Both the position numbers and the translations under genes were made by a program. This document shows positions 1 through 36,430 of a stretch of DNA of 36,430 nt, piece after piece (positions within the stretch are counted from its first letter, which is position 1; every line of letters starts with the position of its first letter). This DNA is from a virus, in the IMG/VR virus record IMGVR_UViG_3300045988_013705; one strand, written 5' to 3'. The notes beneath the pieces were generated by a model. That model was given only the letters and a program-made list of their open reading frames with translations. It was not told the origin of the DNA and did no database searches.

Positions 1-69
1 CCTGAGGGCCAGTAGCACCCTTAGGGCCAGTATCACCCTTAGGACCCTGAGGGCCAGTAGCACCCTTAG
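1..69 (-). repeat. Collagen-like Gly-X-Y coding tandem repeat (45-nt unit); continuation of the repeat at 36291-36430.
   Basis: Positions 1-71 are identical to 36358-36428. The unit is cctgagggccagtagcacccttagggccagtatcacccttaggac, and its rc encodes [15 protein letters not shown]. Confidence 0.9.
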
Positions 70-1137
70 GGATAGTGAAGTCAAGCACAACGTCCTTAGC
101 CGTCCCGGAATTCACGACGCTAGCCTGCGTACCCGGCGCACCCGTCGTGGTCTTACCAATCTTCAGCGTATTCCCGCCAGTGCCGATAGGCGTGACGCCA
201 ATATACTTGCCTCCGCTAGCATACCAGACGGCATTCAGCGAAAGCTCGTAGGTAGCCGCATGGTCAGGTAGCTTGCTGCGATGGAATCGCAGAGTACACC
301 CGTCGTCTTGTCTATCGATGTAAAACTTCTGGCAATCCGATGTTTCCGACGTGTCACCGGAGGCACCCCCATTCATGTTGTCCGTCGAAATCCTGTAGTA
401 TCCAGTGCCACTGCCGGAAGTATAGTCGAAAAGTTCCTTGTCCGGGCAATATTTTTTATCGATTTTGCATAGACTGTATGTCTGATCGTTTCTGGTGCTG
501 AGGGTAAGAGAGCCGTAGGCGTGAGCGTGGACAAGCGCGGTCAGCGGGTCATATGTCAGTCGCACGTGGATAGTGTCCACGCTGTTAAGAGTGACATCCT
601 CGCTGTAAATCGTGGTCGGTTTGCTGCTCGCGCCGACAAGCCCGCTGATATCCTCGGCTGTCTTGGTCAGAGCATCAGCCTTGGCGGTCAGCGACGAGGA
701 AAGATTGCCAAATTTTTTCTCGATCGATGCAGTGTATTGGTCATACAGTGTGCGGTCATCAGCGCTTGCCGCCGAATCACGGCTCATACTGGCCGCTTCC
801 ACATCAATGATGAAATTCTGCGTGCCGACAGGGTTCCCATCCGCATCGAAAATCACCAATTCCGCCGCGTGCTTGCCAGCGTACTTGGTCATCTCCTGCG
901 AGATAGTGAAGCTCACCTTGCTACCGGTGCCAACCGCGCAAGTGCTGGAAAACTCAACGCCATCGCTTCGAGTACCGTCAACGCGAGCCACCATGCCATC
1001 GATCTGCGCCAATTCGTGCCCGTCGTAAACCGTTAACACGATAGTACGCGAGCCGGTATCGAATTGGCTCATTTTCACTACCGGATACTCGCCCGTAGCC
1101 TTCAAGTCAATATCATATTCTTGAGTAATAACGCTCA
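1..1137 (-). CDS. Tail fibre / baseplate upper protein (BppU-like N-domain), N-terminal part. The 3' end runs off the window at position 1 inside collagen-like repeats.
   Basis: ATG at 1137 follows AGGAGGA (rc of 1141-1147). My translation starts MSVITQEYDIDLKATGEYPVVKMSQFDTGSRTIVLTVYDGHELAQIDGMVARVDG and stays open for exactly 379 codons to position 1. It ends ...[24 protein letters not shown]. The ORF is absent from the track because it has no stop inside the window. Confidence 0.8.
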
Positions 1138-1147
1138 TAATATCCTC

Positions 1148-1870
1148 CTAAATCCATCGTGAATAGTCTTCGATGGTGAGACTATGAACAGTCCCACTCC
1201 ATTTTATCGAATGTTTGCCGGGAGCCAGCGCAAGCCGCTGATAGTCGCCGGTAATCAGCCGGTTCATCAAAGTTCCTTCAGGCGTTGACGCTTCGAGATT
1301 AGCCACGTCCACAATCAGCGTATAGTCTCCAGTATTCGTAACGCTGAGAATCTGCGAGCCGTCCAAGTAAATGCCGATATTGCCGCTAGCCTTGATTGTG
1401 AGCTTCGGAGCCGCGACCACATTACCGGCATTAGTCACCACCGCTTGCACATCGGCGCTAGTAAACACCTTCGGACGCTGGAGCCGCCCAGCCTTGAATG
1501 GCTGGACATGCAATTTAATATCAGCCGTCCGATACCTTACAAGCCGATCGAAGTCGATGGAATCCAATTGCTGGAATCGGTACACCTTGTCAGGCTCATT
1601 ACTGAAGGTGATAGTCCCGCTAGTGGCAAAAAACTCGATAACCTTGTCAATGTCAAAGTTTCCGTGCAGCCCGACGCTTACCGTCTTGTCGTAAGACTGA
1701 TAGCCAAGCGTGGTGATAATGTCGCCGTCCCTACCGTCGATTTCCTCGCTCGAATACCGCATCTTCGGCTTGGTGATCGGCGGTAGCGACGTGACAATCA
1801 ATCCGTCCACACCATACGAAGGCATGCCGTTGATCAGCACCCAAGGACGCTGATAGCCGAAACCTTTCAT
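1148..1870 (-). CDS. Distal tail protein (Dit, siphovirus tail family).
   Basis: 240-aa ORF with RBS AGGAGGA. It lies directly downstream of the tape measure gene. Sequence and size are typical of the Sipho_tail family. Confidence 0.75.
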   Translation of the reverse strand: MKGFGYQRPWVLINGMPSYGVDGLIVTSLPPITKPKMRYSSEEIDGRDGDIITTLGYQSYDKTVSVGLHGNFDIDKVIEFFATSGTITFSNEPDKVYRFQQLDSIDFDRLVRYRTADIKLHVQPFKAGRLQRPKVFTSADVQAVVTNAGNVVAAPKLTIKASGNIGIYLDGSQILSVTNTGDYTLIVDVANLEASTPEGTLMNRLITGDYQRLALAPGKHSIKWSGTVHSLTIEDYSRWI

Positions 1871-1883
1871 AATCTCAATCCTC

Positions 1884-4448
1884 CTAACCGCGATAGATTG
1901 CCGCTGCCACAGTCTTGGTCACAAAACGTCCAGCCACTTCGTCATCAAGCACCACGCGAACATTCTGCAATGCTTCCACGATAGCGTCCACGATATTAGC
2001 CTGAGCCCCATAGCCGTAACCATTGGAAGCCGCCTGAGCCGCTGAAACACCACCCAGATCGTACGTCTGTGCGAAAGCATCAGAGCTGGGCATTGCATCA
2101 ATCATCTGCTTAGACACATTGCCCATTTCGTCCTCGAAGCCGACCCCGATACCTTCGGCAAGATACTTGCCGACTTCATCGCGCATCAAGCGTGAAGGCG
2201 AGTGGATTCCGAAGAAGCCCTTGATGTCCTGCATGATCCCGGAAACCCAGCCGCTGACCTTGTCACGCAGCCAGCCAATGGAATTGCTGATGCCTTCCCA
2301 AACGCCAGTGACTATATTCCTTCCGATGCTGATCACTTGTCCGGGAGCTTCACGCAACGCGCTGACGATATTTCGCACGACGTTTCTAGCGCCGCTCACG
2401 ACATTGCCGATACCCCTCACGATACCGGCAGCAAGCTGCACCATCATCTGCAAGCCCGTGCTGATGATCTCAGGCAAATGCGCGCTGAGCGTGCTCACGA
2501 TCTGCATGACAATCTGCGGTTGCATCGCAATCAGCTGGGGGATAGCCTGAGTGATACCCCCAATTAGGGCAAGCAGAATCTGAATACCGGCAGTGATAAG
2601 CAACGGAAGATTATCCAGCAGAGTGTCCGTTATCTGCATCACGATACCGGGAAGCATCTGGATAAGCTCTGGCAGCGCCTGAATCAAGCCCTGCGCAAGC
2701 CCCATAAGCAACTCCATACCAGCCTGCAATATCAGCGGCAGATTCTGCAAAATCACGTCCACGATCTGCCGAACAATCGTCGGCAACATCGTAATCAGCT
2801 GCGGCAGCGCCTGAGCAAAGCCCTGAATCAGCATCGTCAGCATCTGCATACCAGCATCAAGCAGTTGAGGCAAGAGCGTGAGGATTGCTTGCACGATCTG
2901 CGGCAAGGCGGCAGTCAACGCACTCATGATCTGCGGGAGTGCCGCGACAATCGCCTGCACCACCTGAGACAGGCCATTGACGATATTCGGTACCTGAGCC
3001 GTGATAAGCGGCAACAATTGCGTCGTGATCATGTTCACGGCTTGTGGCAGCAATTGCACGGCAGACTGCACCATGCCGTTAATCAAAGGCGCGATGCGCG
3101 GCATGATATTCGACGCGAAAGTATTGACCGAATCAACAAGATTGTTGATTAAGCCGTCCATATTCGCGCCACTATCGGACATCCCGGCGAGAAGATTCTG
3201 CCAGCTAGCCTTCATGGCGTTCATCGAGCCTTCGATGGTCGTGGACGCTTCCTTGGCCGTCGTGCCGGTGATGCCCATTTGCGTCTGCACGGCATGGATA
3301 GCCTTCACCGTATCGCCAAAATCACCGATCGTGTAGTGCTCGCCGGTCAGCTTCTCAGCGTCCGCCATGAGACGCTCCATCTCAGACTTCGTACCACCAT
3401 AGCCGAGCTTCAAATTGTCAAGCATCGCATAATTGCCACGAGCCAAGCTCTGGTATGTCTGCTGGATACTCTCAATATCCGTGCCCATCTTGTTAGCATT
3501 ATCGGACATATCCTGCACAGCGGTATTACCAAGCTCAGCCGCCGCCTTCGTGTCACCACCAAGCGACTGGATCAGCGACGCCGAAAAGCCCGTGACGGTA
3601 TTCATGTACTCGTTAGCGCTCATACCAGCCGCCTTATAGGCGTTATTAGCGTAATCCTGCACGATCCCAGCGGAATCCTTGAAAAGCGTCTGCACGCCGC
3701 CCACAAGCTGCTCATTCTGCGAGTAAGCCTCGATAGCCTGCTTGCCGACATTCAGGACAGCGGAACCAAGCTGCTTAAGCCCATTGACAGCAGCACCAAT
3801 CGCACTCGTCGCAAGATTCGCCAGCACATTCTTGAAGACGGTATACCCGCCGCTAGCTTCCTGCGCCTGCCTACCACTCTTAGCAGCTTCCCCGCCAAGC
3901 TCACTAGCAGCCTTGCCCGCCTTATCCATATCAGGCGACAAGCTCTTGATCTCACTATCCGTCTTGTTGATATCCGCCTGCGCATTATTCATCTGCGTGC
4001 GCATCTTGCTCATGGCGATCCCATTGGCATTGACAGCAGCCGAAGACTTATCCACATCACGAGCTAAATTCGCCACGACTTTCGCCTGCGCCTGATACTC
4101 AGGTGATGTTTTGCCAAGCGTCGCTTCGATCTGCGCCAGCTTCTGCTTCTCAGCATCATAGCTTGCGACAAGCTCCTTATGCTTCGTATTGTTCGCAGTG
4201 TACTGCGCACTCATGGCTCGATACTGCGAGGTAAGGACGCTCAGTTTTTCCTTCTGCACAGCCATCTTGTTATTCAGCGCTTCAGTCCGTGCCGTCAATG
4301 CCGCCTGCGAATTGTCGCTCTTTGCATACTGGGAGCTGACCACCTTCATCTGTGAGCCGACCTCACGCAGATTCTGCGAGATACGCGCCAACGCCGCGCG
4401 ATATTCGCTCTCGCCCTGTAACTTAATCGCCCCGCCAAAACCTGACAC
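1884..4448 (-). CDS. Tape measure protein.
   Basis: 854 aa with a GTG start after AGGAGG. It has an N-terminal coiled-coil Q/A/K-rich region, a central hydrophobic repeat block, and sits downstream of the G/GT chaperones. Confidence 0.9.
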   Translation of the reverse strand: MSGFGGAIKLQGESEYRAALARISQNLREVGSQMKVVSSQYAKSDNSQAALTARTEALNNKMAVQKEKLSVLTSQYRAMSAQYTANNTKHKELVASYDAEKQKLAQIEATLGKTSPEYQAQAKVVANLARDVDKSSAAVNANGIAMSKMRTQMNNAQADINKTDSEIKSLSPDMDKAGKAASELGGEAAKSGRQAQEASGGYTVFKNVLANLATSAIGAAVNGLKQLGSAVLNVGKQAIEAYSQNEQLVGGVQTLFKDSAGIVQDYANNAYKAAGMSANEYMNTVTGFSASLIQSLGGDTKAAAELGNTAVQDMSDNANKMGTDIESIQQTYQSLARGNYAMLDNLKLGYGGTKSEMERLMADAEKLTGEHYTIGDFGDTVKAIHAVQTQMGITGTTAKEASTTIEGSMNAMKASWQNLLAGMSDSGANMDGLINNLVDSVNTFASNIMPRIAPLINGMVQSAVQLLPQAVNMITTQLLPLITAQVPNIVNGLSQVVQAIVAALPQIMSALTAALPQIVQAILTLLPQLLDAGMQMLTMLIQGFAQALPQLITMLPTIVRQIVDVILQNLPLILQAGMELLMGLAQGLIQALPELIQMLPGIVMQITDTLLDNLPLLITAGIQILLALIGGITQAIPQLIAMQPQIVMQIVSTLSAHLPEIISTGLQMMVQLAAGIVRGIGNVVSGARNVVRNIVSALREAPGQVISIGRNIVTGVWEGISNSIGWLRDKVSGWVSGIMQDIKGFFGIHSPSRLMRDEVGKYLAEGIGVGFEDEMGNVSKQMIDAMPSSDAFAQTYDLGGVSAAQAASNGYGYGAQANIVDAIVEALQNVRVVLDDEVAGRFVTKTVAAAIYRG
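2409..2873 (-). repeat. Internal repeats of about 44 aa (132 nt) in the tape measure gene.
   Basis: Three repeat units are visible: LPQLLDAGMQMLTMLIQGFAQALPQLITMLPTIVRQIVDVILQN, LPLILQAGMELLMGLAQGLIQALPELIQMLPGIVMQITDTLLDN and LPLLITAGIQILLALIGGITQAIPQLIAMQPQIVMQIVSTLSAH. Coordinates are approximate, derived from residue counting. Confidence 0.7.
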
Positions 4449-4460
4449 CTAAAACACCTC

Positions 4461-4718
4461 CTAGAACCATTCCTCTTCTTGTTCTTGCTTGCGTTTCATA
4501 GCCGAATACGTCGTATTACCAGCCCTCAACATGTTTTCTATGTCGAATACCTGTTGGTACGCCGCATATCTCGCCATGAAGTCCTTGAGCGTCAAACGCA
4601 TAACCTCACGATCTGAAGAAAGCCCAAGCCTTGCCCGGCCAATGAACAATATCCACGCGAAATCAATGGCCGGGTCTTGGTCAAAGTACACGTCATCGTC
4701 GTGGATTATTCGTTTTTT
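4461..4718 (-). CDS. Frameshift extension (T part) of the tail assembly chaperone; expressed as a G-T fusion by -1 frameshifting.
   Basis: The -1 frame is open from the slippery heptamer and reads KKRIIHDDDVYFDQDPAIDFAWILFIGRARLG... This matches the track ORF 4461-4691. It lies between the chaperone and the tape measure, as in the lambda gpG/gpGT arrangement. Confidence 0.75.
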   Translation of the reverse strand, partial: KKRIIHDDDVYFDQDPAIDFAWILFIGRARLGLSSDREVMRLTLKDFMARYAAYQQVFDIENMLRAGNTTYSAMKRKQEQEEEWF

Positions 4719-5053
4719 GAGCCATCCTCGGTGGAGCTAACCACGATCCCCTGCATCTGCTTCGTAATCGCGTCCATACCGACAGTGCCGATCAGTCGAC
4801 CGACCTGCTTGAGCGTGAGCGGCTTAATGTCGGTACCATTGTCTTCATTGTCGATGTCGATGCCCTCGTTGATCATTGCGGCAAAGCCGAAGATGACGGC
4901 CTTGGCATTCGGCTCGCCATTCTCTCCTTCTGTCTGCTTACCCCACTCGTCAAGAGAGCCATACTCCTCTTGGATTGCCTGCATGACATTGAGGTTGAAA
5001 GCAAGGTGATACTCGTTCCCCTTGTAGATAATCGCATCATTCTTCTTAGTCAT
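4706..5053 (-). CDS. Tail assembly chaperone (gpG-like).
   Basis: 115-aa acidic protein between the major tail and tape measure genes, with a slippery site near its 3' end. Confidence 0.8.
   Translation of the reverse strand: MTKKNDAIIYKGNEYHLAFNLNVMQAIQEEYGSLDEWGKQTEGENGEPNAKAVIFGFAAMINEGIDIDNEDNGTDIKPLTLKQVGRLIGTVGMDAITKQMQGIVVSSTEDGSKNE
4712..4718 (-). other. Programmed -1 ribosomal frameshift slippery heptamer A_AAA_AAC.
   Basis: The rc of gtttttt at 4712-4718 is aaaaaac, read in the zero frame as tc-A AAA AAC, four codons before the chaperone stop. Confidence 0.75.
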
Positions 5054-5154
5054 AATTTCCTCCTAAAAGTAAGGGCATGACATTCCCATGCCATGCCCTA
5101 ATTATCTCACGAAAAGGTCAGCCCCAAGAGCCGGTAGTGGTGACGTTCCCAGCC

Positions 5155-5721
5155 TTATTTGCCTTTGGAGGGTGTCAGCTTACCCTTGACCCACGTGACA
5201 GCAGCAGCCTTCGTGTCAAATACCTGCGCAGCCGACCAAGCGCCATTAGCCAGCGTTGCGGCAGTACCCTCGATCTCAGGCGTGGAGAATTCCATGGATT
5301 CGCCCTTGGTGTCGTCCTCCTGAGACGGCTCAGCGAAGCGCACCTTATAAAGGAATTCGCCCTTATACACGTACTTGCCGTTGACCATCTTGGTCACGAT
5401 ACGCCCAAGACCGACCCAAGGCGCTGCATCATCAGCGGAACGCACCATTTCGCTGCCAGTCTCAGCCACCTTATGACCGAGGATCTCAGCGAAGACTGTC
5501 ATATCATCATCAGCGACACCAAGCGTCACCTTCGCATTTTGAAAGCTATTATCGGATTCCACGAGCACATCATCGGCGTAAAGCGTCGCGTCATTCGTGG
5601 ACACGTCAACCTTGGCCGAGATAGCCTTACCGAAGGACTTTGCACCAGCATAAGATGCGGTACCGTCAGGGCCCTCTGTAAGGATTCCATACCACAGATT
5701 TGTCAATCCGATTTGTGCCAT
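5155..5721 (-). CDS. Major tail protein (phi13-type).
   Basis: MAQIGLTNLWYGILTEG... The ATG at 5721 lies 9 nt after AAAGGAG (the track start at 5727 is GTG). Position is upstream of the chaperones. Confidence 0.8.
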   Translation of the reverse strand: MAQIGLTNLWYGILTEGPDGTASYAGAKSFGKAISAKVDVSTNDATLYADDVLVESDNSFQNAKVTLGVADDDMTVFAEILGHKVAETGSEMVRSADDAAPWVGLGRIVTKMVNGKYVYKGEFLYKVRFAEPSQEDDTKGESMEFSTPEIEGTAATLANGAWSAAQVFDTKAAAVTWVKGKLTPSKGK

Positions 5722-5723
5722 TT

Positions 5724-6071
5724 TCACCAGCTCCTTTCACGAGCAAAATTAAGAGTGACATGGTAGTATCCGGTATCGGATTCGTACATGTCCCATTGGC
5801 TACGGGACGGTTGCCACGTCCACCCCGCTTCATTTAGTTTATCTCGTACCGCATCCGCGATAGCGAGATAGTTTGACTTTGAATAAACGTCAAAATCATA
5901 GTACGTCACCCATGCTTGGATACGGTCATCGGCGGCATACGAATTATCATCATCCTCGCGCGAAAACACCACGTAAGGCTCACCATGCCCATCATAATGC
6001 TGGAACGCCACAGGGATGACCTTGCCGCCTACCGCGAAGCCTTTGAACAGGTTTAGAATCTCTTCATTCAA
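5724..6071 (-). CDS. Tail terminator / tail completion protein (SPP1 gp17-like position).
   Basis: 115-aa ORF between the HK97 gp10-like gene and the major tail gene. Confidence 0.55.
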   Translation of the reverse strand: MNEEILNLFKGFAVGGKVIPVAFQHYDGHGEPYVVFSREDDDNSYAADDRIQAWVTYYDFDVYSKSNYLAIADAVRDKLNEAGWTWQPSRSQWDMYESDTGYYHVTLNFARERSW

Positions 6072-6075
6072 GCTC

Positions 6076-6495
6076 TCACCCCTTCGGAATATACTTGTCC
6101 TGCACTTTTTGCATCGCCGCTTCGATTTCCTGCTTTTTGAAGCTCTTGCGCATGAACGGGTGCTTTTTCACTGTGCTAGTACTACGCCCGTATTCCATGA
6201 CATTGCATACAAGTGGAGCGGGAACCGTATCGCCAGCCTTGTTCACGAAATAACCGTAGAACGCAACCTTGGTATTCACACCATCATCAGAAGGTGTCCG
6301 GTATACTCGCGTTATCTTCAAGCAGGACATGATATCGGAATCACGGAAGCTAGGCGGGACATTCGCCTGCACGCTCTTCAACACGGCTTCAGCGCCCGCC
6401 TGCGTCATCTCGCCCAGCATCTTCTGAGTATCGGCGCCCAACTGTTCAAATGTCTTTATCAGCTCTTCAGGCATTGCCGCATCGAACTGAGCCAT
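6076..6495 (-). CDS. HK97 gp10-family neck / tail-component protein.
   Basis: 139 aa, with its start overlapping the stop of the upstream gene. It ends with a ...KKHPFMRKSFKK... motif typical of the HK97 gp10 family. Confidence 0.65.
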   Translation of the reverse strand: MAQFDAAMPEELIKTFEQLGADTQKMLGEMTQAGAEAVLKSVQANVPPSFRDSDIMSCLKITRVYRTPSDDGVNTKVAFYGYFVNKAGDTVPAPLVCNVMEYGRSTSTVKKHPFMRKSFKKQEIEAAMQKVQDKYIPKG

Positions 6496-6824
6496 CAGTG
6501 TGTCACCGCCTTCGCTTGAAGCTCAATCTCTATATTCGCTTCATTAACATTATTTACGTATTCGATAGTGTAGGCCTTACCATTGTATTCGATAAGCATA
6601 TCCCGGTCGATAGTCGTATTGCCGGGATACCTGATCGTGAAATTCGTCAAAGCTTTTTCAAAGTCACTGTCATTCTGAATCAGTGTAAAGCCTCTGGTTG
6701 TCTTGACGTGAGCGTAAGGCTCTAAGATTACCTCGCGGCTGGACGTTGGGAACCCATCTTTATCAGTGGTCTGCACGTCCTTGACAATCCTGATTCTGTG
6801 ATCGTACCGTCCTGCGTTAATCAT
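6495..6824 (-). CDS. Head closure / head-tail joining protein (SPP1 gp16-like).
   Basis: 109 aa starting MINAGRYDHRIRI..., with a pattern typical of head-tail adaptor proteins. Confidence 0.7.
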   Translation of the reverse strand: MINAGRYDHRIRIVKDVQTTDKDGFPTSSREVILEPYAHVKTTRGFTLIQNDSDFEKALTNFTIRYPGNTTIDRDMLIEYNGKAYTIEYVNNVNEANIEIELQAKAVTH

Positions 6825-7140
6825 CGTTGCTCACCTCAGACGGTAAAAGATTGATACTGTGCATATCTAGGATTGATTGCACAGTGTGATTCTGTTTAGT
6901 AGAATCAACATACATAGAGCGGTTATCGTACATGTCCTGAGCCAAGCAGAGCGCGGCAACCACCATATCCGGTGATTCATCAAGTTGCGCCGCGCTCAAC
7001 CCAGTGTATTTAGCCATGTACGACGGTACAGCCTTGATGATGGCGGCAAGCAGAGTATTATCAGCTTCGGACGGGTCAGCTACACGAAGATAATCGGCGA
7101 GCGCCTGTACCGTGATATCCGATACCTTACTGATCTCCAT
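6817..7140 (-). CDS. Head-tail connector (gp6-like, Phage_connect_1 type).
   Basis: 107 aa containing ...LADYLRV...EADNTLLAAIIKAVPSYMAKYTG..., typical of gp6-like connectors. Confidence 0.7.
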   Translation of the reverse strand: MEISKVSDITVQALADYLRVADPSEADNTLLAAIIKAVPSYMAKYTGLSAAQLDESPDMVVAALCLAQDMYDNRSMYVDSTKQNHTVQSILDMHSINLLPSEVSNDD

Positions 7141-7163
7141 TCAAACCACCACCATCATCTAGA

Positions 7164-7448
7164 CTATTCTTCGGTTTCCGTTGCGGTTTTCTTAGTCCTG
7201 CCACGCTTCGGCTTGACTTCCTCAACGCTAGCCGGTTCCTCAGTTTCCACCACTTCAGCAGGCTTTTCAGTTTCCACCACTTCAGTGGGCTTCTCAGCTT
7301 CCACCACTTCAGCAGGCTTGCCGATTTCCTCCACGTAGCCAGCCTGCAACAAGTCAGCTACGATAGCGTCATCATCGACATTTCGCATCTCGCCAACACG
7401 CATGCTGATGATGCCGCTAAAGGATGTGAGAGCCTTAATCTCATGCAC
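7164..7448 (-). CDS. Hypothetical head-region protein with an acidic 9-aa repeat tail.
   Basis: 94 aa with a GTG start overlapping the capsid stop. The C-terminal half is KPAEVVEAE/KPTEVVETE/KPAEVVETE followed by KPKRGRTKK. Confidence 0.5.
   Translation of the reverse strand: MHEIKALTSFSGIISMRVGEMRNVDDDAIVADLLQAGYVEEIGKPAEVVEAEKPTEVVETEKPAEVVETEEPASVEEVKPKRGRTKKTATETEE
7240..7320 (-). repeat. Coding tandem repeat, 3 x 27 nt.
   Basis: The three units are tcagtttccaccacttcagcaggcttt, tcagtttccaccacttcagtgggcttc and tcagcttccaccacttcagcaggcttg. Confidence 0.9.
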
Positions 7449-8601
7449 TTGCCATCACCAGCTTCGCCAGCTTCTGAGCGTCCTGCACCTTCGCGTCAAA
7501 CTCGAACCACGCCACGACACCGGTCGCGTGTTCGTCCGCGTACTTTTCGCGCAGAATCTGCGTAGAAATATCCTCGCTGAACTTGACGGCAAGGCCGGTC
7601 ATGTCACCGTAGTAGATGACGGTCTTATCGCCAGCTATGTCAGCCATGTTATCGGACACGTAGACAGGCTTGCCAAGCAGCGTGGAACCGAATGGAGCCG
7701 TGATGTCATCCTGAAGCATGTAATGACCATCGCTGCCCTTCAACAAGCGGAGAGCAGTGCGGGTAGCCGGTGACATGATGAAGATGGCGTTCTTCTGGTA
7801 CACGTCCTTGACGGCATCCTTCAGCTTCACAACCTCGTCGGCGGTGATGGCAGTCGCGGCAGCGGCAGTCAGCTTGTTGTCAAGAGTGGACAGGCCAGTG
7901 ACCTTGGAAGCCGTGCCGTTAAGCAGCTCGCCCTCGATGAATCGTGCGATATCCTCGCCCATCTGATTGGTGACGAAGGACACGATATCAAATTGTGCGT
8001 TGTTAATCAGCGAATTGCTGATCTTGGAGAGAGCGCCAGCGAGGAAGCCGCCAAGCTCGATGCTCTTAAACTCTCCATTGCTGGATGCAATCGGGCTGAA
8101 CTCCGTCTGATACGCGACCTTGATGGAAGAAGTGGACGTATCATAGTAAGGAAGCTGGAGCTTGCCCTTGGTGTTGTAACGCTGCGCCTTCTCAAGCACA
8201 GGGCTAACGTCGTACACCTTCTTGATGATCTGGTTGGCGATAGAAGTAGGAATCACAGCACCGTTATCGGTGAGCGTCAGCTCGCCAGCACGCTCCTGCA
8301 TCACCTTGTCACCGCGAATGTAAGCCTCGAACGCGCGAAGCTCTCGTGCTTCGGTATCCTGCGGCTTATCGCCGTTGTCGCCCATCGGCTTCGCTTCCTC
8401 CTTCGGCTGCTTATCAGCAGCACCCAGCTCGTCGTTAATCTTCAGAGCTTCCTTAATCTTGCGCACGTCATCACGGATTTCAGCCAGCTCAGCAGCCTCG
8501 TCATCGGTCAGCTCACGTTTCTCGGCTTCCGCGCCCTTGAGGATTTCCTCGGCGCGGGTAACCCGCTCATTCTTACGTTCAATCATGTTCTTCAGCTGCA
8601 T
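7441..8601 (-). CDS. Major capsid protein (HK97 family) with an N-terminal scaffold-like delta domain.
   Basis: 386 aa with RBS AAAGGAGG. The N-terminal part is a charged coiled coil, and the gene lies directly downstream of the prohead protease. Confidence 0.9.
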   Translation of the reverse strand: MQLKNMIERKNERVTRAEEILKGAEAEKRELTDDEAAELAEIRDDVRKIKEALKINDELGAADKQPKEEAKPMGDNGDKPQDTEARELRAFEAYIRGDKVMQERAGELTLTDNGAVIPTSIANQIIKKVYDVSPVLEKAQRYNTKGKLQLPYYDTSTSSIKVAYQTEFSPIASSNGEFKSIELGGFLAGALSKISNSLINNAQFDIVSFVTNQMGEDIARFIEGELLNGTASKVTGLSTLDNKLTAAAATAITADEVVKLKDAVKDVYQKNAIFIMSPATRTALRLLKGSDGHYMLQDDITAPFGSTLLGKPVYVSDNMADIAGDKTVIYYGDMTGLAVKFSEDISTQILREKYADEHATGVVAWFEFDAKVQDAQKLAKLVMASA

Positions 8602-8603
8602 GA

Positions 8604-9269
8604 TTAATCCTCCTTTAATTCAGCAATGAGCTTTTCCCATTTGCCGTAATCAATTGTACTATTCGTTTCTTCGGAATCATCACGCTTTTCAACGTGCTTT
8701 TCCTCAGTATCATCAGCCGGTTCATCACCGGTTTTCTCTTCGATGATTTCCGGCTTATCATCGGTCATCGGCTCACCTGAATTAATGCTCACCGCGTCAC
8801 CGTCAGCGTCACGAGCCTGAATCAGCGTACCGTCATACGCCGGAACCTTCGATCGGTCAAGGATTGACACCTCAAACAGATCCAAATCATTCACGTCACG
8901 GGTCATCATACCGTCTACATCGTGGGTATCGACTTTCAAATCGGTGAAACCGAAACTCCAGCCGACAAGATCACCATGCTTGGCTTTCTCGATAACGTCA
9001 GCATCGGTAATCACGGCACGCGCACGCAAACCGATATTATCCTCATGCAATTCGAGATTCCCCTGCTTCGTACTGCCAAGGTCACGCGAATAATCATGAT
9101 TCAGCAACACATGGATATCGTCGTTGCGTTCGATGGCACGCTTGAACGCTCCAGCCTTGATGCGCTCACGGAACTTGCCGACACGCGAATTAAGCGGCTT
9201 AGACAAGCGTTCCACAGCGTTCACATAGCCATCGATTTCGACGCTATCCTCACGAATATTGATTTTCAT
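8604..9269 (-). CDS. Prohead protease (HK97 / S78 family).
   Basis: Contains MKINIREDSVEIDGYVNAVERLSKPL...LLNHD...GWSFGF. Position is between the portal and capsid genes. Confidence 0.85.
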   Translation of the reverse strand: MKINIREDSVEIDGYVNAVERLSKPLNSRVGKFRERIKAGAFKRAIERNDDIHVLLNHDYSRDLGSTKQGNLELHEDNIGLRARAVITDADVIEKAKHGDLVGWSFGFTDLKVDTHDVDGMMTRDVNDLDLFEVSILDRSKVPAYDGTLIQARDADGDAVSINSGEPMTDDKPEIIEEKTGDEPADDTEEKHVEKRDDSEETNSTIDYGKWEKLIAELKED

Positions 9270-10495
9270 TCTGTCGCACCTCCTGCATTAAGTGTACCGC
9301 CATTGGTAGCGGGGAATTCAAGCGGATTACCCGATTGGGTCTTGGTCGAATCAGTGTTAGGCGTGTAGATCTCGCCCGTCTGCGTATTGTACAGCACCGA
9401 ATCAAGCCCAAGATTCAGGATATCCATACCATCAATCGTGTTCATATTCTCCGCTTGGCGCATCTCATTAATCGTCATGATTCCGCACTGTTTCGCCAGC
9501 TGGTAAACCTCGAAGCGTTCCTTGATATTCGCCTTGATAATTTCCTTGGTGTCGAACGCGAAATAATATTTTTTCTTTTCGGATTCCAAGAGCAGATCGC
9601 GGTTAAGTGCTGTCTCGAAAGCGCGGATAATCGGGTAGATGGCGAATCTGAAAGTCTCTTCCCAATTATCTTTAATATGGAAGATGTTGTTGATTTCATC
9701 GGTCAGCGTTTTCTTGTTTTCGTCCAACTGCATTTCCGTGGATGTGCTGGACGCTTCCTGAAAATCAACACCATTATTCAAGACAACGACATTTTCCTCA
9801 GAGTTCGCGTACAGTCTCGCCCACGCATTCTTAAGCGTGTTGATTTCCTCCTGCCCCAGCTTACGTTGAGCCTTAAGAAAACCGCGCTTGTTGCCACCGG
9901 ACTTGACAAGCGACAACTGGTAGATCAACGTCTGGTATGCCGTCTCCAATGCCTTCGACACTTCCACAGTCAAGCCTACACCACTAGCACCGTCCTTCGT
10001 GTCTCGAAGCAATTTGATAAAGTCGAATGGCTTATACATGTTCGCGCCGACGATGATATCGTAATCCTTGTAAATCGGGTCAGCATTGATATTGATACTC
10101 ACGTTATCAGTGGCGACATAGTACAGTCCAGTAACATCATTTCGGCTTCGAGCGATATAGCAGTAACCTCCCTTGCCCATCAAGTAATCCTCTACCATCG
10201 CTTTTTTAAGCTGGTAGCCGTCCAAGGTGTCGCCTGTATCGCCATTCAGCATGTTCACGCGATTATCATTCGTGACTTCAGCGACCACGCCCTTGGTTTC
10301 CTTGTAGAGCTTCACCGGCACACAAGCGATAGTGGACGTGACGAAATCTACAGCCGCTGACACAGCAGGGAGCATCATAGCCTTCTGCCGATTGATCGGC
10401 TCGCCTTTGAGCAAGGCACGTAACAGCACATCACTTACCTGCGGTTCCGGCGCTGGTGTTTCAGTGTCTCGTTTGTTCCTGTTGAAAAGTCCCAT
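9266..10495 (-). CDS. Portal protein (HK97 family).
   Basis: 409 aa with RBS AGGAGGA. It lies downstream of TerL, and its stop overlaps the protease start. Confidence 0.85.
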   Translation of the reverse strand: MGLFNRNKRDTETPAPEPQVSDVLLRALLKGEPINRQKAMMLPAVSAAVDFVTSTIACVPVKLYKETKGVVAEVTNDNRVNMLNGDTGDTLDGYQLKKAMVEDYLMGKGGYCYIARSRNDVTGLYYVATDNVSININADPIYKDYDIIVGANMYKPFDFIKLLRDTKDGASGVGLTVEVSKALETAYQTLIYQLSLVKSGGNKRGFLKAQRKLGQEEINTLKNAWARLYANSEENVVVLNNGVDFQEASSTSTEMQLDENKKTLTDEINNIFHIKDNWEETFRFAIYPIIRAFETALNRDLLLESEKKKYYFAFDTKEIIKANIKERFEVYQLAKQCGIMTINEMRQAENMNTIDGMDILNLGLDSVLYNTQTGEIYTPNTDSTKTQSGNPLEFPATNGGTLNAGGATE

Positions 10496-10505
10496 ATTAA
10501 TCCTC

Positions 10506-12209
10506 CTAGATGACTTGTGCTACGAAGTCCATATGATTAAAGTCTACGTCCTGCTGAAGCAAATACATAGCGTTAATCAAGCTCACGACCATATCGACTT
10601 TCCCCTTCGATTTCTTCTTGTGTACATACATGTTTTTGTTCGTGTCGTAGGTGCATCGAGCGTTCTGGAAATTAATCTCTAGCAAGCGGTTAGGCTCATA
10701 CTCAAACTCTTTCTTCAAAATCTTTTCCTTGAGCAATTTCGTCGGCGGGTGAAGCGTGGAAGAATGCTGACGAATCTCTACCGTCTGGTATCCAGCAGCT
10801 TCAAGCTTCTGCGCAGTACTAAGCGCATTCCAGCGGTCATAGCCGATAGCCTGCACACGCACGCCGAAACGTTCCTCAATGCCCATGATGAAGTCCTCGA
10901 CCACCTTGTAATCAATCACCTTGTCACCGCACGCGATACACTTCCCTGCACGGATAAACTGCCGGTAGTCGATTTTCTCGAAGGCGTTCTTTTCGCCAAT
11001 ACGACCTTCAGGCACGAATGCGAAAACGTCAGCAAGCACGTTATCGTCATCGTCAACACCGACCATAGCAACCGAGGTATTATCGTTTGTCTCCGACAAG
11101 TCAAGCCCAAGATAAACCGTGCGTCCAGCCCAATCGATATGCGAGACTTTACACGCCTGCACATCATTAACGTCGATATAAGTCTCGGTTTCAGCACCCT
11201 GATAGATGATATTGCAGTGCTTCGTGAGAAAATTCTCACGAGCCGATTCCACCGCGACAGCGTAAGCCCGCTTCTTCTTAAGGTCTTCCCAGATTTCCGG
11301 TATCTCCAAGGACGCTGGGTTAGCCTGACGCATTATCAAATCGTCTTCCGTCCAGTTCTTAGGATTATCCGGCTCATACAATAGGGCGAAACGTGACGGG
11401 TCATCGATAATACCGTCAAGCACCTTCTTCGAATACGCCACTTCGTCCTCGAACGGGTTATCCACAGTAGGATACTTGGTCGAAATGATGAAGCCCAGCT
11501 TATTGAGGATATTCAGCTGTCCAGAGCGCATGGCTTCAATCGCGTATGACGTTGGCAATGCGCCAACTTCGTCAGCACAGAAGGCGTTAGGAAGCCTACC
11601 GTCCATGCGGCTAGTCGAATAGCTGAGCGGGATATATGTCGTGCTGAGCGGCTTGAAGGTGATTGAATCCCGTAGAATCTTCCACCGCGCCACGTCCTTG
11701 AACGCGAACACTTCAGGCGAACTCTTCAAAGTCTCGCTAATCGCTTCGCGCACCTCACGCGACAGAGTACCGTCTGGAGCCACCGAGTAAAATTTACTAA
11801 AACGCGGTTCAGTCAAAAACAACAGAATGAAAATCGTGGCGATGGTGTACGTTTTGAAGTTCTTTCGCGCAATCTCCAGCACGCACGTCTCATACTTGCG
11901 CTTAGCCGGATTATCCCTGCGAACCGTGCAAAGAGTGGCAGTATAGAACAGCCACTGATAGCCGGTAGTGCAATCATATAGCGATTGTCCGGCACGCAAT
12001 CCCTTCGGCATACGAAGTACCTTCAGAATTGCATAGAGTTGCTTAATCTTGCGATGGCTCACGAAATACGTATCGTCCTTGCCATCGCAAACAGCCAGCC
12101 ACGCCTTCATCTGCTTCTTCACATACTTAGGCGTGGTCGGCTCATTCACACACTTCACACAATACTCATAACCCTTATTCTCCATCTTCATCTTCCTCGG
12201 TTTCGCCAT
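10506..12209 (-). CDS. terL: Terminase large subunit (Terminase_1 type).
   Basis: 567 aa following the P27-type small subunit. The start is ambiguous (12209, 12191 or 12185); the ATG at 12185 has the best GAGGAA spacing. Confidence 0.85.
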   Translation of the reverse strand: MAKPRKMKMENKGYEYCVKCVNEPTTPKYVKKQMKAWLAVCDGKDDTYFVSHRKIKQLYAILKVLRMPKGLRAGQSLYDCTTGYQWLFYTATLCTVRRDNPAKRKYETCVLEIARKNFKTYTIATIFILLFLTEPRFSKFYSVAPDGTLSREVREAISETLKSSPEVFAFKDVARWKILRDSITFKPLSTTYIPLSYSTSRMDGRLPNAFCADEVGALPTSYAIEAMRSGQLNILNKLGFIISTKYPTVDNPFEDEVAYSKKVLDGIIDDPSRFALLYEPDNPKNWTEDDLIMRQANPASLEIPEIWEDLKKKRAYAVAVESARENFLTKHCNIIYQGAETETYIDVNDVQACKVSHIDWAGRTVYLGLDLSETNDNTSVAMVGVDDDDNVLADVFAFVPEGRIGEKNAFEKIDYRQFIRAGKCIACGDKVIDYKVVEDFIMGIEERFGVRVQAIGYDRWNALSTAQKLEAAGYQTVEIRQHSSTLHPPTKLLKEKILKKEFEYEPNRLLEINFQNARCTYDTNKNMYVHKKKSKGKVDMVVSLINAMYLLQQDVDFNHMDFVAQVI

Positions 12210-12558
12210 TAATCAACGCAAGTAGCGGGTCAACATCATCACCGTCACGTTCAGCGTCAGACTTGCCGAAGCCTTGAATGATCTTCATAAGGGTTGTGAC
12301 AGTGCGGTTGGCGCTGTCAGTGGTCGTATTGTATTCACGGACAGCCGGGTTAGTGTAAAGGTTCTTGCGTCCCTTCACATACTCCTTCTTCACCAGCATA
12401 CCGTCTTGCTCAATCGACTTTTCCAAGTCGTTGAGAATCTTGATTTGCACTTGATAGCGTTTAAAGGTGGTGACAAAAAAGAAATTAGTCTGGACGCCTG
12501 TTTCCTCGGCTATTTGCAGAATCTCGACAGCCTGCTCCTGAAGATTCTTGCCCCTCAT
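12175..12558 (-). CDS. terS: Terminase small subunit (P27 family).
   Basis: Starts MRGKNLQEQAVEIL, contains ...YTNPAVREYN... and ends in an acidic tail. The ATG at 12558 shares one nt with the stop of the MetK-like gene. The track also allows a start at 12573. Confidence 0.75.
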   Translation of the reverse strand: MRGKNLQEQAVEILQIAEETGVQTNFFFVTTFKRYQVQIKILNDLEKSIEQDGMLVKKEYVKGRKNLYTNPAVREYNTTTDSANRTVTTLMKIIQGFGKSDAERDGDDVDPLLALINGETEEDEDGE

Positions 12559-13388
12559 CAAAACAACCCCCATTCCGCAAGTTTCTCAAAACCACCGACA
12601 GTATCGAAAACATACTGCCGAGCTTTACGCACGATCTCCGAGTAAGGGACTCCATTCACTTCGCTGTCACCAATGGCGCAACAAAGCGAGACAACCTTCC
12701 CAGTCTTCTGTGCGAGAAGATGCGCATAAATATTCACCGAAACGTCCGCCTTGCTCAAGTCCTTACCATGCAAGCCGCCACCAGTCACAGCGTCACCCAT
12801 GTCGGATCCGAGCTTGCGATTCGTCGCACCTGTATCCACATCGGTTCCACCAGTCCACGAGCCGAGAGGATTCACGACAATATCATAGCCAAACGGGTTC
12901 CGCCCGCATGATTCAAGCCCGCTGACAATGCTTTCCGCGAGTCTCCCATCATCGGCACACGACTGGCAGGCGATGAATTTACCGCCGCTCATGACGAACT
13001 TGCCGTCCGTTGGGTACTCGTCATACAGAGCATGGACGATACGGGAAATATCCTTCTGCTCGCGAGTTAGCGGCACGCCCTTGAAAATGCCATTGTCACC
13101 GCACTTGATGCCGTCCGACTGGTTATCTGCGAGATGCCGGTCTTGCGGAACTTCCCTGTAATCAATCTCGATTCCATCAACTCCAGTGATACGACTCACA
13201 ACACTTCTGATGACAGCGTCCGGAATCGGCACACTAGTCTCCGCGATTACATGGCACACGCCATGCCCGATAAGCACCTCGACAGCGATACGAGGTGACA
13301 TATCAAGTTCATACGCATAATCTACGAGAGCACCAGCAATCCTGTCAGCCACCTTGTCAGGATGACTTGGATTAACTTTTTCAATCAT
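12558..13388 (-). CDS. metK: Shortened S-adenosylmethionine synthetase (MetK)-like protein, 276 aa.
   Basis: Three motifs match MetK: SHPDKVADRIAGALVD, KCGDNGIFKG and GGTDVDTGATNRKLGSDMGDAVTGGGLHGKDLSKADVS, aligning with GHPDKxCDQ, GAGDQG and GLTGRK...GGGAFSGKDPSKVDRS. The ATG at 13388 lies 9 nt after GGAGGA. Confidence 0.7.
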   Translation of the reverse strand: MIEKVNPSHPDKVADRIAGALVDYAYELDMSPRIAVEVLIGHGVCHVIAETSVPIPDAVIRSVVSRITGVDGIEIDYREVPQDRHLADNQSDGIKCGDNGIFKGVPLTREQKDISRIVHALYDEYPTDGKFVMSGGKFIACQSCADDGRLAESIVSGLESCGRNPFGYDIVVNPLGSWTGGTDVDTGATNRKLGSDMGDAVTGGGLHGKDLSKADVSVNIYAHLLAQKTGKVVSLCCAIGDSEVNGVPYSEIVRKARQYVFDTVGGFEKLAEWGLF

Positions 13389-13393
13389 TCTTA

Positions 13394-14590
13394 TCAATCC
13401 TCCACTTTCACAGCTTCCATGCCAGTGAGCTTCTCCCACCTATCGACAATCACGTCGGCATACTTCGGGTCGTACTCCATAACTCGCGCCCTGCGCCCAT
13501 TCTGCTCGCACGCGATAATAGTCGTGCCGCTGCCACCGAACAGGTCTAAAACGATATCGTTCTTTGCGCTGCTATTGCGAATCTGATAGTCGAACAATCC
13601 GACTGGCTTCATCGTCGGATGCAGATCGGCCTTTGCTGGCCTGTCCCAATCAATGACAGTCGTCTGCTTCCTGTCCCCATACCAGTTATGAGACCCAGTC
13701 CCCTTCCAGCCGTAAAGGCACGGCTCATGCTTCCACTGGTAATCCTGCCGTCCCATGACGAGCGAGTTCTTATTCCAAATCAGCTCCTGCTTGACTGTAA
13801 GCCCGGCATCCTCGATGGCGGTTGCGAAATTCACGACCTCCTTGCTCGCATACCAGACATAGAATGCCGCCCCGTCAGCCATCGCGTCGTAGGCATTGCC
13901 AAACGCTGCGAGAAGGAAATCATGGAAGACACCGGCATCCATGCTGTCGTTCTCGATTTTCATCGCCTTGGCGCTCTTGCCAGTGTAATCGACGTTGTAA
14001 GGCGGATCCGTGATAAGAAGTGCAGCTCTCTCACCACCTCCTGCCTGCATGAGCTTGCGAACATCATCTGGTTTCGTACTGTCACCGCACATCAAGATAT
14101 GGTTGCCGAGCCGATACACATCGCCCAGCTTCGTCACCGGTTCAGCTGGCGGATCAGGAACATCCTCGTCAGCATCACTACCAGCCAAATCACTGCCAAT
14201 GCCAAGATCGCCAAGGTCTACATCGTCGAAACCGAAATCGCTCATGTCAATGTCATCGATGCCGTTAAGCTCGATATCCAACTTGCCCAAATCCCACTCG
14301 GCAAGCTCGGCCGTCTTGTTATCCGCAAGACGAAACGCCTTCACCTGCTCGGACGTGAGATCATCAGCGACGATGACAGGCACCTTATCCAAGCCCAGTT
14401 TCTTCGCAGCCTTCAACCTCGTGTGACCTGTGACGATAACACCGTCAGCATCAACGACAATAGGCACCTTGAAGCCGAATTCCTTGATGGAAGCCGCCAC
14501 AGCGTCCACCGCACCATCATTAAGCCGCGGATTATTGGCATACGGGTTCAAATCCGCTACATTCCTGTATTCCACTTTCAGATTGTCCAT
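13394..14590 (-). CDS. ParB-like nuclease-domain protein fused to a DNA methyltransferase (DPPY motif; N6-adenine or N4-cytosine class).
   Basis: The N-terminus reads YANNPRLNDGAVDAVAASIKEFGFKVPIVVD...GHTRLKAAKKLG (ParB N-domain). It is followed by ITDPPYNVDY and, near the C-terminus, VLDLFGGSGTT. Confidence 0.85.
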   Translation of the reverse strand: MDNLKVEYRNVADLNPYANNPRLNDGAVDAVAASIKEFGFKVPIVVDADGVIVTGHTRLKAAKKLGLDKVPVIVADDLTSEQVKAFRLADNKTAELAEWDLGKLDIELNGIDDIDMSDFGFDDVDLGDLGIGSDLAGSDADEDVPDPPAEPVTKLGDVYRLGNHILMCGDSTKPDDVRKLMQAGGGERAALLITDPPYNVDYTGKSAKAMKIENDSMDAGVFHDFLLAAFGNAYDAMADGAAFYVWYASKEVVNFATAIEDAGLTVKQELIWNKNSLVMGRQDYQWKHEPCLYGWKGTGSHNWYGDRKQTTVIDWDRPAKADLHPTMKPVGLFDYQIRNSSAKNDIVLDLFGGSGTTIIACEQNGRRARVMEYDPKYADVIVDRWEKLTGMEAVKVED

Positions 14591-14800
14591 GAATATCAAT
14601 CCTTTCTATATCGTTTACTTGGCACCTAAATTTTTATCAAGCTTTATCACGCTTTATTCAAGTGTATCAACGGTTTTCAGCACGTTATCGAGGGTTTTTC
14701 CAAAAAAGAACGCAAACCAGATATTTTGTACTCAGAGGTGGGCGGTTGGTGTTGGTTGAGTCGAGTTTAATGGGTGGTCTGACCCGGGGGGGATGCTTTG

Positions 14801-15169
14801 TTAGTTTTCGGTGTGTCGTTTTTTTGCTAGTTGTTTGAGGTAGGTTGGGTTTATTTCGCCTGCGTCTGCTTGTTTGTGGTGTGGTATGCATAGGCAGATT
14901 AGGTTATCGTCATCGGTTAGGAGGTCTGGTGCTTGGTTGAGTTTGACTATATGGTGTACTTCTAGCCCTTTGTTTGTGATGCTGCCTTTATCGGCGCATA
15001 CTTCGCATAGGTAGTGTGCGTCTTGTTTGATCTGGTCGCGTTTCTTTTGCCACTTGTACGTGTCTCTTAGATGGTCTGCGCTTGTCTTGTGGTAGTGTCT
15101 AGCTGGTTTCTTTTGGCATTTCTCGTTCATCTGGTGCATTCGTCCACAGTATCCACATGCCTTGAGCAT
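14801..15169 (-). CDS. HNH endonuclease (packaging-associated type).
   Basis: Contains MLKACGYCGRMH...CEVC...LEVHHIVKL...NLICLCIPHHKQ. RBS is AAGGTGAG. The gene lies upstream of the terminase region. Confidence 0.8.
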   Translation of the reverse strand: MLKACGYCGRMHQMNEKCQKKPARHYHKTSADHLRDTYKWQKKRDQIKQDAHYLCEVCADKGSITNKGLEVHHIVKLNQAPDLLTDDDNLICLCIPHHKQADAGEINPTYLKQLAKKRHTEN

Positions 15170-15230
15170 TGTCTCACCTTCTCTTGGTATGGTTGAGCCG
15201 CTGTCCATTGTTGGTGCAGCGGCTCGATTG

Positions 15231-15461
15231 TCACTTGGTTTCCGTGTTGTCGGGTTTGGCTGTTGCGTGGCTGATACCTATGAGTGAACCGATCAGGACG
15301 CCGATTGCGTTGATTGTCGCTACGATTGCGTCCGTATCAGTCCAGCCCCATACGCTGCCGAGCACGCCGATGAATGTTGCTAGTGCTGGGAAAGCGATCA
15401 GTCCAGCCCACTTGAGGATTTCGTATGCCTTGCTTGATAGGATATAGGTTTTATCGTCCAT
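15231..15461 (-). CDS. Holin candidate (Dp-1-type pattern, two TM segments).
   Basis: 76 aa: ...YEILKWAGLIAFPALATFIGVLGSVWGWTDTDAIVATINAIGVLIGSLIGIS... with a charged C-terminus. RBS is GGAGGAA. Confidence 0.6.
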   Translation of the reverse strand: MDDKTYILSSKAYEILKWAGLIAFPALATFIGVLGSVWGWTDTDAIVATINAIGVLIGSLIGISHATAKPDNTETK

Positions 15462-15477
15462 TATTGTTCCTCCGTTT

Positions 15478-15552
15478 TCAGTGCTTGCCGATTACCGTGA
15501 TGATAATCAGTGTCGCGCAGATAATGCTTGTGATTGTGATTGCGGTGTTCAT
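15478..15552 (-). CDS. 24-aa hydrophobic peptide (MNTAITITSIICATLIIITVIGKH).
   Basis: The ATG at 15552 lies 7 nt after GAAAGGA. It has a single TM-length hydrophobic stretch and sits immediately upstream of the holin candidate. It is below the 60-aa track cutoff. Confidence 0.4.
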   Translation of the reverse strand: MNTAITITSIICATLIIITVIGKH

Positions 15553-15579
15553 GGTTTTGTCCTTTCTGTTGGTGCTATT

Positions 15580-15963
15580 CTAGTCTGATAGATGCACTAC
15601 GGCTTTGCGCTGTGCAACGTCCATGTTGGCTTGGGCTTCATGCACTTTATCCCGCGCCGCCTCAACATTTCCGTTGAGTTTGCCGTGCTGCAAGGCGATT
15701 AAACAGATTTCGTTTGCCGCTAGGCTCGCGTCTATGCCTTTGAGCATGGCCTCATAAAGGTATTGTCTCTCGTTGTGTTGCTGGTCGCGTTTTGCTTCCA
15801 TCATTGCTTGCTGTGCGCGGTATTGTGCGTCCTGTATGTCGCGTTGCTTCATTCTGTTGTTGCCGACGTATGTGATGATGGCAACGAATATGCTGGATAC
15901 TGCCGCGCAGCCGCTTGTTACGATGGCGACGATTACCTCTGTGCTAAGTCCCATGTTTTTCAA
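15580..15963 (-). CDS. Membrane-anchored coiled-coil protein (N-terminal TM segment).
   Basis: 127 aa with TM segment VIVAIVTSGCAAVSSIFVAIITYV, followed by a charged helical region. The start is either TTG 15963 or ATG 15954. Confidence 0.55.
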   Translation of the reverse strand: MKNMGLSTEVIVAIVTSGCAAVSSIFVAIITYVGNNRMKQRDIQDAQYRAQQAMMEAKRDQQHNERQYLYEAMLKGIDASLAANEICLIALQHGKLNGNVEAARDKVHEAQANMDVAQRKAVVHLSD

Positions 15964-15967
15964 TCTC

Positions 15968-16007
15968 TAATCACTCGCTTTTTCTAATTGTGATTATATC
16001 GTGATTA
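15968..16007. promoter_or_regulatory. Operator-like 7-mer repeats (TAATCAC / GTGATTA x2) overlapping AT-rich -10-like hexamers on both strands.
   Basis: TAATCAC lies at 15968-15974, and GTGATTA at 15990-15996 and 16001-16007. The rc of attata at 15993-15998 is TATAAT (minus strand). TGaTTATAT lies at 15991-15999 (plus strand). Confidence 0.4.
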
Positions 16008-16009
16008 GC

Positions 16010-16118
16010 ATGGGATTTGCGGGACATTTCGCGTGCTATACTTGTCGTGTACTCATTTTGGGTATTCCTTTCTTTGTCAGTTAGGGCATGGCTTTTGGCC
16101 ATGCCCTTTTCCTTTTAC
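16010..16118 (+). other. Orphan plus-strand mini transcription unit: either a small RNA of about 60-70 nt or a near-leaderless 24-aa hydrophobic ORF (16010-16084), ending in an intrinsic terminator.
   Basis: An extended -10, TGcTATACT, lies at 16034-16042. The ORF is ATG 16010 ... TAG 16084, reading MGFAGHFACYTCRVLILGIPFFVS. A hairpin (16083-16092 paired with 16098-16107) is followed by TTTCCTTTT. Confidence 0.3.
16083..16118 (+). terminator. Intrinsic terminator hairpin; the T-tract is on the plus strand only.
   Basis: agggcatggc-ttttg-gccatgccct forms a 10-bp perfect stem, followed by tttccttttac. On the minus strand it is followed by aactgac, with no U-tract. Confidence 0.6.
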
Positions 16119-16486
16119 TTCTGGTGCAGTTCCGGCTCTGGCTCGCTTCCTGCTGTGCCATCGTCCCACAAGTAGCATCTGCCCCACTTCCAGTGGTCTA
16201 CCGGTACCTTGTGTGGGTCATTGTAGCTGTGTACTAGCCAGCCATGCTCGTAGGCTTCTTTTGGGTGCATGTGTACCCAGCCGTGACAGCCGACACTACC
16301 ACTCCCACAGAGATATATCAGGTTGGACGCATTATGTAGCCCGCTCCAGCCGTGTGACCTCATACGACGATGATGTAGGCTAGCCATTGCTCCATACAAG
16401 GGTTTCCCACATCGGACGCAGCATTGCATGTCCCTTCCGGCGCAGATGGAGCGTGTCGCTGGTGTCGGGTTCGTGGCCTTGCTCAT
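16115..16486 (-). CDS. HNH-like Cys/His nuclease.
   Basis: 123 aa containing CCVRCGKP...SLHHRRMRSHG...NLIYLCGSGSVGCHGWVH. Confidence 0.55.
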   Translation of the reverse strand: MSKATNPTPATRSICAGRDMQCCVRCGKPLYGAMASLHHRRMRSHGWSGLHNASNLIYLCGSGSVGCHGWVHMHPKEAYEHGWLVHSYNDPHKVPVDHWKWGRCYLWDDGTAGSEPEPELHQK

Positions 16487-16662
16487 TATTTGGCTCCTTG
16501 GATGTCCCTGCGGATCAGTGCCTTGATGTAGCCTTGTTTGTTGTCCACTGTTTCGAGTTTGTGGATGATGTCGGCGTCGTTTTCCTTGTGGAGTTCGAGA
16601 TGGTACTGTTTTGAAGCCCTTTTGTGGTAGGCGTTCGCTGCTTTGGTGTGTCTGGTGCCCAT
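16486..16662 (-). CDS. Small basic protein; possible ribbon-helix-helix DNA binder.
   Basis: MGTRHTKAANAYHKRASKQYHLELHKENDADIIHKLE...GYIKALIRRDI. RBS is GGGAGG upstream of the ATG at 16662. Confidence 0.45.
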   Translation of the reverse strand: MGTRHTKAANAYHKRASKQYHLELHKENDADIIHKLETVDNKQGYIKALIRRDIQGAK

Positions 16663-16725
16663 TTTTACCTCCCTAGGTATCCGATCAGGATCGTCAAGGC
16701 GATTAAGCAAACCATGATCATGGTT

Positions 16726-16875
16726 TCAAGCATTTTTCTTGTCCTTTCCGTATTGTTGTCTGAGTAGCGCTTCGATCTCCATGCGGGGAACTTGCGGTAC
16801 CAACGGCGCGATTTCGTCCACCGTGTAGCCACACTCATACCATTTGAGGATCATGTCTTTCAACACTTTTTTCAT
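16726..16875 (-). CDS. 49-aa hypothetical protein (possible HTH).
   Basis: MKKVLKDMILKWYECGYTVDEIAPLVPQVPRMEIEALLRQQYGKDKKNA. RBS is AAGGAAGAAGGA. The longer track ORF (to 17019) overlaps the YqaJ gene and is unlikely to be real. Confidence 0.45.
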   Translation of the reverse strand: MKKVLKDMILKWYECGYTVDEIAPLVPQVPRMEIEALLRQQYGKDKKNA

Positions 16876-16891
16876 TGTGTCCTTCTTCCTT

Positions 16892-17581
16892 TTAGAATAG
16901 TGGAATGTTGTCCGGGTCATAGCATACGCGACTGACCCGTTCTTTGAATTCCATCGTGGGGTTATGTCGCAATGGTGGCGTATCCGCTTGGACGTGATCC
17001 CAGAATTCGTCCACAGCATCCTCGATCATCTCGATCAGTAGTTCGTCACGTTCGACAGAGCGTTCGATTATCCGGCTATTGCCTATCATGGCGATCAGTT
17101 GCGCTCGCCGGTATCCGCTTACCGCCATATAGTGCAGGACTTGGCAGGCGTATGATATCGGCACGGTATCCGGCTCCCAGTATTTGATGCTAGGCCAGCC
17201 TACCGTCTTTATTTCCAGCACTTCCTTCCTGCTATCCTCGTAGGTCAGCACTCCGTCTAGTGATGCTTGCCGCCACGGGTGTCCATCGTCCTGAAGCATG
17301 TATTGTGGGTCTTCGACCTTGACACTAGGGTGCCTGTAGGCGTATTCATCGCGTAGTGCAGGCTCCAGCGAATTCCCGAGAATTACAGCCGGCTTGTGGC
17401 TGATGTCTTCAGGCTTAGTTTTGCCGGTTTTTTCTCGCCATAGTGTCATGATGCCCTTGTAGGGATTAACGCCCATGATTACGCCCACGTCTGATCCGCC
17501 TACGCCTTTATCGCGTTGCTCATGCCATGCATTGCTGATTTCTTCAGGTGTCCCGGTGAATCTGATTTCCTTGGCTGACAT
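16892..17581 (-). CDS. YqaJ-type (lambda Exo-like) recombination exonuclease.
   Basis: Contains GVGGSDVGVIMGVNPYKGIMTLWREKTGK ... LEIKT..., the typical YqaJ viral recombinase pattern. RBS is AAGGAA. Confidence 0.8.
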   Translation of the reverse strand: MSAKEIRFTGTPEEISNAWHEQRDKGVGGSDVGVIMGVNPYKGIMTLWREKTGKTKPEDISHKPAVILGNSLEPALRDEYAYRHPSVKVEDPQYMLQDDGHPWRQASLDGVLTYEDSRKEVLEIKTVGWPSIKYWEPDTVPISYACQVLHYMAVSGYRRAQLIAMIGNSRIIERSVERDELLIEMIEDAVDEFWDHVQADTPPLRHNPTMEFKERVSRVCYDPDNIPLF

Positions 17582-17584
17582 TTC

Positions 17585-17818
17585 TTATTCCTTGCTATCT
17601 AGCAGGTTGTTTGTCATCAGCTTGCACCCGTGCGGTGCTTGGTTGATTCGGCTGACCTCACATACGTATGATCGACCGTCATCACGGAGAATGATGGTGT
17701 CAGCAGTAGCTTCCGCCCAGACGATATAGCCGAAGGCGATGAAGGCGATGAAGGCGATCATTACCGCGACGGCGATGACGATGGTTTCAATCCTGTCTTC
17801 GATGTCTTCGATGCTCAA
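17585..17818 (-). CDS. Small membrane protein.
   Basis: TM segment IVIAVAVMIAFIAFIAFGYIVW. A TTG start at 17818 overlaps the upstream TGA stop. The track ORF extends to 17893 but overlaps the upstream gene. Confidence 0.4.
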   Translation of the reverse strand: MSIEDIEDRIETIVIAVAVMIAFIAFIAFGYIVWAEATADTIILRDDGRSYVCEVSRINQAPHGCKLMTNNLLDSKE

Positions 17819-18294
17819 TTCGTCCTCTTTCCGTTCGCTTCGATCATCGCGTACAGCATTTCGCTTGCGGCGCGGCACCTGTAGGATTGGCACTTGCCGG
17901 ACACGTCGAAAAGCGGTACGAGCTTGTCACCTTTTTTCGATGGTGTGAGCACTTGATTGATATTGCGTGGCAGCAGGTAGTTGACTCGCAGTTCCTCGGC
18001 CAGTTCCCTTGTGGTCACGAGGTAGTTCACGTCCCCGTAGAACGTCAACCCATGGCCTGATTTGAAATCCGCCATGCAGGACTTGACTTCGTAACAGGAG
18101 AACTCGCCAAGTTCCACACTTGCCGGCATGAGCACATAGCCGGGCGTGAACGGCTTGAATCCCATGAAGTCGATTCGTCTGTTTTTCGAGGTGCCCAAGT
18201 CGAAATTCACCTCGCTTGCCCAGAAGCTGACGCGGTTCTTCAGACGCTTCTCTACCAGCTCGGACAGCATGGCGGTAGTTTCAGTCCTGCTCAT
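17815..18294 (-). CDS. MmcB-like PD-(D/E)XK nuclease-family protein.
   Basis: 159 aa containing FWASEVNF...RRIDFMGFKP...FSCYEVKSCMADFKSGHGLTFYGDVNYLV. Confidence 0.5.
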   Translation of the reverse strand: MSRTETTAMLSELVEKRLKNRVSFWASEVNFDLGTSKNRRIDFMGFKPFTPGYVLMPASVELGEFSCYEVKSCMADFKSGHGLTFYGDVNYLVTTRELAEELRVNYLLPRNINQVLTPSKKGDKLVPLFDVSGKCQSYRCRAASEMLYAMIEANGKRTN

Positions 18295-18572
18295 TTCGCA
18301 TCCTCGCTTTGCTTGGTGGTTTCGGTTTCGTGTTCGTCAAATGGGGTCGCTAGCTTCACGTGGCTCTTCATGATCGCGATGATACTCGGATCTTCAAACC
18401 ACGTAAGGCCTCCTGCGTAATACTCGCATCCGCTAGACGCGTACCCGCACGCAATCCCATAGATCCCGTCACAGTGTTCTTTCCATCCGCTTTCCAGGTA
18501 ATATGTTTCGTTCGTGTCAAGTTCCACGCGCAGACCCATGTCATGCGGGAGACGTTCTAACACACTAATCAT
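18291..18572 (-). CDS. Hypothetical protein.
   Basis: MISVLERLPHDMGLRVELD... with RBS GCGAGGA. The start overlaps the upstream stop. Confidence 0.5.
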   Translation of the reverse strand: MISVLERLPHDMGLRVELDTNETYYLESGWKEHCDGIYGIACGYASSGCEYYAGGLTWFEDPSIIAIMKSHVKLATPFDEHETETTKQSEDAK

Positions 18573-18934
18573 TTCGTGTCCTCGCTTGTGAGACCCGCTA
18601 GTATGGTATCCTCGCATTCCGGTTTCGGCAGTGGTTGCGGTGTGCTCATGTCCTCGTAGTACTTGTTTAGAGCGTGCAAGGTCGGTTGCGTGTCTGGGCT
18701 GTCGGGATCGTAGAACACTGGCAGCCTGTCATACTGCGAGTTTTGCACGTATCGCACGTGCAGGGGGCAGAAGAATCGCGGCTCATTATCACTTGCGAAC
18801 AGACACAACCATTCTTCATCATCGGTAATCTCACCGGTTACGTTTTCCTCGCTTGTATTCCAGAAGTCGTATTCCATGTGGCATCCCGGGTAGTCACATT
18901 TTGCCTTGTAAGTTGTTCTCACTCTCATGCTCAT
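18569..18934 (-). CDS. Hypothetical Cys-containing protein.
   Basis: 121-aa ORF with overlapping start and stop junctions on both sides. Confidence 0.5.
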   Translation of the reverse strand: MSMRVRTTYKAKCDYPGCHMEYDFWNTSEENVTGEITDDEEWLCLFASDNEPRFFCPLHVRYVQNSQYDRLPVFYDPDSPDTQPTLHALNKYYEDMSTPQPLPKPECEDTILAGLTSEDTK

Positions 18935-19185
18935 TTCTTCCTCCTGAAGTACTTGTATTCATCGTGGTGATGGAACAGGAACAGGTGAAGTCTCCACGCC
19001 TTGACTGCCAACAGGCCCTTGAGTGTGATCGCATACCCGCCATGGACACGCTTCATGAGCTTCCTATCGGCCAATGATTCAAGCATTCGGGAAAGCTCTT
19101 GGCCCCCTCGTTGTTGCCAGATGTAGCTCATCCCCTCAGCGATATACAGGCAACACATGTCCTTGTCGTATTGACTAATCATCAT
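18931..19185 (-). CDS. Hypothetical protein.
   Basis: 84-aa ORF with RBS ATGGAGG. Confidence 0.5.
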   Translation of the reverse strand: MMISQYDKDMCCLYIAEGMSYIWQQRGGQELSRMLESLADRKLMKRVHGGYAITLKGLLAVKAWRLHLFLFHHHDEYKYFRRKK

Positions 19186-19321
19186 TAGCCTCCATATTGA
19201 CTAAGTGACGGTCACTGCCGCGATCAGCCCAAAACAGCGGGCAAACCTTGTATTGAGCGCTCATTTCGCGTCCTTCCCCTTGTATTCGTCCACGAGTTCT
19301 TTCCACTGTCTGCTTGCTCAT
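19175..19321 (-). CDS. Possible 48-aa gap-filling ORF.
   Basis: The ATG at 19321 lies one nt after the upstream stop. The ORF is open to a TAG at 19175-19177. It has no clear RBS. Confidence 0.25.
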   Translation of the reverse strand: MSKQTVERTRGRIQGEGREMSAQYKVCPLFWADRGSDRHLVNMEANDD

Positions 19322-19322
19322 G

Positions 19323-19535
19323 TCACATTCTCGCGTCTGCCATGATGCACATCAGGGTGAGCACTGGCACATTGTCGTAGCTGTCGAGATCGTCTTCCAA
19401 TGCAACTTCTGCGAGTGATTCGCATGCGGCTTCTTGGTCGAATTCCTCCCATATGCCGGGCACGTTCTCGTAGTGGTTCTCAAGCCATTCATATGCGGTG
19501 TTGCAGTTGATTTTGTCGTTCATTTCGGTGGTCAT
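19323..19535 (-). CDS. Very acidic 70-aa protein.
   Basis: MTTEMNDKINCNTAYEWLENHYENVPGIWEEFDQEAACESLAEVALEDDLDSYDN... By hand count there are about 17 D/E against 2 K/R. RBS is GAAAGGAA, and a promoter-like motif lies upstream. Confidence 0.6.
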   Translation of the reverse strand: MTTEMNDKINCNTAYEWLENHYENVPGIWEEFDQEAACESLAEVALEDDLDSYDNVPVLTLMCIMADARM

Positions 19536-19555
19536 TTCGGGTTCCTTTCTCGGGG

Positions 19556-19590
19556 TTTCCTTGTTTGTAATCCTTACTGTACACCTATAT
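19556..19590 (-). promoter_or_regulatory. Promoter-like cassette, copy C (ATAGGTGTACAGTAAGGATTAC...CAAGGAAAC).
   Basis: The rc of 19556-19590 gives a -10 TACAGT (19576-19581) preceded by GGTG. It resembles the cassettes at 21892-21928 and 33894-33930. Confidence 0.45.
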
Positions 19591-19605
19591 GTGGACTGAC
19601 ACCCA

Positions 19606-19785
19606 TCAAACACGACACCGTGATTCATATTCAGCGACACCACGCACATAATCGACACTCATGTCAACGATTTTGGCGACAGTCTCAGGCGGATAGTCAA
19701 GATCGAAAAGATAATGCACGGAAATCCGGTAAGTGCTTGATGCCGTATCGTGCGGTGTCGGCTTTATGCTATGCTTCTTCGCCAT
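19606..19785 (-). CDS. 59-aa hypothetical protein.
   Basis: My translation is MAKKHSIKPTPHDTASSTYRISVHYLFDLDYPPETVAKIVDMSVDYVRGVAEYESRCRV. RBS is GAAAGG. It is one residue below the track cutoff. Confidence 0.4.
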   Translation of the reverse strand: MAKKHSIKPTPHDTASSTYRISVHYLFDLDYPPETVAKIVDMSVDYVRGVAEYESRCRV

Positions 19786-19801
19786 CTTTCAAGCCTTTCA
19801 A

Positions 19802-20068
19802 TCATTCTGCCAAGTGCCTCCATATACCCTTCAGCCTTTCGTGAGGGTAAGCTCCGCTTACGACGGCTTCAGGGTTGACCATCATGGGCTTCGGCTTGCG
19901 CAATTCAGCGATTTCGCCAGCCATCGTTTCCATTATCAGGCTAGCCGTGCGTTTATCGTCCTTAGCACGGGCGATCTCACGTTTCCGCGCTTCGTCGCGT
20001 CGTTGCCATTCGCTTCGGCTTTCCGTCTGCGCTCTTGCCGTGGTCACGCCGGTAAAATTCGCTTTCAT
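19802..20068 (-). CDS. Hypothetical basic protein.
   Basis: 88-aa ORF with a charged helical middle (RRDEARKREIARAKDDKR). Confidence 0.5.
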   Translation of the reverse strand: MKANFTGVTTARAQTESRSEWQRRDEARKREIARAKDDKRTASLIMETMAGEIAELRKPKPMMVNPEAVVSGAYPHERLKGIWRHLAE

Positions 20069-20090
20069 GGTTCTTCCTTCAAGGTTCCTT

Positions 20091-20537
20091 TCATCTTGTG
20101 TTCCCTGTCATTTCGTTGAGCGCGTATGCGATGCCTTCAATTTCCGCTGACGTGAAGTCCGCGAGTGTGACGTCTTGGATGCCGTCCACGAGGCTGGCGC
20201 TGCCGTCCTCATGGAGGCGGATGCAGAAGCCGCTTGATGCGAGCAGCAGGCATCCGGCCTCGTGAATTGTCGGCGGCGCTGGCGGGTTGAGTGTCGGGTT
20301 TATGGCGTGTCCTTTCTTGGTGTTGACTTCGATGACATAGACGCGAGAATGCCCGACTGGAATATCTTCGTCCATGTCGATATACAAGCGTGGTGTTGGT
20401 CGTATTTCGCCTTTTTCGTCATCGTAGAATGACGCTCCAACGGTCTCGCCGGTAAAAGAACGGAATGGCTCATCACCGAAAAACTGCATGTATTTGGCAA
20501 GATTATTCAACTTTTGCCGAGTATCCGTCTTACTCAT
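20091..20537 (-). CDS. Hypothetical protein.
   Basis: 148-aa ORF whose start overlaps the stop of the DivIVA-domain gene. Confidence 0.55.
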   Translation of the reverse strand: MSKTDTRQKLNNLAKYMQFFGDEPFRSFTGETVGASFYDDEKGEIRPTPRLYIDMDEDIPVGHSRVYVIEVNTKKGHAINPTLNPPAPPTIHEAGCLLLASSGFCIRLHEDGSASLVDGIQDVTLADFTSAEIEGIAYALNEMTGNTR

Positions 20538-20703
20538 TGGTGTTTCCTTTCGCTTTTATGATGGATTCGAGTACTTTGGCGAGGGTTTCGATGGTGTCTG
20601 CGCAGGCGTCGAGTAAATCGTCCACTTCGTCGGTGTCGTAGCCTTCGCGGAATCGGTGTGTGGTGAGCTGTGCCATTCTCACTTCCTTTGGTGTGAGCAT
20701 CAT
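20530..20703 (-). CDS. 57-aa DivIVA N-terminal-domain protein.
   Basis: MMLTPKEVRMAQLTTHRFREGYDTDEVDDLLDACADTIETL... matches the LTPxDVxxxxFxxxxRGYDxDEVDxFLD signature. RBS is AAGGAA. The 142-aa track ORF overlaps the pentapeptide gene and has an implausible N-terminus. Confidence 0.65.
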   Translation of the reverse strand: MMLTPKEVRMAQLTTHRFREGYDTDEVDDLLDACADTIETLAKVLESIIKAKGNTNE

Positions 20704-20770
20704 GGCGGTTCCTTTCGTTTGGTGGCTTGGTGTTTCCTTGTTTGGTTTTGGGTGTCTCCTCACGCTGTTC

Positions 20771-21544
20771 CTAATACGCGACTGCCTCGGCGCGGGTGAT
20801 GAAGAAGTGGATGCCCGAAGCGCACGCAGTCCACCGGTCAGGGTCGAAGCCGTTAGCTTCCACCGTGTCACCAAGCCTATATGTAAATTCCGGATCGTGT
20901 ACGCTGTACGCAACGATATCAGGCTTGAGACTGTTGCCGTCAGGGTCTTGCAGATCAAGCACTCGTGCTTTGTTGGCGCGGCATTTGCGCCACATGGTGT
21001 TGGAGCGTTGAGCGTCGGACGGAATAAGCAGCTTTACAATGACGGGCTTCTCGTCTCTTGTCCGCGCTTTTTTCCAGCCGATGATGTCGCCTTCATCTGG
21101 CATTATGCGCGACTGCGCCTCGATAAGGTCTGCGCCGTTGGCATTGCGCAGGCTGGCACCATTCAGGTTCGCGCCACGCAGGTCGGAGTAGCACAGGTCT
21201 GCATCACATAGGTCTGCACCAAACAGGCCTGCACCACTCAGGTTCGCGCCACGCAGGTTCGCATGGTACAAATTTGCAAAGGTTAGGTTCGCGCCACGCA
21301 GGTCGGAGTAGCACAAGTTTGCATTGCGCAGGTTCGCATTGCGCAGGCACACGCCGCTCAGGTTGGCACCACGCAGGTAGGCATTGCGCAGGTTCGCATT
21401 GCGCAGGCTGGCACCACGCAAGTCGGCATTGCTTAAGTCAAACTCATGCAGGACGGCACCACGTAGGCAGTCGCGCCCGTATTTTTCGAGGATTGCCTCG
21501 ATGCTTTCGCCTTCAAGGATTCCTTTTGCTGTGTGGATTTTCAT
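20771..21544 (-). CDS. Pentapeptide-repeat protein with a non-repeat C-terminal domain.
   Basis: About 20 consecutive A(D/N)LxG-type pentapeptides (NADLRGASLRNANLRNAYLRGANLSGVCLRNANL...). These are followed by a C-terminal domain of about 115 aa ending ...CASGIHFFITRAEAVAY. Confidence 0.85.
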   Translation of the reverse strand: MKIHTAKGILEGESIEAILEKYGRDCLRGAVLHEFDLSNADLRGASLRNANLRNAYLRGANLSGVCLRNANLRNANLCYSDLRGANLTFANLYHANLRGANLSGAGLFGADLCDADLCYSDLRGANLNGASLRNANGADLIEAQSRIMPDEGDIIGWKKARTRDEKPVIVKLLIPSDAQRSNTMWRKCRANKARVLDLQDPDGNSLKPDIVAYSVHDPEFTYRLGDTVEANGFDPDRWTACASGIHFFITRAEAVAY

Positions 21545-21630
21545 TGTGTTTTCCTTTCCTTGGTTATTTTTCGATGTGTTCGCTCATGTCGCTCATCTGG
21601 CATGAGTGGTTGCCTCCGCCGCTATGGTTG

Positions 21631-21882
21631 TCACCAAGTCTGTGCGAACTGTTCGATTTGTTCGGCGGTGAAGGTCTTGGCAGGGTCACGGTAGGCTTCA
21701 TCTTCAGTGCTGAAGGCGTAGAGCTCGTAGTAGGCGTGGCCTTCGTCATCGACGGCCTGATCGCGGTCGATGCTTTCCCAAGTGCCGCCTTCTTCCTTGC
21801 CTTCGAGCGTGTAGTCTTCGCTCTCCCAGTAGTGGTAGAGGTCGGCGTAGGTGCTGGTCTTGGTGAAGTCGATGCTGGTCAT
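21631..21882 (-). CDS. Very acidic 83-aa protein.
   Basis: MTSIDFTKTSTYADLYHYWESEDYTLEGKEEGGTWESIDRDQAVDDEGHAYYELYAFSTEDEAYRD... By hand count there are about 21 D/E against 5 K/R. RBS is AAGGAAAGGA, with a promoter cassette immediately upstream. Confidence 0.6.
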   Translation of the reverse strand: MTSIDFTKTSTYADLYHYWESEDYTLEGKEEGGTWESIDRDQAVDDEGHAYYELYAFSTEDEAYRDPAKTFTAEQIEQFAQTW

Positions 21883-21891
21883 TTTGTTTTT

Positions 21892-21928
21892 TCCTTTCCT
21901 TGGTTGGTAATTACTACTATACACCTAT
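21892..21928 (-). promoter_or_regulatory. Promoter / 5'UTR cassette, copy A (ATAGGTGTATAGTAGTAATTACCAACCAAGGAAAGGA).
   Basis: The rc of 21892-21928 gives a -10 TATAGT at 21916-21921. It matches the plus-strand copy at 33894-33930 at 35 of 37 positions. Confidence 0.55.
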
Positions 21929-22059
21929 CTAGGAACGACACGCAGATAAATGACGGAATTCCAGCTCGTGACAAAACAACGCCGAAACACATACAAAAAC
22001 ACGGGAAACCGTAAAAAAATTGCAGAAACCGAAGAAAAGATAGATGAAACGGCTATTTT

Positions 22060-22097
22060 AAGCAAAAGAAAAGGCGGCACGCCTAGAACATGCCGCC
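22060..22097 (-). terminator. Rho-independent terminator.
   Basis: The minus strand reads GGCGGCA-tgttctaggcg-TGCCGCC followed by TTTTCTTTTGCTT. Confidence 0.75.
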
Positions 22098-22169
22098 AAA
22101 TCGGGAAACCGCTTCACACTCACAAGAGCCGGTCGAGTAATCCCTCGTACATCTCATTCAATTGTATCG

Positions 22170-22240
22170 CACACCGGGCAGGAATCGCACCTGCGCCTGC
22201 GGTTTTGGAGACCGCCATGCTACTACTGCACCACCGGCAT
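22170..22240 (-). tRNA. tRNA-Trp(CCA)-like gene with non-canonical D and T loops.
   Basis: The minus strand folds as ATGCCGG-TG-GTGC-AGTAGTA-GCAT-G-GCGGT-CTCCAAA-ACCGC-AGGC-GCAGG-TGCGATT-CCTGC-CCGGTGT-G. It is a complete 71-nt cloverleaf with a 7-bp acceptor stem (two G-U pairs), U8, U33, anticodon CCA and discriminator G. The D loop lacks GG, and the T loop is TGCGATT rather than TTCRANN. No CCA tail is encoded. Confidence 0.55.
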
Positions 22241-22392
22241 GAACTGGGCGTTGCCCAGATTCATCATAACGCCGTGACACTCGAATGCCACGACTTGCGT
22301 ACTTTCGCCAATCGTCATCGGCGCAAGGCTGTACGCTGCCCCCAGCGTGACTGGTGCGCATCGTTGAGAGGCGTTCACCTGCTATGCTACCG

Positions 22393-22420
22393 ATTATACA
22401 CGCCTTAGCCACCTGCGCAA
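22393..22420 (-). promoter_or_regulatory. Sigma70-like promoter candidate, TTGCGC-16-TATAAT.
   Basis: The -10 is the rc of attata at 22393-22398 and overlaps the stop codon of the upstream gene. The -35 is the rc of gcgcaa at 22415-22420. Confidence 0.4.
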
Positions 22421-22696
22421 TATCTTCGCTGGGCTAGTCCGCTCATAATGAAGGTGCCGTGCTATCGTCTCCCAGCTCTTACCCTCAAGGAACCGCATGA
22501 TGCAAATCAGCCGCACCTTAGCGTCGGGCACCGAGATAATCCACGCCATCAGCTCGAACCGCTGCCGCTCCACACTCTCCAAGTGTGCGATAAGCAATCG
22601 GCGGCATGAAGGCTCAAGCTCCACGGCTAACAGCGAGCGCAAGCACTCACTCTCTGCTTTCAGCATTCGGGCTTGAGCCAAGTCACGCTCCGTCAC
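22394..22696 (-). CDS. Sigma-70 region-4-like HTH protein (DUF1492 / ArpU / RinA-like putative late activator).
   Basis: 100 aa. The C-terminus reads DAKVRLICIMRFLEGKSWETIARHLHYERTSPAKILRRWLRRV. The GTGA start/stop overlaps the DnaC-like gene. Confidence 0.5.
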   Translation of the reverse strand: MTERDLAQARMLKAESECLRSLLAVELEPSCRRLLIAHLESVERQRFELMAWIISVPDAKVRLICIMRFLEGKSWETIARHLHYERTSPAKILRRWLRRV

Positions 22697-23532
22697 AAGC
22701 CCAGAAGCCGCGCCATATCCGCCGAATCGTCACGCAACTTCTTCTTCCTCCTATCCACTCCCTTAACCTCAACCGGGAAGCACATCTCAAGCACACGACT
22801 GTAGATCCGCTGCTTGTCGATATTGTTAGGACGCATCAATTCCTCGGATGTGAGATTAGACGTGACGATCAGCGGCTTACCGCTGCGATACCGCGCATCG
22901 ACCACGTTGAATACCATCTCATTCACGAATGACGTATCACGTTCGGCGCTTAAATCGTCAATCACCAGCAAGTCCAGCCGGTTCAGGTCATCGAGATACC
23001 GCTGCTTGCCCTCGAACATTCCTTGCAGAGTGTTCGTGATCCGCGCGAAATTCGTCACCAAACATGGGCGACCACGATTGATCAGCTCATTGGCGATGCA
23101 AGCCGCGATATACGTCTTGCCGCTCCCCACAGTGCCATACAGCAGCAAGCCCTTGCCGCGCTTCCGCATCTCCACGAAATTATCCACATACTTGTGCGCG
23201 ATACTGGAGATTTTAGCGTCCGCGCCATCATCATTGGCGAAAGTCCAGTGAGCCATCTCAGCATCAGGGAATCCCAGCTTGCGAAGCCGCCTCACTTCAG
23301 ACTGGAATTCCCGAGCCTTCCGCGCCTTCTCTTCCTCTTCCCTACGCTTCATGCCGCACTCGCAGAGGAAGTAAGGCTCCATGATGCCACCCCATGCAGC
23401 CTCAAACCGGCATTGCTTAGCTGTATGGCATTTACCGCAATAGAGCAGCCCGTCCTCGAAGTAGTCGCCTTCCTCGTAATGATCACCCTTGCTTGCCTTC
23501 TCGATCAGCGCCTTGAGCATGTTATTTTCCAT
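22693..23532 (-). CDS. DnaC / IstB-like AAA+ helicase loader.
   Basis: Walker A is GLLLYGTVGSGKTY and Walker B is LDLLVIDDL. An N-terminal Cys cluster is present. RBS AAGGAGG precedes the ATG at 23532. Confidence 0.85.
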   Translation of the reverse strand: MENNMLKALIEKASKGDHYEEGDYFEDGLLYCGKCHTAKQCRFEAAWGGIMEPYFLCECGMKRREEEEKARKAREFQSEVRRLRKLGFPDAEMAHWTFANDDGADAKISSIAHKYVDNFVEMRKRGKGLLLYGTVGSGKTYIAACIANELINRGRPCLVTNFARITNTLQGMFEGKQRYLDDLNRLDLLVIDDLSAERDTSFVNEMVFNVVDARYRSGKPLIVTSNLTSEELMRPNNIDKQRIYSRVLEMCFPVEVKGVDRRKKKLRDDSADMARLLGL

Positions 23533-23534
23533 TT

Positions 23535-24317
23535 TCAATCCTCCTTAATGTTGCTTGTACTGTAGTGCGGGAACCACGAATCATCTTCGTCAGGTTCAGG
23601 CGGGCGAATAGCCACGCCATTAGCACCAACATTGACTTTTGCTTTAGCGTTGAGATATCCCTCGAATTTCGTGCCGAACAACGTCTCAGGACGCAGGTAC
23701 TGCTCCATCTTCGAGTTACCCAGCCACTCACTGCATTTCTTGTCGATTACCGTCTTGAAGTCCTCGATCGTGAATCCTTCGTCTAGTCTCGCTTTAATGT
23801 GCTTGCGAGTGCTTGCAGTTGTCGCCTTATACCGTGTACCGGCTTTAGCATTGAGATAATCAACAATCTCAACATATATGTGTTTATTATCTTGAGTTTT
23901 ACAATCTGTGTTTATATCTGGTATAGGTTTGCCCTCTAGGGCATTTCCATTTGCCTTTTCAGGCACTTCCATTTGCCCTTTTGGATAAATGGAATTGCCC
24001 TTTTGGAATAATGCTTCTGCCTTATCGGTCAGCGCATACCACTTAGTCCTGTCATAAGACACTTTGTTGTAGTTGCCTTCGACAATAAGTCCAGATTCTT
24101 CGAGCTTGGCTATTGCGTTGCGTACAGCCTTAGCTGACATATAAGGGAAAAGCTCGGAGAATGCCTTGATGCTGTTAAAAGTCCAATATCGACCATCATA
24201 GAAGTTCACTGCGTTTGCCCGGTTATGATCTACCCAGTACTTGATGTTTTGCAGGATAATAGCGGCATTGACACCATACTCAATAGCAATGTCAACGTCG
24301 AAAAAATGCGTTGCCAT
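23535..24317 (-). CDS. Replisome organiser (DnaD-like N-domain plus conserved phage C-terminal domain).
   Basis: The N-terminus is MATHFFDVDIAIEYGVNAAIILQNIKYWVDHN... The C-terminus is IVDYLNAKAGTRYKATTASTRKHIKARLDEGFTIEDFKTVIDKKCSEWLG...LRPETLFGTKFEGYLN. Confidence 0.75.
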   Translation of the reverse strand: MATHFFDVDIAIEYGVNAAIILQNIKYWVDHNRANAVNFYDGRYWTFNSIKAFSELFPYMSAKAVRNAIAKLEESGLIVEGNYNKVSYDRTKWYALTDKAEALFQKGNSIYPKGQMEVPEKANGNALEGKPIPDINTDCKTQDNKHIYVEIVDYLNAKAGTRYKATTASTRKHIKARLDEGFTIEDFKTVIDKKCSEWLGNSKMEQYLRPETLFGTKFEGYLNAKAKVNVGANGVAIRPPEPDEDDSWFPHYSTSNIKED

Positions 24318-24390
24318 TATTGCCTCCTAGGTAAAAAATTATCCCACTGACTATTACCGTTTGCCCCCGGTAACAATCAATGGGATATTG

Positions 24391-24455
24391 CATGTTGAGT
24401 TATCACTCCACGTAAGTGGGGCAACACTCAACATGGCGTTATCTCTATAGTATCA
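24391..24455 (-). promoter_or_regulatory. Extended -10 promoter candidate (TGaTACTAT) plus a hairpin in the leader of the replication operon.
   Basis: The -10 is the rc of 24447-24455. The hairpin is catgttgagt (24391-24400) paired with actcaacatg (24426-24435), with an inner ccac/gtgg stem. Confidence 0.35.
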
Positions 24456-24483
24456 CGTCTCCAATATAGCCACGCCGTAGCGG

Positions 24484-24819
24484 TCAGGTCTCCTTGATAA
24501 TCTTCCCATACCGATACGCCGCCAGCTTCCGCTTAATAAGGTAGACCGAAGTTTTCATGCCTTTCACATCTTCCCAGACGATGTTTCCGTCTGCATCCGT
24601 ATACGTGAAATCGACAACGTAGTATATCCCTCGAAAATGTTGCCCATCGCAATCAAACGACGGTACCAGTTCTACTCTGACTTGCCGCTGGAGGTTAGAT
24701 ATCTCGCCACTGCGCTCCATTTCGCGCAACTCAACATACCTCTTAGCCTCACGGCGGGAATCGAACACGAGATCACCAACGGCTGTTTTCTTCGCGTTAT
24801 ACTTGCTTCTCACACGCAC
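24484..24819 (-). CDS. DUF1064-like protein (putative PD-(D/E)XK nuclease / resolvase).
   Basis: MRVRSKYNAKKTAVGDLVFDSRREAKRYVELREMERSGEISNLQRQVRVEL..., the typical DUF1064 N-terminal pattern. Confidence 0.65.
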   Translation of the reverse strand: MRVRSKYNAKKTAVGDLVFDSRREAKRYVELREMERSGEISNLQRQVRVELVPSFDCDGQHFRGIYYVVDFTYTDADGNIVWEDVKGMKTSVYLIKRKLAAYRYGKIIKET

Positions 24820-24824
24820 CTCGA

Positions 24825-25517
24825 TTACTCAGCGTACTTCCAATGATACCCGCCAGCCGTCTTTGACTTGCCGCGCAGCACGTTAGAAATATTCTTGAAT
24901 GAAATATCAAGCTGTCTACCAGCTTCGGAGAGTGACTTGTATATTTCGCCAGTTTCGACACACAGCACCTTTTTGCTCGTAGCTTCGGTCATAGCAAGAA
25001 TCACATGCTCGCTGACTTTTTTCCCCTTACGAGCTTCGCTCATTTTCCGCCGTGTCTCGACGCTTAGTGGTTTCCCCCTCAGCTTCATGCTTATCTTCTG
25101 CCTTGTTTCATCGCTGGGGCGCTTACCTCTGTGAGCTTCAGCAGCTTTTATGATGCACTCATCGCTGGGGTGCTTACCTTTACGCGCTTTGCTGAGTTTT
25201 TTGCGAGTTACATCGCTTGGATGTACACCCAAGCTCCCACATTCTCCACCGATGCTGTGGTTGTATCCTTTGTTGTGATTAGTGCTGTCGAAATATTTAA
25301 TAAGCGATTGTTCTACTCTGCAAGCCTGCCATTTGCTGAGGCCATTGCAAACGATTTCGTGCTTGATGTTCTCCCAGCCGTATTTCAGGATTGCACTATA
25401 GAAATGCTTGTTCTGTTTATACCCGCTGCCACTCTGCCAGCGTTTCTCGGGCTTATTCTTTGTTATCCCGATATACACTTTTCCGCTTGGCGTGGTATGC
25501 TTATAAACGACGTACAT
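24825..25517 (-). CDS. Free-standing GIY-YIG homing endonuclease with NUMOD3 repeats and a C-terminal HTH.
   Basis: The GIY-YIG domain is MYVVYKHTTPSGKVYIGITKN...YSAILKYG...E. Repeats follow (HPSDVTRKKLSKARKGK, RPSDETRQKISMKLRGK, LSVETRRKMSEARKGK). The C-terminus is ...YKSLSEAGRQLDISFKNISNVLRGKSKTAGGYHWKY. RBS is AAGGAG. Confidence 0.85.
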   Translation of the reverse strand: MYVVYKHTTPSGKVYIGITKNKPEKRWQSGSGYKQNKHFYSAILKYGWENIKHEIVCNGLSKWQACRVEQSLIKYFDSTNHNKGYNHSIGGECGSLGVHPSDVTRKKLSKARKGKHPSDECIIKAAEAHRGKRPSDETRQKISMKLRGKPLSVETRRKMSEARKGKKVSEHVILAMTEATSKKVLCVETGEIYKSLSEAGRQLDISFKNISNVLRGKSKTAGGYHWKYAE

Positions 25518-25552
25518 GGTTACTCCTTGTATGCTCTTGATAATATGCAATC

Positions 25553-25583
25553 GGCGGGTAGTAGCTTCGAGAAACTACCCGCC
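25553..25583. terminator. Strong hairpin between the dUTPase and GIY-YIG genes.
   Basis: ggcgggtagt-agcttcgagaa-actacccgcc forms a 10-bp stem. A plus-strand T-tract (aacttttta) follows; there is no T-tract on the minus strand. Confidence 0.45.
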
Positions 25584-25616
25584 AACTTTTTACTCTATTC
25601 TAACTCTCCGATGAGG

Positions 25617-26027
25617 CTATCTGCCGGTCGAGCCAAAGCCGCTATCACCACGCTCACCGCCACTGATGCTATCCACGATTTCAAGCGGCTCATAGCTCAC
25701 CGGGATCACGACCAATTGCGTGACCTTGTCACCAGCCGCGAAAGCATAATCCGTGTCGCTGTGATTGTACAAGCGTACAATAATATGCCCAGTAAAGCCT
25801 TCGTCTACAAGTCCAGTGCTCGTGATGCCATGCTTGACGTTAAGCCCGCTCTTGCTCACGATCAGTCCAGCACAGCCCTGTGGTAACTCGACGTGTGTCT
25901 TAGTGTCGATAACGACGCTTCCGTGTGCGGGGACGGTTACGGCTACCGGCGTGCGTAGATCCATGCCAGCGTCGGTATCGTGACCTCGTGATGGCTTATA
26001 AGCTGATTCTTCCAACATGATCTTCAT
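25617..26027 (-). CDS. dut: dUTPase (trimeric type).
   Basis: Contains MKIMLEE...GHDTDAGMDL...GLIVSKSGL...GLVDEGFTGHI...GERGDSGFGSTGR. RBS AAGGAG precedes the ATG at 26027. The longer track ORF overlaps ssb. Confidence 0.85.
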   Translation of the reverse strand: MKIMLEESAYKPSRGHDTDAGMDLRTPVAVTVPAHGSVVIDTKTHVELPQGCAGLIVSKSGLNVKHGITSTGLVDEGFTGHIIVRLYNHSDTDYAFAAGDKVTQLVVIPVSYEPLEIVDSISGGERGDSGFGSTGR

Positions 26028-26122
26028 TTTGTATGCTCCTTGCATTAAGGTATTTAATTTGGCAAATGGCGGGGTACGGCTTTGAGTTTGGCACCGTCCC
26101 CGCCATTTAATGCCGTCCACTA

Positions 26123-26524
26123 TCAGAAGTCTGGCTCTCCCCACGGATCAGCAGCAGAACCGAAGGCGGTGTTCTGAGCCTGAGCCTGTTGCGGCTGACC
26201 TTGTTGGTGCTTGCAAGAGCTAGCGCCGAGCGGGAGATTATCAACTACGAACTTGACGCGCGAATGCTTCTGTCCGTCCTTCTCCCAGTTGTCCACTACC
26301 GCGTGAGCCGTCAAGCCCACGGTGTCGCCCTTATGCCGATACTGTGCAAGCAGTTCAGCACTCTTGCCCCACGCCTCGAAATCAAGCCAATACGTCTCGT
26401 CCTTACGGAATCCACCTACAGCGAGACGGAAGCGAGCCACGCTCTTACCCGTCTGCGTCTGCTTCAACTCCACATCCGAGCCAAGCCGCCCGGTAAAAGT
26501 GCAAGTGTTAATGTCAGCCATCAT
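26123..26524 (-). CDS. ssb: Single-stranded DNA-binding protein.
   Basis: OB-fold pattern NTCTFTGRLGSDVELKQTQTGKSVARFRLAV, a Q/G-rich linker, and an acidic tip DPWGEPDF. Confidence 0.85.
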   Translation of the reverse strand: MMADINTCTFTGRLGSDVELKQTQTGKSVARFRLAVGGFRKDETYWLDFEAWGKSAELLAQYRHKGDTVGLTAHAVVDNWEKDGQKHSRVKFVVDNLPLGASSCKHQQGQPQQAQAQNTAFGSAADPWGEPDF

Positions 26525-26763
26525 TTATTCCTTTCATCCTTCAGCGCTGCGATAGTCGCGCCGTAACCATCCTTAAGCACATATTTGATCAGCGTCTCTG
26601 CCGTGCCTTGATCGATAATCAGCCGAGTACCGTCAAAGCTCAGCACAGCAGCCGCCTTGATCATGTCCTTCAGCATGGCATTGTCGGCTTTAGATTCCAG
26701 CAGTGCCGCATACTCTTTTTGCGGTATCGTGACATATTGCCCATCAAATACATTTTCTTCCAT
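26521..26763 (-). CDS. Hypothetical protein.
   Basis: 80-aa ORF with RBS GGAGGAAA and a TAATG overlap with the ERF stop. Confidence 0.5.
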   Translation of the reverse strand: MEENVFDGQYVTIPQKEYAALLESKADNAMLKDMIKAAAVLSFDGTRLIIDQGTAETLIKYVLKDGYGATIAALKDERNK

Positions 26764-27359
26764 TACTCATTTCCTCCATTCGTTTGTTTTGCTTCACGCA
26801 TCTTGTAACAGTCGCCGCACACGGCCATCCCAATCTTTGCTCTAGTCCACTTGGCTACCGCTTCCGGTGACATTTCGCCGCCACCACGCTTAGCCATCGG
26901 CTTGATAGGCTTATGGCACAAGTCACACATAACCGGTGCCGAGCCTGATTCTTTGGCACCTCTACGCTGATAGGATTCCGTATCCGGGTCTTTACTATCA
27001 TCGATAGCAAAAAGTCCCTGAACCGCGTATTTTCTCGCGTATGAGCTACAAGCGCCGGTAATCTGCGGGTCACTCATGCCCTTCTTGCTTTCGTCTTCCC
27101 TAGCGTAAGCCGTGTTACTGATCGATTCCTTGCCATTCGAGAGCGTCGCGGTAGCCTTGACATAGACCTTGCCACCGACTTCCACCATATCGTCACCGAT
27201 AATGATGGATAATCCGGCTTCGGCAAGCAACGGCTTCACCGATTCAAGGATATTTTCGAGACTGCGATAATTGTAGTTGCCGAAGCCGTTGTGTTGGTCT
27301 TTCGGTGCCTTCAACTCGTGCTGGATTTTGACCAGTTTTGCGTTTAATTCCTCACTCAT
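26763..27359 (-). CDS. ERF-family single-strand annealing protein with a C-terminal Cys4 motif.
   Basis: Contains KAPKDQHNGFGNYNYRSLENILESVKPLLAEAGL...SSYARKYAVQGLFAIDD, then CDLCHKP...CGDC. Confidence 0.8.
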   Translation of the reverse strand: MSEELNAKLVKIQHELKAPKDQHNGFGNYNYRSLENILESVKPLLAEAGLSIIIGDDMVEVGGKVYVKATATLSNGKESISNTAYAREDESKKGMSDPQITGACSSYARKYAVQGLFAIDDSKDPDTESYQRRGAKESGSAPVMCDLCHKPIKPMAKRGGGEMSPEAVAKWTRAKIGMAVCGDCYKMREAKQTNGGNE

Positions 27360-27370
27360 TTTCTACCCTC

Positions 27371-27856
27371 TTACTTGACAGAGATGTTTTCGTGTGTTTC
27401 GATGGCTGCGAGATTTTCAGGCACCCGACCATCTTTGATAGCCTCCTTGATGGCCGTCTTATTCGGCTTCGGCTCGCTGTAAGTCAGCAGATCATCAGCA
27501 TTGATTTCAGCCCACTCGATAAATTGCGGGTCGATATTGACAACGCTAGATTTGCGGTATGTCACCTTGAGTTTCGGTGTGGAGAATTTTTCTCCATGCA
27601 ACGCATATGCAAGCAGATTCTTCAGCCGTTCTACTTTGTTCTCTGCTGTTTTACGCCGAGCCGCGAGCGCTTGTTCTTCTTCCTTGATGGCCTTTGCTTC
27701 GGCAACCGTATTCTTCAGCAGAAGTCCGATATTTTCCACCTTCGTATCGCGTTCCATCTGGAGCGCGTCGAAGGCTTCTTCGTCGGTCACTTCACCAGTC
27801 TCATTGTCGATCAGCGCGGTAATTGCCGAATCGATATCGTAGATTGACATGCTCAT
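27371..27856 (-). CDS. Siphovirus Gp157-family protein.
   Basis: 161 aa containing IYDIDSAITALID...FDALQMERDTKVENIGLLLKN...EEQALAARRKTAENKVERLKNLL. Confidence 0.7.
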   Translation of the reverse strand: MSMSIYDIDSAITALIDNETGEVTDEEAFDALQMERDTKVENIGLLLKNTVAEAKAIKEEEQALAARRKTAENKVERLKNLLAYALHGEKFSTPKLKVTYRKSSVVNIDPQFIEWAEINADDLLTYSEPKPNKTAIKEAIKDGRVPENLAAIETHENISVK

Positions 27857-27993
27857 AATAGTTGTATTCCTTCCTTATTGGCTAGTTCTTTTAGTTGTTC
27901 CGGTGTATAGTACACGTCGGCGTTCGGTAGCAGCTCGTTAATCAAATCGTAGAGTGCTGTCAAGTGTTCCTTAGTGGGTTTATGCCGTTCCAT
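27853..27993 (-). CDS. 46-aa hypothetical protein.
   Basis: MERHKPTKEHLTALYDLINELLPNADVYYTPEQLKELANKEGIQLL. Confidence 0.4.
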   Translation of the reverse strand: MERHKPTKEHLTALYDLINELLPNADVYYTPEQLKELANKEGIQLL

Positions 27994-28201
27994 CCGACCC
28001 ACCACCAAAGAGATAGTCAAGCCCGGCGTGCCCATTGTGTTGAGTGATCGCCGTGCTCATTTGGAGCATTTCATGCAGCTTCCACTCTGTAGATCCATTC
28101 AGCAGACGGTAGAATGTCGCCAAGCTCACGCCGACGATTTCAGCGCACTCGGCAGTAGTCATTCCAGCCCTTGCTATCTCGGCTTTCAGATTCCGATACA
28201 T
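27980..28201 (-). CDS. Cro-like HTH regulator.
   Basis: MYRNLKAEIARAGMTTAECAEIVGVSLATFYRLLNG... RBS GAGGAGG lies 8 nt before the ATG at 28201. The gene is divergent from the XRE repressor. Confidence 0.7.
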   Translation of the reverse strand: MYRNLKAEIARAGMTTAECAEIVGVSLATFYRLLNGSTEWKLHEMLQMSTAITQHNGHAGLDYLFGGGSDGTA

Positions 28202-28213
28202 TCTTTGCACCTC

Positions 28214-28249
28214 CTCTTTTGTGCTCACGGTGTGCTCTTTTGTGCTCAC
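28214..28249. promoter_or_regulatory. Two direct 15-bp operator-like repeats (CTCTTTTGTGCTCAC), 21 bp apart.
   Basis: Perfect copies at 28214-28228 and 28235-28249, between the cro-side -10 and the cro RBS. Confidence 0.55.
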
Positions 28250-28263
28250 CTCGTATGCCAATC

Positions 28264-28292
28264 ACTATACACCCATTTTTTGCAAACCGCAA
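28264..28292 (-). promoter_or_regulatory. Early rightward-type promoter, TTGCGG-17-TATAGT (with the GGTG prefix shared with the cassette promoters).
   Basis: The -10 is the rc of actata at 28264-28269. The -35 is the rc of ccgcaa at 28287-28292. Confidence 0.5.
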
Positions 28293-28336
28293 CACAAATC
28301 GGTAAAAATGGTAAAAACTTTTTATCACACCTGACT

Positions 28337-28374
28337 ACTTTTGTGTTTACTTTGATAGTCGCACATGATATATT
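28337..28374 (+). promoter_or_regulatory. Repressor-side promoter TTTACT-17-TATATT, overlapped by a third operator-like copy (ACTTTTGTGTTTAC).
   Basis: The -35 is at 28346-28351, the -10 at 28369-28374, and the operator-like sequence at 28337-28350. Confidence 0.45.
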
Positions 28375-28430
28375 AGAGATGCGCAAGACGCGAGACAATG
28401 ACGTTTCGACACGAAAGGTGGTGAATCGAC

Positions 28431-28730
28431 ATGGCATTTTGTGACAATCTTCGAGCACTTATGAGCGCAAAAGGCGTATCTCGTCGAAAAATGGCGAGCG
28501 ACTGCGGAATCAGCCCATCGGCGGTAAATTCGTGGTTCAACCGCTCGGCAGAGAATATCAGCCTGCCGACACTACTCAAGCTATCCGAATACTTCGGCGT
28601 GACCATCGAGGAACTCGTACACGGGACACCACAACGCGAGATAACCTTCTCAAACCGCATTTTCACTGATGAAGAACTTGAAGAAATACAGTTATTTGCA
28701 CAATTTTTACTACACCGACGAAAGGATTAG
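28431..28730 (+). CDS. XRE-family HTH repressor (CI-like, 99 aa).
   Basis: MAFCDNLRALMSAKGVSRRKMASDCGISPSAVNSWFNRSAENISLPTLLKLSEYFGVTIEELV. RBS is GAAAGGTGG. Confidence 0.8.
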   Translation: MAFCDNLRALMSAKGVSRRKMASDCGISPSAVNSWFNRSAENISLPTLLKLSEYFGVTIEELVHGTPQREITFSNRIFTDEELEEIQLFAQFLLHRRKD

Positions 28731-28737
28731 ATGATGG

Positions 28738-30216
28738 ATGGCATACGCGATGTACTTAAGAAAATCCCGCATAGATGAAGAAGCGGGACTTGAAAACACA
28801 CTAAGCAAACACGAAACCATGCTCCGCGACATGGCCGTAAACATGGGCATACACATAGACGAAACACACATATACAGAGAAATCGTCTCAGGCGAAAGCA
28901 TAGAAGCACGCCCACAGATGCAGAAACTGCTGAAGGCCGTGGAGATGGGACTATATACCGGCGTCCTATGCGTCGAACTCGAACGCCTCAGTCGCGGGAA
29001 CGGGGAAGATCAGGCACGGATACTCCGCACATTCCAATTCAGCGGAACGAAAATACTAACCCTGAACAAGGTCTACGACCTCGCTGGCGATGATGAATTC
29101 GATGAAGAATTCTTTGAATTCGGCCTATTCATGTCGCGCCGCGAATACAAGATGATTAAACGCCGCCTGCTGCGCGGTCGACTGCAAGCGCAAAAGGACG
29201 GTTATTTCATCGGCAGCGTGCCGCCGTATGGCTATGGGAAACGCAAGGACGGGAAAGGGTGGACGCTATGCCCAGACCCACACGAGTCGCACGTCGTGCG
29301 CCTCATATTCGACCGATACGCTCAAGGGGCAAAGATCAACGATATTCTTCGTGAACTCCAAGCATCCGGAGTCAAGCAACGCACGGGCAACGACTTCACC
29401 CGTACGCGAATCGGTGAAATACTGCGAAACAGGACATATCTCGGGGAACTGCAAACCAAGAGGAAAATAAAAAACCGCCGGATAATCGACGGTGAGATAA
29501 AAGAAACCTACATACGGAACAGTGGCATGGAGTACGTGCAAGGCAGACACGAGCCGATAGTCAGCGCCGACATATTCGACCAATGCGCCGCACGCCTGCG
29601 CACCATGGAAACACGCACACGCCACGCACACACAAACCGAAACCCGTTGGCCTCACTGATCGTATGCACTCAATGCGGCAAGACCATGCAACGCACCAAC
29701 GGCGCACAAGCAGAATATTTGATCTGCAAGACGTTCGGCTGCACGACCAAAAGCACGAAACTCGACATAGTGGAACGGCTGACGGTGGACGCCATACAGG
29801 CGGAATTGGAACGCCTGACCTACGTGTGGGCTGGATACGAAACAAAAGCGAATGACAACACCAACGAACTGCAAGTCCTAGAGGCAGAGATAGACAAACG
29901 GCAGAAAATGCTCGAACGTGCCTGCGAAGCCTACGAGACGGGCGTATATGATAGATCCACATATTTGCAAAGGGTGCAAAAGGTCAACGCGGAAAAGGCG
30001 GAGCTACTTGCACGGCTCGAAACCCTTCAAGACTCCGAACCAGAACACGACCTGAAACAGATCCCGGTACTATCGAAGGCATTGGACGAATACTGGACAC
30101 TCGACAGTGAAAACCGCAACCGCCTGCTGAAAGGCATGGCGGAAAGAATAGAATATGAAAAGACCGAGCGCGGCACGGGATTGAACCCACGCCTGCGCGT
30201 AACTCTCAAAATCTAA
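28738..30216 (+). CDS. int: Large serine recombinase (integrase).
   Basis: 492 aa. The N-terminal resolvase domain reads AMYLRKSRIDEE...GVLCVELERLSRG. It is followed by a recombinase domain, a Cys cluster CTQCGK...CKTFGC, and a C-terminal coiled coil. Confidence 0.9.
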   Translation: MAYAMYLRKSRIDEEAGLENTLSKHETMLRDMAVNMGIHIDETHIYREIVSGESIEARPQMQKLLKAVEMGLYTGVLCVELERLSRGNGEDQARILRTFQFSGTKILTLNKVYDLAGDDEFDEEFFEFGLFMSRREYKMIKRRLLRGRLQAQKDGYFIGSVPPYGYGKRKDGKGWTLCPDPHESHVVRLIFDRYAQGAKINDILRELQASGVKQRTGNDFTRTRIGEILRNRTYLGELQTKRKIKNRRIIDGEIKETYIRNSGMEYVQGRHEPIVSADIFDQCAARLRTMETRTRHAHTNRNPLASLIVCTQCGKTMQRTNGAQAEYLICKTFGCTTKSTKLDIVERLTVDAIQAELERLTYVWAGYETKANDNTNELQVLEAEIDKRQKMLERACEAYETGVYDRSTYLQRVQKVNAEKAELLARLETLQDSEPEHDLKQIPVLSKALDEYWTLDSENRNRLLKGMAERIEYEKTERGTGLNPRLRVTLKI

Positions 30217-30217
30217 A

Positions 30218-30263
30218 TGTTTATCATCTTGTGCCAGATTTATAGGGCACGCGATGATAAACA
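30218..30263. other. attP candidate: 46-bp nested palindrome immediately after the integrase stop.
   Basis: TGTTTATCATC-tt-GTGCC-agatttatag-GGCAC-gc-GATGATAAACA, with 11-bp perfect outer arms and 5-bp inner arms. Confidence 0.45.
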
Positions 30264-30286
30264 GACAGAGAATATAGACAAACATA

Positions 30287-30318
30287 GGCGGATAGCGTAG
30301 TGCTACCCGCCTTTTTTG
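30287..30318 (+). terminator. Intrinsic terminator after the integrase, between convergent genes.
   Basis: ggcggatagc-gtagt-gctacccgcc followed by TTTTTTG. Confidence 0.7.
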
Positions 30319-30321
30319 TGC

Positions 30322-32139
30322 TTAGCTTACTCTCTTCCACATGTACACAACGAGATACGGGGGGAGGTTGTTGTGTGGCTTGCCGCCACCAGTAGCGCCA
30401 GTCACACTTCCCTGATCTACGACGGCGTTCGCACCTTGCCCGGTGCCTGTGAGTCCCCATGCTTTGGTGTTGCCCCACTCAAGCCTCTCGGGATGGGTGT
30501 GTGACGGCATCTCGTCCACAGTAAGAGTGTGCTCCACTTCGCCGCCCATTTCCCCGGCAGGGAAATTCTCTTTACCAGCCGGATACTCGCCCCAGTAATT
30601 CGTCGTGTTGGCGACGTTGGCTCCGGCACCGATGAGGAATCGGCCTTGCGATATTCGCTCCCACGTGCCGCCGAAAAGCGTAGCCGGATCAGTATTAGTC
30701 ACGCTAAGGTAGATCGAGCCTACCGGGTAGGCTCCCTGAGCCGTAAGAAACGCATTCTCACCCAGTTGCAGGCGGTTAGAGCCAGCGGGGAAGCAATTAA
30801 CACCAACGCTGGATTTGGACGTGTCGATGAAGAAGGTCGGGATACCGCGACCAAGGGTAAGCAACTGTGTAGTACTTCCGAGCTTATCCGCCGTGACCAC
30901 CTGCCACTCATAGGCATAATCCCTCTCGCACGTAACAGTAGATTCCACACCATTAACGAGCGCCACGGTAGACCATGCGTCTGAGCTTCCGGCCTTGCGA
31001 TATTTCGCTGTGATTGTGACCTCGTTTTTAGCGTCTAGGCTCGCATACCATGCGTTCACGGTAATGTGTGTTTCCGGCTCGAAATTATTCTTGCGCTGCA
31101 GGTCGATACTCGATGTCGGCTCCCACCATGCTTCGGCCTTGACATTGATGGTCGTGGACGTTTTAAACCCGCGCGAATCAATCGCGCTAAAGACTAGCGG
31201 CATGTCTGAGGATACGTCCACAGCACCGAAATCAAGCGTGGCGACGCTGGTAGCCGTCTTGGTCACTCCAGCAAAAGTCGCCTCGTATCTTGCGATTGTC
31301 GCGCCCTTTTTACCTGTAGCCGCGCCGAAAGACACTTGCAAGTCTGATTGCCGCTGTATAATCACCTGATTATCACCAGTCACAGCCACCGTGGCCGCGT
31401 TAGCGTCCTTGTAAGACACTGCGCCGAGGATAGGCGCGGCATCGCTCATGCTCATGGTGCGATCAAGCGTACTGTAATACTCTTTGCCGCCGATAAAGGT
31501 ACGCAGCGCATACCGCACCGGCATCGACATGCCGGTACACGCCGCTCTCAACGTCTCACGCTCGGCATCCGTAAGGGTAAACGTATACGTGCCGCTCTTG
31601 CCTGTGATTGCGCCTTTGCGCATGATCTGAGTGCCTGAGCCGACTGGAGCAAACTCCAGATATGCGTCAGCGGTGAACCCCCCGGCATTGCTGTATGCAA
31701 GAGATGGCGTGCCACTATCCGTGAAGTCGGTGGCGCTAGTGATTGTCGCCTGTCGTGGGATATCGTCAAGCGTAATGCTGCCGCTTGCTGTGATGCTGGA
31801 TATCTGCGAGCCGTCAATCGTCGCATTGACATTGAACACGTCGGTGACAGTGCAGCTCTTGCTGCCGTCAGCACTATGATTGACGCGATGCGTAGTCGTA
31901 CCGAGTGTGACCGAGCCGCCCTTTTGATTGATTGCCGGTGACGTGTAATTTTGAGCCACGCCATCGACCGAGCAAGTGTTCGAGCGGCTGGAAATCTTGA
32001 GCGAATACGCTGAGCCGATTACGAGTACATGACGAATCGTGATATCGGAGTAATTGCCGCTGACATTCTGCGCAGCCGTCCAATTAGCTTGCAGAGTATA
32101 TCCACGATAAACACCTGTAATTTGTCCCGATAAAGCCAT
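30322..32139 (-). CDS. Receptor-binding tail fibre with a C-terminal phage tail-collar domain.
   Basis: 605 aa with RBS AGGAGGA. The C-terminus reads YPVGSIYLSV...LFGGTWERI...GRFLIGAG...GGEVEHTLTVDEMPSHTH...GGGKPHNNLPPYLVVYMWKRV. Confidence 0.8.
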   Translation of the reverse strand: MALSGQITGVYRGYTLQANWTAAQNVSGNYSDITIRHVLVIGSAYSLKISSRSNTCSVDGVAQNYTSPAINQKGGSVTLGTTTHRVNHSADGSKSCTVTDVFNVNATIDGSQISSITASGSITLDDIPRQATITSATDFTDSGTPSLAYSNAGGFTADAYLEFAPVGSGTQIMRKGAITGKSGTYTFTLTDAERETLRAACTGMSMPVRYALRTFIGGKEYYSTLDRTMSMSDAAPILGAVSYKDANAATVAVTGDNQVIIQRQSDLQVSFGAATGKKGATIARYEATFAGVTKTATSVATLDFGAVDVSSDMPLVFSAIDSRGFKTSTTINVKAEAWWEPTSSIDLQRKNNFEPETHITVNAWYASLDAKNEVTITAKYRKAGSSDAWSTVALVNGVESTVTCERDYAYEWQVVTADKLGSTTQLLTLGRGIPTFFIDTSKSSVGVNCFPAGSNRLQLGENAFLTAQGAYPVGSIYLSVTNTDPATLFGGTWERISQGRFLIGAGANVANTTNYWGEYPAGKENFPAGEMGGEVEHTLTVDEMPSHTHPERLEWGNTKAWGLTGTGQGANAVVDQGSVTGATGGGKPHNNLPPYLVVYMWKRVS

Positions 32140-32154
32140 GATTTATCCTCCTAA

Positions 32155-33828
32155 TTAAGACAATGCCACGAAGGCAACGCCAGTATTGTCGCCACTGGTC
32201 ACCGGTACGATTTTGAGCTTGCCGCCTACCGCTAAGCCCTCCTCCACATACCCATTGCGCATGGAGAAAACGCCATTGCGAACAGTGTATGTAATCTTGT
32301 TGGCTGAATCGTAGCCAGTCAGACCGTTAGCCGCGCTGATCGCGATATGCGAACCGTCCTGCGCCCACATCGTCAAGCCCGAATTATCCAAGCGCCCCAA
32401 TGTCGCTCCAGCCGCCGACTTGACAAGCATCAGTCCATTGCCGTTGTCCTGCCCCCCGAGAGTCAGCGTGCCGCCCTTGATGAGGTCAGCCACCAGATTG
32501 ATGACATTGATATTCTGCATATTAAGAGTGCCGTCAATCGTCCAAGCGCTAGTAAAACTACCATTAATCCCACTAGAACTGAAGCCGATACCGGCACTAT
32601 TAATCCGCAGAACATTATGCGCCGATTCTTTCGGCAGACTATCCACGACCATAATCTGCTCACCGTCATAAATGACGTATGATCCGCCGAAGATGTTGTT
32701 AATCTTCGATTCCGATTCATCCAATCGGTCATTAACCGTGGTCACGATAGAGGAATTGACCGCCTGCGCCGCGTCCGCAGCCGTCTGCTGCACCGACCCC
32801 ATCAAGCCGCCCAAAGTCTGCTTGAAAGTGCCGAACTCGATGGATGTGTAGCGCCGCTGGATGCAGTCGTATTCGAAGCTGATAACGTTCGTGAGCATGT
32901 CAAGACCCATTCGCTCGTCGATCACTTCGATGGTGTCGCCAATATCGGTGATTTTCTCAAGATTCGCACTCATCTTGTAATTGACTTTTGGCGCGCAATT
33001 CTCTTCCAAATACTTCTGCGCCTGCTGACGCAAATCAGCGATTAGCGCCTTCTTATACGCTGTTTCATCGTCATGTTTTCCGTCTGGTGTCTTATAGTTT
33101 TCTTGCTTGATATCAGATTGTGAGAATTGCACGGTTTTAGTGTACGGTAAATCGTATTGTTTTTCAGATTCCATGTAAATCGACTGCTTGCTATCGAGAG
33201 CATTGAGCAGGATACCATCAGAGCCTTCAGGCAGCAATTTAGTGCAAACATCGCTCCAGTCATATGACGCTTCGATGCTCTTGAGATTCTTGCCGTACCT
33301 CACCACGACGCCATTATCAGCGCCAATATTCTGCCGGATGCCGATAGTCCAGCCGTCCCGCACCAAGTGCCCGCCCCAACGCTCCAGAACCGTCTGAATC
33401 GCCTCATAGAGCGATTTACGCACGCACCTGAAGGAATTAATCGTGTTAATGTCGGAAACCGTGCTGAAGGGCGATTTTGGCTCAGTAGCGGTATTGAGAT
33501 GGTCTAGCGCCTGATTGCAAGTCGAATCGACCACGTATGAATCGGCAATCAAATAATTCGCGCTATCGAAAAAAACGTGGTCGCATTTGCATGTGATCTT
33601 AGTATGCGTAATCTCAGGATTAAGTATACGGAAAGGTTGCGCACCTTGCGGCGTATCCGCGACAATAATATTGCCTGACTTAATCCACGGTAGATATTCA
33701 GTGCCGCACGATAAATCGAGATAATAAGCGTCGTTATCTTCCTTTTTTACTGTCGCTTTTAGCGGCTGAATTACCTTGTCGCCATTCGATTTATAGTCCC
33801 TGTCTGTAGGGCTGAAGATTCTGAGCAT
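32155..33828 (-). CDS. Tail-associated (Tal-like) minor structural protein, prophage-tail N-terminal type.
   Basis: MLRIFSPTDRDYKSNGDKVIQPLKATVKKEDNDAYYLDLSC...IVADTPQGAQPFRI... RBS GGAGGTG precedes the ATG at 33828. Confidence 0.75.
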   Translation of the reverse strand: MLRIFSPTDRDYKSNGDKVIQPLKATVKKEDNDAYYLDLSCGTEYLPWIKSGNIIVADTPQGAQPFRILNPEITHTKITCKCDHVFFDSANYLIADSYVVDSTCNQALDHLNTATEPKSPFSTVSDINTINSFRCVRKSLYEAIQTVLERWGGHLVRDGWTIGIRQNIGADNGVVVRYGKNLKSIEASYDWSDVCTKLLPEGSDGILLNALDSKQSIYMESEKQYDLPYTKTVQFSQSDIKQENYKTPDGKHDDETAYKKALIADLRQQAQKYLEENCAPKVNYKMSANLEKITDIGDTIEVIDERMGLDMLTNVISFEYDCIQRRYTSIEFGTFKQTLGGLMGSVQQTAADAAQAVNSSIVTTVNDRLDESESKINNIFGGSYVIYDGEQIMVVDSLPKESAHNVLRINSAGIGFSSSGINGSFTSAWTIDGTLNMQNINVINLVADLIKGGTLTLGGQDNGNGLMLVKSAAGATLGRLDNSGLTMWAQDGSHIAISAANGLTGYDSANKITYTVRNGVFSMRNGYVEEGLAVGGKLKIVPVTSGDNTGVAFVALS

Positions 33829-33878
33829 TTCTGCACCTCCTGTATTCAATGATATTGGTGAAAAACGACACGTCGAAT

Positions 33879-33930
33879 TTGCTTCCCAATGCGATAGGTG
33901 TATAGTAGTAATTACCGATCAAGGAAAGGA
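33879..33930 (+). promoter_or_regulatory. Promoter / 5'UTR cassette, copy B: TTGCTT-16-TATAGT plus an AAGGAAAGGA RBS.
   Basis: The -35 is at 33879-33884 and the -10 at 33901-33906. Positions 33894-33930 match the rc of 21892-21928 at 35 of 37 positions. Confidence 0.55.
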
Positions 33931-33934
33931 CACC

Positions 33935-34093
33935 ATGAAAGACAAGCTCGAAAACCTCAGCACCGCACTAATCTTAATCGGCCTACTATTGGCAATGAAC
34001 GAAAATACCAGCAAGATGTACATCAACATTATCGGCGCGGGTCTTGCGGTACTTGGCATGTTGATACTGCGTATCACCGGCAAGGACGCGTGA
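33935..34093 (+). CDS. 52-aa two-TM membrane protein on the opposite strand (moron-like).
   Basis: MKDKLENLSTALILIGLLLAMNENTSKMYINIIGAGLAVLGMLILRITGKDA. It has a strong RBS, its own promoter cassette and a terminator downstream. It is below the track cutoff. Confidence 0.6.
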   Translation: MKDKLENLSTALILIGLLLAMNENTSKMYINIIGAGLAVLGMLILRITGKDA

Positions 34094-34146
34094 TAAGATG
34101 TGAAGTGCCGGAGTGGTGAACCGGCACGATGTGATGATAGAACAAG

Positions 34147-34195
34147 AAAGCCGCCACGTGGTCTTACCTCTCCTCCCACGCGACGGCTTTTCTCA
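34147..34195. terminator. Bidirectional terminator between the convergent endolysin and small membrane genes.
   Basis: aaagccgccacgtgg (34147-34161) pairs with ccacgcgacggcttt (34176-34190) at 13 of 15 positions. T-rich tracts follow on both strands. Confidence 0.65.
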
Positions 34196-34199
34196 TACC

Positions 34200-35306
34200 T
34201 CAGCCGACCTTCAACACCTGTCCCGGATAGATTTTGTTGGCGTCAGCGATGCCGTTGATCTGCTGGAGGTGTTGCCACGTAGTCCCATACTTGGCCGCGA
34301 TACCGCTGAGGGTATCGCCGCTCTTGACAGTGTAGGTCTTGGCAGCTGGTGCCGCAGCAGAGCCAGCAACCTTCAACACCTGCCCCGGATAAATCCGGTT
34401 GGCGTCGGCGATGCCGTTGATCTGCTGCAGAGCCTGCCACGTCGTACCGTACTTGGCTGCGATAGCGGAGAGAGTATCCCCGCTCTTGACAGTGTATGTC
34501 TGAGTTGCAGACGTACTGGAAGTGCCGAGCTTCTGATTCACGACAGCCTGCACGGCTTCATAGCGAGAGCCGAGCGCAGCCTTACGAGCATCACCATCAC
34601 CATACTTGCCAGCCAGTACCTCGTCGGCAAGCTGAGCATCACTCTTGCCAGCGAGCGGGTCAACCGGCTTAGGTGCCGGAGCCGGAGCCGGAGTGCCGGA
34701 AGCACCAGCGTACTTCTGCCAAGCGGCAGCGTCGCCATAGAACTTGTCAAGGTCGAGATTGCCGCCCCAGCCGGGAAGCCGCCCAGCGCTTGAATACTGC
34801 CGAATCGCACAGCTATACGCACCCTCATTCCAAGGTGTGCCCTGATACCCGGTCGCATTCATGTCCGCATACTGGGCGATCCACAAGCCGCAATCATACT
34901 TCTTTGCAACTTCCGCAGCCTGCGCATACACGGAAGCCTGAGCGTAGATCAGCGGCTTCACGCCGGTACGCTCGATCACGCGAGCCACAAGCGCATCGAG
35001 ATAACCGTAATTACCCCAAGCGCCATTCTGCGCACTCTCCCAGTCGATGCACAGCACGCCCTTGCCGACATAGCCCCTCACGTTATTCACGTAGTAGTCA
35101 GCTTCCGCCACAGCGCCGGATCCGTCGACATAGTGGTAAGTTCCCCAGCACTTGCCCAGCTTGATAGCCTGCTGAACAACGCGGTCGCAATCAGGATTCA
35201 CATAATTAGTGCCCTGCGTCGCCTTAGCAATAACGAAGTCACACGGCACCTTGGCCACGTCGATACCTGACTGCCAGCTAGAAATATCAATACCATTCAT
35301 TGTCAT
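34200..35306 (-). CDS. Endolysin: GH25 muramidase, a CW_7-like repeat and two LysM domains.
   Basis: The N-terminus is [15 protein letters not shown]...[26 protein letters not shown] linker follows, then [35 protein letters not shown]. There are two copies of [44 protein letters not shown]. Confidence 0.9.
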
Positions 35307-35337
35307 TTTTGATTACCTCCTTGGATTGTTATTTTAC

Positions 35338-35387
35338 CTTCGATTGCATCTGACTGATGCGGTCAATCGACGCCTGTGCGTCGATGA
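35338..35387 (-). repeat. Direct repeat copy 1 (intergenic); partner at 35828-35877.
   Basis: Positions 35338-35364 are identical to 35828-35854 (27 nt). Similarity continues for about 23 more nt, ending in a shared cgtcgatg. Confidence 0.85.
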
Positions 35388-35392
35388 CCGCA

Positions 35393-36430
35393 TCATTTGA
35401 CACTGATGATCTCATCAGGCATCTGCGAGACATCATCAGACACATGCGAGCCAGCTGCAACCCAAGAGACAGTACCTTGAAACCACGTCCCGGTGTTGTA
35501 AGTGACATTGACGGTAGGACGGAACTCCACCTTGTTGCCGACGATATGCACAGCAGTGTTGTTATTCGGCTCAGCGTTAGCGTTAGTCACAATCGGCGTA
35601 TTAAGATCGCCGAGAGAGCCAAGACCATCGGGGAGAGTAAGGACATGCGCCTGATCCCACGCCTTGGCATTCCACACGCTAGCCTTGCGGGTCGCAGAGA
35701 ATGACAGTGTGCAGACACCGCCGACCACTCGCAACCGGCAAAACTTCCAAGTATAGTCATCATACCAAGTGCCCTTTGTGAGGCCACTGCCGACCTCGTA
35801 AGTGGCGGAGCTGATGAGAGCATCGTACTTCGATTGCATCTGACTGATGCGGTCGACCAGTGCCCGCACGTCGATGGTGCCGCCGGCCGACACGTTGATT
35901 CCCGCGCCAATCTTGACACCACCAACAGTAGATGCGGTCGCTGGCTTAAGCGCGAGCTTCCACCCCCCATCGTCCTGCCTAGTGTCCTTCGATAAGAATG
36001 ATCCCGCGTCGATGCCCAAGCACAGCGCACCCGAGGGACTGACCGCGATGGCGACACTCGGGTTATTTTCTCCGAAAACGCCAAATGTGGCCGGAGTAAG
36101 CACTCCATTAGAGTTGACTCTCAGACCACTGCCGACCTTGACACCGCCGAGAGTGGTGTTCGTGGCTGCGGGTAGCGTGTAGGTGCTTCCACCTGAAGCG
36201 GATATCGTGCCGTCACTCGCGACGGTGATGCCCCTGCCGATTTTCACGCCACCCAATGTGGACGCTGAAGCCACGGGTAGCGTGTAGGTGGGGCCAGTAT
36301 CACCCTTAGGACCTTGAGGGCCAGTAGCACCCTTAGGGCCAGTATCACCCTTAGGACCCTGAGGGCCAGTAGCACCCTTAGGGCCAGTATCACCCTTAGG
36401 ACCCTGAGGGCCAGTAGCACCCTTAGGGCC
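35393..36430 (-). CDS. Tail fibre, C-terminal part: collagen-like repeats, TLGGVKxG repeats and a distal domain. The 5' end runs off the window at 36430.
   Basis: The frame of track ORF 35393-36274 stays open upstream to 36430, with 36430 as a first codon position. It reads ...[37 protein letters not shown]... It is in phase with the ORF that ends at position 1. Confidence 0.8.
35828..35877 (-). repeat. Direct repeat copy 2 (inside the fibre gene, encoding ...[16 protein letters not shown]...).
   Basis: See the partner at 35338-35387. The spacing is 490 nt. Confidence 0.85.
36291..36430 (-). repeat. Collagen-like Gly-X-Y coding tandem repeat (45-nt unit, about 3 units).
   Basis: Same unit as at 1-69. 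The rc encodes ([15 protein letters not shown])n. Confidence 0.9.

Follow-up and report, generated by a model that had tools for sequence, protein, structure and literature searches.

A SAM synthetase of 353 aa encoded by the streptococcal prophage Phi1207.3 was suggested in 2014 to supply a neighbouring methylase (PMC4260502). In viromics papers a SAM synthetase gene of phages is regarded as a cysteine/methionine-metabolism auxiliary gene (PMC11283538; PMC13644194); among Ca. Heliusvirales, 58.9% of the genomes score for it as K00789 (PMC11283538). A Bacillus cereus prophage possesses an HNH-TerS neighbourhood which includes a ParB-methyltransferase and a C5 methyltransferase (PMC3592412). 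Phage T3 encodes a SAMase, studied in relation to restriction and BREX, that degrades SAM and inhibits the host MetK; Type I and Type III restriction and BREX themselves use SAM as a cofactor (10.1101/2023.02.27.530186).

The window, that is, the whole stretch of 36,430 nucleotides of DNA of a temperate phage that was analysed (IMG/VR record IMGVR_UViG_3300045988_013705), carries on its minus strand a series of genes in the order HNH endonuclease, ParB-N6/N4 DNA methyltransferase, 276-aa MetK-like protein (hereafter mini-MetK), TerS-like protein and TerL (Table 1). The tight coupling of the mini-MetK gene on both sides and the location of the gene pair between the HNH endonuclease and the terminase, both proposed in a first-pass annotation of this DNA, were confirmed. 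The methyltransferase gene ends with a TGA at 13396-13394, leaving a spacer of 5 nt to the mini-MetK ATG at 13388, which is preceded by a GGAGG 11 nt upstream. An alternative in-frame GTG exists at 13439, and position 13388 was retained as the start because close homologues all begin with MIEKVNP. At the other end, the mini-MetK stop (TGA, 12560-12558) shares one nucleotide with the ATG of the TerS-like gene in the sequence TGATG at 12558, so that the latter gene is predicted to be translationally coupled to the mini-MetK stop. An alternative ATG of the TerS-like gene at 12573 would extend the overlap to 16 nt and yield a product of 132 aa, as compared with 127 aa from the ATG at 12558; in relatives, gene callers pick either start.

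Table 1. Features of the packaging gene region and active-site motifs of mini-MetK (positions refer to the window).
Feature	Position	Strand	Basis or remark
Large terminase subunit (TerL)	10506..12209	-	TerL_nuclease 7e-40, TerL_ATPase 1.2e-07 (Pfam)
Probable small terminase subunit (TerS-like)	12175..12573	-	Weak Pfam match, PHROG, position
Mini-MetK, S-adenosylmethionine synthetase homologue, 276 aa	12558..13388	-	Sequence, profile, predicted structure
DTGATNRK...GGGLHGKDLSKAD, residues 185-215	12744..12836	-	HMMER to PDB MetK chains, MAFFT, invariance
DGK motif, residues 128-130	12999..13007	-	K130 = E. coli Lys165 (MAFFT, AF2 secondary-structure order)
GDNG motif, residues 97-100	13089..13100	-	D98 = E. 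coli Asp118 (MAFFT)
SHPDK motif, residues 8-12	13353..13367	-	H9, D11, K12 = E. coli His14, Asp16, Lys17 (MAFFT)
Orphan DNA methyltransferase, 398 aa	13394..14590	-	Pfam, PHROG
Non-coding gap, 210 bp, between HNH and methyltransferase genes	14591..14800	.	Candidate cos and/or late-operon start
HNH endonuclease, type accompanying cos-type terminases	14801..15208	-	Pfam HNH 2.5e-05, PHROG 144 at 6e-22

The gene located directly upstream of TerL, an arrangement also present in two related loci (L166 and L167), may encode a small terminase subunit, mainly on account of its position. When the ORF 12175-12561 (128 aa) was used as query, the match to Terminase_4 (E 0.0011) was under the Pfam cutoff, and the best PHROG match was to a family of unknown function (PHROG 13845, 3e-47), followed by the TerS family PHROG 5110 (3.5e-4). 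The non-coding gap upstream of the methyltransferase gene contains a run of seven C and repeated TGATAAAGC-like words, GC and AT skew flip near 14600, and one related contig terminates 148 bp upstream of its methyltransferase. This gap is thus a candidate for the genome end (cos) and/or the start of the late operon. Since promoter and terminator scans of positions 12000-16200 gave nothing above shuffled background, the operon boundaries are inferred ones. When the 10 kb surrounding the module were compared with GenBank phages by megablast, no match was obtained, and therefore no close sequenced relative was available.

The protein encoded upstream of mini-MetK had been annotated as an orphan DPPY methyltransferase with a ParB domain, in agreement with Pfam matches to ParB_N (approximately 14327-14551; 2.5e-07, 31.1 vs. 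26.3 bits) and N6_N4_Mtase (approximately 13445-14020; 9.4e-24, 85 vs. 26.7 bits). The DPPY motif is found at residues 195-198 and is followed by FGGSG at about residue 342, which is the order of the beta class. Judging from its motifs and domains, the protein is a beta-class enzyme of the N6-adenine/N4-cytosine type with an N-terminal ParB domain. It matches PHROG 498 (1.9e-159), its nearest solved structure is a DpnA-type adenine methyltransferase (5hfj), and full-length homologues with 37-44% identity lie beside MetK genes in Javan105, TPDSL_ph1, NatCom_27610 and phiNJ3. Non-specific methylation of the M.EcoGII type was also considered as a source of high SAM demand, and was dropped as evidence, as M.EcoGII (349 aa) contains no extra domain (PMC5778455) and hence lacks the ParB domain. 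Two plasmid methyltransferases with single-strand specificity, M.EcoGIX and M.BceJIII, were likewise considered and then set aside, since a ParB fusion was not established in the paper text.

Different lines of evidence relate mini-MetK to S-adenosylmethionine synthetases. The N-terminal MetK domain was detected by Pfam (S-AdoMet_synt_N, PF00438; E 2.6e-10, 41.2 bits vs. a cutoff of 33.1), whereas the central and C-terminal domains (PF02772 and PF02773) were undetected in the same search, and the TIGR01034 score (48.2 bits) was far under the equivalog cutoff of 309.4. PHROG 1569 matches mini-MetK over residues 1-276 (E 1.8e-66), and PDB MetK chains match it in two stretches (E 1e-11). An AlphaFold2 monomer model (pLDDT 85, pTM 0.86) displays three beta-alpha-beta-beta-alpha-beta repeats, and the protein is therefore predicted to adopt the three-repeat fold of MetK; similarity to the three MetK domains, for which the first-pass annotation asked, is thus recovered in the model, but only for the N-terminal domain by Pfam. 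The structural search called for in that annotation agrees with this: the 50 best Foldseek matches in the PDB were all MetK/MAT chains (TMq 0.64-0.78; top matches 0.70-0.78, E 3e-15), with alignments spanning about 340-370 columns for MetK chains of about 372-384 residues, while a Foldseek search of predicted viral structures (BFVD) gave nothing significant. A SAM lyase identity was also considered and rejected, as MetK/MAT was the only identity obtained with Pfam, with PDB sequences and with Foldseek; PDB 8bb1 appears among the Foldseek matches via its MetK chain. Mini-MetK shares about 24% identity with E. coli MetK, and the size difference of roughly 100 aa noted earlier corresponds to 108 missing residues, distributed in 17 small in-frame deletions across the three repeats, all of which are trimmed and none of which is lost. 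Compared with the E. coli enzyme, mini-MetK is devoid of the last 23 residues, of the loop at 127-137 and of the hairpin at 173-182.

The active site appears to have been spared by this reduction. The motifs SHPDKVADRIAGALVD, KCGDNGIFKG and DTGATNRKLGSD...GGGLHGKDLSKADVS, recognised in the first reading of the sequence, are all found in mini-MetK, and the alignment also bore out the integrity of the catalytic Lys, Asp, His and Arg residues. In addition to the residues H9, D11, K12, D98 and K130 listed in Table 1, E37 corresponds to E. coli Glu42, Q82, just upstream of GDNG, to the gating-loop Gln98, and D185, R191, K192, K209, K213 and D215 to Asp238, Arg244, Lys245, Lys265, Lys269 and Asp271, respectively. 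Altogether, the 13 residues which we take, from the MetK mutagenesis and structure literature, to form the active site (E. coli mature numbering) are identical in mini-MetK, and each of them is invariant in 120/120 close relatives. The least certain assignment is K130, because a global hhalign alignment placed this segment differently; the region 100-170 was aligned by MAFFT, in agreement with the AlphaFold2 secondary structure and in disagreement with hhalign. The loop comprising residues 185-194 showed low pLDDT in the monomer model, which we attribute to its location at the dimer interface, presumably as in known MetK structures. MetK catalysis needs dimer formation, and the active site of mini-MetK would likewise be dimeric.

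Mini-MetK belongs to a family of short proteins of about 260-276 aa that corresponds to PHROG 1569, annotated as "unknown function". Members occur in 593 or more contigs of IMG/VR and in 572 or more species genomes of GTDB, and the family forms 199 clusters at 50% identity (E<=1e-30). The best 120 relatives listed measure 260-293 aa, nearly all of them 260-276 aa. The dN/dS ratio of mini-MetK against a relative at dS 0.57 was 0.10, pointing to purifying selection. No structure or enzymology of a short-form MetK was found in the searchable literature, nor is there a PDB entry for it, the solved MATs matched being all of 377-430 aa. The claim that the shortened architecture is uncharacterised therefore holds in this respect; nevertheless, the short form is very common and already counted as K00789, and the idea of a phage SAM supply dates from 2014, which makes its novelty moderate.

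A survey of gene neighbourhoods, also proposed in the first-pass annotation, revealed a homologous ParB-methyltransferase directly adjacent to the short MetK in 87 out of the 118 loci that were informative. Broken down by dataset, 48/56 IMG/VR loci and 39/62 GTDB loci have the homologous ParB/N6_N4 methyltransferase gene on the same strand and no more than 300 bp away, both gene orders are seen, and the same pairing occurs in the named phages Javan105, TPDSL_ph1 and NatCom_27610. In 51/118 loci there is also a homologue of a C5 methyltransferase, which often follows the ParB-methyltransferase. Loci devoid of the ParB-methyltransferase frequently have a different SAM-using neighbour, namely a C5 methylase or a radical-SAM/SPASM protein.

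Some gut bacteria also carry the short MetK gene in the chromosome. Two bacterial chromosomes show a leader ahead of this gene, composed of a sigma-70-like promoter, then a SAM-I riboswitch that scores 60.8 and 54.1 bits (gathering score 44.4), and an intrinsic terminator. A leader of this type controls metK in Firmicutes. A search with a SAM-I core regular expression over 167 loci (L001-L167) and the window identified only these two (L133 and L140), and the sole Rfam match in the window was a tRNA, so that the phage copy of mini-MetK is without a SAM riboswitch. The control of chromosomal copies by SAM-I riboswitches suggests that the product is SAM itself. Genes other than metK are also found under S-box leaders. 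Both the SAM-using nature of the alternative neighbours and these riboswitches strengthen the case made in the first-pass annotation.

The explanation that we consider probable is that mini-MetK is a miniaturised, catalytically complete methionine adenosyltransferase supplying phage DNA methylation before packaging. In this view, its gene opens the late packaging operon together with that of the ParB-fused amino-methyltransferase, to which it is coupled both in transcription and in translation, and the enzyme would convert ATP and L-methionine into SAM. During late infection or after induction, phage SAM would be made outside the feedback control of host SAM, allowing many new genome copies to be methylated just ahead of packaging by the terminase. 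By analogy with the biology of orphan methyltransferases, progeny DNA methylated in this manner might escape restriction on entering the next host. The roles against BREX-type defence and SAM depletion proposed in the first-pass annotation found no support. It is also less evident what advantage would be selected, because a 36-kb phage with a sequence-specific methyltransferase needs little SAM. Moreover, more SAM is not automatically good for the phage, since Type I/III restriction and BREX use it. A more far-reaching version, which we regard as a tentative and rather doubtful proposal, holds that the 260-276-aa form is the smallest functional SAM synthetase, serving as an S-box-regulated housekeeping MetK in some uncultured gut Bacillota, and that temperate phages repeatedly captured it as a private SAM generator because the dense methylation by their ParB-fused and multispecific methyltransferases would otherwise be limited by host SAM; as an indication of scale, each copy of the genome contains 17,643 adenines on both strands.

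An unlikely alternative, though the foremost of those considered, is that mini-MetK is an active SAM synthetase acting as a general auxiliary metabolic gene, which raises SAM for a variety of uses, for instance the methylation of RNA or proteins, polyamines or radical-SAM chemistry, and that its adjacency to the methyltransferase reflects co-transfer in a mobile cassette. This would fit the viromics papers, in which the gene is labelled simply as auxiliary (PMC11283538; PMC13644194), as well as the absence of the ParB-methyltransferase from 20/62 genome (GTDB) loci and the location of chromosomal copies beside unrelated genes (hrcA, rplU and an alpha/beta hydrolase gene). In addition, dS between two related phages was 0.57 for MetK and 0.16 for the methyltransferase, suggesting that both genes can be exchanged separately. 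Against it, the adjacency in most IMG/VR loci, in both orders and with frames overlapping or nearly so, is the pattern expected under selection for co-expression.

Altered chemistry, in which the protein would use another nucleotide or amino-acid substrate or produce a SAM analogue for a non-methyl DNA modification, is quite improbable. Close to the substrate pocket, the family has invariant substitutions of its own (GDNG in place of GDQG, F102 in place of M, and LHGKD in place of AFSGKD), and its invariant C96, N99, F102, K103 and H207 lie beside substrate-contacting motifs; together with the distance of its profile score from canonical MetK, these changes might indicate altered specificity. 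However, Q82, D185 and I239, equivalent to E. coli Q98, D238 and I302, presumably the methionine and adenine contacts in MetK, are retained, the riboswitches of the chromosomal copies point to SAM, and the partners are ordinary DPPY and C5 methyltransferases.

We give very little weight to a non-catalytic MetK mimic which, through binding to SAM, to the host MetK or to a defence protein, would lower or sense SAM, with an outcome analogous to that of the T3 SAM lyase. The T3 SAMase demonstrates that phages target host MetK (10.1101/2023.02.27.530186), and some catalytic residues are lost in a few divergent members of the family (P0183, P0199, P0186 and P0137). On the other hand, a mere binder would have no need of the 13 catalytic residues that are invariant in the window's clade, the gene adjoins SAM consumers, and some copies are chromosomal and riboswitch-controlled. 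Finally, a decaying, truncated metK pseudogene, as the missing 108 aa and the detection of one of three Pfam domains could suggest, is refuted, in line with the first-pass annotation, by the intact frame with scattered in-frame deletions, the low dN/dS, the narrow length range of the large family and the coupling of start and stop to the neighbouring genes.

Should its activity be confirmed, mini-MetK would be about 30% smaller than all SAM synthetases found that have been solved or characterised; it would define a minimal MetK core and might be a compact scaffold for the enzymatic synthesis of SAM or SAM analogues. Widespread temperate phages of the gut, including Ca. Heliusvirales, would then bring methyl donor supply and methyltransferase as one cassette, unlike phages of the T3 type, by which SAM is destroyed. 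A further question, raised by the chromosomal copies under riboswitch control, is whether some bacteria depend on the mini enzyme alone.

Compared with known systems, mini-MetK has in common with bacterial MetK (EC 2.5.1.6; E. coli, 384 aa, 1fug/7ll3; Ureaplasma, 6rk5/6rkc) the predicted fold and the 13 active-site residues, including the gating-loop Gln, and differs from the solved MATs matched in its size. Firmicutes metK and the chromosomal short-MetK relatives are alike in their S-box type of leader. The MetKs of streptococcal phages (Phi1207.3 orf29, 353 aa; phiNJ3_26, 345 aa) occupy the same niche between replication genes and terminase, but they contain all three Pfam MetK domains, unlike mini-MetK, with which they share about 27% identity. 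A streptococcal phage also encodes a ParB-N6/N4 methyltransferase with 37% full-length identity to that of the window, although in phiNJ3 the MetK gene is not directly adjacent to it. Within the same niche and methyltransferase family, the streptococcal enzymes of 345-353 aa and mini-MetK form a graded size series.

The prophage of B. cereus ATCC 10987 (Bce_0389-0393) resembles the window in having HNH, TerS and ParB-methyltransferase genes ahead of TerL, and its ParB-methyltransferase fusion is of the same architectural class (PMC3592412; PMC5512222). Nicking activity has been reported for its ParB domain. The window differs from this cassette in having no C5 methyltransferase and in the order methyltransferase-MetK-TerS, whereas in B. 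cereus Bce_0391 lies between TerS and the ParB-methyltransferase. Lastly, the T3 SAM lyase represents a phage-encoded manipulation of the SAM pool, as proposed here for mini-MetK, in the opposite direction.

By sequence, the 276-aa protein encoded beside the terminase genes (hereafter, the short MetK) is a distant MetK. Pfam recognized its N-terminal MetK domain only, TIGR01034 gave 48 bits where its cutoff is 309, and PDB MetK chains matched two separate segments, residues 3-61 and 170-228 (E about 1e-11); PHROG 1569, labelled "unknown function", covered the protein over its full length (1.8e-66). An AlphaFold2 model made from 43 relatives (pLDDT 85, pTM 0.86) displays three beta-alpha-beta-beta-alpha-beta repeats, and all 50 best Foldseek matches in the PDB were MetK/MAT chains (E down to 3e-15, TMq 0.64-0.78), aligned over nearly the whole target. 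Every matched PDB chain was 377-430 aa long, and no member of the short family was found among the PDB entries.

Residues were mapped onto E. coli MetK through a MAFFT alignment that agrees with the secondary structure of the model, using the active-site set of the mutagenesis and structural literature (mature-protein numbering). H9, D11 and K12 correspond to E. coli H14, D16 and K17; E37 to E42; Q82 to Q98; D98 to D118; D185, R191 and K192 to D238, R244 and K245; K209, K213 and D215 to K265, K269 and D271; and K130 to K165, the least certain of these assignments because global hhalign put that segment elsewhere. Each mapped residue is unchanged in every one of 120 close relatives. E. coli MetK has 108 residues that lack a counterpart, distributed over 17 separate gaps of 1-23 residues in all three repeats, the biggest being the C-terminal 23 residues and positions 127-137, 341-351 and 173-182 (initiator Met counted). 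This scatter rules out a truncation, and judged from the alignment the protein is a miniaturised MetK. A dN/dS of 0.10 at a dS of 0.57, calculated against a 90%-identical relative, indicates that it is under selection.

The gene order and tight coupling described in the first-pass annotation were confirmed by the ORF coordinates (see table), by the 5 nt separating the methyltransferase stop (13396-13394) from the MetK ATG (13388), which is preceded 11 nt upstream by GGAGG, and by the TGATG at 12558, where the MetK stop overlaps the TerS ATG; every MetK motif quoted there was found in the protein. An alternative TerS start at 12573 would give a 16-nt overlap with MetK, and gene callers picked either start in relatives.

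Features of the terminase-proximal module in the window and of the riboswitch-preceded short MetK genes in two bacterial MAG loci
Sequence	Feature	Position	Strand	Remarks
Window	HNH endonuclease	14801-15208	-	first in module order
Window	Gap	14591-14800		210 bp; separates HNH from methyltransferase
Window	ParB_N + N6_N4_Mtase protein	13394-14590	-	398 aa
Window	MetK-like protein	12558-13388	-	276 aa
Window	TerS-like protein		-	127 or 132 aa; between MetK and TerL
Window	TerL	10506-12209	-	
L140	Leader and gene	5819-6798		promoter-like site, 11/12 matches
L140	SAM-I riboswitch	5855-5938		60.8 bits
L140	Intrinsic terminator	5947-5972		start codon at 6001
L133	Leader and gene	4218-5187		promoter-like site, riboswitch, terminator
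L133	SAM-I riboswitch	4252-4342		54.1 bits; terminator next, gene start at 4408

The window (36.4 kb) appears to span the entire, circularly permuted genome of a temperate siphovirus, encoding portal, capsid, TerL, tail, lysin, ERF and YqaJ recombination proteins, a dUTPase and a serine integrase. The gap upstream of the methyltransferase is a candidate for a cos site or for the end of the genome. It includes a C7 run along with recurring TGATAAAGC-like words, and close to position 14600 both the GC skew and the AT skew switch abruptly; in L166, a related contig of 25 kb, the sequence stops 148 bp ahead of the methyltransferase gene. Elsewhere in the genome, a tRNA gene (22170-22240, minus strand; Rfam, 56 bits) lies within the early/replication region, and a homing-endonuclease-like ORF with NUMOD3 and I-HmuI-like DNA-binding motifs (24825-25550, minus strand) adjoins the dUTPase gene (25617-26144). 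A 257-aa protein with pentapeptide repeats and DUF5758 (20771-21544, minus strand) is a possible anti-defence gene product, since pentapeptide-repeat proteins can mimic DNA. A 123-aa Cys/His-rich ORF (16115-16486, minus strand; CVRCGK...HHRR...CGSGSVGCHGWVH), without a Pfam match, resembles a second HNH or zinc-finger nuclease.

The family is widespread. In a collection of 5.8 billion proteins, the best 120 relatives, drawn from at least 8000 candidates, measure 260-293 aa, nearly all of them 260-276 aa, and 199 clusters of a 50%-identity library match at E<=1e-30. No fewer than 593 IMG/VR stretches encode a relative, as do 572 or more GTDB species genomes; among the matches listed, these genomes belong mostly to Clostridia, Enterococcus and Erysipelotrichaceae. 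GenBank phages carrying the gene, mostly annotated as hypothetical, include Streptococcus "Javan" prophages, Terrisporobacter phage TPDSL_ph1, and Oscillospiraceae and Acutalibacteraceae "NatCom" phages of Ca. Heliusvirales. Two kinds of variants were also observed. Four divergent members of 261-271 aa (P0183, P0199, P0186 and P0137), possibly non-catalytic offshoots, have lost several catalytic residues (e.g., SHPDK replaced by SANINK, and the NRK and GKD lysines gone). Five others of 346-415 aa (P0166, P0177, P0179, P0181 and P0208) retain the same core, into which approximately 60-130 aa are inserted behind the second pair of strands; in two of the five the C-terminal tail is Cys-rich (CKNCKT, CDSCKN).

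Where the gene had 1.5 kb or more of flanking sequence on both sides, a ParB/N6_N4 methyltransferase was found within 300 bp on the same strand at 48 of 56 IMG/VR loci and 39 of 62 GTDB genome loci, and a C5 methyltransferase homologue at 31 of the 56 and 20 of the 62. MetK followed by the methyltransferase is the commonest order; L030, L038, L166 and L167 share the methyltransferase-MetK-TerS-TerL order of the window. The methyltransferases accompanying MetK in Javan105, TPDSL_ph1, NatCom_27610 and phiNJ3 are homologous to the window's over their full length (37-44% identity). Comparison of 12558-14590 with L166:149-2181 yielded a dS of 0.57 for MetK and 0.16 for the neighbouring methyltransferase, and this inequality suggests recombination within the cassette.

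In 20 genome loci without a ParB/N6_N4 methyltransferase, nine direct downstream neighbours, one per locus, were scanned with Pfam. Three of the nine are radical-SAM/SPASM proteins of 454-480 aa that come immediately after the short MetK in non-phage surroundings (both genes together at L093:5992-8253, L116:2532-4705 and L157:5911-8115), L093 having an MCRA oleate hydratase gene upstream and an ABC1 kinase gene downstream. The others are a C5 methylase (L098), HrcA (L107), a CmpB-type transporter protein, an alpha/beta hydrolase and two proteins without a Pfam match. L094 and L096 are the same as L093 across the gene, L101 has a C5 methylase match by tblastn, and L118 and L148, whose downstream ORFs equal the radical-SAM proteins in size, probably carry the same pair. 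With methyltransferases, radical-SAM proteins and C5 methylases as neighbours, the short MetK recurrently adjoins SAM consumers, and beside a radical-SAM enzyme it could be that enzyme's dedicated SAM supply.

Some copies are chromosomal. Directly downstream of a tRNA gene, a non-phage locus is kept in several species-level genomes (L107 and the similar L103, L121 and L132), its short MetKs being 82-92% identical among themselves; chromosomal copies are 68-77% identical to phage-linked ones, with every motif kept. In L107 (5883-11437) the single gene lies between the tRNA and hrcA, with argS upstream, and hrcA is followed by a 170-aa ORF, dnaK (HSP70) and a 380-aa ORF; Pfam confirmed hrcA, dnaK and argS only, and position and size point to grpE and dnaJ for the two ORFs. 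L121 and L132 likewise show the upstream tRNA, followed downstream by a 345-350-aa ORF. In two bacterial MAG chromosomes (L140 and L133), an S-box leader comprising a promoter-like site, a SAM-I riboswitch and an intrinsic terminator directly precedes the gene, which in L140 is followed by the rplU operon (L21 leader, ribosomal genes). Leaders of the S-box type govern genes for methionine and SAM, metK among them, in Firmicutes. Of the comparative evidence for SAM synthesis by the family, we regard the riboswitch-controlled copies as the strongest.

We propose that a compact SAM synthetase and an orphan methyltransferase of the beta class (DPPY) would be co-expressed by the phage from the start of the late operon, so that SAM production would escape feedback by the host during the methylation of numerous genome copies ahead of packaging. 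The data establish the homology and fold of the protein, conservation of its active site, selection on it, its gene linkage and the riboswitch control of relatives; beyond this, the short MetK would presumably act with the proposed timing as a dimeric SAM synthetase, and the methylation may be protective. A weak point of the proposal is quantity: a sequence-specific methyltransferase needs little SAM, and the SAM pool would come under strain only if methylation were dense and of low specificity. Counting both strands, the window contains 17,643 adenines.

The first-pass reading of a shortened MetK coupled to a methyltransferase was largely right and the finding is real; the pair is no rarity, being a common, already-annotated cassette, and the supply hypothesis had been put forward before. 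The new insight is that these enzymes form a coherent miniaturised MetK subfamily that retains the whole active site, is associated with SAM users of various kinds and, in certain bacteria, lies on the chromosome under riboswitch control. In the literature searched, which takes in few subscription journals, no publication was found that deals with the short form's enzymology or its structure. In 2014, a 353-aa three-domain SAM synthetase was described near a ParB-methylase and a C5 methylase in Phi1207.3, whose authors suggested methyl donor supply (PMC4260502). In Ca. Heliusvirales, S-adenosylmethionine synthetase (K00789) and C5 methyltransferase were reported in 2024 as auxiliary metabolic genes in 58.9 and 67% of genomes, respectively (PMC11283538), and a virome study of 2026 gave the role of phage SAM synthetase as undetermined (PMC13644194). 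The T3 SAM lyase does the opposite job (10.1101/2023.02.27.530186). A related B. cereus ParB-methyltransferase, encoded beside a multispecific C5 enzyme, is reported to nick DNA non-specifically (PMC5512222, PMC3592412). The B. cereus ATCC 10987 prophage region Bce_0389-0398 encodes HNH, TerS, ParB-MTase, C5 MTase and then TerL, and Bce_0391, given no name there, lies between TerS (0390) and the ParB-MTase (0392) (PMC3592412), exactly the position of the short MetK in TPDSL_ph1 and NatCom_27610.
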